Positions 1-64,000 of a stretch of 64,000 nt of DNA are shown in pieces. The stretch is from Marinicella sp. (GTDB taxonomy: Bacteria > Pseudomonadota > Gammaproteobacteria > Xanthomonadales > Marinicellaceae). Location: NCBI GenBank assembly GCA_965230295.1, contig OZ246001.1:864001-928000 (forward strand), in the 5' to 3' direction. How positions within the stretch are numbered: the stretch's first letter is position 1; the number at the start of each line of letters is the position of its first letter. The translations under genes were made by a program, and so were the position numbers. The notes under the pieces are model-generated. The model searched no databases, was not told the origin of the DNA, and saw nothing but the letters and a program-made list of their open reading frames with translations.

Positions 1-100
1 CCATAAAAGTCATGGCCAATATCGTGAACGATGCAATGACTTCAATCAAGGTAAAACCCTGGTTGGCCAGTGGTGGCTTTATGTTTGATCTGCGCATCAT
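1..100 (-). CDS. gspI: T2SS minor pseudopilin GspI (only the 5' part is in the window)
   Basis: Manual translation MMRRSNIKPPLANQGFTLIEVIASFTILAMTFM carries the prepilin G/FTLIE motif; ATGA overlap with the gspH stop; follows gspH. Confidence 0.8.
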   Translation of the reverse strand, partial: MMRRSNIKPPLANQGFTLIEVIASFTILAMTFM

Positions 101-543
101 ATCTCGGTGTCTTTGAACAACCTGATTTCACCAGTTAACCAAGCCACATTGATGCGCCAAAAACGCTCATCATAAATCAAAGTCACTCGACCACCGGTTG
201 AACTGCCATCAGAAAAAAAACGAAACCCCGCTTGATCATCAGCTGGGACTTCTGATGCAGCCGCATAAACCTTCAGCTCCATGCCTTCTGGCAACATAAC
301 CTTGGGTCGACCAGGTGCTTGGTAAGATTTATCACTGACATTGATCATCAAGCGTTGTTCTTTGTGTTTAACCACCGCCTGTGAACGGGTGTAGCGCAAA
401 GCCGCCACCAGATCTTTACTGGCGCCTCTGATCTTGCTGGCTTTCAGAGAGCCTGACATGTTGAAGGCAACGGTGCCAGCCAACACGGCCAGCATCACCA
501 ACACCACCAAAACTTCTATCAATGTAAAACCAGATCGACGCAC
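97..543 (-). CDS. gspH: T2SS minor pseudopilin GspH
   Basis: GFTLIEV N-methylation site; C-terminal FFSDGSSTGG..INVAWLTG typical of XpsH/GspH; follows gspG. Confidence 0.9.
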   Translation of the reverse strand: MRRSGFTLIEVLVVLVMLAVLAGTVAFNMSGSLKASKIRGASKDLVAALRYTRSQAVVKHKEQRLMINVSDKSYQAPGRPKVMLPEGMELKVYAAASEVPADDQAGFRFFSDGSSTGGRVTLIYDERFWRINVAWLTGEIRLFKDTEI

Positions 544-558
544 TGTGATGCCTGTTAC

Positions 559-972
559 TTACTGCCAATTACCGATGTCTGCAGCCAATTTCTCGCCGCC
601 TGGACTCTTGTCTTTACCGTATGAATAGATATCAAACGATTGACCATGTTGGCTGTTGGCAGAAAAGTGGTATGGCTCGCCCCAAGGATCTTTCAAATCC
701 TTTTCTTTGACGTAAGGGCCCATCCACATGGAATCACCATTGTCGTTGTACAACTCACTTAAACTGTCGGGCATGTTGCCTGTGTCTAAATAAAATTCGC
801 TGACTGATTGCGATAATTTTTGCACCATAATCTTGGCTTCTTTGTATTTCGCTTTGTCTTGACCTCCGGTTACATTGGAAACCACCAGACCAAATATCAC
901 GGCCAATATGGTCATCACCACCAGCACCTCAATCAAGCTGAAACCTTGCTGTTTTCTCTTATTGTTCATCAT
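559..972 (-). CDS. gspG: T2SS major pseudopilin GspG
   Basis: GFSLIEV prepilin motif; W.GPY...KDPWG.PY and SYGKD..PGG motifs. Confidence 0.95.
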   Translation of the reverse strand: MMNNKRKQQGFSLIEVLVVMTILAVIFGLVVSNVTGGQDKAKYKEAKIMVQKLSQSVSEFYLDTGNMPDSLSELYNDNGDSMWMGPYVKEKDLKDPWGEPYHFSANSQHGQSFDIYSYGKDKSPGGEKLAADIGNWQ

Positions 973-977
973 AAATA

Positions 978-2189
978 TTATCCTACTAATTCACTCATGT
1001 TCATCATCGGCATCAGGATGGCAAACACAATGGTAAAAATAAAGCCTGCCAAAATCAGTACCAATACGGGCACCAATACCGACAGCATGCGTTCAATGGT
1101 ATTTTTGACTTCACCATCATAAGTATCTGATGCCCTCACCAGCATCTCATCTAAATTGCCTGTTTCCTCACCTACGCTCAATAATTGTTGTGCCAGTTTT
1201 GGAAAGGCTTCTTCTTCGGACAACGCATCTGACAGCGGTGCCCCATGTTTGACTTTTTCTGTGGCCTCCGTGATGGCCTTTAAGATGACCGTGTTGTTGA
1301 TCACTTTTTTTGCCACCGATAAACCCGTTAACAATGGCACACCGCTGTCAGCCAGTGTACCCAGTGTACGGGTGAATTTAGCAGTTTCAACACGCGTAAT
1401 CAATTCGCCGAACAGGGGTAAATTAAGCATGCGTTGGTCCCAGTTATACCGAAATTCGGGTTCTTTGAGTTTTTGCTTAAACAACACCACCACGACGATG
1501 ATCAGCAGCAACAAAACCCACCAAAAACTTTGCACCACAGCAGCGGCCGCAAAGACTATTTGGGTGATCAATGGCAATTCAATGTTGGCATCTTCGAACA
1601 AAGGCTTGAACTTAGGCACCACTTTGGCCAGCAAGATGAACAAAGAACCCACTGCCAACACCATTAAGATGGCTGGATAAATCATGGCTGAAACCACCGA
1701 ATCCCTGAGTTCTTTAGAGCTTTTCAAATAATCACTCAAGCGCTGTAATGACACTTCTAAGGTGCCACCCATCTCGCCAGCCCGGACCATGTTGGTGTAC
1801 ATCGTTGAAAACACCCCATGTTGGTCTTCCAGCGCATCTGACAAAGATCCACCACCACGGACTTTATCACGCACCTGCTCAACCATGTTCCTGACTTTTT
1901 CATCATCGGTCAGATCAATCATCACCGACAAAGAACGATCCAGTGGCATACCTGAATTCAACAAAGTTGATAGCTGTTCAGTGAAAAACCCGACTTGTTT
2001 TTGGGAGATCTTACTGCGCCTGGCCAACAAGTTTTCCAGTGAAAATCCAGGCTTAAGCTCTTTGGCGGATACCGGCATGTTGCCGGCTTCTTGAATTTTA
2101 GCAATCACTTCGGCTTGCGAGGCCGCTTCTAAATGACCTTCTAACTGTTCACCGGTTGGGGTGATTGCTTTGTAGATAAACTGTGCCAT
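978..2189 (-). CDS. gspF: T2SS inner membrane platform protein GspF
   Basis: Two T2SSF repeats (MVRAGEMGG, VGEETGNLD); three TM segments. Confidence 0.95.
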   Translation of the reverse strand: MAQFIYKAITPTGEQLEGHLEAASQAEVIAKIQEAGNMPVSAKELKPGFSLENLLARRSKISQKQVGFFTEQLSTLLNSGMPLDRSLSVMIDLTDDEKVRNMVEQVRDKVRGGGSLSDALEDQHGVFSTMYTNMVRAGEMGGTLEVSLQRLSDYLKSSKELRDSVVSAMIYPAILMVLAVGSLFILLAKVVPKFKPLFEDANIELPLITQIVFAAAAVVQSFWWVLLLLIIVVVVLFKQKLKEPEFRYNWDQRMLNLPLFGELITRVETAKFTRTLGTLADSGVPLLTGLSVAKKVINNTVILKAITEATEKVKHGAPLSDALSEEEAFPKLAQQLLSVGEETGNLDEMLVRASDTYDGEVKNTIERMLSVLVPVLVLILAGFIFTIVFAILMPMMNMSELVG

Positions 2190-3919
2190 TATTCGTGTGA
2201 TACCCTGATTACTTCTTCAAAGCTGGTGTCACCAGCCAAACATTTCAACAAACCATCTTCATACATCGTTAACATGCCTTCTGCTTGTGCTTGTTGTTGC
2301 AACTCACCTGCCGTTGCACCTTTCATCACCATGCGCCTGAGTTCCTCAGACATGGTCAAGCATTCCAGAATCGACATCCTGCCAGAATACCCTGTCGGAT
2401 TTTCTTCTGATGGCCTGGGACGATAAAAGAATATTTCTTTGTCATCTGAAAAACGCTGTAAGTTCAACTCGTCAACCATTTCTGGCATCACCTGATACCG
2501 TTCCATGCTGTTCTTATCCAGGCGGCGCACCAGTCGTTGGGCCAACAACCCATTGACCGTTGAAGTTAATAAATAGTCTTCAACACCCATATCAACCATC
2601 CGGGTGATACCGCCGGCAGCTGAGTTGGTGTGAATGGTTGACAATACCAAGTGCCCAGTTAAGGCTGATTGAATGGCGATTTTGGCCGTTTCTAAATCAC
2701 GCATCTCACCAATCATGATGATGTCCGGATCTTGTCTTACAATGGCCCTCAAGGCAGACGAGAAATCCAGGCCGATGGAAGCTTTGGCTTGAATTTGATT
2801 GATACCTGTCAACTGATACTCTACCGGATCTTCAACCGTAATGATTTTGCGATCTTCGGTGTTAAGCCGCTGCAATGCAGTGTACAAGGTGGTGGTTTTA
2901 CCACTACCGGTTGGCCCAGTCACCAACAGAATCCCATGCGGCATTTCCAGCACTTTTAAAAACGGATTCAAGGTGTGGTCGCGAAAACCCAACTTATCAA
3001 AATCAAAAACAATACTTTCCCGGTCCAAGATACGCATCACCACTGACTCACCATATGAAGTAGGGACAGTCGACACCCTGAGATCCAACTCTTTACCCTG
3101 AACCCGCAGCATGATACGTCCATCTTGCGGTAACCGACGTTCAGCAATGTTCAGCTTAGCCATGATCTTGATACGCGAAATTACCGCTGCAGTTGATCTC
3201 GCTGGCGGCGATTCAACTTCATGTAACACGCCATCCAGGCGGTAACGAACTTTCAATCGGTTCTCAAAAGGTTCTATGTGAATGTCGGACGCTCGAGATT
3301 CTACAGCTCGCTGCATAATCATGTTCACCAATCGAATCACCGGCGCCTCACTGGCCAAGTCTTTCAGGTGTTCAACATCTTCTACTTCACCGCCTTCATC
3401 TGACAGGCCTTCAACCAACTGACCCATGGCAGATTTACCACCGCCATAATATCGCTCTATGGCATTTTCCACATCCGATGGTAAGCCTATCTTGATTTCC
3501 AAGTCCTTTTCAGCAACCATATTAATGGCTTTGGTTAAGTACTCTTCATAAGGATAAACCATCACCACAGTCAACTTTTCCTCATCTTCATCAATTGGTA
3601 CAAATTGGTTCTCACGCATGTATCTGATTGGAAACTCCACATCAACAGATGTACTTTCTGGCAAATCTTTATCACTGAGGATGGGCAGATCCATCAATTC
3701 ATTGATTGACATGGCCACATCACGCTCAGAAGCCAGACCCAACCTGACCAACAATGGCACCAAAGAAACGCCAAAGCTTTCTTTATTCAATCGCAATCCG
3801 CGTTGCAAGTCTTCTTCTTTCAAACGCCCTTGGTCAACCAAGTATTGACTCAGTTGTTGTTCAAAAGTGAGCGGCTTTACTGGCTCAGTTTGTGGTTCTT
3901 CAATTACCTTTTCAGACAT
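2189..3919 (-). CDS. gspE: T2SS ATPase GspE
   Basis: Walker A GPTGSGKT, ASDIHIEP, RQDPDIIMIGEMRD, AALTGHLV-like motif. Confidence 0.97.
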   Translation of the reverse strand: MSEKVIEEPQTEPVKPLTFEQQLSQYLVDQGRLKEEDLQRGLRLNKESFGVSLVPLLVRLGLASERDVAMSINELMDLPILSDKDLPESTSVDVEFPIRYMRENQFVPIDEDEEKLTVVMVYPYEEYLTKAINMVAEKDLEIKIGLPSDVENAIERYYGGGKSAMGQLVEGLSDEGGEVEDVEHLKDLASEAPVIRLVNMIMQRAVESRASDIHIEPFENRLKVRYRLDGVLHEVESPPARSTAAVISRIKIMAKLNIAERRLPQDGRIMLRVQGKELDLRVSTVPTSYGESVVMRILDRESIVFDFDKLGFRDHTLNPFLKVLEMPHGILLVTGPTGSGKTTTLYTALQRLNTEDRKIITVEDPVEYQLTGINQIQAKASIGLDFSSALRAIVRQDPDIIMIGEMRDLETAKIAIQSALTGHLVLSTIHTNSAAGGITRMVDMGVEDYLLTSTVNGLLAQRLVRRLDKNSMERYQVMPEMVDELNLQRFSDDKEIFFYRPRPSEENPTGYSGRMSILECLTMSEELRRMVMKGATAGELQQQAQAEGMLTMYEDGLLKCLAGDTSFEEVIRVSHE

Positions 3920-4006
3920 AAATTTTCATTTTTTCAATTGTTGCTTGGTACACATACCATTGCTTGTTTCACTCAGACAGTACATGAACTTTAAAGTTTC
4001 TTATGT

Positions 4007-4615
4007 TTACTGACTGTTTTGTTTACTATTGTACTGAGTTATTTCCTCAATAAAACTTCTATTCAATAAAACCCAGGCCATGATGGGCACCACTGCCGGG
4101 ATGATCAAATAGGACAGTTGATACATGGCTGCCACCAGATTGTGACTGATTCCTGTTTGATTGATGGCTTGAAAAGCATCTCCACCACCTGAGAACAACA
4201 AAGACTTACATGTGTCCCAAAATACGCCATTGGCTTGAACCAGACAAATCAGCACATAACCCAATGAGATTTGTATCGCCTTGTTGTAACTCTTCAGAGC
4301 AGGCACAGACAAAACCAAACCTGCAAGTAAGGGTAAGCCATAACCATACTTCATGGGGTTAACCGTTACTTCTATGACGGCCAGTTGGCTCCCCTGGTGT
4401 GGCAGTGATTCAGGAAAAACCAATGTTTGTACTTGAAACATAAAGTTTTGCTGAATGATGCCATTAAATAAATCAGGCTGCCATAGTTGCATCACCCATG
4501 CAGACAACCATTTGATGGGTAACACCAAAACTGGTGCCGCCATAAACCACAAAAAAAAGCACAAAGGTAAATACAACAATGCACTGATCAACAGGGTCTT
4601 AATTGGCGATTTCAT
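4007..4615 (-). CDS. Membrane protein resembling the exosortase H-associated membrane protein
   Basis: About 200 aa with about 4 TM; YLPLCFFLW start and VNPMKYGYGLPLL motif, recognised from memory. Confidence 0.6.
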   Translation of the reverse strand: MKSPIKTLLISALLYLPLCFFLWFMAAPVLVLPIKWLSAWVMQLWQPDLFNGIIQQNFMFQVQTLVFPESLPHQGSQLAVIEVTVNPMKYGYGLPLLAGLVLSVPALKSYNKAIQISLGYVLICLVQANGVFWDTCKSLLFSGGGDAFQAINQTGISHNLVAAMYQLSYLIIPAVVPIMAWVLLNRSFIEEITQYNSKQNSQ

Positions 4616-4624
4616 GGCAACACT

Positions 4625-7600
4625 TTAACCAACAAACAACCTGGCATTATAGAACATCCTCATCCAAGGTGAATTCTCACCCCAATCTGTTGGCGCAAAG
4701 GACATTTGAGCGGTGCGAAAGACCCTTTCCGGATGAGGCATCATGGCCAGCACACGACCACCGGCTCCACTGACTGCCGCCAATGACTGATCAGATCCAT
4801 TTGGATTAAAAGGATATGTCATGGTGGGATTACCATCGTTGTCTATATACTGTGCCGCCATTTGCGAATGATCAGCTCCGTGGGCAGCAAAATGTGCCCG
4901 CCCTTCACCATGGGCTATGGCCACAGGAATATGAGCGCCGGACATGCCTTTGAAAAACATGTTGTTGCTGTCGTTGATTTTCAGTTGTGAAAAACGCGCT
5001 TCAAATTGTTCACTTTCATTGCGCAAAAAATCTGGCCAATGGCTTGTTTCAGGGATGATCGAACGCAAACCAGACAACATCTGACAGCCATTACAAACAC
5101 CCAACGCAAATTTTTTCTCATCGGCAAAAAACTCAGTGAACTGAGCACGCAAAGTGGCGTTAAACAGAATGGTTTTCGCCCAACCCAAACCGGCACCCAG
5201 CACATCTCCATAAGAGAAACCACCACAAGCCACCAAGCCATTGAAGTCCATCAGGTTGACTTGTTGATCAATTAAATCTTGCATGTGCACATCCACACAA
5301 TCAAAACCAGCGCGCATAAAGGCAGCTGCCATTTCATTCTGACCATTGACGCCCTGCTCCCGCAACACGGCCAATTTCGGTTTTGGGTCATTTTTAAATT
5401 GTGAGATCAGGTTATTCTGATAATCGAAGTTCACCTGTGGATTGATGCCAGGGTTGTCTGCTTTAACAAGCTCATATTCCTGATCTGCCACAGCCGGGTT
5501 ATCTCTATTTTTGGCCATTTGATAACTGGTTGCTGACCAAATCGATTCCAATTCGCTCCTGGCCCATTCACAACCGCCATCAACATGTGTGATTTGAAAA
5601 CTGTCTTGATCGGTAATTATGCCAATGGGGTGTGTGATGGCATCCAGACCATAGGTATTCATCAACTGATCCAGAGCGGCTTTGTTTTCTGGTTTAACTT
5701 CAATCACCAGGCCAGGTTCTTCGGCAAACAAACAAGCGGTTGTATCATCAGACAATCCTGAAACATCCAAATGAACACCACAATGACCAGCAAAACTCAT
5801 TTCGGCCACAGTGGTCACCAAACCACCATCAGAACGATCATGACAAGCTTCCACCCAGCCATTAGCCAACGCCTTGTGCATCAATTCAAACAATTGCGCC
5901 AATTGACCAGGGTCATCTAAGTCAGGGCTGTGCTGGCCCATTTGTCCTTGTGTTTGGTAAAGCACCGATCCACCTAAACGATTCTTGCCAGCTGACAGAT
6001 CAATCAACCACAACTCATTGCCCACTGTGCCTGACAGTTGAGGGGTTTTGTGTTTGGTGACATCTTGCACAGGGGCAAATGCAGAAATGATCAATGACAT
6101 GGGCGCTGTCACACTTTTTTGTTCACTGCCATCGCGCCAATGTGTTTGCATTGACATGGAGTCCTTACCCACCGGTATCCCAATATCTAAGTCCGGACAC
6201 AATTCCATACCCACAGCATGAACTGCCTCATGAAGCGCCTGAAATTCACCAGGGGCAGAACTGGCTGCCATCCAGTTTGCCGATATTTTGATATCACCTA
6301 AGCGATCAATACCAACCCCGATTAAATTGGTGATGGCTTCACTGACAGCCATCCTTGCAGAGGCTGCAGGGTTCAATAAAGCCAGTGGTGTTCGTTCGCC
6401 CACTGCCATGGCCTCACCAGCCAGTGATTCATAATCCCGCAGAGTGATGCCACAATCTGCAACGGGTACTTGCCAAGGTCCAACCATTTGATCACGGTGA
6501 ATCAATCCGGATACGGTACGATCACCGATGGTGATCAAATATTTTTTACTGGCCACCGCAGGAAATGACAGGACCTGCTCAACTTGCTGCCGCAAGTTTA
6601 AACCAGTTGGCGTAAACGCATGGGTTTTGGGTGCGGTTGACTTGATATCAATGGCTGTTTTGGGCGTATTGCCAAATAACAAATCCATGGGTATGTCAAC
6701 CGGGCTGTTCTGAAAGTGGGCATCATTAACCCGCAAAGTCTGCTCAGCTGTGGCTTGACCCATCACTGCATAGGGGCACCGCTCACGCTTACAGATGGCC
6801 TCAAACTCTGACAACTTCTCTGGTTTGATCGACAATACATAACGTTCTTGAGATTCATTACACCAAATCTCCATGGGAGACATCGACACGTGATCTATTT
6901 GCAACTTCCTGAGTTCGATTTCTCCACCCAATGCGGCATCATCTAAAATTTCTGGTATGGCATTGGACAACCCACCCGCTCCGACATCGTGGATAGACCT
7001 GATTGGACTTTCTGCTTGTTTATACCAACACCGGTCGATCACTTCTTGGCAGCGGCGTTGCATTTCAGGGTTACCACGTTGTACTGAAGCAAAATCCAAT
7101 TCTTCTTGTCCATCGGCACTGCTGATGGAACTGGCCGCACCACCGCCCAATCCAATCAGCATCGCTGGACCACCTAAAACGATGACAAAGTCACCGGCCT
7201 GAGTATCTTGTTTACGGGTATGGATGTGATTGATGTTGCCCAAGCCACCGGCCAGCATGATGGGTTTGTGGTAACCTCGCCATGCGTTGGGTTCATCACA
7301 TGTTATTTCAAAATTCCTGAAGTACCCACAAATGTTGGGTCGGCCAAATTCATTGTTGAACGCAGCCGCACCAATGGGTCCTTTTTGCATGATTTCAAAT
7401 GCAGTGGCCATCCTGGTTGGTGTACCAGGTGAATTGCTTTCCCAATTTTGTTGATACTCGGGGATATGCAAATGACTGACTGAAAATCCACACAAACCGG
7501 CTTTCGGCCTGGCTCCTTGTCCAGTGGCAGCTTCATCACGGATTTCCCCACCTGAACCCGTAGCAGCACCAGCAAAGGGTTCGATACCTGTCGGGTGGTT

Positions 7601-8470
7601 GTGCGTTTCAACCTTAATCAGCACATCAATTTCTTGAGGGTCCGCATGGTATTGGTGATTGTGATCAGTGGTCATTCGAAGGCCTTTACCACCCGAAAAA
7701 ACCGCAGCATTGTCTTTGTAGGCTGACAATGCAGGAATGGAAGCTTTCGCTTCGGTATTCTTGATCATCTTGAACAGTGACTTGTCCTGCTGTTCACCGT
7801 CAATCCGCCAATCTGCATTGAATATCTTGTGTCTACAGTGCTCTGAATTGGCTTGGGCAAACATCATCAATTCAACATCAGTGGGCAATTTATCAGCCGC
7901 AGTGTATTGCTCATAAAGATATTCGATTTCGTCATCTGACAAAGCCAAGCCCAAAGATCTATTTAATTTCTCCAATGCTGATTTACCTTCAGTTTGGATA
8001 TCAACATAAGTCACGGCATTGGGTTTGTGGTGGTCGAACAAAGATTGCAATGAATTTAAGGTTGGGTAAAAACCTTCAGTCATGCGATCATGAATCATGG
8101 CATTGCCTTTTTCACAGGCTGTATTCACAGTAACCAACCTGCCAGCCTCGACGCGTGTTAATGAATCCAAACCACAATGCTGACAAATGTCCGATGCCTT
8201 GGTTGACCACGGAGAAATGGTGCCTGGTCTTGGCATAACCAATAGCTGATTGTCTGACAAATCTTCCCGGTAATGCTTTGCTGACAACAATTGCTCTAAT
8301 TGTTGGATTTGCTGCGGTGGCAAATCACCATTGATTTCAACCACATAAAAGTAAGCGGCTGACAACACTCGCTGATCGCTGTTGGCTTTAAACAATTCCT
8401 GATTGATTTTTTTGAGCCTGAATGGCGAATAAACTTGGGTTCCAACGAAGGTGAGAAGTTGAAAGGTCAT
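4625..8470 (-). CDS. purL: Phosphoribosylformylglycinamidine synthase (large fused form)
   Basis: 1281 aa; [17 protein letters not shown], glutaminase GVCNGCQ and MPHPER motifs. Confidence 0.99.
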
Positions 8471-8556
8471 GATGGCGGCAGTTAAAAAAACGTGTATTTT
8501 ACATGATGAAGCCTTGTCATAGCTTCACAGCATAATAAAAAAACAAGATTAAACCC

Positions 8557-8599
8557 AAAAAGCCGATAACGTGGTCATCACAACCCCATCATCGGCTTT
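8557..8599 (-). terminator. Putative intrinsic terminator after dsbC
   Basis: AAAGCCGAT...ATCGGCTTT inverted repeat followed by a U-run on the minus strand. Confidence 0.6.
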
Positions 8600-8619
8600 G
8601 TATTCAGTGAATGATTAGA

Positions 8620-9348
8620 TTATTTGCTGTTTGCAGCATCCAATCTTTGTTTTAACTGTTGTGGTGGTAGATAACCTGGCATCATCGTGCCATTATCCAA
8701 GACCATAGCAGGGGTACCAGATACGCCAGCAGACAGTCCGGCTTTGTAATGATCTGAAATCGGGTTATCACATTGTTTGGCTGCAACCGCTTCACCGGCT
8801 TTAGCCTTGGTCATGGCTTGTTGCTGATCTGCTGCACACCAGACATTCACCGCTTTATTGAATGACCCCGATTGTAAACCCGCTCTGGGGAAAAACAAAT
8901 ATGAGATACCAATACCTAACTCATTGTATTGTTCGATTTCTGCATGAAGCTTACGACAGTAACCACAATCAATATCGGTAAAAACAGTGATCTTATGTTC
9001 CATTTTTTCAGGGTAAAAATTAATTCTCTGAGAATCACCCATCTTGCCCATCAAACCCTTGCGAATGACCGATTTTTTTTGATCGGTTAAATCAACACGA
9101 TTTTCAATGTCGAACAATGTGCCATTGACAATGTATTTGCCATCTTCACTGATGTATAGAATTTCACTGCCACGACCTGCATCAACCATAACTTCTTTGA
9201 TGCCGTTAATGGGTGTATCTTCAACTGATACAACTTTGACAGTAGAGGCAGTCACCTTGCTCAGAGCGAGTTGATATTTCTTGATTTCCTCATCGGCAAC
9301 TACAGTGGTGGCCATAACAAGTATGGCTAATGTGGTAATAATTTTCAT
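8620..9348 (-). CDS. dsbC: Thiol:disulfide isomerase DsbC
   Basis: Signal peptide, FTDIDCGYC active site, GTP cis-Pro loop; xerD-dsbC synteny. Confidence 0.95.
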   Translation of the reverse strand: MKIITTLAILVMATTVVADEEIKKYQLALSKVTASTVKVVSVEDTPINGIKEVMVDAGRGSEILYISEDGKYIVNGTLFDIENRVDLTDQKKSVIRKGLMGKMGDSQRINFYPEKMEHKITVFTDIDCGYCRKLHAEIEQYNELGIGISYLFFPRAGLQSGSFNKAVNVWCAADQQQAMTKAKAGEAVAAKQCDNPISDHYKAGLSAGVSGTPAMVLDNGTMMPGYLPPQQLKQRLDAANSK

Positions 9349-9480
9349 TTTTTTTCCTTCATAATTTGTCTGTTAAGACAGCTAAAGAACATGTTTGTTC
9401 TAAAAAGATAGCCCATTCTATCTAAACACTGTGAAAAATCCATCCATATTTGAGATTTTATGGCTGCTGATAAATTAATA

Positions 9481-10374
9481 TCATCCTCTGGGGTGATGTT
9501 CTGTGTGAATCTGCTTCAGTTTTTCCTTGGCTACCAGGGTATATATTTGTGTGGTGGATAAGTCACTGTGACCTAACAGCATCTGAACAACCCGTAGATC
9601 TGCCGAATGATTCAGTAAATGTGTGGCAAATGAATGCCGCAAAACATGAGGTGATGGCGTAGGAACTATGCCTGCATCTTGAGCATGTTTTCTAATTCGA
9701 TACCAAAAAGCTTGGCGGCTCATTTTTGACCCCTTTTGGTTGATGAACATATGCCCTGCATGTTGTTGTATTATTTTTGCATGGTGCTGTAAATACACAT
9801 TCAACCAATCCATACAATCTTCACCAAACGGTATCAGCCTCTCCTTACCTCCTTTGCCCAAAACACGAACCACGCCTTGATTCAGATTCAACTGATTGAC
9901 ATTTAAACCTACCAATTCTGATACCCGCATCCCTGTGGCATACATCAGTTCTAACATGGTTTTATCTCTCAAACCCAAGGGTGTATCAACGTTGGGTTGC
10001 TGTAAAAGCTTATCCACCTGATTTTCGGTCAACGGTTTTGGAATGGATTGAGGCAACTTAGGAAGCATAACTGCAGCAAAGGGATTTTCCTTCACTTGAT
10101 GTGTGCGCTGTAAATACAGATAAAACTGTCGCAATGAAGATATTTTTCTTGCTACAGATTTGGCTTTAAGTTGTTGCTGATTGAGGTGCTTGATGTAATC
10201 ATGAGACACTTGACTACTTACCTGGATAAAATCAAAGTTATTGATTTTCAAGTGTTCAGCGAATTGCTTTATATCTGTTTGGTAACTAGAGATGGAATGA
10301 CTGGAAAATCCTTTTTCCAGTTTTAAATGCGTTAAAAATTGATCCAGGATGGCGTCAATTTCATTGAACAGCAT
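9481..10374 (-). CDS. xerD: Tyrosine recombinase XerD
   Basis: LMYATGMRVSEL, HVLRHSFATH, LGHSDLSTTQIYT, C-terminal HHPRG. Confidence 0.95.
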   Translation of the reverse strand: MLFNEIDAILDQFLTHLKLEKGFSSHSISSYQTDIKQFAEHLKINNFDFIQVSSQVSHDYIKHLNQQQLKAKSVARKISSLRQFYLYLQRTHQVKENPFAAVMLPKLPQSIPKPLTENQVDKLLQQPNVDTPLGLRDKTMLELMYATGMRVSELVGLNVNQLNLNQGVVRVLGKGGKERLIPFGEDCMDWLNVYLQHHAKIIQQHAGHMFINQKGSKMSRQAFWYRIRKHAQDAGIVPTPSPHVLRHSFATHLLNHSADLRVVQMLLGHSDLSTTQIYTLVAKEKLKQIHTEHHPRG

Positions 10375-11639
10375 CAGCTGCTACTACTACTTTCTCGCTG
10401 TGCTTTTTCTTCCAGAGTGGTTAAATGTGAAAGCCATTGTTGTGCATTGCTTCTGGCTTTTTCATATTTAACTGCGTTGTTGAAAGCTGTTCTGGCACGT
10501 GCATAATTTTTCAAGCTGGCTTGACTCATACCCAACATCAACCAGGCATTACCAGTTTTGTTGTTGTCCAATCCGCCCTTTTGCAGAGCAGATGTGATCG
10601 ACTCAACAGCCTTGGACCAATTCTCCATATCCAAATATAGATACGATCTGGTCAAATCCATGTCACCATCGGTAGCAAATTCGCTGGCTTTGTCATATGC
10701 ACTGAGTGCTTTTTCTAACTCTCTGGCTTCATACCAAACAGCTCCAGCTTGCTTCCAGTTTTTAAAATTGGATTCTACTTTACCTCCATCCAAAGAAGCT
10801 TGAAGTGATTCAGCGGCTTTATAAGGAATGTCGTTATAAGAGTACATTTTAAACAACTGCATATAATCACTTTCTTTTTCTAACAGGTTTTTTCTGTTTG
10901 CCAGTTCAAGCACGGCCAGTGATTTTTCATCTTCTTTCAGTGTGAAGTAAACAGAAGACAATTGCATCCAATAAGTCTTCTTATTGGGTGCTATGGTGAT
11001 TAAAGTCTGCAACACATCAGACATTTCACGGTACTCTGACAGTGAAGAATGGAATGCCAACAACAATTGATACCATGATTCTTTGGGCTTGTCTGCCAGT
11101 TGAATGGCTTGTTTGATGGCATCTTTGCCCTGCCTAAATTCTTCAAGCTGCGCATGGGCATTGGCCTTGACGGCAAAAGCCGTATCAGGTATTTCATCAA
11201 CCACTGCAAAATACTCATCCATGGCTTTCAGTCCACCACGATGATCCTCACCCAACATCAGTAACTGAGCCCTTTGCAACATCATTTGAAAATGTGTGGT
11301 GTTAGGCATGGAATTGATGTCAATGGACTTTTTAAAGTTCACCGCTGAAGATGCGTAGTTTCCTTGTAATGAATCAATGTGACCCAACAATTGGTATATG
11401 ACCGCTTGGACATAGCCATTGACACCCGATTTTTGAAGCATGGCAGTTAAACCGGATTTGGACTCAGCATATTTTTCATCAGCCAACATTTCACTGTAAC
11501 GTGTGATCTTCTTTTGCTGTGCTTCAGTCATAACACCGACTTGACCAGCAGGTTTTCTGATGGGGTTATCAGTTTTTAATGATCCTGCACTTACAACAAA
11601 TGTGGTCAAACAGAAAAGTAAAGCGATTAATTTTTTCAT
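10374..11639 (-). CDS. Periplasmic TPR protein of the TonB system (TtpD-like)
   Basis: Signal peptide and TPR-like helices; directly after tonB. Confidence 0.8.
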   Translation of the reverse strand: MKKLIALLFCLTTFVVSAGSLKTDNPIRKPAGQVGVMTEAQQKKITRYSEMLADEKYAESKSGLTAMLQKSGVNGYVQAVIYQLLGHIDSLQGNYASSAVNFKKSIDINSMPNTTHFQMMLQRAQLLMLGEDHRGGLKAMDEYFAVVDEIPDTAFAVKANAHAQLEEFRQGKDAIKQAIQLADKPKESWYQLLLAFHSSLSEYREMSDVLQTLITIAPNKKTYWMQLSSVYFTLKEDEKSLAVLELANRKNLLEKESDYMQLFKMYSYNDIPYKAAESLQASLDGGKVESNFKNWKQAGAVWYEARELEKALSAYDKASEFATDGDMDLTRSYLYLDMENWSKAVESITSALQKGGLDNNKTGNAWLMLGMSQASLKNYARARTAFNNAVKYEKARSNAQQWLSHLTTLEEKAQRESSSSS

Positions 11640-11654
11640 GTTAATTGTCCTCTG

Positions 11655-12287
11655 TTAGTCATCCGGCAAATCAAACTCAATGGTTTGTGTAGCCACTTGT
11701 TCAACACCTTGGCCATTCACAACTTTTGGCTTGAATTTAAATTTCAATATGGCGCGTATGGCTTCACGATCAAAAATCCTGCGTGGCTTGGCATCAACCA
11801 CTTCAGGGTTAGATACTGTTCCTGTAGCGGTAATGGTGAACTTAACTTTCACCCAACCTTCAATTTTTGCCATCAATGCTTTTCGTGGATATTGCGGCGC
11901 AATACGAACGATGGGTATAACACCACCTTCTTCACTCATGTTAACCTGGCCAACAGCACCCAAGAATGGGCCGTCTCCACCCACACCCAAATCTAAATTA
12001 GGGATGTTAGGCGTAGGCATGTTGTTCACCACTTGTTGATTTTGTTGAACATTCATTTTTGGTGGTGGTGGTGGCTCTTTAGGAGGTGGCGGTTTCTTTG
12101 GAATTCTTCTTGAACGTTGACGCACCTCTTCATCCAATTTCACTTTGGTGAAATCGATGGCTGGTAAATCGTCATCACCTCTGGCATTGTCTGCAGCCTG
12201 ACTCACCAAAGTGTGCATCACAAGATACAACACAACGGTGATTGCTGCTGCAATAAACGCCACCAAAATATAACGTGGTAAACTCAT
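11655..12287 (-). CDS. tonB: Energy transducer TonB
   Basis: N-terminal TM, Pro-rich linker, PQYP..A...IEGWV C-terminal domain. Confidence 0.95.
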   Translation of the reverse strand: MSLPRYILVAFIAAAITVVLYLVMHTLVSQAADNARGDDDLPAIDFTKVKLDEEVRQRSRRIPKKPPPPKEPPPPPKMNVQQNQQVVNNMPTPNIPNLDLGVGGDGPFLGAVGQVNMSEEGGVIPIVRIAPQYPRKALMAKIEGWVKVKFTITATGTVSNPEVVDAKPRRIFDREAIRAILKFKFKPKVVNGQGVEQVATQTIEFDLPDD

Positions 12288-12293
12288 ATACTT

Positions 12294-12698
12294 TTACCCC
12301 TGACCTTTTTCAGCAGCGATTGAAATGCTGGCAACTCCTGCTGATTTAATTTGGTCCATAACTTCTACCAAATCACCAGTTCTAGAACCTCTGTCTGCAA
12401 TAATAACAGCGCTGGCTTCAGGGTTTTCAGCATGCATTTTCTCAACACGAGACCGCACTGCTCTTAAGTCAACTTCTTGTTTGTTAATCCAAATGACCCC
12501 ATCTTCTTTGATGGCAACCAATATATTTCCTTTCTTCACTTGTTTGGCTTGTGAACTACTGGGTCGAGAAATATCAACGCCTGTTTCTTTGACAAATGAA
12601 GTGGTCACAATGAAAAAAATCAACATGATAAATACCACGTCCAACATGGGCGTGATGTTGATTTCTGCTTCGTCTTCATGAAAGTGTCTTTTTTTCAT
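12294..12698 (-). CDS. exbD: ExbD
   Basis: INITPMLDVVFIMLIFFIVT motif. Confidence 0.95.
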   Translation of the reverse strand: MKKRHFHEDEAEINITPMLDVVFIMLIFFIVTTSFVKETGVDISRPSSSQAKQVKKGNILVAIKEDGVIWINKQEVDLRAVRSRVEKMHAENPEASAVIIADRGSRTGDLVEVMDQIKSAGVASISIAAEKGQG

Positions 12699-12755
12699 AT
12701 TTTTTCTCTGGTTCTTTGCTTCTGACTCTATAGATTACTATTTAGTTCAAAATCT

Positions 12756-13280
12756 TTAATGTGATTGCATGCGGTCTTCTAATTTCTCAGCTTCAACAAT
12801 GGCTTTGTGCTTGAAAAATGTAGTGAAGAATACACCCGAGAGTGCGGCCACCATGCCGGCCATGGTTGGGATGGTTGCTTTGGAAACACCTCCAGCCATT
12901 GCCCTGGCATTACTGGTACCAGCAATCGCCATGATGTCAAACACCTGAAGCATGCCATAGACCGTACCGAACAATCCAAACAAGGGACTGATGGCTACCA
13001 AGGCCTCTAAAAATCCCAGACCGGATCGCAATTCAATCGATGCTTCTGAAACTTTGGCTTCTTTGATTCTTTTGGCATACCAAGTGGTGGTATCGTCTCT
13101 GTTATCCCAATCAGAAATGATTTTATTCCTTAATTTGGGATAGGTCACAAAGTAATACCAACTACGCTCAAGAATCATCAACCACATGACAAACAGTAAG
13201 ATCATGATGGCCCAGAGTACTGGGCCACCCATCTCGACAAAAGCTAAAATGTCATACCATCGCTCTTTGAGCCAATACAT
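12756..13280 (-). CDS. exbB: MotA/TolQ/ExbB proton channel protein
   Basis: SPLFGLFGTVYGM and AGGVSKA..PTMAG motifs. Confidence 0.9.
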   Translation of the reverse strand: MYWLKERWYDILAFVEMGGPVLWAIMILLFVMWLMILERSWYYFVTYPKLRNKIISDWDNRDDTTTWYAKRIKEAKVSEASIELRSGLGFLEALVAISPLFGLFGTVYGMLQVFDIMAIAGTSNARAMAGGVSKATIPTMAGMVAALSGVFFTTFFKHKAIVEAEKLEDRMQSH

Positions 13281-13282
13281 TC

Positions 13283-14647
13283 TTATTGCTCCGCCATCTT
13301 GGCTACGATACCAGCACTCTGCTCTTCAAGCACTTGAGTCTGTTTCCTGGCCATTGATTGCAATACTGAATGAAGTACTGTCAAAGGAATGGCAACAACC
13401 AAACCAAGAACAGTGGTTACCAGTGCCATCGAAATACCACCAGCCATAGATTTAGGATCACCCGTACCCATCAGCGTAATCATTTGGAACGTTTGAATCA
13501 TACCAACAACCGTACCTAAAAGACCCATCAATGGAGCGATGACATACAACACTTTGATGAAAGACAGTCCTGATTCCAATGGTCCAGTTTCTCTGAGGAT
13601 CGCTTCATCGAGCTTAAGCTCCATGGTTTCAATATCAGAGTCAGGATTCTCAGTGTATACAGACATGATGCGTCCCAACGCATTGTTTTGGTTAGGTTGT
13701 TTTTTCTTCAATTGTGCTTTCATTTTTCCGCCGGATGAAAATAGCATGAAGAACTTAATCACGGCAATGATCAATCCAAAAGCGCCTAAAGCCAAAATAA
13801 CATAACCCACTGGGCCACCTTGTTTGATTTTATCTTGAATACTCGGTGTTTGTACCACCAGTTGTAGAATGGTGCCACGGGTATAGTCAACTGGCACTTG
13901 AGCCAATTCACCTTGTGATGTTCCGACAAAACTCTTGGCCATGCTGGCATATTGTGCAGCAGGCTGCTTTTGTAGTCTTTGTAACTCACCACGGCCGGTT
14001 CCAGTACCGGCATCGGCTGCTGATTTCCAAACCAAGAAGTTACCATTTGAATCGAAAGCGTTGAAAGTACCTACTCGGGTGACAGAAACATTGTCTTCGA
14101 CCTCACCCCTTTCATCACGGATGCTGGTGGTGAATCTTGAAATTTTACCTTCTTCAATGATTTCTCTTTGTATTTCAACCCAAAGTTGGCGTAATTCTTG
14201 GATGTTAGGCAATTTGGTTTGAGACGCCAGCTGAGTTAAAAACTCAACACGGCCATCTATTTCTGCAGAAGTCATTGACTCTTCAAGTGCACTTCTCAAA
14301 TCACCCGCCAAAACTTTAACTGTTCCAGCCATTTCACCTAAATTACCAGCCCTTTCTGCCAGGGTGGTTTCCAGGTCAGCCAGAGTCAACTCATTTTCAT
14401 CGAAAGCAGTTTTCAGCTCTTCGGTTCTGCGCTCTAATGCTGCCAATTGGGCCCTTGCTTCGGACAACAGTCGGCTTTGTTGATCACGTTGTCGTTTAAA
14501 GTCAGCTTCCCGTTGTTGATTGGCTTGTGAACTTTCAGTGGCTGCTCGTTGTACAACTTTAAGCAGTTGATCCAATGACATGTCTTGTGCTTGGGTGTAA
14601 GTGGACATCAAGCCAAGGGTCAATAATGTAATGATGTATTTTTTCAT
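13283..14647 (-). CDS. TtpC-like large MotA/TolQ/ExbB protein
   Basis: Signal peptide, periplasmic coiled coil, C-terminal APLMGLLGTV / MAGGISMALVTTVLGL. Confidence 0.85.
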   Translation of the reverse strand: MKKYIITLLTLGLMSTYTQAQDMSLDQLLKVVQRAATESSQANQQREADFKRQRDQQSRLLSEARAQLAALERRTEELKTAFDENELTLADLETTLAERAGNLGEMAGTVKVLAGDLRSALEESMTSAEIDGRVEFLTQLASQTKLPNIQELRQLWVEIQREIIEEGKISRFTTSIRDERGEVEDNVSVTRVGTFNAFDSNGNFLVWKSAADAGTGTGRGELQRLQKQPAAQYASMAKSFVGTSQGELAQVPVDYTRGTILQLVVQTPSIQDKIKQGGPVGYVILALGAFGLIIAVIKFFMLFSSGGKMKAQLKKKQPNQNNALGRIMSVYTENPDSDIETMELKLDEAILRETGPLESGLSFIKVLYVIAPLMGLLGTVVGMIQTFQMITLMGTGDPKSMAGGISMALVTTVLGLVVAIPLTVLHSVLQSMARKQTQVLEEQSAGIVAKMAEQ

Positions 14648-14650
14648 GTC

Positions 14651-15427
14651 TTATTCTCCGCCTGAAACTTGAAACAAAATAGGTAATCCAACTAAGTTGG
14701 GCGCTGCTTGTTTGGCAGCAATTCTGATGCCATCTTTGATGGCGGAGTTGTAACGATCAGGCAACTCTTCAAATCGTCTGGTTTGGGTGTTATACCAACC
14801 TGATTTTTTCTCATCAAGTGTTTGGTACAACAATGCCGTACGACCAATTTGTAAAAAGTTAACGTTCACACCACCATCGATATTCGCTTGATATGTAGAT
14901 ACCGAACGACCATAATCCAGTTCGATTTGATAGGCTTCAGTTACTTTTCTGTATTTCTCAGAAGTCGTTACATTAGAAGCATTCAACATATTTTCCAATT
15001 GAGTCACACGATTAAGCCTTTCATTTATTCTGAATGGCACATCTGCTTCAACAATTTTTCTCAACATATCAACCATCTCGATAACCATAGGTACTACAGC
15101 TCTGTTGGTTGATTCCAATTCAGTCATTTGAGCATTCATAGACTGAATTTGTGAATTCTGATCATTAACCACAGCCTCTAGCTGTTGGTTATAAACGGTC
15201 AAACTTTCAATCTCAGAGAGAACGGTCCGGTATTGAACCAATAATTCTTCGGTTTGATCGCTGAGGCGATCAATGTTTTTTTGTGAATTTTCTGCTGCAT
15301 TGTTGGTGTTTGTCACCACTTGAACAGCCGTTTGTAACTGGGCAAAACCTGCCATCGAAGTTACCATTAAAGCCAAAACCACCAAACCTTTGGTGAAACT
15401 GACTTTAGAAATTTGAGATATCAACAT
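14651..15427 (-). CDS. DUF3450-like (TtpB-like) periplasmic coiled-coil protein
   Basis: D.PF..ER..R, SEKYR...EAYQIE.DYG and FLQIGR.AL motifs; first gene of the TonB2-type cluster. Confidence 0.85.
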   Translation of the reverse strand: MLISQISKVSFTKGLVVLALMVTSMAGFAQLQTAVQVVTNTNNAAENSQKNIDRLSDQTEELLVQYRTVLSEIESLTVYNQQLEAVVNDQNSQIQSMNAQMTELESTNRAVVPMVIEMVDMLRKIVEADVPFRINERLNRVTQLENMLNASNVTTSEKYRKVTEAYQIELDYGRSVSTYQANIDGGVNVNFLQIGRTALLYQTLDEKKSGWYNTQTRRFEELPDRYNSAIKDGIRIAAKQAAPNLVGLPILFQVSGGE

Positions 15428-15669
15428 ACCTTCCCTTCCAATAAATTGTGTTTAAGAAAACGTGTGAACCAAACCATTATGACTAAAATTACGCACATAA
15501 TTCAGTCTAAAAAGAGTCCCCACTCGACTTAGTGGTGAACAAGAATAACTGCCTTTTTTAAAAATTTAAAGTAATAATTACATAAATTTAAGATTTTTTT
15601 TGTTACCAATCAACAGCTAAATTCTTTAAAATCCATGCACCTCAATGCTTTAGGGATCAAATAGTAAAA

Positions 15670-16077
15670 ATGAAAAAAAGTAAACTTTGGAAACATGTGG
15701 CTGCCCTGATCTACGACATATTTCCTATTTTGGGCATTTTTCTCATTACGTCACTTTTCTTGGTTTTAATTCGGCACGGGGAGGAAGTCCAGCCAAGAAC
15801 CCTTTGGTTACAACTCTTATTATTCTCAGAAGTGTTTTTATATTTCACATATTCTTGGAAAAAAGGTGGCCAAACCCTGGGCATGCGAGCCTGGAAAATT
15901 GGCATTGAAGATTACCCCAATTTGACATGGCCTCAAGTCTCAACGCGTTTCTTCGTAGGCTTGGCATCAACAGTTCTATTGGGTGCCGGCCTTTGGATCA
16001 GGTCTCTGAATACCCGTGAAATGACATGGATGGACATGGCATGCCAACGCAAAGTCTTCAGCTTATCTGACGAATGA
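15670..16077 (+). CDS. RDD family membrane protein
   Basis: AALIYD and GQTLGMRAWKI motifs; conserved neighbour of lptG. Confidence 0.85.
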   Translation: MKKSKLWKHVAALIYDIFPILGIFLITSLFLVLIRHGEEVQPRTLWLQLLLFSEVFLYFTYSWKKGGQTLGMRAWKIGIEDYPNLTWPQVSTRFFVGLASTVLLGAGLWIRSLNTREMTWMDMACQRKVFSLSDE

Positions 16078-16091
16078 GACCAAAAACCTGA

Positions 16092-17174
16092 CTAACGGCG
16101 TAATTTGCCAGACAACATCAACAACAAGATACTGAACAACAACAATGATGGAATCACTGTAATCAAAATTGGATTGACATGATAGACCTCACCAAAATTC
16201 AGCAGTGTTTTGTTGATCAAGTAAACCACAATGCCAATCACAATACCGGTCACCAAACGTTGGGCAAAACCACCAGACCTGACTTGACCAAATAAAACCA
16301 TGATGCCACACAAGGCCGTGGTCATCACCAGCAACGGAAAAGCCAGCTTCGACCACCTGGCAATTTGATAAGAAGATTGCAGCGAACCTGTTCTGGCATT
16401 GAACTGTTCAAACTTTTTGATGTCTCTGATACTTAAGTACTTTGGCCTTGTGGTACTGATGTTAAGAATTTCAGGTTTGATTCTGGAAGCCCATTGCAGC
16501 TGTTCCAATTCTTTGGTGGCTACCCCCTGCTCATTGAAAACCGAAACTTTCAAACCACTTAAAGTCCATTGTTGATCAGCAAATACCGCCGATGCAGCCT
16601 CAGAAACCTGAACCAGTTTCTTATCTTGCAATTCAAATACGGTCACATCTACCAACTCGTAAGACCCGGCCGGTTGGGTCTTCCTCATTTGATTGGTTCT
16701 GAAAATCACATCACCATCACGTAACCAGATGGCATTGGAAGCTGAAGTGGCTTTACCTTGTGATATTTGTTCATTGCGAAACTGTTGGGCCATTTGATCG
16801 CCAGCTGGGCTGATGTACTCTCCCATCAACACAACCAACACCAACCAACTGCTCACACTGAATAAAATAATCAATGCTATTTTCAACTTACTGACACCAG
16901 AGGTCATCATGACCACCAGTTCCGAACCATTGGCCAATGCTCCCAATGAGACCACCACTGCCACCACAACACTGACCGGAAACAACTCATAAATTTTACT
17001 GGGAATGGTCAACATCACAAAGAAAAAAACATCGCCCAATGTATAAACGCTGGTGATGTCATTCAACTCTTTGATTAAGTTGAACAACACATCAATGGCC
17101 AACAACAGCATCACAGCCATCAGCAAACCCATTGAAAAGGTTTTGAATATGTACCTGGTTAATATGGACATCAT
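16092..17174 (-). CDS. lptG: LPS export permease LptG
   Basis: LGALANGSELVVM..SGVS motif; 6 TM; paired with lptF. Confidence 0.92.
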   Translation of the reverse strand: MMSILTRYIFKTFSMGLLMAVMLLLAIDVLFNLIKELNDITSVYTLGDVFFFVMLTIPSKIYELFPVSVVVAVVVSLGALANGSELVVMMTSGVSKLKIALIILFSVSSWLVLVVLMGEYISPAGDQMAQQFRNEQISQGKATSASNAIWLRDGDVIFRTNQMRKTQPAGSYELVDVTVFELQDKKLVQVSEAASAVFADQQWTLSGLKVSVFNEQGVATKELEQLQWASRIKPEILNISTTRPKYLSIRDIKKFEQFNARTGSLQSSYQIARWSKLAFPLLVMTTALCGIMVLFGQVRSGGFAQRLVTGIVIGIVVYLINKTLLNFGEVYHVNPILITVIPSLLLFSILLLMLSGKLRR

Positions 17175-18259
17175 GCATTCACCCCGGTGACACCGGCAGC
17201 CATTTTAGGTCCGTCTATTTTCTGTAATCGCCAAATCCCATACCCGGCCAACAACAAATATACCCACCATAAGCCCAAATTGATTGGCAGTTGACCTTGC
17301 TCTAATAATGAATGTCCAATGGTTAATAAGTTGACCATAAATGTATAGGCTAAAATCCCAACCACCAAATTGATGAATTTGGCTTCTCGATGAGAAGTTT
17401 TTGCCAAAGCGATGGCTAAAATAAACAGCGCCAACATGGAAAAAGCCGGACTTAAACGCCAGTGAAATTGCGCTTGATCTTTTAAATCATCAGATTGCAT
17501 CAACTCCAAAGTAGGCTTAGACTTCTCATCCAAATCTGCAATCTGCTGATCCAAATCAGGCAACTTGATGTCATTCCGATCAAACTTCATCATTTGATAA
17601 GCATTGGTGCCAGGCTTGCCTTCATTTCGATAACCGTTAAATAAGGCCACATATTTTTGTTCATTTTCTTCAAATTGGTAGCCGTATTCTGCCGTCACTG
17701 TATCAATCCTGTCCGGATGATAAATGTTGGCAAAAATATTTTCTACCCGCTGTGTTTCGGCATCTATTTTTTCTACAAAAATCACCCCTTCATCGGAAAA
17801 AAACTTTTGAAACTTACCTTCAGTCAGGCCCATTAAGGAAATGTTTTCATTGGCTTGGGTGGTTAATTCTTTAGAAAGCCTGGCTGCCTGAGGCGATACC
17901 ACCATAGAAATCAACAGCATTAAGACGAACACCACCCACATCAAAGGTGCCAAAGCACGCAAGACATCCTTGCTTGACCAGCCCATGGCATGCATCATGA
18001 CGGCTTCTTGGTTGCGATAAAGCTGACTTAATGAAACCAAAACACCCAGATAGAATGACAAAGGGATCAGAATCGTCAACACATCAACGGATCGCAAACT
18101 TAATTCAATGAATAACAGCTCAGGTGGCAATATCCCTCTGGCAATCGCACGCAGGGTTGAAGTGAACAAGGTACCCACCATCAACAGAAATAACAGCAAC
18201 AAGACCACCATTGAAGTTTTGATCGTTTGTTTTCTGAGGTAGTTGGCTAAAATATTCAT
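17171..18259 (-). CDS. lptF: LPS export permease LptF
   Basis: PLSFYLG...LYRNQEAVMM motif; divergent from pepA; start moved to ATG 18259. Confidence 0.9.
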   Translation of the reverse strand: MNILANYLRKQTIKTSMVVLLLLFLLMVGTLFTSTLRAIARGILPPELLFIELSLRSVDVLTILIPLSFYLGVLVSLSQLYRNQEAVMMHAMGWSSKDVLRALAPLMWVVFVLMLLISMVVSPQAARLSKELTTQANENISLMGLTEGKFQKFFSDEGVIFVEKIDAETQRVENIFANIYHPDRIDTVTAEYGYQFEENEQKYVALFNGYRNEGKPGTNAYQMMKFDRNDIKLPDLDQQIADLDEKSKPTLELMQSDDLKDQAQFHWRLSPAFSMLALFILAIALAKTSHREAKFINLVVGILAYTFMVNLLTIGHSLLEQGQLPINLGLWWVYLLLAGYGIWRLQKIDGPKMAAGVTGVNA

Positions 18260-18351
18260 TCTTTGTCCATTAAATTCTTGGCGCACATTTTAGCAGATAG
18301 ACATTAACTAATTGTTGGCTAAATTTAACAGCTGCCTACAAACCCAACATG

Positions 18352-18584
18352 GGAGAACTGTCGGACAGTTCGACCAGCGCAGGTAATGAAAGCATGGTGT
18401 TTAACCTGAAAGGTAATAAGCCTTACTTAAATACCGTAGCTCGTCCGAAGTAGTAAGCCATGTCAGCCGAGTCACCTCAGCTTTCACTTTTGTTGGAACA
18501 GACATGCAGTGCGAAGCAACTGCTCAGACAATAGTCGGTAAAGGTCGGTTTATTTGCGCAGCAAATATGAAGACCTGTCAGACC
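18352..18584 (+). repeat. Dispersed intergenic repeat copy 1 (MITE/REP-like); core 18352-18399, right boundary uncertain
   Basis: Core GGAGAACTGTCGGACAGTTCGACCAGCGCAGGTAATGAAAGCATGGTG matches copy 2 at 44/48 and copy 3 at 36/41; internal hairpins. Confidence 0.75.
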
Positions 18585-18704
18585 ATGAACCAGAATGAAG
18601 TCCAAGGACATTCATTTTAATGTAGCGCTAATCATAATTAGCACTGGTTTATGTTTCTCAGGTTGATTAAAATGGCCAGTTCGTTCAATTCCGGAGCCAA
18701 GGGC

Positions 18705-20171
18705 ATGAAAATTAAAGCCACTCATCAAGCTGTGCATGAGACACAAGCAGATCACATCATTGTAGGCCATTACAACGATCAAAAAAACAACCCTCAAATC
18801 GACCTACTGGGTGACGACATAAAAGCTCAGTTTGCCAATCGATTGGCAAACGAAGATTTTACTGGTCAAAGCGGTCAGATTTTGACCTTATATAAGGATG
18901 ACGGTCAAGTTGTCAATGTTTTGGGCTTGGGTAAAGCGGATAAATTGACCGCAACTGCCTTGTATGAGAACACACACAAAGCCTTTGGTTCGCTGGCCAA
19001 GTCCAGAGCAAAATCTGTTGGTAATTACTTGGCCACCTGTGAATTTACCCATATAGATGCTGACCAAGCCATCAAACTGGTGACCTTGGCTGCCGCTCAT
19101 GCTGAATACCGTTACGAAGACACCAAGTCATTTAAAAAGGACAACAAGCATGGATTAAAACTGATGGAAGTGGCTGTCAGCAAAGAGCAAAAGCCTGCCT
19201 TAAAGCAAGCCAAAGCCATGGCAAGTGGTGTCCATGCTGCACGTCACCTGGGCAACAACCCACCGAATATATGCAATCCTAAATACATAGCTGAGTATGC
19301 CACCAGGATTGCAGAGAAGCACAAAGATTGCGAAATCAATGTGCTGAACCACAAGCAAATGAAAAAAATGGGCATGGGTGCCTTGCTGGCTGTTGGTCAA
19401 GGCAGCCACAATAAACCCAAAATGGTGGTACTTAAATACAATGGTGCTGACAAAGATCAGGCACCGATTGCATTGGTCGGCAAAGGCATCACTTTTGACA
19501 CCGGCGGCATTTCATTGAAACCAGGCCTTAATATGGACGAAATGAAATATGACATGTGTGGTGCGGCCACCGTCATTGGCGGATTCGTTGCGGCTGTTGA
19601 GCTGGGTTTGCCGATCAATTTAATGACCTTTGTGGCTGCAGTAGAAAACATGCCTGATGGCAAAGCCTATCGTCCTGGCGATGTCATCACCTCTTACTCA
19701 GGTAAAACCATAGAAGTGTTGAACACCGATGCCGAAGGTCGAATGATCTTGTGTGACACCTTAACTTATGCACAGGAGTTCAATCCGTCAGTGGTGCTTG
19801 ATTTTGCCACGCTGACTGGTGCTTGTGTGGTTGCGTTGGGACACCAAGCATCTGCCGTGATGACCAAAACTGAAGGCCTGTATGATGACTTAAAAACAGC
19901 CGGCCTACAGTCTCATGACCGTGTTTGGGAATTGCCACTTTGGGATGAGTACCAAAAGCAAATCGACACCACTTTTGCTGACATGCAAAACATTGGCGGC
20001 TTTCCTGCCGGAACGATCACTGCAGGATGCTTCTTGTCACGCTTTACTGATGGACAAAAATGGGCGCATGTTGACATTGCAGGAACGGCCTGGAACAACA
20101 AAAAAGAAGGAGCCACTGGCCGCCCTGTAGCCATGTTGACTCAATATTTAATCAGTGAAAGTGAAAAGTAA
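18705..20171 (+). CDS. pepA: Leucyl aminopeptidase (M17)
   Basis: VGKGITFDTGG, MKYDMCG and NTDAEGR motifs; start probably ATG 18705. Confidence 0.97.
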   Translation: MKIKATHQAVHETQADHIIVGHYNDQKNNPQIDLLGDDIKAQFANRLANEDFTGQSGQILTLYKDDGQVVNVLGLGKADKLTATALYENTHKAFGSLAKSRAKSVGNYLATCEFTHIDADQAIKLVTLAAAHAEYRYEDTKSFKKDNKHGLKLMEVAVSKEQKPALKQAKAMASGVHAARHLGNNPPNICNPKYIAEYATRIAEKHKDCEINVLNHKQMKKMGMGALLAVGQGSHNKPKMVVLKYNGADKDQAPIALVGKGITFDTGGISLKPGLNMDEMKYDMCGAATVIGGFVAAVELGLPINLMTFVAAVENMPDGKAYRPGDVITSYSGKTIEVLNTDAEGRMILCDTLTYAQEFNPSVVLDFATLTGACVVALGHQASAVMTKTEGLYDDLKTAGLQSHDRVWELPLWDEYQKQIDTTFADMQNIGGFPAGTITAGCFLSRFTDGQKWAHVDIAGTAWNNKKEGATGRPVAMLTQYLISESEK

Positions 20172-20192
20172 GTACTAACATAGCAATTGACC

Positions 20193-22964
20193 ATGATAGA
20201 AAAATACGACCCAACCCAGATTGAAACCAAGTGGTACCAAAACTGGGAAAAGAATGGATACTTCAAAGCCAATCCCGAAGGTGATGAGTCTTATTGCATC
20301 ATGATCCCACCACCGAATGTAACAGGTACATTGCACATGGGACATGCTTTTCAGGACACCATCATGGATACCCTGATACGTTATCACCGCATGCAAGGAA
20401 AAAACACCCTGTGGCAACCAGGTACTGACCATGCAGGCATTGCCACACAAATGGTGGTTGAACGGCAGCTCAATGCCCAAGGCACTTCTCGCGCTGAGTT
20501 GGGGCGTGAGGCCTTTGTGGAAAAAGTGTGGGAATGGAAAGAACAATCAGGCAACACAATAACCAATCAATTGCGCCGCATGGGCGCATCGCCTGATTGG
20601 TCACGCCAAAGATTCACCATGGATGAAGGCTTGTCCGATGCCGTGTTAAAAGTTTTCGTCGACTTGTATGATGAAGGGCTCATCTATCGTGGTCAAAGAT
20701 TGGTCAATTGGGACCCTACTTTAAATACAGCACTCAGTGATTTAGAGGTTGAGTCGATTGAAGAAAATGGCTTTATGTGGCACTTCAATTACCCCGTTGC
20801 AGATGACAATGGACAGGCCACTGAAGAATACCTGACCATAGCCACCACTCGACCAGAAACTTTACTGGGTGACACCGCAGTGGCCGTCAACCCAGCAGAC
20901 GACCGGTTTAAGCACTTGATCGGCAAACAGGTCTTGCTGCCCATTTGTGATCGCTTGATTCCGATTGTAGGCGATGAACACGCTGACCCTGAAAAAGGCA
21001 CGGGCTGTGTCAAAATCACCCCTGCTCATGATTTCAATGATTATGAAGTGGGTAAGCGCCATAGCCTGCCAATGATCAATGTGCTGAATTTTAATGCCAC
21101 AATCAATAAAAACGCCCCTGAAGTTTTTCACGGCTTGCCCAGATATGAAGCCAGAAAAGCAGTGGTCAGTCAGATGGAGGCGCTGGGCTTGTTGGTAGAA
21201 ACCAAACCACATGTGCTGATGGTGCCCCGCGGTGACCGTTCTGGAGATGTGATTGAACCCATGCTAACCAATCAATGGTATGTGGATGCCAAAACATTGG
21301 CCAAACCTGCCATCGAAGCAGTTGATAAAGGTGACATCAAGTTTGTTCCTGATAACTGGAAGAACACTTATTATGCCTGGATGAATGACATTCAAGACTG
21401 GTGCATCTCGCGCCAGTTGTGGTGGGGTCACCGCATTCCAGCCTGGTATGATGAACAAGACAACTTCTATGTTGGATTGTCTAAAGCGGCTGTGCGTGAG
21501 AAACATGGTCTGGACGATGACATCAAGTTGCGCCAAGACCAAGATGTATTGGACACCTGGTTTTCATCGGCCTTGTGGCCCTTTGCCACCTTAGATTGGC
21601 CAGAAAACTCTGAAGAGTTACAAACCTATTACCCAACCAACGTTCTGGTCACTGGGTTCGACATCATTTTCTTTTGGGTGGCCAGGATGATCATGATGGG
21701 TATCAAGTTCATGGACAACATACCATTTAAAGAGGTCTACATCCATGGTTTGGTGCGTGACTCTCATGGGCAGAAAATGTCCAAATCTAAAGGCAATGTC
21801 CTGGACCCTATAGACTTGATTGATGGCATCAGTTTGGATGACTTGTTAGCCAAACGTACCCAAGGGCTGATGCAAGATCAACCTGCCAAAATAGCCAAAA
21901 TCAAAAAGGCCACTGAAGATGAATTCCCCGATGGCATCAAGCCCTATGGTTGTGATGCCATGCGCTTTACATTTGCTTCATTGGCCAGCACCGGTCGTGA
22001 CGTGAATTTTGACATGGGCCGGGTTGAAGGTTACCGAAACTTCTGCAACAAAATTTTCAATGCCTCACGATTTGTGTTTATGAATACTGAAGATTTTGAA
22101 AACACGGCATTCGGTCTGGACAAGGCATCAACAGCAGAAAAGTGGATTGTTTCAAGGTTACAAAAATGCATCAGCGATTACCGCCAGCATATGGATCGCT
22201 ACCGACTGGACTTGGCCAGCCAATGTATTTATGACTTCTTTTGGAATGAGTACTGTGATTGGTTCCTGGAATTGGCCAAGCCCTTATTAAAGACCGAACA
22301 CAAGGCGCAAGTTCAAGGCACCTTGCTTTATGTCTTGGATCAGGCTTTGCGTTTATTACATCCCATCATGCCTTTTGTGACCGAAGAAATTTGGCAAGAA
22401 GTCAAACAAAAGCTTTCAATTTCAGATGAGTCCATCATGATCAGCACTTTTCCAGAATTCGATGAATCATTGACATCTCAGGCTGCTGAACAAACCATTC
22501 AATGGATCAAAGATTTCACTTTAGGCATCAGACAGATCAGGGGAGAAATGAACATCCCGCCATCCAAGTCCTTATCTGTATTGTTGTCCCAAGCCAGCCC
22601 AAAAGATTTGGAGTATTTAGCCAGCCATCAGCCATTGTTACAAACCATGGCCCGGTTAGAGGCCATAGAAGTTTTACACGCTGGCGATGAAGAACCTGCT
22701 TCAGCCACAGCTTTGATGGGGGAAATGAAAATATTGATCCCATTGGCTGGTATCATTGATAAGGTTGAGGAGACCAATCGAATCACCAAGCAAATGGACA
22801 AAATCAATCAGGAAATCAAACGCTCATCTGGCAAGCTGAACAATGAAAAATTTGTCAGCAAAGCGCCAACTCATTTGGTCGATGCTGAAAAAGATAAGCT
22901 GCAAGCCAATCAACAAGCCCTGAGAGAACTTCAAGAACAGCTGGAAAAATTGCAGGCGATGTGA
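20193..22964 (+). CDS. valS: Valine--tRNA ligase
   Basis: [30 protein letters not shown]-terminal coiled coil. Confidence 0.99.
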
Positions 22965-22980
22965 TCTTCTTGTTCATCAA

Positions 22981-23009
22981 AAGGTGGCATGACCTGAACA
23001 TGTCACCTT
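22981..23009 (+). terminator. Hairpin after valS, possible terminator
   Basis: AAGGTGGCATG-loop-CATGTCACCTT; weak U tract. Confidence 0.45.
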
Positions 23010-23135
23010 GTAACTCCGTACTTTAAACACCCTAAATTCTGTATGCCTAAATGCAGAAAACATAATTTTGGTCTGCTCTATCAATAATTACCCAGCTTGG
23101 GTAAAATAATTAGCAGCGTACAAAAAAATAACACC

Positions 23136-23735
23136 ATGAAACTCAACCTGACCCTAATCATTGCACTGGTTTTGTGTGGCTTCACCCACAAGTTACAAGC
23201 GGCATGCCCGACCGATGAGATATACCCTGATGCATCTTTTCCTGAATTAACCATTGAAACCACTATAGGTAAAGTCATTATTGAATTGGATAGAGGCCGT
23301 GCACCCTTGACTGTTAACCACTTTTTACACCACGTGAAAACAGGTATCTATGATGACAACCTGGTTCATCGCGTGGTGCCAGATTATGTAATCCAGACTG
23401 GAGCTTTTAAAACCGACCTATCAACAACCAAAGGATGTGGAACCCTATTCAATGAATCAGGCAATGGGTTGACCAATGATCGAGGCACCCTTTCAATGGC
23501 CAGATATGACGACCCACACTCAGCAAAGGCCAGTTTTTTCATCAACCTCAGTGACAATGAAAACCTTGACCCCAACAGGAAATCATGGGGCTATGCCGTA
23601 TTTGGTTATGTGGTTTCCGGCATGGATGTGGTTGACAAAATCGCACAAGTTAAAACCGGTTATGACAACCAGTTAAATGCCAAAGATGTTCCTACTGAAC
23701 CCGTAACAATTATCAGCGTGAGGCTTAACCAATGA
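23136..23735 (+). CDS. Periplasmic cyclophilin-type PPIase
   Basis: Signal peptide; HRVVP.YVIQ.G, RGTLSMAR, FFINL.DN..LD, GYAVFG.V motifs. Confidence 0.93.
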   Translation: MKLNLTLIIALVLCGFTHKLQAACPTDEIYPDASFPELTIETTIGKVIIELDRGRAPLTVNHFLHHVKTGIYDDNLVHRVVPDYVIQTGAFKTDLSTTKGCGTLFNESGNGLTNDRGTLSMARYDDPHSAKASFFINLSDNENLDPNRKSWGYAVFGYVVSGMDVVDKIAQVKTGYDNQLNAKDVPTEPVTIISVRLNQ

Positions 23736-24040
23736 CAGCAGATTTTATTGAATTCAAAAAATCAGACACCTTAACCACCATTTATGTTCGTGGTGAAGTT
23801 GACTTATCCAACTCTGCTGAGGTGAGAAAAACAATCTTGGGAGCTTTGAAAACGACACCAGCTGTAAAAGTCAATTTGTCAGCTGTTGAATACATAGACT
23901 CATCCGGCATCGCTGCGATGGTTGAAGGGCTGCAATTTGCCAACAGCAATGGCCGCTCATTCTGCCTGACTGAACCCAGCACACAAGTTCGCAGTATCCT
24001 GGAGTTGGCCCGACTGGATCAGGTGTTTGACATTGAGTAA
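23732..24040 (+). CDS. STAS domain protein (MlaB-like)
   Basis: NLSAVEYIDSSG motif; in the MCE operon. Confidence 0.85.
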   Translation: MTADFIEFKKSDTLTTIYVRGEVDLSNSAEVRKTILGALKTTPAVKVNLSAVEYIDSSGIAAMVEGLQFANSNGRSFCLTEPSTQVRSILELARLDQVFDIE

Positions 24041-24833
24041 ATTTCTGATCGAAAAAATTGAAACCATCGGTATGTGGTCCTACCAAGCCATCGAACGTGT
24101 CGGCTTTGCCATTCGTTTGTTTTGGGATAGTTTTTATTGGTTGATCATAGGACGTCGTTATAAACAGAAAGTGCGACTTCGACAAATTGTTGAGCAAATA
24201 CGGGTCAATGGATTTGATGCCTTGCCCATAGTGATGGCCTTGTCTTTTGTGGTGGGAATGATGCTTTCAATCCAGCTGTTGTATGCTTTGTCAGATTTTG
24301 GAGCAGAATCGCAAGTATTACTGGCTATTGCAAAATCTGTTACCCGAGAATTCTCACCACTGATCACCGGAGTCATTGTTGCCGGGCGCTCTGGTGCTGC
24401 CATAGCCGCTCGGATCGGCTCTCAGGTTGTGTCACAAGAAGTCGATGCCTTGAAAGTAATCGGGATTGTTCCGGTTCGATATTTGGTTTTACCACCCTTA
24501 TTGGGACTGATGATATCAATGCCATTGTTGATTGTGTGCGCTGATGTGATGGCCATCTTTGGCGGCGCCATTTTCAGTGTACAAAAACTCGACATGAGTA
24601 TCAGTGCTTACATGCTTGAATCTTTTAATGTCTTGATTGTGGGCGATGTCATGCAAGGCCTGATTAAAAGCGTAGTTTTCGGTGTGATCATTGTATTGGT
24701 TGGTGCCACCACAGGTTTTTATGTCACAGGTGGTGCAGAAGGCGTGGGTAAAGCCACCACAAGCGCGGTGGTAATTTCCATCTCATTCATTGTACTGGCT
24801 GACATGATTGCCAGTTACTTCTTAACTCAATAA
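24027..24833 (+). CDS. mlaE: MlaE family ABC permease
   Basis: REFSPLITG..VAGRSGAAIAARIG and GGAEGVGKATT motifs. Confidence 0.9.
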   Translation: MTLSKFLIEKIETIGMWSYQAIERVGFAIRLFWDSFYWLIIGRRYKQKVRLRQIVEQIRVNGFDALPIVMALSFVVGMMLSIQLLYALSDFGAESQVLLAIAKSVTREFSPLITGVIVAGRSGAAIAARIGSQVVSQEVDALKVIGIVPVRYLVLPPLLGLMISMPLLIVCADVMAIFGGAIFSVQKLDMSISAYMLESFNVLIVGDVMQGLIKSVVFGVIIVLVGATTGFYVTGGAEGVGKATTSAVVISISFIVLADMIASYFLTQ

Positions 24834-24840
24834 CAGTGCC

Positions 24841-25662
24841 ATGAATACAGCAGAAAACAAGCAAGAAACGGTCATTTCAGTCAAACAACTCGTCACCCAC
24901 TATGGCATGCGCAAAATCCTTGATGGCCTTGACCTTGATGTCAAAAAAGGTGAAATCAGAGTCATTATGGGCGGCAGTGGGTCTGGCAAGTCGACATTAT
25001 TGTGGCACATTTTGGGTTTGTACGAACCCACAGAAGGCCAGATAGAACTGCTCGGCCAAGACATCCATAAAATCAGTTTTAACGACCATTTAAAACTGAA
25101 ACAAAACATCGGTGTGTCCTTCCAGAGCGGTGCCCTGTTCTCTTCTATGACGGTTGGAGAAAACGTGGCATTGCCTTTGAGAGAGTTCACAGACTTAGAT
25201 GAAAACACCATTCGCATCATTTCTCGCATGAAGCTTGAGGTGGTTAACTTGGGCGGCTTCCATAAACTGATGCCATCACAGTTGTCAGGCGGCATGATCA
25301 AAAGGGCTGCGCTTGCCAGGTCTATTGTCATGGATCCTAAACTGCTGTTTTTTGATGAACCGTCAGCGGGGCTGGACCCAGTGGTGGCTTCTGAAATTGA
25401 CGATCTTATATTGTCTTTGCGCGACACTTTAGGCATGACCATGGTTGTGGTAACCCATGAACTTGACAGTGCATTTAAGATTGCTGATAAAATAACCGTT
25501 CTGGACAAAGGTAAAAACTTGATCACTGGGACAGTAGAAGAAATTCAAAGATCAGATAACAAGCGCGTGATGGACTTGTTACAACGCCGCTCAAGGCATG
25601 ACAAGTTAAACCCATCTGAATACCTCAGACGACTCACACAGGAAAATTACACACTCACATGA
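24841..25662 (+). CDS. mlaF: MlaF-like ABC ATPase
   Basis: GGSGSGKST, FQSGALF, LSGGM.KR, DEPSAGLDP motifs. Confidence 0.9.
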   Translation: MNTAENKQETVISVKQLVTHYGMRKILDGLDLDVKKGEIRVIMGGSGSGKSTLLWHILGLYEPTEGQIELLGQDIHKISFNDHLKLKQNIGVSFQSGALFSSMTVGENVALPLREFTDLDENTIRIISRMKLEVVNLGGFHKLMPSQLSGGMIKRAALARSIVMDPKLLFFDEPSAGLDPVVASEIDDLILSLRDTLGMTMVVVTHELDSAFKIADKITVLDKGKNLITGTVEEIQRSDNKRVMDLLQRRSRHDKLNPSEYLRRLTQENYTLT

Positions 25663-26603
25663 AAAGACACATCAGCAATTACTTTTGGGTCGGTTTATTC
25701 ACCCTATTTATCTCAGTATTCACTTTATGGGTGCTGATCAAAATGACTGGTAAAGAAGCAGATGCGGTGGAATACCACAGCTACTACGCCAATGTGACTG
25801 GTTTAGGTTATGGCACACCAGTCTATTTCGAAGGTTACCGCATCGGTCAGGTTGAATCCATCATGCCAGAATACAAACAAACCAAGCTCGACTTCAAGGT
25901 GACCTTCTCGGTATTAAAGGAATGGAAGATACCGACTGATTCTTCGGCGCAGATCAACTCAGCGGGTTTGCTGGCAGACATGTCAATCAACATCAAAGGT
26001 GGTGAGTCTACGGTCCATTTCCAGCCCGGTGAAACCATTCCCGGATTACCACCAGCGGATTTGTTTGCTCAATTGGCCGGTGTTTCTGATGACATCACAG
26101 AAATATCTGAAGAACAAATTAAACCGATGTTAACCATGCTGCATGAACGACTTGACAGCATCACGGCACAAATTGACCAGGGCTTACCTGGCATCATGGA
26201 TAACATCAACACGTCAACCACTGAGTTGAATCAGTTGATGCAATCGGCCAATAAAATTCTCAGCAATGAGAACACCGAAAACATTGATGAGTTCATCGCC
26301 AACCTCGCCAAGTTAACTTCTGAGATGCAACTGTCCATCAAGACCCTGGATGAAGGACTGGCCAACGTCAACAGTTTGGTGGCAGATGCCAGGGGGCTGA
26401 TTTCAGCTGATGATTCAGAAATGGCTGAAATTTTAAAAACGGCGGCCCGCAGCATGTTTGCCTTATCGAACAAATTAGACAGCATCACCAATGAAATCGA
26501 AAGTGCCAGCATGAACTTGAATGAAGCCACCAATCTCATCAGAAAAGATCCGTCCAGTTTGATTTTTTCTTCAGACGCAGCCGTTGAGGATGATGACTTA
26601 TGA
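25659..26603 (+). CDS. MCE/MlaD protein with long helical extension
   Basis: N-terminal TM, GL..GTPV...GY.IG.V MCE motif, coiled-coil C-terminus ending in P.SLIF. Confidence 0.88.
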   Translation: MKRHISNYFWVGLFTLFISVFTLWVLIKMTGKEADAVEYHSYYANVTGLGYGTPVYFEGYRIGQVESIMPEYKQTKLDFKVTFSVLKEWKIPTDSSAQINSAGLLADMSINIKGGESTVHFQPGETIPGLPPADLFAQLAGVSDDITEISEEQIKPMLTMLHERLDSITAQIDQGLPGIMDNINTSTTELNQLMQSANKILSNENTENIDEFIANLAKLTSEMQLSIKTLDEGLANVNSLVADARGLISADDSEMAEILKTAARSMFALSNKLDSITNEIESASMNLNEATNLIRKDPSSLIFSSDAAVEDDDL

Positions 26604-27178
26604 AACCTATATTAACCACTGTTCTGATTACCTTTATTTTGTTGATGGTTAATGCTTGTAGCAATCAACAAGCACAAGTCAAGCAATATTATCGTCTGGA
26701 TGCCCCGACTGATATCACGAACCAGGCAATAACTACCAAACCCTCGACATTGGTGGTCAAACGTCCCATGGCATTAAGCATTTTGGGTGGACGTCCCATG
26801 GTCGCCACCCAAGCTGACGGTTCACTGGTGCAACTCAGCCACAATTACTGGATAGAGTCACCCAAAATCCTGCTGCAGGATGTATTGCAAACTTGGGCTG
26901 CCAATCATTGGCAACAAGTCAGCAGTCAGGTGCCTCAAGATGACCATTACCACATTTTGGAATCGCGCATACTGGCCTTCGAAAAGAATCAAAGCATGGC
27001 TAAAGTCCATTTAGAATTTTATCTTTACGACACCAACAATCAATTGATTTTCAACCAACAAATGCTGGCTACTGAAAGCATAGAAAACGATGGATTTAAA
27101 GCATTTACACAGGCCATAACCATGGCATTGAACACCATCTTGAATCAACTGGGAGCTGAACTGGCAGATGTTAACTGA
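26600..27178 (+). CDS. PqiC-like ABC auxiliary lipoprotein
   Basis: Lipobox VNAC, YYRL and W.ESP..LL motifs; follows the MCE gene. Confidence 0.75.
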   Translation: MKPILTTVLITFILLMVNACSNQQAQVKQYYRLDAPTDITNQAITTKPSTLVVKRPMALSILGGRPMVATQADGSLVQLSHNYWIESPKILLQDVLQTWAANHWQQVSSQVPQDDHYHILESRILAFEKNQSMAKVHLEFYLYDTNNQLIFNQQMLATESIENDGFKAFTQAITMALNTILNQLGAELADVN

Positions 27179-27566
27179 CCGACTCATCAATGAATTGGGC
27201 TTATTGAAATTACAGTCCAAACACTGTACTCATAACAGCAGTGAAATTTTGGCTGATCTTGAAGCCGTTCAAGAACAACCACCAAAAGCACCACCTGTCA
27301 AACAGGCAGCAGACAAGCTTGACAAAAGTGAATTTCGACTACTGGTGAAGATGTTACAGGCGATTGGCCATGAATGCCAATACGACAACATCGCTATAGG
27401 AGACGGTGCAGTCACCTACCACCATCCAATCAAAACCATCATTTTTAATGACATCAACCTACCTGACAGTCGCCAAATCATGAATTTAAGTGCTCTGGCA
27501 GACTTGTTAGCCAATGAACAAATGAAGAGACCCGTTTGGGAAAAATTAAAAACCTTAAAGAGTTAA
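27168..27566 (+). CDS. Hypothetical protein, DNA polymerase III psi (HolD)-like
   Basis: 132 aa; N-terminal L.ELGL and C-terminal LADLLANEQMKRPVWEKL resemble the psi K-R-x-L-W motif. Confidence 0.4.
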   Translation: MLTDRLINELGLLKLQSKHCTHNSSEILADLEAVQEQPPKAPPVKQAADKLDKSEFRLLVKMLQAIGHECQYDNIAIGDGAVTYHHPIKTIIFNDINLPDSRQIMNLSALADLLANEQMKRPVWEKLKTLKS

Positions 27567-27576
27567 CATAAGAACC

Positions 27577-28317
27577 ATGGTTCGAGACCACTTGTTTCAT
27601 AAGACACCATCCGCTGACAATGACTTCCGTTGGCGTGGTGGCGAAGTGTCCCGAATAGAGGCTTTTGCAGATGGTATTTTTGCCATCACCATCACTTTAT
27701 TGATTGTTTCTGGCTCAGCCACTGAAGGCTTTTATGACATGTGGTTGATGATCAGGGATTTACCCGCTTTCTTCCTCAGCTTCGCCATGATCATGTATGC
27801 CTGGTTGGAACACTACATTTACTTCAGGCGTTATGGTTTGGCAGATGGTTTCACATTGTTCTTGAATGCGGTGTTTTTATTTTTGGTCATGACTTTGGCT
27901 TATCCCTTGAAATTGCTCAGTACGTTTTTGTGGTACTTAATCATTGGAGAACCCACATCCACTTTATTCACCATTCCTGAACACAGCTCCCTGATGATTA
28001 CCAGCTTGGAGCAACGCATGTTCATGATGTACTTTTATGGTGCAGCCACCATTGGCCTGTTCGGCACTTTGCTGCTGATGCACATCAATGCTTTTCTTAA
28101 GAGAAATGACATCGAATTGGATGAGATTGAAATAGCCGTCACCAAACAATCCATCGCCCACCACCTAGCATCTACGTTGATTGCCCTGATCTCAATATCA
28201 GTGCTTGCACTGTCCAAAAATCCAGGACTCTCTGGTGTGGTGTATTTTTTAATGCCATTGGTCCACCCCTGTATCAGTTACTTATACATACGTAAAATTA
28301 AGCAAATAAAATCCTGA
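27577..28317 (+). CDS. TMEM175/DUF1211 family potassium channel-like protein
   Basis: RIEAFADGIFAITITLL signature; 6 TM. Confidence 0.85.
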   Translation: MVRDHLFHKTPSADNDFRWRGGEVSRIEAFADGIFAITITLLIVSGSATEGFYDMWLMIRDLPAFFLSFAMIMYAWLEHYIYFRRYGLADGFTLFLNAVFLFLVMTLAYPLKLLSTFLWYLIIGEPTSTLFTIPEHSSLMITSLEQRMFMMYFYGAATIGLFGTLLLMHINAFLKRNDIELDEIEIAVTKQSIAHHLASTLIALISISVLALSKNPGLSGVVYFLMPLVHPCISYLYIRKIKQIKS

Positions 28318-28410
28318 CCCTGGCTGTCTATTAAGTAATGTCTATGGGTATCCATTCATTGCATAAAGGTTTCTTGACTTCGTCAAACCGCCTCTTCTTC
28401 ATGACCTAGC

Positions 28411-28521
28411 TGGCTAAGTACTCTCGCTGCGGTATTCATGCAAAGCTGAGTAACTTTTTTATTTTTGGCAAACCACCATGCTTTCATTACCTGCGCTGGT
28501 CGGACTATCGGACCGTTCTCC
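28411..28521 (-). repeat. Dispersed intergenic repeat copy 2 (core 28474-28521)
   Basis: Reverse complement of the core matches copy 1 at 44/48; also shares the AATACCG(T/C)AGC and AGTA.T.AGCCA blocks. Confidence 0.75.
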
Positions 28522-28784
28522 GGGGTTCAATTCGATCAAAAGGGTACTGGGCCCTTTATTTCAAAACTGTCACAAAAAAGAAACCCACATTTTATCTAGG
28601 CAATAGATACTCATATCAAAGCCATTGTTAATGACAGGGGTGGTAACCAGGCTGTGGCTTGAGCATCTGTACAAGACACTTCATCAGACCCATTACCACA
28701 ACATTGCTTAAGTGCCTGTCTCTTGGAGTGATTTCATTGTTTGGGCACTGTCTCTGACTCCAACTAACCGATTATTCCAGCATC

Positions 28785-28815
28785 AAAAAAGGCGCGGTGT
28801 TTCCACCACGCCTTT
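28785..28815 (-). terminator. Intrinsic terminator of the subtilase gene
   Basis: Minus strand AAAGGCGTGGTG-GAAA-CACCGCGCC-TTTTTT. Confidence 0.85.
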
Positions 28816-28842
28816 GACCAATTTAATGGTTTTTCCTTACAG

Positions 28843-31800
28843 TTACGGAGCAGGTGTGTCGAAACCGTCCGCAAAGATCAAGTCAGGCAATCCTTGTACA
28901 GTTAATGTAACTGTAACAACCACTTGCGCCTCATCAGGATCATCGCTTTCGATACACAGACCAGCTTCATATACACCTGGAGCCAATCCGGTTGAGTCTA
29001 AAGTCACAGTGACATCAGTGTCATCACCCGGAGCTACAGCACCACCAGAAGATGATGTGGTCATCCAAGTTGCACCACATTGGCTGGTTCCAGCTATGTT
29101 GTACCTCAGCTGCTCGAAATTAGGCTCAGCTGTCAAGCCAGGGATTCCAGTCCAATCAGCTACATTAAACGAAATGGGTGAAACCAGTTGAGCAGTCGCT
29201 CCGGCCACATCCGGACCAGCAGCAAACCAAGCCCATCTGGTACCAGCATTGCTTGGGATGTCTTGCGTTGGAAATACAGTTACCCAATAAGTTCCTGCTG
29301 GCAAGTCCAAAGGAGAACCGCCATTAGCTGCTGTCACATCGATGAGGATGTTGTTATCAGTCAGGTCCAGGCTAGGATCAGCAACCGGGATATCCAAAGC
29401 AAACAACTCTGCATTCATGCCATCTTCAGGATGACCCGCTGGAACACCTGCCAGGTCTGCATATACATGTAGTTGAATAGCAGTTGCAGACGTATCCAAT
29501 GAAGCACCATTGGCAAAACCTTCGAAGAACATGGTTGAAATCGATGAATCACCTGTCAGTACAAAGTCATCTGCACTGTAGGCTCCGGCACCATTTCCAC
29601 CATCATCTTGTAAGAAGAAGCCACTGACGATGCCGTTAGTGATGGCACCCGTGCCATCTACTTGCTCGGCAAAAGTCACACTGAAGTTACCAGTACCAAT
29701 AGTCCAGTTCAAATCAGCACCGGCAACTGGAGAGTTGGCGATGTTCAAATTCAAGTCTGTGGTCATGTCGGCATCAAGTGTTGCGCTTAAAGTAGTAGGT
29801 GTCACATCGATGTCTGGCTGCTCTGGGAAACCAGTGACAACCAATGGCAAGTGTAGATCTGACAAGGCTGAAGGAGTAACAAATCTCAAGCCCCAAGTAT
29901 CCAATGTACCAGCATCAAAACTTACGCTGTCACCAGCACAAATGGTCCAATCGCCATCATTGGTCGTGAACACATCTGCCAAAGTTGCTGGCGGTGAAGC
30001 AATCGAACCTGGCGCAGGTGAGAATTCACAAACACCATCATCCTGACAAACCACATCATCAGAGCCTGCAAGTGCTGCTCCCATGTCTTCTGCGGACACC
30101 GCGGCGCCATCAGCATAAGTAATCGGTGAGCTACCTATCAAGTTTGAAGACTCCCCTGAACTACCTGTTCCATCATCAGCCACTTCTACTTCACCGGACA
30201 AACTTTGTAAGCCCAATACCAAAGCATCTGGGTTGGTCAATTTAACAGTCAAGTCTCCTAACCATGTATGCGTTAAACCGGCATCCACTTCCACTGCAAC
30301 TTCTGAACCAGATAAACCTGAAACTGAAATGATGTCACAAGCCATTGTGGCATTGGTTCCATCATAAGCACCATCGGCAATGGCTGCAGCAGGTGCTGAT
30401 GTGAACTCAACAGAATCCGGCGCTGGAACAACCAACAGTTCACCAAAGCTCACCGCACCGGCTGGCAATGCTGCACCATCGATTTCAACATCGATTGTAA
30501 CCACTTGACCAGGGTTGGCGGTAAAGTTGGCAGGATTAACTGTACCTGTCATGCCAGACAAACTGGCATTGTATTCAACTGGGCCAGCCGCTACGCTTCT
30601 GAATTTACGTTGGAAAGTACAAGTACCTACACAGGAGTCATTCTTATAACTGGCAATGTTCAATGTCTTAGGATCACCACCATTGGCAGGATCTGCCTGT
30701 AGGTATCGGAAAGCGGTTTCATTCAAAACCAAGCCTACTGATGAAGCCGCATCAACTTGAACACGTCCAGAACCTCGATCAAATGGATCGGCGACAGTTT
30801 GCTGGTCTTCTTTGGTCATACCAGCAGTGACTGCTGTCATCATCAGAGCAGATCTGATTTCTGGCGCTGTCCAGGTTGGGTGTAACTCTTTCAACAATGC
30901 AGCAGAACCTGCAGTGTGTGGAGACGCCATAGAGGTACCTGAAATGGCACCGTACTCAGCTGGTGTGCCAGTGGAAGGATCACTGTCAGCAAAACCGGCT
31001 AAAATACTCACACCAGGAGCTGCAATGTCAGGCTTATTCACTTCAAACGGACTCGGTCCACGTGAACTGAAACCGGCCAAAGAATCTGCTTGTCCGGCTA
31101 AACTGATGCTTGTTGCTGCTGCAACTGAAACAGTGGCTGTGGGGTTGGCAGTGATGTAAGCAGCCAACTCAGTACCAATGTCTTCACTGACCATGACTGA
31201 AGGCAACGTACTGGTTTCCAAACCACCCATCACGATGGGGTCACCAGGACGGTTGTTGTGGACAACAACACCTGTCGCACCTGCCGCTGTGGCATTGGTA
31301 AGCTTATCTGCAAAAGAACACCCGCCCCTTGAGATCAAGGCAATCACACCAAGAAAGGCATTGGGGTCGGTATAAGCGTTACATCCTTCAATATTGGCTG
31401 GCTCTACAATGCCAGAATAATTGATGGTACCCACCATATCAACTGCCATTGCGGGACCAGTACCTTGAATTGCCAGCGCATCAACCAATGATGGTGCAGG
31501 AGGTACAGGGCCAGTTACCGTTAAAGCATTGCTGAATCTTCTGATGTGTGTAGATGCCGCTGAACTTGTGGTCCAAGGCTCTACATGGCCAGCTGTACCT
31601 GGCCCAGGTCCTGCATTACCACCAGAGGTCGCAACGAAGATGCCTGAATCAGTGGCGCTCAAAAAGGCCAAAGAAGCCGCTTCGCCCCAAGGCGAATTAC
31701 CACCTGAGATGGAGTAGTTGATGGCATTGACTATACCGTCTGCCAGCATTTGGTCAATCGATTCTGCTGCTGCAGAACCAAAACAACCACCGCCAGCACC

Positions 31801-32781
31801 TGGTGCCGGGTTATAGCAGACATCAAAGATAACTAAATTTGCATGACGGGCCACACCACTGATACCAATACCTGTGATGCCACTGAATTCTGCGTCAGTA
31901 ACTAAGTTACCACCCGCAGTAGAAGCGGTATGTGTACCATGGCCATTTTCATCTTCTGGCCCAGGAATGTCCGTACCACCAGGTGGGGTGATGTCAAAAA
32001 CGAAGTCATAACCACCTATGATTTTGTCATTACAAGTGTATGCAGGGTCAAATTGATCCATATTAGTGGGATCACACACACCCAAGTAAAAACCAGATCC
32101 CAAGGGATTGGTGTGGTCGTATGCATCGTCACCAACATCTGCAAAAGATGGGTGATCAAAGTTGGCACCTGAGTCTAAGACACCAATAACAACACCTTCA
32201 CCAAAAGCCATACCACTGGCAGGTGCGGTACCTGTCCAAACGTTATCGGCACCAATCAATTGTGGGCCCTGGTCAGTACTCATGGAATACTCTCGATCCA
32301 ACTCAACGTTTTTAATGCCACCTATTGACCTGATTTCTGCCGCTTCAGCAGCAGTCATTTCAATCACCACGCCGTTCAGCGCGTATTGATAGGTAAAAAT
32401 TGAATCAACATCTCTTCCCAATGTTCCACTGACTGAGCTGAGGAAATTGGTTTGAACTTGTTTCAGGTGCTCTACGTATGCCACAGCAGCGGGGCTTTTA
32501 GAAAGCAAACGGTTGCCTTCGCCACGAGGAATAGGAGCAAATTGGCCAACACCATTGTAGTTAGCTAAAGCTGCCTCTTCGAGCGTTATGATATACCTGC
32601 GTTGGCCCAAAGCATTGGGTGCCGGGATAAATGATCCATTTTGATTAACTTCTTCTGTTAACGATGCACCAACAGAGACTGTATTTGCAGCCTGTACGAC
32701 ATCTGTTTGTGATACTCCAGCCAAACAGACGGCTGACATCACTGAAGCAGTAATCAATGGATTTATTTTTGATTTAGACAT
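28843..32781 (-). CDS. Secreted S8 subtilase (I9-like propeptide, PA domain, Fn3-like, P-proprotein-like and further beta domains)
   Basis: Catalytic triad GVLDSG / GHGTHTAST / GTSMASPH; PA motif ISRGGCSFADK; HTWLGDL.V.L P-domain motif; signal peptide. Confidence 0.93.
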   Translation of the reverse strand: MSKSKINPLITASVMSAVCLAGVSQTDVVQAANTVSVGASLTEEVNQNGSFIPAPNALGQRRYIITLEEAALANYNGVGQFAPIPRGEGNRLLSKSPAAVAYVEHLKQVQTNFLSSVSGTLGRDVDSIFTYQYALNGVVIEMTAAEAAEIRSIGGIKNVELDREYSMSTDQGPQLIGADNVWTGTAPASGMAFGEGVVIGVLDSGANFDHPSFADVGDDAYDHTNPLGSGFYLGVCDPTNMDQFDPAYTCNDKIIGGYDFVFDITPPGGTDIPGPEDENGHGTHTASTAGGNLVTDAEFSGITGIGISGVARHANLVIFDVCYNPAPGAGGGCFGSAAAESIDQMLADGIVNAINYSISGGNSPWGEAASLAFLSATDSGIFVATSGGNAGPGPGTAGHVEPWTTSSAASTHIRRFSNALTVTGPVPPAPSLVDALAIQGTGPAMAVDMVGTINYSGIVEPANIEGCNAYTDPNAFLGVIALISRGGCSFADKLTNATAAGATGVVVHNNRPGDPIVMGGLETSTLPSVMVSEDIGTELAAYITANPTATVSVAAATSISLAGQADSLAGFSSRGPSPFEVNKPDIAAPGVSILAGFADSDPSTGTPAEYGAISGTSMASPHTAGSAALLKELHPTWTAPEIRSALMMTAVTAGMTKEDQQTVADPFDRGSGRVQVDAASSVGLVLNETAFRYLQADPANGGDPKTLNIASYKNDSCVGTCTFQRKFRSVAAGPVEYNASLSGMTGTVNPANFTANPGQVVTIDVEIDGAALPAGAVSFGELLVVPAPDSVEFTSAPAAAIADGAYDGTNATMACDIISVSGLSGSEVAVEVDAGLTHTWLGDLTVKLTNPDALVLGLQSLSGEVEVADDGTGSSGESSNLIGSSPITYADGAAVSAEDMGAALAGSDDVVCQDDGVCEFSPAPGSIASPPATLADVFTTNDGDWTICAGDSVSFDAGTLDTWGLRFVTPSALSDLHLPLVVTGFPEQPDIDVTPTTLSATLDADMTTDLNLNIANSPVAGADLNWTIGTGNFSVTFAEQVDGTGAITNGIVSGFFLQDDGGNGAGAYSADDFVLTGDSSISTMFFEGFANGASLDTSATAIQLHVYADLAGVPAGHPEDGMNAELFALDIPVADPSLDLTDNNILIDVTAANGGSPLDLPAGTYWVTVFPTQDIPSNAGTRWAWFAAGPDVAGATAQLVSPISFNVADWTGIPGLTAEPNFEQLRYNIAGTSQCGATWMTTSSSGGAVAPGDDTDVTVTLDSTGLAPGVYEAGLCIESDDPDEAQVVVTVTLTVQGLPDLIFADGFDTPAP

Positions 32782-33059
32782 AAATTTGTCCTCTCCTTTT
32801 TTTCATTGAATTAATTAAATATAAATATATTGTATAAATTACAAAGCCTAATGATTTGGGTGCCCCTTATAATCATGTTAATTACACACAATTCATTTAG
32901 CCTAAGGATACTACACAAGCATAAGTTGAAAATCAAGCAAGATTGAAACCGATTTTAAGTTTAACGTTTAATGGGCGCATTTATCGTTAAATCAGCCAAA
33001 AGGGGACGCGCATTAATGGCGCATTCCAAGACATCAAGTGGGAGCCTAAATCAATCCCG

Positions 33060-33068
33060 TGATAGAAT
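33060..33068 (+). promoter_or_regulatory. Extended -10 element, probable leaderless start
   Basis: TG-A-TAGAAT, 6 nt upstream of ATG 33075; no SD. Confidence 0.55.
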
Positions 33069-33074
33069 GCGCAA

Positions 33075-33644
33075 ATGAAAAAAATGTTGCTTATTTATTT
33101 CACCCTTTGGATACCGTTTTGTGGCATCGCCAATGACAATCAATCAGAAGATGAACACTTGTACGATGGTGTTGACTACCGCTGGTATTGGAACACCAAC
33201 ATTGGCATTGTGGTGCCTGATGATGATGTGCGTCTGAACGAAGCCCAAGTTTTGGATTTGAGGGTCGGCAAACACTTCAATGAAAACTGGGCGTTAGAAT
33301 TCGAAGTGATGCGAGATGAGTATGATTTTGACATTGATTTTGATCTCAAACACTATGCCGCAGGATTAAATGTGTTGTACACCAATCACGACCCGCTTTG
33401 GAAACCATACTTCTTGGTGGGGGTGGGTGGTATTTATTCAGACTCCCGATTTCCTGATACACAAGATTCAGACTTGATCGTTAACTTGGCCATTGGTGGT
33501 TCCTGGTACTTTACCGGCAATGGTGTTCGCATCAGGGCTGAAGCCAGATCGCGTTTGGACACCAATGATTCTGACTTACCAGGACAGGATGGTTTTGGCG
33601 ATGGCCAATTCACTATAGGCATCATCGTGCCAATTGGAGATTAA
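33075..33644 (+). CDS. Small outer membrane beta-barrel (OmpA-like TM domain)
   Basis: Signal peptide, alternating beta strands, WALEFE and KPYFLVGVG motifs. Confidence 0.8.
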   Translation: MKKMLLIYFTLWIPFCGIANDNQSEDEHLYDGVDYRWYWNTNIGIVVPDDDVRLNEAQVLDLRVGKHFNENWALEFEVMRDEYDFDIDFDLKHYAAGLNVLYTNHDPLWKPYFLVGVGGIYSDSRFPDTQDSDLIVNLAIGGSWYFTGNGVRIRAEARSRLDTNDSDLPGQDGFGDGQFTIGIIVPIGD

Positions 33645-33650
33645 AAAACT

Positions 33651-34346
33651 TCAAAGGAATGGCAACACCCAACCGCTGCTTTTTTTGTAGGCTTGCCATT
33701 CCGGGTAACGAGACAAGCTTTGTTCTTTGGCAATCATATTAGGTACAAAAACCAACAACCACACCAGCGCCAATATCAAGGCTGCCAGCCAGTGCCAAGC
33801 CAATAGCGCAAAGGATCCATAGATCATCATCTCACCCAAATAATTTGGGTGGCGTATGTATTTGTACAGACCATCATTGATCAAACCGGCTTTATATTTT
33901 AAAATGTAATGTTTCTGGGCATCGGCAGCAATCATGATCACACAACCCAGTAAGCACATAAAAACGCACATCGAAAACCACCAAGCATCACTGAATGGGT
34001 AATCAGGCGTTTGGGGTTGTTTGATCAATAACCAAGCAATCACCCAATACCAAAAAAGCACCCCAAAGAATGCCATCAGGCCGGCTCCTATTGTGACCTT
34101 TTTCTGCCAATTGGCATCGGGAAAACTCAAATCTTTCAACAACCAAACAAAACCATAACCACCGTGTAGAGCCAAATACAAATAAGCCGCCATTGAATCA
34201 TTTTGGTAATAGACCATCATCAGAATGACCACCACAAAAGTGGTTGCTTTCTGGAAGTTGATGACCCAGGATAGTTTCCAGGGTTTGGGCCCACCTAAAA
34301 AATCAGTGGTTAAATGGTCAGCCAATTGTTTTAAAAATGTCATCAT
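33651..34346 (-). CDS. DUF1295/steroid 5-alpha-reductase-like membrane protein
   Basis: ADAQK and GLYKYIRHPNYLGE motifs. Confidence 0.8.
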   Translation of the reverse strand: MMTFLKQLADHLTTDFLGGPKPWKLSWVINFQKATTFVVVILMMVYYQNDSMAAYLYLALHGGYGFVWLLKDLSFPDANWQKKVTIGAGLMAFFGVLFWYWVIAWLLIKQPQTPDYPFSDAWWFSMCVFMCLLGCVIMIAADAQKHYILKYKAGLINDGLYKYIRHPNYLGEMMIYGSFALLAWHWLAALILALVWLLVFVPNMIAKEQSLSRYPEWQAYKKSSGWVLPFL

Positions 34347-34368
34347 ATTCGCTGCTCAGTTTAATGGC

Positions 34369-35478
34369 TCAATACAAAGATTTCAAAGACTCTGCTGTAT
34401 AGGGCAGCATAGAATCCCAATCATCGGCCTGCAGTTTTTGTACCCAATGAGGGTCTTGCAGTAAACACCGGCCCACGGCCACCAAATCATAGTGGCCCGC
34501 TGCCAATGCCTGTTCAATCATTTTGAATTGATCTGTGGCTATGTTTGAGTGGGTATTCATACCGCGTTTGGCTTCATCCACAAACCCGCCATCCAAACCC
34601 ACACTGCCCACTGTGATGGTGGGTTTCCCAGTGATTTTTTTGGTCCACCCAGCGAGGTTCAATTCTGAACCGGGAAACTCAGGCTCCCAAAAACGACGGG
34701 TTGAACAATGAAACACATCGACCCCTGCAGCAGCCAACGGGCTTAAGAAAGCATCCAGTTCTGTCGGGTTATGCGCCAGTTTTGCATGGTAATTCTGCAA
34801 CTTCCATTGTGAATAGCGCAACATGATTGGAAAATCAGTGCCAACAGCTGTGCGCATGGCGGTGATCATTTCCACTGCAAACCGGGTTCGCTCTCTGATT
34901 CCGCCAGCATACTTGTCGGTTCTTAAATTCGTTTTATCCCAAAAAAACTGATCCAACAAATAGCCGTGAGCACCGTGAATCTCCACCCCATCAAAGCCCA
35001 GCTGCTGGGCCTGCTCAGCGGCCAATACAAAAGCTTCAATGATCGCATCAACATCAGTTTGGGACATGGACTCACCATTCGGTTTGTTGGGTGACAACAA
35101 GCCAGAAGGGCTGTAAGCAGGCACCGAGTCATCAGGTTGCAGACAATCTTTCCTGACCCCGCCGACATGCCACAATTGGGGCATGATTTTACCACCCTCG
35201 GAATGGACCGCCTGAACCACTTTGTGCCAGCCGGCCAAAGCATCTTCACCATAAAAGAAAGGAACATCCGGATATCCATTGGCGGCTTGGTGCCCCACGC
35301 ATGTGCCTTCGGTGATGATCAGTCCCACATCATTGGCAGCTCGTCTTTGGTAATAATCAATGTTCTTTTGGTTGGGTACATGCCCTGGAGATGAGCTGCG
35401 AGTCATCGGAGCCATCACCACACGGTTTTTGAGTTTCAATGAGCCCAACTCAAACGGACTGAATATATGCTGCATCAT
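34369..35478 (-). CDS. NADH:flavin oxidoreductase (old yellow enzyme family)
   Basis: LKNRVVMAPMTR, QLWHVG and GFDGVEIHGAHGYL motifs. Confidence 0.93.
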   Translation of the reverse strand: MMQHIFSPFELGSLKLKNRVVMAPMTRSSSPGHVPNQKNIDYYQRRAANDVGLIITEGTCVGHQAANGYPDVPFFYGEDALAGWHKVVQAVHSEGGKIMPQLWHVGGVRKDCLQPDDSVPAYSPSGLLSPNKPNGESMSQTDVDAIIEAFVLAAEQAQQLGFDGVEIHGAHGYLLDQFFWDKTNLRTDKYAGGIRERTRFAVEMITAMRTAVGTDFPIMLRYSQWKLQNYHAKLAHNPTELDAFLSPLAAAGVDVFHCSTRRFWEPEFPGSELNLAGWTKKITGKPTITVGSVGLDGGFVDEAKRGMNTHSNIATDQFKMIEQALAAGHYDLVAVGRCLLQDPHWVQKLQADDWDSMLPYTAESLKSLY

Positions 35479-36020
35479 GCTTTCAATTGTTGACTCAGCA
35501 GCTGCAGCGAATCCAATGCTTTATCAATAAAAGCCGTCGTTCTTTCATCAATCAAATCTCCCTGATCGTTGAATTTATCAGATGCCCGACCTATCATCAC
35601 TTCTGGCTTGTTTACCACAAAGGCATTCATAAAAACCAAAATTTGTCGCAAGTGGTATTGGCTCCGGGCGGTGCCCAGTCCAGGACTGGCACCCATGATG
35701 GACACCGCTTTACCATTAAACGCCTGGTTGTCCACTCTGGAAAACCAGTCTATGGCATTTTTCAACACGCCGGAAACGGAATAGTTGTATTCGGGAGAAG
35801 CCAAAACAATCGCATCAGCTCTTGCCAACAACTCATGTGCCTGCTGAACCACATCAGGTATACCTTGTGCATTGAGGTCTTGGTCATACAGCGGAAAGCC
35901 ACTGATGTCCACCTCAATGTATTCAATACCTTTGTTGTTTAAATGGGATGCCACTGCACGTAAGATGCCTTTGTGCATGGAGTGCTTTCTTAAACTGCCT
36001 GAAATACCTGCTATTTTCAT
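35475..36020 (-). CDS. NADPH-dependent FMN reductase (ChrR-like)
   Basis: SGSLRK.S and SPEYNYSVSGVLKNAIDW motifs. Confidence 0.92.
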   Translation of the reverse strand: MKIAGISGSLRKHSMHKGILRAVASHLNNKGIEYIEVDISGFPLYDQDLNAQGIPDVVQQAHELLARADAIVLASPEYNYSVSGVLKNAIDWFSRVDNQAFNGKAVSIMGASPGLGTARSQYHLRQILVFMNAFVVNKPEVMIGRASDKFNDQGDLIDERTTAFIDKALDSLQLLSQQLKA

Positions 36021-36082
36021 GTTGAAGGTGATGAAAATAATAAATTATAACGTCAGTGGGTGAAAATAGTGTAGTTACCTTT

Positions 36083-36123
36083 GAAGAACTGTTAGACAGT
36101 TCGACCAGCGCAGGTGATGTAAG
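36083..36123 (+). repeat. Dispersed intergenic repeat copy 3 (truncated)
   Basis: GAAGAACTGTTAGACAGTTCGACCAGCGCAGGTGATGTAAG matches copy 1 at 36/41. Confidence 0.7.
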
Positions 36124-36322
36124 AACCCCGTTAAAAACTTGAACCACATCACAAGCTTATATTAAGCAAACGTTAATTAAATAAGAATTAACTGTGTCTT
36201 AACATTAGATTCAAATTTCTTCCTCAATTCATTCACATTTGAACCTTAACTTTAACAGCGTGAGGACTTGGTACCAGGTTGAAGGTTCACAATCACTTTC
36301 TGAATGAACTAAGGAGAAAATA

Positions 36323-38026
36323 ATGAAAACAATGCATACTCTGATTGGCATCATGATGATGACAACAATCGCTCAAGCACAAAACCGACCACCCAACCAG
36401 GGTGGCCCAAACAACAACCCCAACGACAATGAAAATGTAGTATCCCCTGCCAGGCGGATAGAACGAGGTCCTCGGCCTCCACAGAACCAACCACCACTTG
36501 ATGACCGGTTTCGTTCCATCGATGGCAGTGGTAATCACCCAACCATTGACGACATGGGAAAAGCACACACCCAATTGGTCAGGCTGGTAGAAAATGGTTA
36601 TGCAGATGGCATAGCCGAATTGGCTGGCAATACAAGAAACAGTGCCAGGCTGATCAGCAATGCCGTCAGCGCCCAGACCGAATCGATGCCGAACAACAAA
36701 GGTGCCACTGATTTTGTGTGGCAATGGGGACAATTCCTTGATCATGACATTGATCTGACTGACGGTGTCGATCCTGCAGAACCTATTGACATCAGTGTGC
36801 CAGCGGGTGATGTCTATTTTGATCCGAACAACACAGGAACTGTGACCATTTCAATGAACCGCTCTATCTATGACACATCAACAGGCACAGCAACAGATAA
36901 TCCCAGGCAACAAATCAACGAAATCACAGCCTGGATTGATGCTTCCAATGTGTATGGCTCAGATTCTGAGCGTGCCAATGAACTGCGAACTTTAGATGGT
37001 ACAGGCCAATTGAAAACTTCAGCCGGCAACCTATTACCCTTCAATGTGAATGCTTTTCCTAATGCAGGAGGCGACAGCCCTAATCTGTTTCTGGCAGGTG
37101 ATGTCAGGGCCAATGAGCAAATCGGCTTAACGGTGATGCACACTTTATTTATGCGTGAACACAATTGGCATGCCAATCGCCTCAAAGCCGAGAACCCTGA
37201 TTGGTCAGGTGACAGAATTTATGAAGAAGCACGGGCCATCGTAGGGGCCGAAATGCAAGTGATCACTTACTATGAATACTTGCCCACTTTACTTGGGCGC
37301 AATGCGCTGCAACCTTATAGACGTTATAACGATCGCATTCATGCAGGTATTGCCAATTTATTTTCTGGAGCAGTGTTCCGTTATGGCCACAGCGCACTCA
37401 GTCCTCAACTGTTAAGAATCAATGCGCAAGGCAATGAAATTACAGCTGGACATTTGCCATTAAGAAATGCGTTCTTTTCACCTTATCGCTTAGCCACTGA
37501 AGGCGGCATTGAACCCCTATTAAGGGGGCTGGCCACACAAGTGTGCCAGCAAGTCGATAATTTCATCATCGATGATGTCCGTAACTTTCTATTTGGCGCA
37601 CCTGGTTCAGGTGGTTTCGATTTGGCTTCATTGAATATTCAACGAGGCAGGGATCATGGCTTGCCAGCCTACAATGATGTGCGAGAAGCTTATGGCTTAG
37701 AGCGCAAACAATCATTTGCAGACGTGACTTCAGATCCTGAGAAACAAGCTGCATTGGCATCGGTGTATAAATCAGTGGATGACATTGATTTGTGGGTAGG
37801 CGGATTGTCAGAAGACCTTGTTCGTGGTGCACTGGTGGGCGAATTGATCCAAACAGTATTGGTTGAACAGTTCACAGCTTTGAGAGATGGTGACCGGTTT
37901 TATTTTGAGAACCAAATGGATCGAAGACAAGCAGATCGGATCAGAAGCACACGATTATCAGACATCATCAGGCGCAATTCAGATATTGGATCTGAAATTC
38001 AAAACAATGTCTTTAGAATTGAGTGA
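36323..38026 (+). CDS. Secreted animal-type heme peroxidase (peroxidase-cyclooxygenase superfamily)
   Basis: WGQFLDHD (distal Q/D/H), GDVRANE (R, E), FRYGHS (proximal H), NIQRGRDHG, LRDGDRF; signal peptide; SD AAGGAG. Confidence 0.95.
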   Translation: MKTMHTLIGIMMMTTIAQAQNRPPNQGGPNNNPNDNENVVSPARRIERGPRPPQNQPPLDDRFRSIDGSGNHPTIDDMGKAHTQLVRLVENGYADGIAELAGNTRNSARLISNAVSAQTESMPNNKGATDFVWQWGQFLDHDIDLTDGVDPAEPIDISVPAGDVYFDPNNTGTVTISMNRSIYDTSTGTATDNPRQQINEITAWIDASNVYGSDSERANELRTLDGTGQLKTSAGNLLPFNVNAFPNAGGDSPNLFLAGDVRANEQIGLTVMHTLFMREHNWHANRLKAENPDWSGDRIYEEARAIVGAEMQVITYYEYLPTLLGRNALQPYRRYNDRIHAGIANLFSGAVFRYGHSALSPQLLRINAQGNEITAGHLPLRNAFFSPYRLATEGGIEPLLRGLATQVCQQVDNFIIDDVRNFLFGAPGSGGFDLASLNIQRGRDHGLPAYNDVREAYGLERKQSFADVTSDPEKQAALASVYKSVDDIDLWVGGLSEDLVRGALVGELIQTVLVEQFTALRDGDRFYFENQMDRRQADRIRSTRLSDIIRRNSDIGSEIQNNVFRIE

Positions 38027-38109
38027 ACTTGATAAAACCCGCCAAAAACCAGGCGTACTTCGGTACAAAAATGGCTGTTTGGTCCAGAGAAGCCAATACA
38101 TATAAGATG

Positions 38110-38146
38110 ATACAAAGGAAAGCTGCTGAGCAGCTTTCCTTTGTAT
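38110..38146. terminator. Perfect 17-bp inverted repeat between convergent genes
   Basis: ATACAAAGGAAAGCTGC-TGA-GCAGCTTTCCTTTGTAT. Confidence 0.65.
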
Positions 38147-38191
38147 TGGGTCCATGAATTTTTCCCTTAATGTAACCACTACAGTCCGGGT

Positions 38192-39784
38192 CTATTCAAA
38201 ACCATGGATAAAAATTTCATCCACCTGTGTCAATGTCAGAAATTGGTCCGCCAACACGTTTTGATATTTGTTGACTGTTCCGTCAGGCCAAGTCACTTTC
38301 AATAAATCAATGACATTGGCAGACCCAAGACCAAAATGTTGGGTAGTTGGTTCAGTAGATAAATAATTATTCCCCAGACTCACTGATCTGGTTAAGGTGG
38401 TGTTGCCATTGATGGTTGCTTCTATTTTCGCACCAACTGCATCAATATTATCTATACCACCTTGCAATTTGACCATTAAATAATGATTGGTTGTGACGAT
38501 GTTGTTTTGATAAAAAGCAGACATCTGATCATTGTTATTAATCAATATATCAATTTTTCCATCCCGGTTCTGATCGAAACACAACACCGCCCTGCCCATG
38601 CCATCATCATCCACATTGTATTCTTGGGCACGGTCAACAAAAGTGCCATTTCCGGCATTGATAAACAATCTGGCTCTGTCAGTGATGAAATCAGGGTCTG
38701 GGTAACCATTGACATGGTAAATATCCAATAGACCATCGTTGTTAAAATCAGCAAAACAACTGCCCCAACCCCAGCCACCATCTCGAACCCCGGCAGACTC
38801 GCTGATGTCAGTGAAGTTGCCATGACCATCGTTTTGGTACAAGCGATTGCCTGTCCTACCACCGGGATCTAAATATATAGATGTCACAAACCAATCCATA
38901 TCACCGTCATTATCAAAATCACCCACAGAAGCGCCCATGCCATGTTCATCGGTTAACACCGATGGATCTTGAGTGATCATAGACTGACCAGTACTCTTGT
39001 AGTAATTAGAATATCCATAGTCACTGGCCACCATCATGTCAATATTTTGATCGTTGTTGAGGTGGTTAAAACTGATGGTAAAAGAAAATGGGTTCACAAC
39101 AGTCAGCCATTGGTTGGTGACATCACTGAAAACGCCCGCACCATTATTTTCCCACAACAATTGATCATCAGTATAACCCCAATGAGAAATGGCCAAATCA
39201 AGATCACCGTCACCATCAAAATCAGCAGCAGACGTGCTGTAATTGTCTGTATGAGGCAAGCCTGAACCCGCTGATATGTCTACAAAGCCAGTGTTTGCAT
39301 TGTTCTTATATAACCGCACCCAACCTGTGTTAACCAACCCCTCAGGGCTCACACCTCCGATGATCAAGTCCCTCAACCCGTCACCGTCAATGTCAGCAAT
39401 CAGTGGACCTGATGAATACATGTCTTGAGGATTTAAATTGAATGCCACGGCTTGATCGACAAAATTACCTTGACCGTCTGAAATCAACAGCTTGTTAGGC
39501 GTTAAATTAACCCCGTTGACATCAACCAAAGCACCTGTACTGACAAATATGTCTTCCCATTGATCACCATTGACATCACCAATGGCCATTCCACCCCCCA
39601 AAACTATAGGCAAATTCCCGAAATGAGCTGGTGTATTTCTGTGTTGATAACTCAAGCCGACCTCCACAGATTTCTCAATAAAACCAGTACCGCCAGCCAC
39701 TGCCATGCCAGGCTCGGCAACCATCAATAATAAGATTAAATATTTTTTAAATTTTCCCACGATAAGTTGGCCCACATGTAACAC
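38192..39784 (-). CDS. CRTAC1-family FG-GAP repeat protein with ASPIC/UnbV domain
   Basis: Repeated DxDGDGxxD loops, GWGWG..FADFNNDG, and HFGLG....D.L.V.WPDG; start uncertain. Confidence 0.9.
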   Translation of the reverse strand: MLHVGQLIVGKFKKYLILLLMVAEPGMAVAGGTGFIEKSVEVGLSYQHRNTPAHFGNLPIVLGGGMAIGDVNGDQWEDIFVSTGALVDVNGVNLTPNKLLISDGQGNFVDQAVAFNLNPQDMYSSGPLIADIDGDGLRDLIIGGVSPEGLVNTGWVRLYKNNANTGFVDISAGSGLPHTDNYSTSAADFDGDGDLDLAISHWGYTDDQLLWENNGAGVFSDVTNQWLTVVNPFSFTISFNHLNNDQNIDMMVASDYGYSNYYKSTGQSMITQDPSVLTDEHGMGASVGDFDNDGDMDWFVTSIYLDPGGRTGNRLYQNDGHGNFTDISESAGVRDGGWGWGSCFADFNNDGLLDIYHVNGYPDPDFITDRARLFINAGNGTFVDRAQEYNVDDDGMGRAVLCFDQNRDGKIDILINNNDQMSAFYQNNIVTTNHYLMVKLQGGIDNIDAVGAKIEATINGNTTLTRSVSLGNNYLSTEPTTQHFGLGSANVIDLLKVTWPDGTVNKYQNVLADQFLTLTQVDEIFIHGFE

Positions 39785-39855
39785 ACACCTATAGATTCTA
39801 GCGCAATTGAGTTTGAAATTTAATCCACAACAACAGGTTTTTATGGTATTGAAAG

Positions 39856-39884
39856 AAAAAAGGCACCCAACGGGCGCCCTTTTT
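39856..39884. terminator. Intrinsic terminator (bidirectional-looking) after the 160-aa gene
   Basis: AAAAAAGGCACCC-AAC-GGGCGCCCTTTTT. Confidence 0.75.
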
Positions 39885-39913
39885 CAGAGCTTGTCATTTT
39901 TTGACAATAATAA

Positions 39914-40396
39914 TCACCTGCGGGTCAGCCAAAAAACACGGCGCAATAATTTGCCCACATTATCTGGCAAATCAGCTGCATCGAATGCTTCGCCATTGAC
40001 CTCTACTGTACCTGACATTTCAACACCTGAATCGCTGGCTTGAATCAGCAAACCACTGAAAGACACATCCCATAAACCTTCCTTCGACTCTAATGTAAAC
40101 GCACCATCAGAAGTGGTTGTTAATTGCCCGTTACCACGACTGGTGTCTTTGGAAATCACACCATTGATGGTGGCTTCATTTTCACCAGAGCCTGGATGAA
40201 ATTGATTGAACTCAGTTAATGAAGCACCACTGAATTGCATGTCATCCAAACGACCGTTTTTTGACACTGTATATGAACCAGATAAATCATCCACCACTGT
40301 GGTCATGCGCGTGATGTCGAAACCTGCCATTGAAGCCGTGGCAAGGAACAAACTGGAACAGATGACCAGTGTGCTTTTTATAGTATTTAATTTCAT
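39914..40396 (-). CDS. Secreted hypothetical beta-rich protein, probable ECF target
   Basis: Signal peptide (ASMA/G); SD AGGAG; own promoter and terminator. Confidence 0.75.
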   Translation of the reverse strand: MKLNTIKSTLVICSSLFLATASMAGFDITRMTTVVDDLSGSYTVSKNGRLDDMQFSGASLTEFNQFHPGSGENEATINGVISKDTSRGNGQLTTTSDGAFTLESKEGLWDVSFSGLLIQASDSGVEMSGTVEVNGEAFDAADLPDNVGKLLRRVFWLTRR

Positions 40397-40471
40397 TATA
40401 TTCTCCTGGATTGTTGATTAAATTGATAACAGATATGTAATTTCACTGCAGTCTCCTGCAGGTATCCATTC

Positions 40472-40499
40472 CAACGAGCCAACTTTGGTGAGGTTGACA
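40472..40499 (-). promoter_or_regulatory. Putative ECF promoter for the 39914-40396 gene
   Basis: Minus strand TGTCAACC-N15-CGTTG. Confidence 0.75.
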
Positions 40500-40530
40500 A
40501 AGAATTAAAATTTTTATTTTCATTGTATGC

Positions 40531-40558
40531 TGTCAACCACCCTGGCCATGATCCGTTG
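40531..40558 (+). promoter_or_regulatory. Putative autoregulatory ECF promoter
   Basis: Plus strand TGTCAACC-N15-CGTTG; boxes and spacing identical to the divergent copy. Confidence 0.75.
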
Positions 40559-40587
40559 TATGATTAACTGAACAACAATTACTGAAC

Positions 40588-41190
40588 ATGACAGCCACTG
40601 CCAATATATGCTTATACAATGAATACCAAGGTACTGAGCTCAAGCAAAACACCACAAACATGGAAACCAGAACCCTGAACCAATTGTTGGACGTGTTCTT
40701 GCGAGAACAACAGAAACAGGCCTATGCCATTGCTTTGGTCAGTGTGCAGCAAGAATCAGATGCTTTGGATGTGATCCAGGATGCGATGATGGCTTTTGTT
40801 AAAAGTTACAGCCATAAACCTCAAGACAGCTGGCGGCCATTGTTTTATCGCATCTTGCAAAATAAGATCAATGACCATCATCGGCGGCAAAAAAGTTGGT
40901 TGCAAAATTTTTTCAGCCATCAGGACAAAGACGATCTGGCAGCAGAACAAGCCAGTGAAGCCCCAAGTCCGTTGGCTGTGCTAAACACCCTTGAACAAGG
41001 CAACGAAATGATTAATATCATCAAAAACTTACCCAGTAAACAACAACAGGTGGTTATGTACAGGCATTGGCAACAAATGACTGTTAATGAAACTGCAGAA
41101 GTGATGCAAATCAGTACGGGCAGTGTTAAAACCCATTTATTTAGAGCCACCCAAAAAATCAAATCAATGATTGGAGATGCGGATGAATAA
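40588..41190 (+). CDS. ECF RNA polymerase sigma factor
   Basis: Region 2 DALDVIQDAM..W.PLFYRILQN; region 4 ETAEVMQISTGSVKTHLFRA; start may be 40660. Confidence 0.93.
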   Translation: MTATANICLYNEYQGTELKQNTTNMETRTLNQLLDVFLREQQKQAYAIALVSVQQESDALDVIQDAMMAFVKSYSHKPQDSWRPLFYRILQNKINDHHRRQKSWLQNFFSHQDKDDLAAEQASEAPSPLAVLNTLEQGNEMINIIKNLPSKQQQVVMYRHWQQMTVNETAEVMQISTGSVKTHLFRATQKIKSMIGDADE

Positions 41191-41536
41191 AGAACCGATA
41201 GAAGATCAAATCAAACAATCCATGGATGCCCTCACTGATGCCATAGATGTGAGTACCCAAGTCAAACTCAACGAAGCCAGACATGCTGCCTTGAATCAAC
41301 CCGAAAGCCGTTTCATGAAAACCTTCACATGGTCGTTGGCTGGCATGGCCGCTGCGGTACTTTTGACATTCGCCTTGGTGGTTAATGGCCCTGATCAATT
41401 ACCCGTTAATGGCCCAGATGTGCAGTTATTTGAAGACTTGGAATTGCTCACCAATGAGGCAGATACTGAATTTTACCAAGACCTGGAATTCTTGACCTGG
41501 CTGGATGAAGGCAATTGGCAGGAATCGGACATATGA
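41183..41536 (+). CDS. Single-TM anti-sigma-like protein (DUF3619-like)
   Basis: L.EARHAAL N-terminus, central TM, acidic DLELL...EFYQDLEFLTWL C-terminus; overlaps the sigma stop. Confidence 0.7.
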   Translation: MNKEPIEDQIKQSMDALTDAIDVSTQVKLNEARHAALNQPESRFMKTFTWSLAGMAAAVLLTFALVVNGPDQLPVNGPDVQLFEDLELLTNEADTEFYQDLEFLTWLDEGNWQESDI

Positions 41537-41817
41537 GTTGGCTGTTGTATTTATTACTTATGAATGAACCTGCAGAAGCTGCCACAAAACCCGCAAGTAT
41601 ACAAACAGATTCAATCATGACAACCAAACAATCAACCAATCATAAAAGCGATGAAGAACAACCAGACATGGAACTGCTGCTGTTTTTAGCTGAATGGGAT
41701 GGGGTAGAAAAAGATGAGTGGGTGGACCCAGAGGTCTTTGCCCAAGACTCACAATTCAATCAACAACTGGATAACAACAAGGCGCAAGGCGATGAAGAAG
41801 ATCCTGATAATCATTAA
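41533..41817 (+). CDS. Small acidic exported hypothetical protein
   Basis: ATGA overlap with the previous stop; hydrophobic N-terminus; PDMELLLFLAEW..DEWVDP. Confidence 0.6.
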   Translation: MSWLLYLLLMNEPAEAATKPASIQTDSIMTTKQSTNHKSDEEQPDMELLLFLAEWDGVEKDEWVDPEVFAQDSQFNQQLDNNKAQGDEEDPDNH

Positions 41818-42271
41818 TCTATTGTTTACATGGCAGGTGTTTGCCATTGAATGGGATGAGTTGAATTCTGCTCAACAACAAACATTAGCTCCCTTCGAAG
41901 GTGGCTGGTCAGACATGCCTGAACAAAAGCGGCAACAACTGGCCAAAGGGGCCAGCCGTTGGCAGAACTTAAACAAACAAGAAAAAGGATTGGTACTGAA
42001 CCGACTGAACAAATGGAAAGAACTGTCACCGGAACAACGCAAAAAGATTCGCCAAAGATACCGAACATTTCAAAGTTTATCCCCCCAGCAAAGGGCCAAC
42101 TTGTGGCGTCTTCACCAGCGGTTTAAAAACTTATCGCCAGAACAAAGAAAGAAACTGCGCCAGAAATACCAACAGTTAACCCCTGAGCAAAAGCGTCAAT
42201 TCAGACAGCGCCAGATGAAGAAACAACAACAGCGAAACAGAAAAAACAAACAACGCAGAAATGGCAAATAA
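41792..42271 (+). CDS. DUF3106-like periplasmic helical repeat protein
   Basis: Signal peptide MKKILII..VFA; repeated (W/F/Y)xxLSPEQR units; very basic. Confidence 0.8.
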   Translation: MKKILIIINLLFTWQVFAIEWDELNSAQQQTLAPFEGGWSDMPEQKRQQLAKGASRWQNLNKQEKGLVLNRLNKWKELSPEQRKKIRQRYRTFQSLSPQQRANLWRLHQRFKNLSPEQRKKLRQKYQQLTPEQKRQFRQRQMKKQQQRNRKNKQRRNGK

Positions 42272-42281
42272 AAACCCTGTT

Positions 42282-42929
42282 TCAGAACTCCGGTGGCAAT
42301 TGAAATTGTTTGATCGGCCCGTCTGCAACTGTTTGAAACGAAATAAACTGGCTCTGCAAGGCCAACCGGTTTGCACAATTCAAAGCGGCGCCTTGCGAAT
42401 ACAAGGGATCTCCGACTATGGGATGTCCAATGGACATCATGTGAACCCGCAGTTGGTGTGACCTTCCGGTTATCGGTGTCAATTCAACCAACGTGGTTTG
42501 GTCTTCATTGGCAATCACTTGCCAATGCGTTAATGCTGGCTTGCCATGTTGGTGATCAACCATTTGCCTGGGCCGGTTGGGCCAATCGCAAATCAAGGGT
42601 TCCTCAATTTTTCCCGCCTTTTCAATCAAGTGTCCAAACACCCGTGCACGGTACTTTTTCTTGATCAAGCGATGTTCAAACTGGCGACCTAAGTGAGCAT
42701 GGGTTGATTTATTCAACGCCATAACAATCAAACCTGAAGTTTCCATATCTAAGCGATGCACGGTTGTGGCCTGTGGAAATTGTTCCTGCGCACGACATTG
42801 CAATGAATCTTTGTGTTGCTGCTGTCTGCCTGGAACCGATAACAAGCCAGAAGGCTTGTTCAACACCAACACATCTTCATCCTGATAAACCACATCCAGA
42901 TAGGGTTCCATCGGTGGTTGATAAATCAT
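42282..42929 (-). CDS. rluA: RluA pseudouridine synthase
   Basis: KPSGLLSVPG, VHRLDMETSG, TGRSHQLRVH motifs. Confidence 0.92.
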   Translation of the reverse strand: MIYQPPMEPYLDVVYQDEDVLVLNKPSGLLSVPGRQQQHKDSLQCRAQEQFPQATTVHRLDMETSGLIVMALNKSTHAHLGRQFEHRLIKKKYRARVFGHLIEKAGKIEEPLICDWPNRPRQMVDHQHGKPALTHWQVIANEDQTTLVELTPITGRSHQLRVHMMSIGHPIVGDPLYSQGAALNCANRLALQSQFISFQTVADGPIKQFQLPPEF

Positions 42930-43846
42930 GACTTGCCTTTGAAGTTTGCTTTGCGGGCTGCCTTTTTAGCCGCTTTTGCTGCCAACTTAAGTTCTACTTC
43001 TGCCAGTTCCTGCTTCATCATCGCAGGTGTTTCCAGGGTGATTCGCCCCACCACACCGGTTCTGAATTCGTTCAAAAATAAATTGGAAATACGGGTCAGG
43101 TCTACATGCCCACCGGATTTGAGTGCACCTCTGCTCTGTCCAATTTTGACCAACAATTCATAGGGCTCATCCGGGATCTGATCCATGTTGTAACGCTCAG
43201 CAACGGCCTTTTTATAGGCTACCATGATGTATTCAGCCAGGAAAAATGCTTTGTCTTCGGCTTCTACTATGTTGTCCTTGATGCCACCAGTAACGGCCAA
43301 TCGATAGGCGCTGTTTTGATTATCAAAACGAGGCCACAAGACACCGGGCGTGTCATGTAATATAACATTACCCGGTAGCTTAATCCGCTGTTGCCTTTTG
43401 GTCACCGCTGCCTCATTCCCTGTTTTGGCAATGGTGCGTTCAGCCATGATGTTAATCAGTGTTGATTTACCCACATTTGGAATGCCCATAATCATCACTT
43501 GGATTGGCTTTTTATTGACTTCTCTTTGTGGAAACCAGTCCAGACACCACTGCGGTATTTGCTTGATCAAAGAGTGGTCTGAAGTGTTCACCACATACGC
43601 TTTTACTGTGTCATCTTGTTGCAGTTCATGCACCCATTCCTGATTCAGTTCGGGATCAGCCAAATCTGACTTATTCAACAATTTGATACAGGGTGTCTGA
43701 CCCCTTAATTTTTGCAACAAGGGGTTTTGTGAACTGTAAGGTAATCGAGCATCCAACACCTCAATCACCAAATCCACTTCTGGAATCAGTTCGCGGATTT
43801 CTTTTTGGGCCTTGTGCATGTGGCCAGGAAACCAATTGATGCTCAT
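42926..43846 (-). CDS. rbgA: Ribosome biogenesis GTPase YlqF/RbgA
   Basis: INWFPGHM, NKSDL, GIPNVGKST, DTPG (circularly permuted GTPase). Confidence 0.95.
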   Translation of the reverse strand: MSINWFPGHMHKAQKEIRELIPEVDLVIEVLDARLPYSSQNPLLQKLRGQTPCIKLLNKSDLADPELNQEWVHELQQDDTVKAYVVNTSDHSLIKQIPQWCLDWFPQREVNKKPIQVMIMGIPNVGKSTLINIMAERTIAKTGNEAAVTKRQQRIKLPGNVILHDTPGVLWPRFDNQNSAYRLAVTGGIKDNIVEAEDKAFFLAEYIMVAYKKAVAERYNMDQIPDEPYELLVKIGQSRGALKSGGHVDLTRISNLFLNEFRTGVVGRITLETPAMMKQELAEVELKLAAKAAKKAARKANFKGKS

Positions 43847-43933
43847 GGGTGTCGCTCTGATGAATAAGGCGCCTATTTTAACTGAAGATGCTGGGATAAG
43901 CCCATCATCAATGCCATCTCAGCACAATAAATA

Positions 43934-43959
43934 CTTGAAATCTGGTCGGCCAACCCTAT
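43934..43959 (+). promoter_or_regulatory. Sigma-32 (RpoH) heat-shock promoter
   Basis: CTTGAAA-N13-CCCTAT upstream of htpG, close to the consensus CTTGAAA-N13/14-CCCCAT. Confidence 0.8.
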
Positions 43960-43993
43960 CTTGCTGACATCTTAAATACCTAACCTGAAAAAA

Positions 43994-45886
43994 ATGACTG
44001 ATACTGCTGAAAAATTTGAATTTCAAGCTGAAGTGAATCAAGTTCTGGACTTGGTCATTCACTCACTGTACTCAAACAAAGAAATATTCCTCAGGGAATT
44101 GATTTCAAATGCTTCTGACGCCTGTGACAAGTTGCGTTTTGAAGCCATCAAAAACCCAGATTTAAGTGCCGATAACCTGCACATCAAAGTGGACTTTGAT
44201 GCAGAGACCAAAACCGTTACCATCAGTGACAACGGCATAGGCATGACGCGAGACGAAGTGATCAACAACATTGGTACCATTGCCAACTCAGGTACCAAAA
44301 AATACCTGGAGTCAATCGCCAAAAAAGACCGTGACGATGCCAACTTGATTGGCCAATTTGGGGTTGGCTTTTACGCTTCATTCATTGTGGCAGATGAAGT
44401 GGAAATCAAAACCTTAAAAGCGGGCGAAGCCGCTGATCAAGCAGTTGCCTGGAAATCTGATGGTAAAAATGCCTACACTTTAGAAAACATCACCAAGGAA
44501 TCTCAAGGTACAGAAATCACCTTGCACCTGCGTGAAGAAGAACATGAGTTTGCCGATAACTTCAGACTGCGTAACCTGATTAAAAAATACTCAGAGCATG
44601 TGGCCTTCCCCATTCAAATGTTAGAAGTGACATACCCTGAGAAAGATGATGAGGGCAATGAGATTCCAGCCAAAACTCCTGAATACGAAGTGGTCAATGA
44701 TGCCACTGCGTTGTGGAAGAAGGCTCCCGGCGACATCAAAGACGAAGATTACCAAGCGTTTTACCAACAAATCTCCAATGATTTCAATGAAGCGGCTTTT
44801 TGGTCTCACAACCACATTGAAGGGACTCAAAGTTACAGCAATTTATTGTATGTACCAAGTAAATCACCGTTTAACATGTTTCAAAACCCGGATGATCGAG
44901 AAGGTTTGAAATTATTCATTAAACGGGTTTTCATCATGGATGCCGCGAAGGAATTGATGCCCAACTACCTTCGCTTTGTTAAAGGTGTGGTTGATTCTAA
45001 TGACCTGCCATTAAACGTGTCTCGTGAATTGTTACAAGACAACCCCTTGTTGCAAAAAATTAAATCAGGCCTGGTTAAGCGTGTTTTAGGCATGTTGAAA
45101 AAGAAAGCTTTGGACACTGAAGTGTACGCCAACTTTTGGCAAGAGTTTGGGGACACCCTAAAAGAAGGTGTGGTTGAGGATTTCAATAACCGCGATGCCG
45201 TACTCAAACTGTTGCGTTTTGCCTCCACTGAAAATGATGATGCCACTGAAAGTGTTTCTTTGGATGACTACATCAGCCGCTGCAAAGACAAACAGGATAA
45301 AATTTACTACATCACCGGTGAGTCATACGAATCGGTTAAGAATTCGCCCCATTTAGAGTTGTTTAAGAAAGAAGGGGTTGAAGTGTTGTTGATGCACAGC
45401 CGCATTGATGAGTGGATGATGGGCCATGTTCAAGAATATGATGGTAAGAAATTCCAATCTGTTGCCAAGGGCAAATTGGATCTGGGTCAAGAAGATAAAA
45501 AAGATACAGAGCCATCAGAAGCCGACAAATCTTTCTTAGAAAAAATTCAAAAACAACTTGAAGGGCATGTCAGCGAAGTTTCTGCATCAACCCGATTGGT
45601 TGACTCTGCCAGCTGCCTGGTGATGGATGAACATGCCATGGCCATTCACATGCAAAAACTGATGGAACAGGCTGGACAAGCCATGCCCGGCCAATTACCG
45701 GCATTGGAAATCAATTTGGACCACCCATTGGTGCAGCACATAGAGCACATTGACAATGAAGACCATTTCAAAAAATGGTCAGAATTGTTGTATGAACAAG
45801 CTTTATTGGCTGAAGGCGGACAATTGAAAAACCCGGCTGAATATGTGCATAAAATGAATCAATTGATGTTAGACATCATGAAGTAA
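43994..45886 (+). CDS. htpG: Chaperone HtpG (Hsp90)
   Basis: YSNKEIFLRELISNASDA, DNGIGM, IGQFGVGFY motifs. Confidence 0.99.
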   Translation: MTDTAEKFEFQAEVNQVLDLVIHSLYSNKEIFLRELISNASDACDKLRFEAIKNPDLSADNLHIKVDFDAETKTVTISDNGIGMTRDEVINNIGTIANSGTKKYLESIAKKDRDDANLIGQFGVGFYASFIVADEVEIKTLKAGEAADQAVAWKSDGKNAYTLENITKESQGTEITLHLREEEHEFADNFRLRNLIKKYSEHVAFPIQMLEVTYPEKDDEGNEIPAKTPEYEVVNDATALWKKAPGDIKDEDYQAFYQQISNDFNEAAFWSHNHIEGTQSYSNLLYVPSKSPFNMFQNPDDREGLKLFIKRVFIMDAAKELMPNYLRFVKGVVDSNDLPLNVSRELLQDNPLLQKIKSGLVKRVLGMLKKKALDTEVYANFWQEFGDTLKEGVVEDFNNRDAVLKLLRFASTENDDATESVSLDDYISRCKDKQDKIYYITGESYESVKNSPHLELFKKEGVEVLLMHSRIDEWMMGHVQEYDGKKFQSVAKGKLDLGQEDKKDTEPSEADKSFLEKIQKQLEGHVSEVSASTRLVDSASCLVMDEHAMAIHMQKLMEQAGQAMPGQLPALEINLDHPLVQHIEHIDNEDHFKKWSELLYEQALLAEGGQLKNPAEYVHKMNQLMLDIMK

Positions 45887-45910
45887 TTCGAATCTATTGA
45901 TTCTCCAGTC

Positions 45911-45943
45911 AGGCTCTGGTGCACAAGCATCAGGGCCTTTTTT
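45911..45943 (+). terminator. Intrinsic terminator after htpG
   Basis: AGGCTCTGGTGC-ACAA-GCATCAGGGCCT-TTTTT. Confidence 0.85.
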
Positions 45944-46039
45944 GTGCCTGGATTCCAACACCCGCTATTCATGCCGTGATTTGATACTGTGATATACTGA
46001 TGTTCATGTAAGGACTACAAGTTACCATTGAGGGGGGCT

Positions 46040-47461
46040 ATGCTATTTAACTCGTTGACGTTTATCGTCTTCTTTGCTGTTGTGTTGATTGTTCACAACC
46101 TGCCATTTTCCTGGCGCACCAAAAAAACCAATTTACTGATTGCCAGCTATTTATTTTATGCGGCTTGGAACCCACCTTTCATCATCTTGGTGTGGTTGTC
46201 CACAGTGATCGATTGGCATGTGGCGCACAAAATACATACCACAAGCCAACAAAGCAAACGTCGATTGTTGTTGATGGTCAGCATCATGGTCAATCTCGGC
46301 ATTTTGGGCTTTTTCAAATATGGCGATTTCCTGTTGGAGAATTGGCAAGCCTTGATGTCGGTGTTCGGCATTGATTATACGGTACCAGAGTGGAGTATCA
46401 TTTTACCCGTCGGCATTTCTTTTTATACCTTCCAAACCATGGCATATTCCCTGGATGTGTACTTTAAACGCGCTGCACCCACCAAAAGTTTTCTGGATTT
46501 TGCCTTGTTTGTTACCTTTTTTCCGCAACTGGTGGCAGGCCCTATTGTCAGACCCACGCATTTATTACCTCAGTTCGAGAAACCACGCAAAGCCAGTCGC
46601 AATATGCTGATTTGGGGTTTGGGTTTGATCACTTTGGGTTTGTTCCAAAAAGTGGTCATTGCCGATGGGATTCTGGCTTCCATATCGGACGGTGTGTACG
46701 GTGCACGAGGAGCGGTTTCATGGTTGGATGCGTGGTTAGGCACCTTTGCTTTTGCCGGCCAAATATTTTCGGACTTTGCAGGATATTCAACCACGGCCAT
46801 TGGTGTCGGGCTTACCCTGGGATTCTCTTTACCCAGCAATTTCAATTATCCATATGCTGCCATTGGCTTTTCTGACTTTTGGCGACGCTGGCACATATCA
46901 TTGTCATCATGGCTCAGAGATTATTTATACATTCCACTGGGTGGTAACCGAAAAGGCGCCATACGCACCAACATCAATTTGATGTTGACCATGTTGATCG
47001 GTGGTTTGTGGCATGGGGCCAGTTGGACTTTTGTTGTTTGGGGAGGGCTGCACGGCCTCTATTTGGCCATCGAGCGAAAGTTCAAGTTGTTGTTTGGCAA
47101 CCCGGCCTGGCTGAAAAAGAGACTCATTCAATTGGGTCTTGGCATATTGACTTATCTGATGATCAACATAACCTGGGTATTTTTCAGAGCACAATCGTTT
47201 CCTCAGGCATTTGGTCTGATTAAATCCATGTTTGGACTCAATCCAGATGGCAAACCTGTTTTGGCCACTGTACACATCATCATGGTGACCTTGGTCACCT
47301 TGTCCATGTTACTGGTTCATTGGCGAATGAGAAACACCTCTTTGGAATCCGTAGTAGCAAAAACATCTTGGCCGGTATTGGGTACCCTGTGGGGCCTGAT
47401 GCTGTTTTTAATCATCATCACACAGGGGAGCGGCGATGCCTTCATCTACTTCCAATTCTGA
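46040..47461 (+). CDS. MBOAT O-acyltransferase (AlgI/DltB-like)
   Basis: LPVGISFYTFQ, FFPQLVAGPI, FWRRWHISLS, GLWHGA, C-terminal FIYFQF. Confidence 0.95.
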   Translation: MLFNSLTFIVFFAVVLIVHNLPFSWRTKKTNLLIASYLFYAAWNPPFIILVWLSTVIDWHVAHKIHTTSQQSKRRLLLMVSIMVNLGILGFFKYGDFLLENWQALMSVFGIDYTVPEWSIILPVGISFYTFQTMAYSLDVYFKRAAPTKSFLDFALFVTFFPQLVAGPIVRPTHLLPQFEKPRKASRNMLIWGLGLITLGLFQKVVIADGILASISDGVYGARGAVSWLDAWLGTFAFAGQIFSDFAGYSTTAIGVGLTLGFSLPSNFNYPYAAIGFSDFWRRWHISLSSWLRDYLYIPLGGNRKGAIRTNINLMLTMLIGGLWHGASWTFVVWGGLHGLYLAIERKFKLLFGNPAWLKKRLIQLGLGILTYLMINITWVFFRAQSFPQAFGLIKSMFGLNPDGKPVLATVHIIMVTLVTLSMLLVHWRMRNTSLESVVAKTSWPVLGTLWGLMLFLIIITQGSGDAFIYFQF

Positions 47462-48539
47462 TCGACAAGACAAAGATTATTATTTTCATGAGCATCGACC
47501 CATACCAACGGTCAAGTGGCGACCAGCCCTGCTGTTGGCCCTGAGTCTGATGGTCGTTGGCATCATGGCATGGGAATACAATGCCCGCGTCATCTGGGGG
47601 TATGAAGCAGACTCATATATCGACAACAATGGTCTGTGGGCCATTCAAAGAAGACGCATTGACAAAAGTGATGAAAACACTGTTGCCATCATCGGTGCCA
47701 GTCGGATCCTGTTTGATTTTGATTTAGACACCTATGAGGCCATGACCGGTACCCGCCCCATTCAATTGGCTTTGGTTGGGACCAACCCGAGACCGATTCT
47801 GGCAGATTTGGCCAAAGATGAAGACTTCAAAGGTTTACTTTATGTGGGCATCACCCCTGGCAGCTTTTTCCGCCAAGGCTATGGTTTATCAGGTGATGCA
47901 CCAGAGTATTACCAGAACGAGAGTCCAACCCAATGGATCAGTCAGCAACTGAGTATGGTTATTGAGCCACACTTGGCTTTTTACGATTTAGAAAACTGGC
48001 CATTATTCACATTGATCGAAAGGATCAAGCTGAGCAACCGAGAGGGTGTCAGAGATCCCAGAATGGGGGTCTGGAAACTCTCCAATGCGGACAAGGACCG
48101 CAACACCAAAATGTTTTGGAAAGTCGAAGACGATCCTGAATATCAACACAAAGCACAAATGACTTGGCGTGGTTTTATGCAAGCAGGAGATAAACGCGGA
48201 CCCGCACCCTTTGATTTAGATCAGTACATGACCGGGGTCATCAAAGACGTTAATGCGATTCGAGCCAGGGGTGGAGAAGTGGTGTTCATCCGCTTGCCTT
48301 CCAATGGTGATTACCGCCCCAGAGAGGCCCGACTCCAACCACGGGCTGACTATTGGAATCGTCTACTGACTGACACCCAGTCAGTGGGTGTACATTTCGA
48401 GGACCACGATACCTTACAAGGATACAGATTACCGGAATGGTCACACTTGCACTCAGAAGATGCCGCCAAGTTCACAGCTGCTTTGGTGCCGATCATCAAT
48501 GACAAACTAAAACTAGCTGACAAACAAGCCATTCGCTGA
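47436..48539 (+). CDS. SGNH-like periplasmic partner of the MBOAT (AlgJ/DltD-like)
   Basis: N-terminal TM, IIGASR, PEWSHL; overlaps the MBOAT 3' end. Confidence 0.6.
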   Translation: MPSSTSNSDRQDKDYYFHEHRPIPTVKWRPALLLALSLMVVGIMAWEYNARVIWGYEADSYIDNNGLWAIQRRRIDKSDENTVAIIGASRILFDFDLDTYEAMTGTRPIQLALVGTNPRPILADLAKDEDFKGLLYVGITPGSFFRQGYGLSGDAPEYYQNESPTQWISQQLSMVIEPHLAFYDLENWPLFTLIERIKLSNREGVRDPRMGVWKLSNADKDRNTKMFWKVEDDPEYQHKAQMTWRGFMQAGDKRGPAPFDLDQYMTGVIKDVNAIRARGGEVVFIRLPSNGDYRPREARLQPRADYWNRLLTDTQSVGVHFEDHDTLQGYRLPEWSHLHSEDAAKFTAALVPIINDKLKLADKQAIR

Positions 48540-48554
48540 ACACCAATGAAGGCA

Positions 48555-48887
48555 TCATTCACTGACACGCTTTTTGTCCGCAAATTTAATCAAGGCAAAC
48601 ACAATGGTTGCCAAAGGCACCAAAGCGGTTGAAGGCAATGTGCAATACACGGCAGTGATCAATATCAGGACACACTGACCCAGTGTGCCAAAGCGATAGA
48701 CAGATGCCAGCCACCAGCCCATCAGGCCACCAATCAATGGTCCAATATAGAACCCCAGTGCGCCGAAAGTAGCCAAATCAGCAAAATCAAGCAACAGCCC
48801 GCCGCCCAGAGGGCCAAAAGCACGCAAAAAACGCTCACTGGTGCTCATTTCAGTGATAACCGTTTTGTTCGATCCTTTATCAGTCAT
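48555..48887 (-). CDS. Small hypothetical membrane protein
   Basis: Hydrophobic Gly-rich ORF; SD GAAGGAG before ATG 48887. Confidence 0.6.
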   Translation of the reverse strand: MTDKGSNKTVITEMSTSERFLRAFGPLGGGLLLDFADLATFGALGFYIGPLIGGLMGWWLASVYRFGTLGQCVLILITAVYCTLPSTALVPLATIVFALIKFADKKRVSE

Positions 48888-48995
48888 GTCATTCTCCTTC
48901 AAACATACCCATGGCCTACTTGACCACTCCATAATTTAGGGTATCAAATCAGGCATGAAATGACATGTGCTAGAGGTCTATATCGGTCTACAACT

Positions 48996-49406
48996 CTAGG
49001 CCATATAGGCCATCAATCCGAGCACAAATAAACTCAAGAGTATCAGCACACTGACACCAAAAACCAGTCCTCGCATGGCTGACCAAGCCATGTAATAACA
49101 AATCATGTGCATCACTCGGGTGACAAAATAACCCAGCATCAATCGATTCACCCAAATGGGGTCGGCTGCACTGAGTGATGCGAAAAGAAACAACAAAATC
49201 ATCACACCCATGGTTTCATTGGTGTTGGCATGGGCTCTGGACAACCTGAACAATACATTTTTGTGACTGCTCTCAATGGGATAACCTGGCGGGTGCTTGA
49301 GTTTGATGGCCATCAGATCAAACACCAGTAACTGCACCAGTGACAAGGCTGCGGTCAGGCCCAGAACCAGCACCGACCATTGGTAATTAACCATTATTTC
49401 TGACAT
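48996..49406 (-). CDS. MAPEG family protein
   Basis: R..RAHANTNE and TRVMH..CYY motifs; 3-4 TM. Confidence 0.85.
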   Translation of the reverse strand: MSEIMVNYQWSVLVLGLTAALSLVQLLVFDLMAIKLKHPPGYPIESSHKNVLFRLSRAHANTNETMGVMILLFLFASLSAADPIWVNRLMLGYFVTRVMHMICYYMAWSAMRGLVFGVSVLILLSLFVLGLMAYMA

Positions 49407-49440
49407 GTGTATTCCTCTTTCAAAATGTTATTGATATGTT

Positions 49441-50904
49441 TCACAAGATGGGAGAGATCAATCGTGCCATCTTTTCGATAAAAATTTTAATCACCGAACG
49501 CTTTTCCCATGAGTTGACGCTTAACAATTTGGCATCACTCAAATCTGCGACAAACGAATCTTTCAATTGCTGTGCGAATGGCTCATCATAAACCAACACA
49601 TTGACCTCAAAATTCAACTCAAAACTGCGTTCATCGAAATTGGCTGTGCCCATAATACTCAAAAAATCATCAACCACCATGGTCTTGGTATGAATGAATC
49701 CACGGCTGTATTTATATACTTTCACACCAACTTGCATCATTTCATAATAAAAGGATTGGGCGGCTGCATTGACAATTTTGCTGTCTGATTGATTCGGCAC
49801 CAGCAACCTCACTGAGACGCCCCGAAGCACCGCTATTTTTAATGCCTTGATCAATGCCGGATTGGGTATAAAGTAAGGTGTGGTGATCAATATTTCGGTT
49901 TTGGCCGTGTGAATGGCCTGTAAAATTGAAAACAAAATAGAGGGCTGTGGAGAATCTGGCCCGCTGGCCACCACTTGCATCATTTTGTAGTCATTCTTGT
50001 CCAAGTTTTCAAATGCGGTTGGCAATTCATCTTCAATTTCAACTGATTGGTCGGCACAGAAATTCCAATCCGTTAAAAAGATGTTCTGTAAATAGGCTGC
50101 GCTTTGGCCTTCAATCCTTAAATGTGAATCACGCCAATACACTTTGTCCGGGTCGACAGCTGGGTTGTTGTATTCATCACCAATATTAATACCTCCTACA
50201 TAAGCCACTTTGCCGTCAACCACCACTATTTTCCGGTGGTTGCGGTAATTCAGTCTTTCAGTAAAAGCAAACCACCTGATCTCAGCAAACGGGAAAGCCT
50301 CAATGCCATGAGAACGCATGCGCATCAGTACCAAGTGGTTCAAACCTAAACTGCCATAGTCATCATAAATCAACCTAACGGCCACACCTTCTTTGGCTTT
50401 TTTGATCAGCAATTGACACAACTGACTACCAATGTCATCAAACCTGAAGATGTAATACTCCAAATGTATGGTGTGTTTGGCTGCTTCAAGGTCACTGAAT
50501 AGTTGGGGAAATTTTTGTTCACCATTTTCCAACAGCGTCAATTTATTCCTGACCGTCAAACGACTACAACTGTCTTGATAGATCATTTTTGTCAGGCCAT
50601 GAAATTGCTTCAAGTTTTCTTTGTGTTGTCGCATGACCCGAGTCGAATCATCATCAAACCTGGCCTGATACGCCTCTAATGTATGTTGAGTTGAGGTTAA
50701 TTTCTGTTGATAAATTTTGCGTTTTCGGCGCTGTATACCAAACACAAAATATAAAAACAGCCCGACTACCGGAAATAAATAAACAGTGAACAGCCAAGCC
50801 GAAGCCCTGGAGCTGATGGTGTATTGTTGAATGATTTGCAATGTGACATAAATCAACAACACCCAATAGGCATAGTAAGCGATGGTTATCCAGCTGATTG
50901 TCAT
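49441..50904 (-). CDS. cls: Cardiolipin synthase
   Basis: Two N-terminal TM and two HKD motifs (HRKIVVVD, HTKTMVVD). Confidence 0.95.
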   Translation of the reverse strand: MTISWITIAYYAYWVLLIYVTLQIIQQYTISSRASAWLFTVYLFPVVGLFLYFVFGIQRRKRKIYQQKLTSTQHTLEAYQARFDDDSTRVMRQHKENLKQFHGLTKMIYQDSCSRLTVRNKLTLLENGEQKFPQLFSDLEAAKHTIHLEYYIFRFDDIGSQLCQLLIKKAKEGVAVRLIYDDYGSLGLNHLVLMRMRSHGIEAFPFAEIRWFAFTERLNYRNHRKIVVVDGKVAYVGGINIGDEYNNPAVDPDKVYWRDSHLRIEGQSAAYLQNIFLTDWNFCADQSVEIEDELPTAFENLDKNDYKMMQVVASGPDSPQPSILFSILQAIHTAKTEILITTPYFIPNPALIKALKIAVLRGVSVRLLVPNQSDSKIVNAAAQSFYYEMMQVGVKVYKYSRGFIHTKTMVVDDFLSIMGTANFDERSFELNFEVNVLVYDEPFAQQLKDSFVADLSDAKLLSVNSWEKRSVIKIFIEKMARLISPIL

Positions 50905-51003
50905 GACTTGTCGATCAATGATTGGAACATTGCAGTAAACAGTGGCGTGTAAGATTGAATAAATTATAACAGCAGCCCCTGGTGACTTTGTTACAATGCG
51001 CGC

Positions 51004-51966
51004 ATGAATTCAGAGATAACCCACCCATTTGATCGACTGACTCCAGATTTAATACTTGATGCCATGGAAGAGCAAGGCTTTGCCATTGATGGTCGTGTAT
51101 CTGCACTGAACAGTTTTGAAAACCGGGTTTATCAAATTGGCTTGGCAGACACCACCCCCATAATCGCAAAATTTTATCGACCCAACCGGTGGACAGCCAA
51201 ACAAATACAAGAAGAGCACGACTTCAGTTTTACTGCTGAAAACCATGACATCCCTGTGGTCACCCCCCTGCGCAACGAACAGGGTCACAGCATCTATCAT
51301 TTTGCTGATTTCATGTTCAGCTTGTTTCCCAGGAAAGGTGGTCATGCGCCTGAGCTGGATCATCAGGATAATTTGGCCATCATGGGTCGTACTTTGGCCA
51401 GGTTGCACAATGTGGGTGCACAACAACCTTTTTCTCACCGCCCGATCTTGAACAGCACCACTTTTGGCCGTGAATGCATGAATTATGTGGCTGAACATTT
51501 TATCCCCATTGAACACCAATCCTCCTACCGAAACCTGGCTCAACAGATCCTACCCATCATCGAAGAAAAATTAACCGGTGCACACAACATCAGGGTTCAT
51601 GGTGATTTGCACATTGGTAACATCCTGTTGCGTGATGAAATACCCAATTTAGTTGATTTTGATGATGCACGTTCTGCACCAGCCATTCAGGACATATGGA
51701 TGCTGTTGTCAGGAGAACCTCATGAACAAGAAACACAATTACAAAAAATCATCGGTGCTTACAATGAATTCAGGGATTTTCCTTTCAGTGAATTATTGAT
51801 GATTGAATCTTTGCGGACATTGCGCATGATACACCACACCGCATGGTTGGCCAGACGCTGGGATGACCCCGCTTTTCCCCCTGCATTCCCCTGGTTTGAC
51901 AGTCACAGTTTTTGGACCCAGCACTTGACTGATTTACAACACCAACTCACGGCATTACAAAACTGA
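51004..51966 (+). CDS. srkA: Stress response Ser/Thr kinase SrkA (RdoA/YihE)
   Basis: LNSFENRVY, KFYRPNRW, HGDLH.GN, DFDD, RRWDDPAFP motifs. Confidence 0.95.
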   Translation: MNSEITHPFDRLTPDLILDAMEEQGFAIDGRVSALNSFENRVYQIGLADTTPIIAKFYRPNRWTAKQIQEEHDFSFTAENHDIPVVTPLRNEQGHSIYHFADFMFSLFPRKGGHAPELDHQDNLAIMGRTLARLHNVGAQQPFSHRPILNSTTFGRECMNYVAEHFIPIEHQSSYRNLAQQILPIIEEKLTGAHNIRVHGDLHIGNILLRDEIPNLVDFDDARSAPAIQDIWMLLSGEPHEQETQLQKIIGAYNEFRDFPFSELLMIESLRTLRMIHHTAWLARRWDDPAFPPAFPWFDSHSFWTQHLTDLQHQLTALQN

Positions 51967-52132
51967 TCAATGCAATTTGGGCGATGAAAGGATGGCGGTT
52001 TACCTGACAAGCCAGAAGCCTTAATTGGACACCGCAGCACGAGCGCTCGGTTAGGCAAAATCAACAAGGCTTACATCAATAAAAGGTACGGAACAGCCAA
52101 ATCAGACGATTTTCACCCTTCAAAGTGCAATC

Positions 52133-52801
52133 ATGTGGTTCTTTTCAATTGACCGAATGATGATGCGTACTTTGATTAATGTCCTCACTTTTATCACCTT
52201 CACCATCCTGTGTTTTGGGGTGGCTTATTATGCTTTCACCTATTTACTGGAACCCATTCATCCCGACAACAGTTTCAAACTTAAACTGGCTTACAGTGGC
52301 TGGGTGGTGCCATTTCATTTTTACGCGGCTGGTTTGGCACTGGCCCTCACACCTTTTCAACTGAGTCAAAAACTGCGTAAACAAGTAAAAAACATACACC
52401 GGACTTTGGGGTTGTTGTATGTGATTTGTGTCCTACTGGGCGGCATTTCCGGGCTTTTGATGGCCTTAGGGGCCACTGGCGGCTGGGTGGCCAAAAGTGG
52501 TTTTTTCTGTCTGGCCGTTTTGTGGTTGTACACCACCGCAATGGCATTTTCATATGCCATCAAAGGCGACATAACCAGACACAAACAATGGATTTACCGC
52601 AGTGTGGCTTTGACGGCAGCCGGGATTACTTTGCGACTGTTCCTTGGTATCGGATTGGGCGTGATGCACTGGCCATTCTTAACGGTTTACGTACCCACTG
52701 CCTGGTTGTGTTGGACCCTTAATTTACTGATTTGTGAAATCATTATTTATCGCCAGCGTTTGGGCCAACGACAGCACCATAAATCTCTTGCTTTGACCTG
52801 A
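52133..52801 (+). CDS. DUF2306-like membrane protein
   Basis: H....ALA..PFQ, HR.LG..Y and H..W..RS.A motifs; start may be about 52157. Confidence 0.8.
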   Translation: MWFFSIDRMMMRTLINVLTFITFTILCFGVAYYAFTYLLEPIHPDNSFKLKLAYSGWVVPFHFYAAGLALALTPFQLSQKLRKQVKNIHRTLGLLYVICVLLGGISGLLMALGATGGWVAKSGFFCLAVLWLYTTAMAFSYAIKGDITRHKQWIYRSVALTAAGITLRLFLGIGLGVMHWPFLTVYVPTAWLCWTLNLLICEIIIYRQRLGQRQHHKSLALT

Positions 52802-53837
52802 ATTCACTGGGTGTCATATTTTGTAATTTCTTGAAAGCACTGTTGAAAGTTGATTTTGAGGTGAACCCACTGGCATAAGCCACATCCAAGATGTTGCGTT
52901 TTTCACCGGGTTGTCTCAACATGTCTAGAGCCACATCGATGCGCAATTGGTTGATGTATTCCCTGAATGACAATTGGTAAGTGTGGTTGATCGCCAAAGA
53001 CACCAGATAAACCGGATAACCCGATTTTTGAGCCAATTGTCCGATGGTTAAACTGGGCTCCAAAAACAACTGTTGTTCATGCATCAATTCTTCCAGCTTA
53101 TCAATGACCTCTGGAAATCGCTGATCCTCTGTTATCCTATTGGGTGACTGAGGTGATCTGATAGGTTCAACGCCCGCAACCTTTTGTTGTGCCAGAGCCA
53201 GGTAACCCATCACACTGATCCAACAAGCGACAGCCAAATAAATGATGCCTACATTGTATCCTTGGATAGGTACCAACCATTGGGTCACTGCAATGAACCA
53301 GATCAAAACCTGAAAATAAGCCATCACATCAACCCACAACAAAGTAATGCCATCGGTGTTAGAACACTGTTCCTCTAAAATATGCCGATAACGTTTGATG
53401 GTCACCAAACCTGCGACCACATAACTGATGCTGTACACATACAGCGTCAACTCAAACAAACCAAAAAAACCTGGACCATTTTCCCAAGGGTTGATGATCC
53501 AGGTGATGTTCACCCCTGCCATATAAATGAAGCCGGCCAGATGAATCAGGTCTGTCCATTTGAAAGGCAGATCCTGAGTCAGTGTCCGCACGTATAAGTA
53601 AAAGAAACTACCGTGCAAAAACGGAAAGAACTGGATCAATACATACAGCGGCAATAAAGGCGTTTGCGGATTGTGGTAGTGAATCACCCGCATGGACAAA
53701 TCAAGCGCCAACAACACCATCCACAAAGCCAGTACCCGGTTACTGCGCACATTGATGCGTTTGCGCAGCAATGCCATCGCCAGTACCATTCCTTGTGCTG
53801 AACCTATCGCAAATACATGAGATAAAAATTGCATCAT
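52743..53837 (-). CDS. Membrane-anchored AraC family regulator
   Basis: Multi-TM N-terminus; C-terminal HTH F.EYIN.LR and GFTSKSTFNSAFKK..MTPSEFR. Confidence 0.9.
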   Translation of the reverse strand: MMQFLSHVFAIGSAQGMVLAMALLRKRINVRSNRVLALWMVLLALDLSMRVIHYHNPQTPLLPLYVLIQFFPFLHGSFFYLYVRTLTQDLPFKWTDLIHLAGFIYMAGVNITWIINPWENGPGFFGLFELTLYVYSISYVVAGLVTIKRYRHILEEQCSNTDGITLLWVDVMAYFQVLIWFIAVTQWLVPIQGYNVGIIYLAVACWISVMGYLALAQQKVAGVEPIRSPQSPNRITEDQRFPEVIDKLEELMHEQQLFLEPSLTIGQLAQKSGYPVYLVSLAINHTYQLSFREYINQLRIDVALDMLRQPGEKRNILDVAYASGFTSKSTFNSAFKKLQNMTPSEFRSKQEIYGAVVGPNAGDK

Positions 53838-53849
53838 AAAATACGGGCC

Positions 53850-54497
53850 TCAGCCATTGTTCCTGAACCACCCTGTTAGGCTGTGTCGTGACTTCTTTGC
53901 CGGTAAGACTTCATGCGGAAATTCTTCACTCAGGAACACCACAAAAGTCCCCAGTTGCGGCAAAATTCTCTTAAATGGCTGAACTTCATCAGGTTGGTAC
54001 AGCAACAGTTCTCCACCATCTACTTCACCCCACTCCTGATTCAGGTACAAAATGGTGCTGACTTTGCGGTTCGGGCCGTTCACTTTTTGACCACGAAAGG
54101 CATCCAAATGTTTTTGGTAATAAGCCCCTTCTGAGTAATGTGCAAACATACACTCGTATTCAAACAGCCCAAGAAAAAACCGATGATTCAGAGCCAGGCG
54201 CAATGACTCTGTCCAATTTAAATAATCCAGACATGCTGTTTGATCATCGTTCACCCACATGATTTCATCGCCACGGATTTGTTGGTTGGTTTGAAAGTCT
54301 TGGTGCCGTCCAACTCCGGCACTTTTAAATTGGCCGGGTTGCAATTGAGCCAACTGGGTCAACAGCGGTTTAATGAATGGACCTCCAAACGCCTTTTCCA
54401 CCACCACATAACCATCCTTTGCGATCCCTTCACAAATGGTGTTGATCAATTCAGATTCAGAGGGCATTAAACTATTCAGTTGATTCAGCAATGGCAT
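53850..54497 (-). CDS. 2OG-Fe(II) oxygenase (prolyl-hydroxylase-like)
   Basis: IRGD.I.W, HLD, YLN..W...GGEL, HEV, R.S.TGW motifs. Confidence 0.9.
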   Translation of the reverse strand: MPLLNQLNSLMPSESELINTICEGIAKDGYVVVEKAFGGPFIKPLLTQLAQLQPGQFKSAGVGRHQDFQTNQQIRGDEIMWVNDDQTACLDYLNWTESLRLALNHRFFLGLFEYECMFAHYSEGAYYQKHLDAFRGQKVNGPNRKVSTILYLNQEWGEVDGGELLLYQPDEVQPFKRILPQLGTFVVFLSEEFPHEVLPAKKSRHSLTGWFRNNG

Positions 54498-54555
54498 ATT
54501 TTACTAGATAAAGGAATCAAGCCCCAAGAACATTCCTTATGATAAAATACTGGCC

Positions 54556-54834
54556 ATGAACAAACCCATCAGTTGTGGCGCACAAGACATGTTAGAAGCC
54601 GCCATCATACAACGCAGACGTCTTAACCTCATCTGCCATGCCGAAACCGGAGAACAAGCCTTTTTTGACCGGGTGTTGCCGATTGATATAGGCACTGAAG
54701 ATGGTATTGAATCCCTCACAATCATGACCACTGACAATGATGGAGGCATTCTGAAACTCAGTATCAACACATCAGACATCGAGTTTTTTGAAGCCAAAGA
54801 CTACCAAGACCCCAGAATCATCTACCAGAAGTAA
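54556..54834 (+). CDS. Rof-like (Rho-binding antiterminator) small protein
   Basis: KPISC..QDMLEAA resembles the Rof PIxC..YD.LE motif; 92 aa. Confidence 0.6.
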   Translation: MNKPISCGAQDMLEAAIIQRRRLNLICHAETGEQAFFDRVLPIDIGTEDGIESLTIMTTDNDGGILKLSINTSDIEFFEAKDYQDPRIIYQK

Positions 54835-54902
54835 ATCCTGAAAATTCACCTATTTTTGCTTGTCATTGGTTACAATCATCGGTTTTTGACCCAGTTATCC
54901 CG

Positions 54903-56696
54903 ATGAAAAAATATTGGCTGATTTTATTGTGTTGCTCATTTTCAGCAAAGGCACAAAACCCTGAACCCATCACTTATACCTTTTCCGTCATTGACGCCAA
55001 ACACCATTTGGCCGAGGTTTCAGTCACTTTTCCCCAAGTGGGCACCAAAACACTTGAAGTCAAACTGCCGGTGTGGCGTTCCGGGCGCTATGAAATCTTG
55101 AATTTGAGTAAAAACATCAGCCAATTCAAGGCTCAACATAACAATGATCAGCCCATCAACTGGAACAAAGTCGATAAGAATACCTGGAAATTGTGGCTGA
55201 ACCAACCTGGTGATGTCACCATCACATATCAGGTTTACGCCAACTTACTCAAAGCCCGGGTGGCTCACATTGATGACAGCCATGCCTATTTAGATGCCAG
55301 TGGAGTCTTTATGTTTTCACCGTCTTACCGTGATGTCCCACTGATTGTAAATCTTAAAGTACCCGATGATTGGCAAAGTCGATCAGGTATGGAAAAGATC
55401 AATGATGATCACTCTTTTTATGCCAACAATTATGATCAATTGGTCGACTCCCCAATAGAAACCGGCATCCATGAATTCACCTCGTTTGAGGTTGATGGAA
55501 AGACCTATGAAATTGTGGTTTGGGGCCAAGGCAACCATGACATCAACGACCTCAAAGAACAAGTCACATTGCTACATCATGAAGGTGAGAAGATCTGGCA
55601 GGAGTTTCCATTTGAACGTTATGTTTATATGTATCATGTGGGTGATGGCTTACGAGGCGCCACTGAACATGTCAACTCGACCATCATCCAAAATGATCGG
55701 TTTAAATTCAAACCTCGTAAATCTTACTTGAAAATTCTCGCAACCACCGCACATGAATTTGTCCACACCTGGAATGTCAAAGCATACCGGCCTGCTGGGA
55801 TCGCTCCTTATGATTATTCAGTAGAGAATTATTCTGACTTGTTCTGGATGGCTGAAGGCATCACCAGTTATTACGATGACCTCTTCTTGATGCGAGCTGG
55901 GATCTATGAAGCTGAAGAGTATTTTGAAAAACTGGCCAGTGACATCAATAAGCATTTGAATAAACCGGGTCGCCACGTTGAATCACTGGCGCAAACCAGT
56001 TTTGACACCTGGATAAAAGATGACTCACAACAAGCTCACAACGCCTCGGTCAGCATTTATTTAGAAGGGTCAATGGCTGCCTGGCGCATGGATCAGGAAA
56101 TCCGCCAAATAACAGACAATCGTTTTGGATTAGACGAGTTACAAAAACGCTTATACCAACAGCACAACAACATCACCAAAGGCTATTCCAAAGCCGATGT
56201 GTTGCGGTTGTTATCTGAGATCACCGGCACTGACATGACGCCATTCTGGGACCAATATATTGAAGGGACACAAGCGATTGACTTTGATGACTTGTTGGCA
56301 TTTTATGGTTTACAAATGACCCATAAAGAAGATGATGATTCCCCCAAGAAAAGCTGGATTGGCGCTTCATTGTCGCTCAACCATGATGCGCCTGTGATTA
56401 ACACCGTTGACAGTGGTGGACCTGCCTGGTTGGCTGGACTTACCGCTGGTGATCAACTGGTGGCCATCGATGGCATACGAGTTACCAGCCAGGACATTGA
56501 GCAACGAATCGAACAATTGGCCATTGAAGACGTTGTGGAAATACATTATTTCAGTGCTGGTTTATTGAAGGAATCCAACTTGAAACCCATCGCTGAACCA
56601 CACCCTGAATTCACCATCGAACCCCAAGAAAAACCGAGCCGCAAACAACAAGCCCGCTTCAAAGCATGGGCTGGTCAAGACCTGATACAAAAATAA
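54903..56696 (+). CDS. M61 glycyl aminopeptidase with PDZ domain
   Basis: LPVW..G.Y, GATEH.NS, HEFVHTWNVK, W.AEG.TSYY motifs; C-terminal PDZ. Confidence 0.93.
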   Translation: MKKYWLILLCCSFSAKAQNPEPITYTFSVIDAKHHLAEVSVTFPQVGTKTLEVKLPVWRSGRYEILNLSKNISQFKAQHNNDQPINWNKVDKNTWKLWLNQPGDVTITYQVYANLLKARVAHIDDSHAYLDASGVFMFSPSYRDVPLIVNLKVPDDWQSRSGMEKINDDHSFYANNYDQLVDSPIETGIHEFTSFEVDGKTYEIVVWGQGNHDINDLKEQVTLLHHEGEKIWQEFPFERYVYMYHVGDGLRGATEHVNSTIIQNDRFKFKPRKSYLKILATTAHEFVHTWNVKAYRPAGIAPYDYSVENYSDLFWMAEGITSYYDDLFLMRAGIYEAEEYFEKLASDINKHLNKPGRHVESLAQTSFDTWIKDDSQQAHNASVSIYLEGSMAAWRMDQEIRQITDNRFGLDELQKRLYQQHNNITKGYSKADVLRLLSEITGTDMTPFWDQYIEGTQAIDFDDLLAFYGLQMTHKEDDDSPKKSWIGASLSLNHDAPVINTVDSGGPAWLAGLTAGDQLVAIDGIRVTSQDIEQRIEQLAIEDVVEIHYFSAGLLKESNLKPIAEPHPEFTIEPQEKPSRKQQARFKAWAGQDLIQK

Positions 56697-56710
56697 AGCT
56701 GGCAGGCATG

Positions 56711-57322
56711 TTATTGAGCTTGCTTGTACGCTTCTTTTTGTAACATCAGGCGCATCTGCTTTAGGGTTAGATACATGGCATCACGGTTGTATTTATTGAC
56801 CCCTGATTTAAAACCTATTTCCGGGTCCATGTAATATTGATAAATAATGTCGATTTGTTGATCATTGACGGGAATGATCTGCCAGGAGGCTTCCATGTTT
56901 TGAACCCTCAAGTGATCATGAGCTGGCAATTGATGAGGCCGGTTGGTGATCAAAATCTGCCAAGATCCGGTGTCCGCCTGTTCCTCTGCGGCTGCACTGA
57001 ATACCACGTCCCTGTCCCTGAACCACAACGGTCCCTTGAAAACCATGTGAATCAATTCCTGATGCGTTCTTTCGGCTGAAATACACCCATGAACCCATTG
57101 CGAACAAACCGATAGATCCCTCAATAAAGCCAATACCGATGCTGCCGATCCTTGTACCGTCATCACGCCTTTGGTGTGCCATTGCTTGTATTTGGGGTGT
57201 TGGTGTTGTTGATACACTTTAATCCCCTTGCGATCAATTTTTTTACGCCATTGATTTTCAGCATGAGTCAAACTACTCACAAATAGCACACCAAACAGCA
57301 TAGTTTTTAAAATCACATACAT
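56711..57322 (-). CDS. START-domain lipid-binding protein
   Basis: Signal peptide; W....D.KGIKVY and P.WF.DRD.V motifs. Confidence 0.7.
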   Translation of the reverse strand: MYVILKTMLFGVLFVSSLTHAENQWRKKIDRKGIKVYQQHQHPKYKQWHTKGVMTVQGSAASVLALLRDLSVCSQWVHGCISAERTHQELIHMVFKGPLWFRDRDVVFSAAAEEQADTGSWQILITNRPHQLPAHDHLRVQNMEASWQIIPVNDQQIDIIYQYYMDPEIGFKSGVNKYNRDAMYLTLKQMRLMLQKEAYKQAQ

Positions 57323-57363
57323 TTGGTTTTATCTTAACCCAGTTTTGCGCCTACAATACCGTT

Positions 57364-57999
57364 ATGGGCGAACAAAAAATCATCGGAATAGCGGGAAACA
57401 TAGGTGCAGGCAAAACCTCATTGGTGGAGTTTCTTACCAGCACTTACCAAATCACGCCCTTTTATGAACCCAATGACAACAACCCCTATCTGGATGATTT
57501 TTATCAAGACATGAAACGCTGGGCTTTTCATTCTCAACTCTATTTTCTCAGTTCAAAATTCAAAATCCATCAACAACTCGAACAAACGCCAGGCGTGGTG
57601 ATTCAAGACCGCACCATTTTTGAAGATGTTGAAATCTTTGCCACCGCGCTGCACCAAATTCGCAAAATCAACAAACGTGATTGGGCCACTTATTTGAGCT
57701 TTTATGAAAGCATACAACAAGCGATCAAACCACCTGATCTGATGATCTACCTCAAATGTTCAATCCGCACAACCAGAAAACGGATCAAACTGCGGGGCAG
57801 AAAAATGGAACAAGACATGCCATTGAGCTATTTAAAAAGGTTAGAATCCTTATACCAAAACTGGATCGCCCAATATGACAAAAGTAAATTGTTGGTGATC
57901 GAAACCGATCGCTTGGATTATGTGAATGACCTGATTGATCAAATTGAATTGATGCAAAGCATAGAAGCTTTGTTACCCAAAGACCTGGCCCGCAGCTAA
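57364..57999 (+). CDS. Deoxynucleoside kinase
   Basis: IAGNIGAGKTS, EP...NPYL.DFY, QDRTIFED, R...RGR.ME motifs. Confidence 0.92.
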   Translation: MGEQKIIGIAGNIGAGKTSLVEFLTSTYQITPFYEPNDNNPYLDDFYQDMKRWAFHSQLYFLSSKFKIHQQLEQTPGVVIQDRTIFEDVEIFATALHQIRKINKRDWATYLSFYESIQQAIKPPDLMIYLKCSIRTTRKRIKLRGRKMEQDMPLSYLKRLESLYQNWIAQYDKSKLLVIETDRLDYVNDLIDQIELMQSIEALLPKDLARS

Positions 58000-58015
58000 C
58001 TGGAGTAAATACTGG

Positions 58016-58867
58016 ATGAAATATTTGATGACATACCTCAAAGGCATGCTGATGGGCATTGCTGACTTGGTCCCTGGTGTATCGGGTGGAACCATCGCCT
58101 TGATCACCGGCATCTATCAACGCTTGATCAATGCCATTGCAGCAGCCAATATCAACAGCTTGAAACTGTTGTTCAAAGGTCAGATTAAAAGCCTTTGGAC
58201 ACAAATTGATGGTTGGTTTTTGTTGAGCATGTTTGCTGGGTTGTTGACAGCTGTTTTTGTGTTTGCGGGTGTGATTAAGTCTTTGCTGCACCACCATCCA
58301 GTGCTGACCTGGTCGTTTTTCTTTGGCCTGATCATAGCCTCCGCCGTTCTGCTGCTGAATAAACACCGATCTACGCAATTGGTTCATTGGTTTTTACTGG
58401 TTTTCGGCGTGTTCTTGGGATATTTCCTCAGCACCCAGAGTATGGCCGTGTTACCTGAGGGTTCTTGGGGAATATTGATAGCTGGTATGATCGCCATCAG
58501 TGCCATGATATTGCCAGGCATTTCTGGTTCACTGATTTTAATTTTACTCGGGAAATACCAAACTGTATTGGCTGCTGTTGAAAACAGGGAATGGTTAACT
58601 TTACTTATTTTTGCAGGTGGTTGCATCATTGGACTGATGTTGTTTTCACGGCTGTTAAAATGGCTGCTGGCTCGTTATCATAAAGCCACACTTTATTCTT
58701 TGGCAGGCCTGATGCTCGGCACTTTATTCAAAGTCTGGCCCTGGAAATCAGCTGTCGGCAACATCATCCCCACCGCCCATCCAGAACCGCAAATAATGTT
58801 TGCGGTGTTGTTGATGGCAGGTGCAGCTGTGTTGGTCAAACTTTTATTCAACTTTGGTAAAAACTAA
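58016..58867 (+). CDS. DUF368 family undecaprenyl-phosphate translocase-like protein
   Basis: MG.AD.VPGVSGGT.A and AMILPGISGS motifs. Confidence 0.9.
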   Translation: MKYLMTYLKGMLMGIADLVPGVSGGTIALITGIYQRLINAIAAANINSLKLLFKGQIKSLWTQIDGWFLLSMFAGLLTAVFVFAGVIKSLLHHHPVLTWSFFFGLIIASAVLLLNKHRSTQLVHWFLLVFGVFLGYFLSTQSMAVLPEGSWGILIAGMIAISAMILPGISGSLILILLGKYQTVLAAVENREWLTLLIFAGGCIIGLMLFSRLLKWLLARYHKATLYSLAGLMLGTLFKVWPWKSAVGNIIPTAHPEPQIMFAVLLMAGAAVLVKLLFNFGKN

Positions 58868-58904
58868 TTCAGCTGACAGTTCAATCCAATAACCAGAGGT
58901 ATAT

Positions 58905-59255
58905 ATGATTGCAGGACATAACGGTTTTTTCTTCAAAAGGAAAAAAATAATCACCTTCATATGCTTAATGATGCTGGTCATTCCTGTAATGGTTGCTGGT
59001 AAAACACCAGGAGAGGACAGTGAATCAACCATCAGCATGAACTTCAAAGACTATCCGCTGAATGCAATCGTTCATTTAGTGGCTGAAATGACTCCACAAG
59101 AAGAAACAATGCTTAACCTTGGGTTGCTGGATGGAATTAAAGTCACGGTCAAAGTTAAGCATGTTAATGCCTTTGAGCTCCTGGATAGATTGCTGAAGGA
59201 AAAGGGGCTTAAAGTACATCGAACAAGCCACACTTGGGAATATTCAAAATTATAG
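58905..59255 (+). CDS. Small exported protein, STN/secretin-N0-like domain
   Basis: Hydrophobic N-terminus; ISMNFKDYPL..IV....VTV......ELLDRLLKEKGL; start uncertain. Confidence 0.45.
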   Translation: MIAGHNGFFFKRKKIITFICLMMLVIPVMVAGKTPGEDSESTISMNFKDYPLNAIVHLVAEMTPQEETMLNLGLLDGIKVTVKVKHVNAFELLDRLLKEKGLKVHRTSHTWEYSKL

Positions 59256-59309
59256 AATTCAAGTATATTCAAGGCTTTATAATGTAGCTTTACTCAGCCT
59301 CATAAAACA

Positions 59310-60725
59310 GTGAAAACATTTTATTGGTACGACTTAGAAACCTTTGGCACCAACACCCGCTACGATCGCATTGCCCAGTTTGCCGGCATTCGCACTGACG
59401 AGCACTTGAATCCAGTCAGTGAACCTGACATGTTTTATTGTCAGCCAACCTTCGATTATTTACCTGACCCCGGCAGTTGTTTAGTGACCGGTATCACGCC
59501 ACAACTGTGTGAAGAAAAAGGCATGGCTGAGCATGAATTTGCAGCGAAAGTTCATGATATATTCAGCCAACACAACAGTTGTGGCGTGGGCTACAACAGC
59601 ATCCGCTTTGATGATGAATGCGTCCGTTCTTTGTTATACCGAAATTTATACGACCCTTACCAAAGAGAGTACTTGAACGGCAACAGTCGCTGGGACCTGA
59701 TCGATCTGGTCAGAGCCACTTATGCACTGCGACCTGATAACATTGAGTGGCCCATGCACGAACCAGGTAAGCCAAGCTTCAGGCTGGAAGACTTGGCCCA
59801 AGCCAACGGTTTAGTACATGAGGCAGCTCATGATGCACTTTCAGACGTCGAAGCCACCATTCAAATGGCCAAACTGATCCAAAAAAACCAACCCCGTTTG
59901 TTTGATTTTGCCCTGAATTTACGCAACAAAGACAGCGTTCGCAGTTTGTTGAATTGGCAATTACAACAACCGATTGTTCATGTTTCAAACAAAATACCCG
60001 CTGAAAGGGGATGCCTGAGCTTGATGCTGCCACTGGCCATCCACCCCAACAACAAAAATGGCGTGATCTGTTATGACTTACACCACGACCCCACAGACTT
60101 TTTGTCCTTGGAAGTGGCGGAGATTCAAGATCGACTGTATACACCCCAAGCTGATTTGCCCGCTGGCGTTCAGCGGGTTCACCTGAAAACCATCCACCTG
60201 AACAAGGCCCCCTTTGTATCGCCCATCTCAGCACTCAAAGGTGTGGATTTGAAGCGTATCGGCTTGGATTACCAGCGGTGCCAAAATCACCTCGCTCAAA
60301 TCAAGCAAGTAGCTGGCACCGAGAAGAAAGCCGCTGCTGTGTTTGATCAGCCCTTTGATTCGCCCGCAGATGACGTGGATGAAATGATTTATGCCGGCTT
60401 TTTCAGTTTCAAAGAACGGGCTGAATTTGAGTCAATCAGGAACTTAGCCGCCAGTGAAATTCCATGGCAAACAGGCAATTTCAAAGACCCAAGAGCGGCC
60501 ACTTTGATCCAGCGTTACAAAGCCAGAAATTTCTATCAATCATTGTCAGATGAACAACGCACCTTGTGGCAGATTGATGCCTTGAAAAGACTGGAGCATC
60601 GTTTTGGAGAAGGGTTTAATCTGTGGTTTGAAAACATTGAATCATTGCGCAATCAAACCACAGATGCTGCTACAATGAATATCCTGGATCAGGTGGAACA
60701 GTTTGTGATGGCAAAAGAGTTTTGA
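59310..60725 (+). CDS. sbcB: Exodeoxyribonuclease I
   Basis: YDLETFG, QFAGIRTD, GYNSIRFDDE, AHDALSDV motifs. Confidence 0.97.
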   Translation: MKTFYWYDLETFGTNTRYDRIAQFAGIRTDEHLNPVSEPDMFYCQPTFDYLPDPGSCLVTGITPQLCEEKGMAEHEFAAKVHDIFSQHNSCGVGYNSIRFDDECVRSLLYRNLYDPYQREYLNGNSRWDLIDLVRATYALRPDNIEWPMHEPGKPSFRLEDLAQANGLVHEAAHDALSDVEATIQMAKLIQKNQPRLFDFALNLRNKDSVRSLLNWQLQQPIVHVSNKIPAERGCLSLMLPLAIHPNNKNGVICYDLHHDPTDFLSLEVAEIQDRLYTPQADLPAGVQRVHLKTIHLNKAPFVSPISALKGVDLKRIGLDYQRCQNHLAQIKQVAGTEKKAAAVFDQPFDSPADDVDEMIYAGFFSFKERAEFESIRNLAASEIPWQTGNFKDPRAATLIQRYKARNFYQSLSDEQRTLWQIDALKRLEHRFGEGFNLWFENIESLRNQTTDAATMNILDQVEQFVMAKEF

Positions 60726-60744
60726 TCACCAAATTCGAATGCGG

Positions 60745-61143
60745 TCACTGGACTGGAGAAGACCGAGTCCCCTCTTTGGGCAAGTTGGCCCGGTATTGCC
60801 TTCTGACAACAGTCATGAACACCCGAATCACCACATACAAAAAGAACCCAACTGCCACAGCGTAAATCCCCCAATGTTTAAGGATGATGATGGGCTCAGC
60901 ATTTTCAATGCCTTTGATGTAATCCCATAGCATAGGCAATGCACCAATCATGGTGATGGTCATGGCCACATAACTGAACATCCTCAGTTTATACATCCGC
61001 TCTCTGAACAGTCGTTTTTGGAACAACTTCAGTTCTTCAGGATCAATTTTGGCCTCAGGATCACGACTGAATCCACAACTGGGACAGACCTTGGCCACTG
61101 AAGATATTTTGGTTCTACAAGCCGGACAATTAATGAGCGCCAT
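60745..61143 (-). CDS. Zinc-ribbon membrane protein
   Basis: MALINCPAC..ISS.A..CPSCG plus two TM. Confidence 0.75.
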   Translation of the reverse strand: MALINCPACRTKISSVAKVCPSCGFSRDPEAKIDPEELKLFQKRLFRERMYKLRMFSYVAMTITMIGALPMLWDYIKGIENAEPIIILKHWGIYAVAVGFFLYVVIRVFMTVVRRQYRANLPKEGTRSSPVQ

Positions 61144-61257
61144 GATGATTCCTGTGTTTAAAAATCAAGATTATAACAATTCTGACATGAATATTTTATC
61201 AAAAAAGTCTATCATAGGCAGATCACAAACCTGCCTCAAAATCTTTATAACAAGAGC

Positions 61258-62679
61258 ATGAAAAGAAAAACCAAGATCGTTGCCACCCTGGGCCCAGCCA
61301 GCCAATCTCCCACTCAAATAGAAGCATTGATTCATGCTGGTGTGAATGTGTTCCGCCTGAATTTTTCGCATGGTTCAATCAAAGACCACCAGGAAAATGT
61401 GAATAACATCAGGGAAGTCGCAGCCAAACTCGGTGTATTGGTTGGCATTTTACAGGATTTACAAGGGCCAAAGATCAGAGTGGGCAAATTCACCGGTGGT
61501 TCGATTGAGTTGGCCGACGGTGAATCTTTTACCTTGTACCCAGATAAAAATAAATTGGGTGATCAGCAAGGCGTTGGTATCAGTTACCCCCAGTTGTATG
61601 CTGATGTTAATGTGGGGGATTCGTTGTTGTTAGATGATGGCAAATTGATCTTAAAAGTATCGGCTGTTGATAAGCAGATCATCCACACCACCATCGCACG
61701 AGGTGGGACTTTAAGTGACAAAAAAGGCATCAATGTACCTGATGCCGATTTGAGTATTGCGGCGGTGACTGATAAAGACATTGCTGACATTGCCACTGGC
61801 GCTCAACTGGATGTTGATTGGGTTGCTTTGAGTTTTGTTCGCAACCAAAATGATTTATTGATTGCCAGACAACACCTTGAATTGAATAACTCAAAGGCAA
61901 AGCTGATGGCTAAAATTGAAAAGCCTGGCGCCATTCGTAATTACAAAGAGATTTTGCGTACTGCAGATGGCATCATGGTAGCACGAGGCGACTTAGGGGT
62001 AGAGTTGTCACCCGAGAAAGTGCCGATGTTACAGAAACGACTGATCAGAAAAGCCAGAGAGAAAGGCAAACCGGTGATCACTGCCACCCAAATGCTGGAA
62101 ACCATGACTGAAAATGCCATTCCAACCAGGGCTGAAGCCAACGATGTGGCCAATGCCATTTTTGATGGTACCGATGCAGTGATGCTTTCTGCAGAAACCG
62201 CCACGGGATCATATCCGATAAAAGCAGTTGAGACCATGGATCGCATAGCCACCACAGTTGAATCTGACAATGACTACAGAAAACGCATGCGTGAGCGGAA
62301 ATTCAAAGCAGAAAAAAACACCCCGGATGCCGTGTCATTCGCAGCGTGCAACATTGCCACCACACTGGCTGCTGAAGTGTTGTGTTGCTTTTCCAGCTCA
62401 GGTGCCACCGCATTGCGGGTTGCCAGAAATCGCATTCACACCGACGTGATTGCCATTTCACCCTCTATCAAATCATGCAACCAGCTAACTGTGTCATGGG
62501 GCATCAACCCGGTCTTAAGTGATGATGCCACCAGCACGGATGAAATGGTTAAGATTGCCAACCAAGTCATCATTGATCAAAAAATGGCCCAAACTGGTGA
62601 CCAGTTTGTGATCACTGCTGGTGTACCTTTTGGACACTCTGGCACCACCAATTTGATTCGTGTGGAAACACTGGACTGA
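61258..62679 (+). CDS. pyk: Pyruvate kinase
   Basis: TKIVATLGPAS, RLNFSHG, AKIEK, MVARGDLGVE, TATQML, DAVMLS motifs. Confidence 0.98.
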   Translation: MKRKTKIVATLGPASQSPTQIEALIHAGVNVFRLNFSHGSIKDHQENVNNIREVAAKLGVLVGILQDLQGPKIRVGKFTGGSIELADGESFTLYPDKNKLGDQQGVGISYPQLYADVNVGDSLLLDDGKLILKVSAVDKQIIHTTIARGGTLSDKKGINVPDADLSIAAVTDKDIADIATGAQLDVDWVALSFVRNQNDLLIARQHLELNNSKAKLMAKIEKPGAIRNYKEILRTADGIMVARGDLGVELSPEKVPMLQKRLIRKAREKGKPVITATQMLETMTENAIPTRAEANDVANAIFDGTDAVMLSAETATGSYPIKAVETMDRIATTVESDNDYRKRMRERKFKAEKNTPDAVSFAACNIATTLAAEVLCCFSSSGATALRVARNRIHTDVIAISPSIKSCNQLTVSWGINPVLSDDATSTDEMVKIANQVIIDQKMAQTGDQFVITAGVPFGHSGTTNLIRVETLD

Positions 62680-62768
62680 TCATTTTCCCGATCATCAATC
62701 ATTCAATGGGCGTTGATGTGTACAACCACTGTTTGGCTCACCAACGCCCTGATGAATGATTTTAGGCA

Positions 62769-64000
62769 TCACCTGTTGGTTTGATTGTCATTTAAAACAG
62801 GTCCCCAACTTTGATCAGGAGTTAACATTTCGGGGAACTGAATATATTGACAGAGTCCACCAAGAGCATCAATCACCTCTGTGCAAGATGTCGATTGATC
62901 CAAACCCTGACCCAATCTCTGGATTTGCATGATGGGCGAACTCATACTGAATTCATAAGGGTTCAAACCTGCATCAGTACCAACCGGATTGCTCTGCAAA
63001 TAACGGCCAATTTCAGGGTCATAATCGCGCCAGTAATTGTGGTGCATGCCCGACTCTCCGTCATCATATTGCCCTGATGATCGCAAGTAAAAATGAAAAT
63101 TGCTGCCATCACCATCAACATCTTTTTCAGGACTGGTGGTACCAAATGCATCAGACTCCAATGACCAGATCCTTACTCCAGCATCGTTGGTGATCCAACG
63201 TGGTGCATGCAAATGATCCGTTTGGATGTAGTAAATGTCATCATGAGTCATGCCTTTACTTGAATAAAACTTGCGAATTTGAGCAATCAATCGATCGCCT
63301 AAATACACATTCTCTCGATCCCAAATGTGCTGGCCATTCTTGTATTTTGATACATGAACCAAACGACCTTGCTCATCATACAAAAACAGGAATTCTCCAG
63401 CCAATGCACCATTGGTTTTGTTGTGGGTCTTGTGGACCCGCTCACCCAAGGCATTGTATCGATACACGGCCCTGGTGATAACACCCTGGGTGTGGGTACT
63501 CATGCGATTGGCTTGATTGTAAATCCACTGTTTGTCTCCAGTGTGATGGGTTTGCAAGGTGTTGCCATTGGCATCATATACCCGGTTTGCACCAAAGTTA
63601 ATCGACATCAAACGATTGCTGTTGGGGTCAATGGTGTAATTGGTGATGATGGTTTCAGACTTATTGCCATTCAAACCACCGTTGGAACCCCCATTGGCTT
63701 TGGCCGATGGGTTACCCCCTGCTTCACGCATGATTCGATTGCCTGCCTTGTCATATGAATAAGTCGTATTCAAATAATTTTCACTGGTCAATCGATCCAA
63801 TCGATCATAGCTGAACCAATCGTTATTGGTCGAGATTTCTCTGGTGACATAAGTGATGTTGTGGTTGTTGTCATGATTGAATGAAGCCGTCACATCGACA
63901 CCATAATTGTATCCAGTCATTCGATAACCATTGTCATACAATGCGTTGTAATGCTGTCCATTACCAAAATTAATCGATTCGATCGGTCCAAACGGCAGAT
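62769..64000 (-). CDS. Rhs/YD-repeat protein (5' part outside the window) with a degenerate core
   Basis: YD repeats (YDRLDRL, YDKAGNR, YDANGN); TDHL..PR, DAFG, YDPEIGRY; frame stays open to the window edge (LPFGPIESI...). Confidence 0.9.
   Translation of the reverse strand, partial: LPFGPIESINFGNGQHYNALYDNGYRMTGYNYGVDVTASFNHDNNHNITYVTREISTNNDWFSYDRLDRLTSENYLNTTYSYDKAGNRIMREAGGNPSAKANGGSNGGLNGNKSETIITNYTIDPNSNRLMSINFGANRVYDANGNTLQTHHTGDKQWIYNQANRMSTHTQGVITRAVYRYNALGERVHKTHNKTNGALAGEFLFLYDEQGRLVHVSKYKNGQHIWDRENVYLGDRLIAQIRKFYSSKGMTHDDIYYIQTDHLHAPRWITNDAGVRIWSLESDAFGTTSPEKDVDGDGSNFHFYLRSSGQYDDGESGMHHNYWRDYDPEIGRYLQSNPVGTDAGLNPYEFSMSSPIMQIQRLGQGLDQSTSCTEVIDALGGLCQYIQFPEMLTPDQSWGPVLNDNQTNR

Follow-up and report, generated by a model that had tools for sequence, protein, structure and literature searches.

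A nine-residue C-terminal peptide shared by unrelated exported proteins of Marinicella: a probable address or docking label not described before

[quoted passage not shown] In type IX secretion (T9SS), the C-terminal domain (CTD), a signal for outer-membrane translocation and surface attachment, is a folded beta-sandwich domain of roughly 70-100 residues. The C-terminal secretion signals of the type I system (T1SS) are found on cargo without an N-terminal signal peptide, and canonical PDZ ligands end in a hydrophobic residue. For the T2SS, the prevailing view, as given in the accessible sections of two papers, places the determinants in structure and not in a linear motif (PMC7949064; PMC12369372). 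The same sections of the second paper describe how the PDZ domain of GspC picks a subset of T2SS substrates, with a signal that can be grafted onto a reporter (PMC12369372). According to the available part of a preprint, GlyGly-CTERM and MYXO-CTERM cargo need the T2SS for surface delivery (bioRxiv 10.1101/2023.06.07.544157).

We analyzed a 64,000-nucleotide stretch of a Marinicella sp. genome, hereafter the window. Two unrelated exported proteins encoded there end in the same nine-residue peptide, the GFE tail or tag, which is common to about 70 other exported proteins. Both genes are assigned to the minus strand because plus-strand translations show nothing at these positions, and the motif coordinates given by a first-pass annotation of the window were borne out by the ORF translations (Table 1). 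The S8 subtilase begins with MSKSKINPLITASVMSAVCLAGVSQTDVVQA and ends in ...GLPDLIFADGFDTPAP (ORF translation); its Pfam matches are Peptidase_S8, PA, Inhibitor_I9, and a weak P-domain. The second protein (ASPIC protein) matched FG-GAP_3, FG-GAP, and UnbV_ASPIC and is 522-530 aa long depending on the start codon, with 530 aa from the first start and 527 aa in its database form (P0001). The two proteins have no Pfam family in common and both translations have hydrophobic N-termini, in agreement with the annotation, which had described an otherwise unrelated pair.

Table 1 Coordinates of the tagged genes and of the T2SS-associated genes in the window.
Feature	Position	Strand	Basis and remarks
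Xps-type T2SS operon, 5' part	97..3919	minus	NCBIfam and gene list
xpsH	97-543	minus	NCBIfam
xpsG	559-972	minus	NCBIfam
xpsF	978-2189	minus	NCBIfam
xpsE	2189-3919	minus	NCBIfam
NF041730 "exosortase H-associated" membrane protein	4007..4615	minus	NCBIfam, 163 bits; directly upstream of xpsE
Cargo 1: exported S8 subtilase, 1312 aa	28843..32781	minus	ORF translation and Pfam; I9 propeptide, S8 with PA insert, C-terminal beta domains
Tail of S8 subtilase	28846..28884	minus	Tag DLIFADGFD 28858-28884, then TPAP 28846-28857; stop 28843-28845
Cargo 2: exported FG-GAP/UnbV_ASPIC (CRTAC1-like) protein	38192..39784	minus	ORF, Pfam, and AF2 model
Tag DEIFIHGFE of cargo 2	38195..38221	minus	Ends at the stop (...QVDEIFIHGFE); stop 38192-38194

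The whole genome (4.0 Mb, 44% GC) was scanned as six-frame ORFs of at least 30 aa (n = 69,662) and as called genes of at least 100 aa (n = 3222). The strict motif IF..GF[DE] occurs 63 times among the six-frame ORFs, 28 times exactly at the stop and 50 times within 11 residues of it. A relaxed form, [ILVMFWY]F..[GSA]F[DE], gave 94 copies among the called genes, 72 of which lie no more than 12 residues from the C-terminus, compared with 0.81 expected under uniform placement. The 72 tagged ORFs fall into 42 blastp clusters, 33 of them singletons. A crude signal-peptide test was positive for 53 of these 72 genes and for 1050 of 3150 others (Fisher p 8e-12), and N-termini read by eye were signal-peptide-like in at least 65 of the 72 proteins. 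The proteome scan proposed by the annotation therefore found the motif abundant and enriched at the ends of signal-peptide proteins, and its idea of a proteome-wide end-tag, one per protein on unrelated cargo, is supported.

These counts bear on whether the tail has any function at all. Among the 72 tails there are 70 distinct 21-nt coding strings, in which all synonymous codons are in use, so the tail is conserved at the protein level and a DNA repeat is excluded. The DNA pattern for F..GF[DE] followed by a stop matched 46 times in the genome versus 3 times for the reversed control pattern. A functionless feature arising by chance, from repeats, or at the DNA level is refuted, and has next to no likelihood, given the ~90-fold terminal enrichment, the diversity of coding strings, the occurrence of the same peptide in this 44% GC genome and in high-GC genomes, and the 0-8 matches of reversed-pattern controls.

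The tag consensus is D-[LVI]-I-F-x-[DN]-G-F-[ED], nine residues in all; the final residue is E in 44 and D in 28 of the 72 tails, and in this genome Ile is dominant before the first Phe and His is allowed before Gly. Between 1 and 12 residues trail the motif in 34 of the 72 tags. Some copies are internal, with 90-2294 residues of what looks like real protein after them, and rare N-terminal placement also occurs. Since trailing residues and internal placement occur, the tag does not need a free C-terminus. A ligand of the PDZ/DegS type would have a hydrophobic or aromatic last residue and a free carboxylate; the tails end in E or D, and 34/72 continue beyond it. Given this tolerance of trailing residues and of rare internal or N-terminal copies, recognition would probably depend on a small turn or hairpin formed by the F-x-[DN]-G-F core rather than on the carboxylate.

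In an AF2 model of the 527-aa ASPIC protein (pLDDT 91.4), the last strand spans residues 511-516; no secondary structure is predicted for the tail (517-527), and block 521-527 has a mean pLDDT of 53. This model and the ASPIC homologues support the annotation's placement of the tail beyond the last folded domain as a flexible appendage. The beta-strand that it had proposed was not borne out by the model, which predicts no hairpin for the tail either. Among 120 ASPIC homologues, about half stop directly after the last strand. Others carry at this position TM-plus-basic anchors (P0045, P0046, P0063), T9SS-type domains (P0051, P0083, P0092, P0096), or a dockerin (P0050), and further homologues end with GFE tails or a longer F.DGFESGDLS.W form. 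The tail is kept in orthologues of 42-87% identity (P0002, P0004, P0015), with degenerate forms in addition. Judged from these homologue sequences, the tag occupies the slot in which relatives carry sorting or anchoring modules. An apparent internal GFE motif followed by a 95-aa domain in P0043, P0044, P0064, P0065, and P0070 was discarded, since these IFWFGFD-type matches arise by chance within another kind of C-terminal domain.

The first-pass annotation had noted that the tail has neither a TM helix nor a basic end and set it apart from CTERM signals. Consistent with this, NCBIfam CTERM models matched neither the two full proteins nor any of five isolated tails (5/5) at E up to 10, and all 72 tails end 0-12 residues past GF[DE] without a hydrophobic stretch, so that they lack the tripartite CTERM layout. 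Exosortase H is present in this genome, where the best IPTL_CTERM match, on another protein, scored 15.2 bits, below the cut-off. In five genomes of relatives, IPTL_CTERM matches numbered 1-5 in each and 12 of 13 exceeded the cut-off; among nine IPTL C-termini that could be read cleanly a GFE-like motif lies upstream in one. Exosortase H is therefore an unlikely tag-processing enzyme, as it has its own few IPTL substrates in relatives and 8/9 of the C-termini read have no GFE motif upstream. More generally, a periplasmic or outer-membrane peptidase or transpeptidase could remove the tail and possibly attach a lipid or glycan anchor in its place, in the way that PorU treats the CTD in T9SS. The tail sits where cleaved sorting signals sit, the presence of exosortase H would suit such processing, and the variable residues after GF[DE] would be irrelevant if discarded beyond a cleavage point. 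However, the tail lacks a TM segment that would keep the substrate at a membrane enzyme, exosortase H has its own substrates in relatives, no candidate enzyme co-varies with the tag, and internal copies precede long stretches of apparently real protein. We regard processing as improbable.

To follow the tag across genomes, we counted F.[DN]GFE anywhere and called a genome tag-positive at 12 or more matches. This replaced the stop-adjacent DNA pattern, which undercounts lineages with trailing residues; in genome G045, for example, 17 of 18 fetched sites were near-terminal tags with 0-11 trailing residues. The tag was abundant in 96 of 151 sampled genomes of the order, with 0-7 matches for reversed-pattern controls, and [LIV]-F-x-[DN]-G-F-[ED] was found order-wide on many unrelated signal-peptide proteins, at the C-terminus or close to it. 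None of the 200 other genomes in the class sample was tag-rich (0-8 F.[DN]GFE matches each). Among the genomes sampled, the tag is thus restricted to one gammaproteobacterial order, a spread that fits the similar tails that the annotation had mentioned for Dokdonella/Wenzhouxiangella-type proteomes. The tag has been lost genome-wide in some sister lineages (G091 versus G106; genus g7 versus g25). In G106, one tagged cargo has no homologue (E<=1e-10) in the tag-less congener G091, an anecdotal case (n = 1) of cargo and tag lost together.

This distribution also bears on a cis-acting role, in which the tail would shield the C-terminus from tail-specific or DegP-type proteases, or aid folding or solubility, with no dedicated reader. 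Such a role fits the failure of our searches to find a reader and the lack of structure in the AF2 model, and periplasmic PDZ proteases that read C-termini are universal, hence invisible to profiling. A generic protective end, however, would not be limited to one order, and neither genome-wide loss in sister lineages nor a strict nine-residue consensus over 42 unrelated families would be expected of it. We give a cis-acting element a slim chance and consider it likely that a reader acting in trans recognises the tail as a sorting or docking tag.

Gene co-occurrence across the 151 genomes served as a search for the reader of the tag, which is new here. The remainder of the Xps operon (xpsI to xpsD, then the lipoprotein gene p144, p473, and p420) lies beyond the window on its upstream side; of these genes, p420, located downstream of xpsD, shows poor conservation and was set aside. 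The exosortase H-associated NF041730 was found in 96/96 tag-positive but also in 26/55 tag-negative genomes, and its distance to xpsF is 2.4-3.2 kb in at least 20 genomes. As a necessary condition, it is the closest correlate of the tag that we found. The p473 surface-protein family followed closely (95/96 and 25/55), and XpsF is nearly universal in the order (95/96 and 53/55; 148/151 overall). A second T2SS with a PDZ-bearing GspC (TIGR01713, E<=1e-9), which this genome also has, was present in 89/96 tag-positive and 13/55 tag-negative genomes.

In mixed families, tag, NF041730, and GspC change together. In family f2 only G138 carries all three, in family f12 the three occur in G029, G050, G067, G083, G155, and G106, and within genus g41 GspC is present in G106, with 25 tags, but not in G091, with 0 tags. 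Exceptions were found for every candidate, and none of the four tested (NF041730, p473, XpsF, PDZ-GspC) matches the tag distribution over the 151 genomes. NF041730 and p473 occur in tag-less genomes (all nine of g7, 13-14 of family f8, and G091), and outside the order NF041730 is present in 7 of 199 genomes; the five of these that were examined have no tags. The PDZ-GspC system was rejected as a required reader because seven of the 96 tag-positive genomes have no TIGR01713 match at this threshold. Five f8 genomes have 15-27 tags without such a match, and the two tag-positive f8 genomes examined, G025 and G135, have a single secretin locus of the Xps type. Conversely, all nine g7 genomes have PDZ-GspC yet only 1-6 motif matches. 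NF041730, intended as a specificity control, failed as such: it tracked the tag no less closely than GspC, and the candidates therefore cannot be told apart by profile. The profile reflects few independent loss events and may mark only a shared secretome lifestyle. Phylogenetic profiling, as the annotation had suggested, yielded co-occurring genes, of which NF041730 and p473 are also present in about 25/55 tag-less genomes. As for its suggestion of the T2SS as the tag machine, a T2SS always accompanies the tag but is near-universal in the order (XpsF in 148/151), and PDZ-GspC was not found in 7/96 positives. No tagged gene was found in 20 gspCDEF loci fetched. The available part of a preprint reports IssA, a T2SS-dependent subtilase of Dyella japonica MF79, encoded 5 kb upstream of its T2SS cluster; within ~12 kb upstream of NF041730, no S8 gene was found in G067, G050, G155, G106, or G029.

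The p473 family raises a different possibility, that the tail binds a cell-surface scaffold (a p473-like surface protein or LPS) non-covalently after secretion. Like a dockerin or SLH module, it would keep enzymes and adhesins on the cell without being an address for a secretion machine. The slot shared with anchors and dockerins in ASPIC homologues is consistent with this, and tolerance of trailing residues and of internal or N-terminal placement is expected of a docking peptide. The family, named "cell surface protein family" in the ESM Atlas, is present in nearly all tag-positive genomes (95/96). This genome has 11 p473 paralogues, three of which directly adjoin tagged genes compared with 0.39 expected (permutation p 0.005). 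No Foldseek match to p473 was found in PDB at E<=0.001; a VIA-wide comparison gave only a generic beta-sandwich of lectin-like type for the N-terminal domain (residues 36-234), with Z scores of 8.6 to 1nc7 and about 5 to galectins, which would also suit a scaffold. On the other hand, p473 occurs in 25/55 tag-less genomes, one paralogue itself ends in a GFE-like tail (DLIYLDGFEN), so that the family looks like cargo, and a nine-residue peptide is small for stable docking. We consider such docking possible but rather unlikely.

We favor the reading of the tail as a tag, probably an address or docking label not described before. The nine-residue peptide would be a lineage-specific label, a flexible tail on Sec-exported proteins of dozens of unrelated families, that takes effect once the protein has passed the Sec system, whether in the periplasm or at the outer membrane. 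There it may serve as the address for the step in which folded proteins cross the outer membrane or are placed on it. We infer that this step could be type II secretion together with accessory genes travelling with the Xps operon (NF041730 and the p473 family), helped in most lineages by the second T2SS with its PDZ-bearing GspC. We hold this T2SS link tentatively, as a credible assignment that falls somewhat short of being expected. In its strongest form, the tail would be the first linear, transplantable T2SS secretion signal, sufficient to take a folded periplasmic protein across the outer membrane, with the small-turn nonapeptide captured by an extended Xps component or by the PDZ domain of the second GspC. 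This strong form we think unlikely.

A nine-residue tag would offer a directly testable handle on T2SS substrate choice. Throughout most of the order, a genome has roughly 30-120 exported proteins that carry the tag, and profiling narrows the search, as the tag is accompanied in the sampled genomes by the Xps-operon extension of NF041730 (96/96) and p473 (95/96). Even a surface-docking tag would define a large exoproteome class (proteases, FG-GAP/ASPIC, and beta-helix proteins). Localisation in Lysobacterales/Marinicella-type bacteria would also be predicted better with the tag, and the peptide could be put to use as a very small tag for secretion or display.

We found no description of the tag in the abstracts and article text searched, and no NCBIfam model describing it; "GFE" is absent from the available part of the myxosortase preprint (bioRxiv 10.1101/2023.06.07.544157). 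The closest parallels are PEP-CTERM/exosortase, IPTL-CTERM/exosortase H, GlyGly-CTERM/rhombosortase, and MYXO-CTERM/myxosortase, which likewise place one tag on each of many unrelated Sec-exported proteins. The GFE tag shares with these tripartite signals the extreme C-terminal position, many cargo per genome, lineage restriction, and the same slot in homologues. Unlike them, it is only nine residues long, has no TM helix and no basic cluster, and tolerates trailing residues and internal copies. Like the T9SS CTD, it is a C-terminal non-membrane element on Sec-exported cargo, and some ASPIC homologues have a CTD at that position; the GFE tail differs in consisting of nine unstructured residues, and T9SS CTD models (Por_Secre_tail-type) in Pfam and NCBIfam matched neither the subtilase nor the ASPIC protein. 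In contrast to T1SS cargo, GFE-tagged proteins have signal-peptide-like N-termini.

With the VesB system of V. cholerae, as presented in the accessible sections of PMC12369372, this genome shares a PDZ-GspC, which co-occurs with the tag in 89/96 positives; the VesB signal, however, is no linear peptide but is located in an Ig domain that is folded. Unlike PDZ-dependent T2SS cargo, the tag also occurs in seven genomes in which the PDZ-type T2SS was not found. Finally, the tag resembles the beta-signal of outer-membrane proteins and the YxF ligands of the DegS PDZ domain, which are short aromatic C-terminal motifs read after Sec export, but it differs from both in ending in E or D, often with trailing residues.

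The GFE tag, a C-terminal peptide of about nine residues (D-x-I-F-x-x-G-F-[DE]), is carried by two proteins of the window, an S8 subtilase and an FG-GAP/ASPIC protein. ORF translation placed both genes on the minus strand and found the motif coordinates of the first-pass annotation to be exact. The first protein contains Inhibitor_I9/Peptidase_S8/PA domains and the second FG-GAP/UnbV_ASPIC domains (Pfam). With no Pfam family in common, the two cargo proteins are unrelated, as had been proposed. The tail also differs from known CTERM signals, as claimed: no NCBIfam model was placed on either tail, and a scan of five isolated tails at E up to 10 returned no C-terminal sorting model. Between the two genes lies one for a protein of the animal haem peroxidase family whose N-terminus is hydrophobic. 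A 3164-aa ORF that runs past the window end has a signal-peptide-like N-terminus and no GFE tail.

Positions of the tagged genes and other features discussed in the text
Feature	Window position	Genome position or fetched locus	Strand	Detail
S8 subtilase ORF	28843..32781		(-)	1312 aa, end GLPDLIFADGFDTPAP; ORF translation
Motif of S8 subtilase	28858-28884		(-)	
FG-GAP/UnbV_ASPIC ORF	38192..39784		(-)	522-530 aa, end QVDEIFIHGFE-stop; ORF translation
Motif of ASPIC protein	38195-38221		(-)	
Animal haem peroxidase family protein	36323-38026		(+)	PF03098, E 2.4e-160
3164-aa ORF start	62769-64000	926769-936263 (whole ORF)	(-)	
Xps-type T2SS operon, 5' end	97-3919			xpsH, xpsG, xpsF, xpsE
NF041730	4007-4615		(-)	directly upstream of xpsE
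p473, secreted		L001:8496-9917 = 855496-856917	(-)	473 aa, a short way upstream of the window, after xpsD and a small lipoprotein
Second T2SS, gspC(PDZ)-D-E-F		L002, 654370-659829		
Second T2SS, gspG-H-I-J-K		2607984-2611115		separate pseudopilin block
XrtH		L056:1303-1842 = 2414699-2415238	(+)	TIGR04177, 163 bits
Best IPTL-CTERM candidate		2285626-2286402		258 aa, 15.2 bits
Protein with N-terminal motif		1551084-1558106	(-)	2340 aa, outside the window

According to an AF2 model (52 input sequences, mean pLDDT 91.4), the tail is not part of the last ASPIC domain. The last strand spans residues 511-516; no secondary structure is predicted for the tail (517-527), in which the block 521-527 has a mean pLDDT of 53. 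This removes the possibility that the tail is an integral strand of that domain, and gives no support to the "beta-strand" tail suggested at first. The [DN]-G core may make a turn, judging from residue propensity; AF2 predicts no such turn. Homologues vary at this end. Among the best 120 of 5333 ASPIC homologues, about half (~55-60, by eye) stop a few residues past the last strand (…AADQLLTISHP), 8, including the query, have the strict GFE tail, ~15 have degenerate tails (LFESRFD, IFKGDFE and similar) and 5 have the longer form F.DGFESGDLS.W. Other C-termini were TM+basic anchors (P0045, P0046, P0063), T9SS-type domains (P0051, P0083, P0092, P0096) and a dockerin (P0050). Of the named homologues, a CRTAC1-family protein of Marinicella sp. 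is the closest (47% identity).

We analyzed the tag across the source genome, a single contig of 4,008,074 bp (44% GC). Among 69,662 six-frame ORFs, strict IF..GF[DE] occurred in 63 copies, 28 stop-adjacent and 50 within 11 residues of the stop. In the 3222 called genes, 72 of 94 copies of [ILVMFWY]F..[GSA]F[DE] were found at most 12 residues from the C-terminus, where uniform placement would give 0.81. The consensus of these 72 tails is D(52/72)-[VLPI]-I(60/72)-F-x-[DNS](62/72)-G(60/72)-F-E(44)/D(28). They are encoded by 70 distinct 21-nt strings in which every synonymous codon is used, so it is the peptide that is under selection. The motif is the exact C-terminal end in 38 tails and is followed by 1-12 residues in 34. 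As the first-pass annotation had anticipated, the terminal motif was enriched among exported proteins: a crude signal-peptide score was positive for 53/72 tagged proteins vs 1050/3150 others (Fisher p 8e-12), and at least 65/72 had signal-peptide-like N-termini when read by eye. Clustering of the tagged cargo by blastp, with the last 20 residues removed, gave 42 clusters, of which 33 were singletons and the largest contained 15 members; the three S8 proteases fell together in one cluster. The 22 non-terminal matches were mostly chance occurrences in cytoplasmic or membrane proteins. Four were canonical (DLIFA.GFE): three of these had 90, 162 and 311 residues downstream of the tag, and the fourth, DLIFATGFE in a 2340-aa protein, directly followed the signal peptide. 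One protein contained a tandem double tag.

A first DNA pattern, F..GF[DE] followed by a stop, was matched many times in most of the order's families (reversed-pattern controls, 0-8), but stop-adjacent patterns undercount lineages with trailing residues. In G045 (genus g25, family f7), 17 of 18 fetched sites (loci L070-L087) were near-terminal tags followed by 0-11 residues; 16 of the 17 had 1-11 extra residues and were therefore missed by stop-adjacent searches. Tail style is lineage-specific. Counted anywhere, at least 12 matches to F.[DN]GFE were found in 96 of 151 order genomes, termed tag-positive; two f1 genomes (G097, G154) fell below this threshold yet had 10 and 11 stop-adjacent matches. 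Tag-negative genomes included 18/19 of f2, 12/18 of f12, 14/19 of f8 and all nine of genus g7, which is almost tag-free, in contrast to its tag-bearing sister genus g25 and to genera g19 and g58 in f7. In a class-wide sample (n=201), F.[DN]GFE had 30 matches in this genome vs 0-8 in the other 200, and a stricter I-F pattern 28 vs 0-2, so that, within the genomes searched, the tag was abundant in none from outside the order. Of the 200 genomes with low counts, two (G196, G274) are unpublished, and the claim is independent of both.

The genome encodes two T2SSs, one Xps-type; a phmmer scan of the proteome found no second copy of gspL or gspM. The first-pass annotation had proposed phylogenetic profiling of the tag, which we carried out for its reader, the cell component presumed to recognise it. 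GspC (TIGR01713, E<=1e-9) was found in 89/96 tag-positive and 13/55 tag-negative genomes, the 'exosortase H-associated' membrane protein NF041730 in 96/96 and 26/55, the p473 family in 95/96 and 25/55, and XpsF in 95/96 and 53/55. The tag-positive genomes in which TIGR01713 was not found at this threshold were G025, G037, G055, G135 and G147, all of f8, and G151 and G026. GspC and NF041730 track the tag in the families of mixed status, f2 (G138 only) and f12 (G029, G050, G067, G083, G155, G106), and in genus g41 GspC alone of the profiled families distinguishes G106, with 25 tags, from G091, with 0. NF041730, chosen as a specificity control for GspC, co-varied with the tag as well as GspC did. 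The profile therefore depends on a small number of independent gains or losses and is unable to single out the reader. Profiling yielded co-occurring genes (NF041730, p473, GspC) and no single reader. A PDZ-bearing GspC as a necessary condition fails in f8; the one full-length secretin of G025, and likewise that of G135, belongs to an Xps-type locus.

Among the sampled genomes, none carried the tag while lacking the Xps operon in its NF041730/p473-extended form. In at least 20 genomes (f1, f2 (G138), f4, f5, f7, f8, f12), NF041730 and xpsF lie 2.4-3.2 kb apart, and Xps operons without NF041730, such as the plain one of G058, were found in tag-less genomes. GspC, NF041730 and p473 are all present in the nine g7 genomes, which have almost no tags. 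Outside the order, 7/199 genomes contained NF041730; five of the seven were checked and had background tag matches only. The gspCDEF genes are syntenic with ftsE/ftsX in several of 20 fetched loci (six families). In GspC of f7, six residues are deleted immediately ahead of the conserved G-[VF]-R-[VL] PDZ strand (alignment A2, columns ~293-300, L043-L045), and the deletion is shared by the tag-poor genus g7 and the tag-bearing g25.

The reading we consider most likely, though tentatively, is that the tag would serve as a post-Sec address for an outer-membrane step and would be read by T2SS-linked machinery. The main rival, a docking tag acting after secretion on a surface scaffold with the p473 family as possible partner, is rather doubtful. 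This genome has 11 p473 paralogues with a conserved GLLAQYGxLFxHK end, three of which directly adjoin tagged genes (0.39 expected, p 0.005). The p473 model (AF2, pLDDT 85) has an N-terminal domain predicted to be lectin-like, resembling TM1070 and galectin-like sandwiches; Foldseek gave no PDB match, and p473 belongs to no Pfam or NCBIfam family. However, one of the paralogues has DLIYLDGFEN as its own C-terminus, and p473, distributed across the order as NF041730 is, persists in tag-less genomes. A processing site and a cis-acting element are both improbable readings of the tag. We found no description of the GFE tag in the article texts searched, nor by a term search of the text of the myxosortase preprint. 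Our analysis contributes the profiling of the tag and the correction of motif counts for trailing residues.

Xanthomonas XpsC is reported to have a helix in place of the PDZ of other GspC proteins (PMC11981180). The V. cholerae GspC PDZ is described as needed for one substrate only, VesB, whose signal, an Ig fold, was transferable to a reporter (PMC12369372). A published T2SS-dependent exoprotein from a tag-bearing genus is IssA of Dyella japonica MF79 (bioRxiv 10.1101/2024.05.07.592856). Exosortase H (XrtH) is encoded 1.5 Mb from NF041730 in this genome, in which no IPTL-CTERM protein scored above the model cut-off. In five relatives, IPTL_CTERM matched 1-5 times per genome, with 12 of the 13 matches scoring above the cut-off, vs 17-104 GFE motif matches, and a GFE-like motif lay upstream in one of nine cleanly readable IPTL C-termini. 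The GFE tag is therefore a class apart from IPTL-CTERM, and a much larger one.
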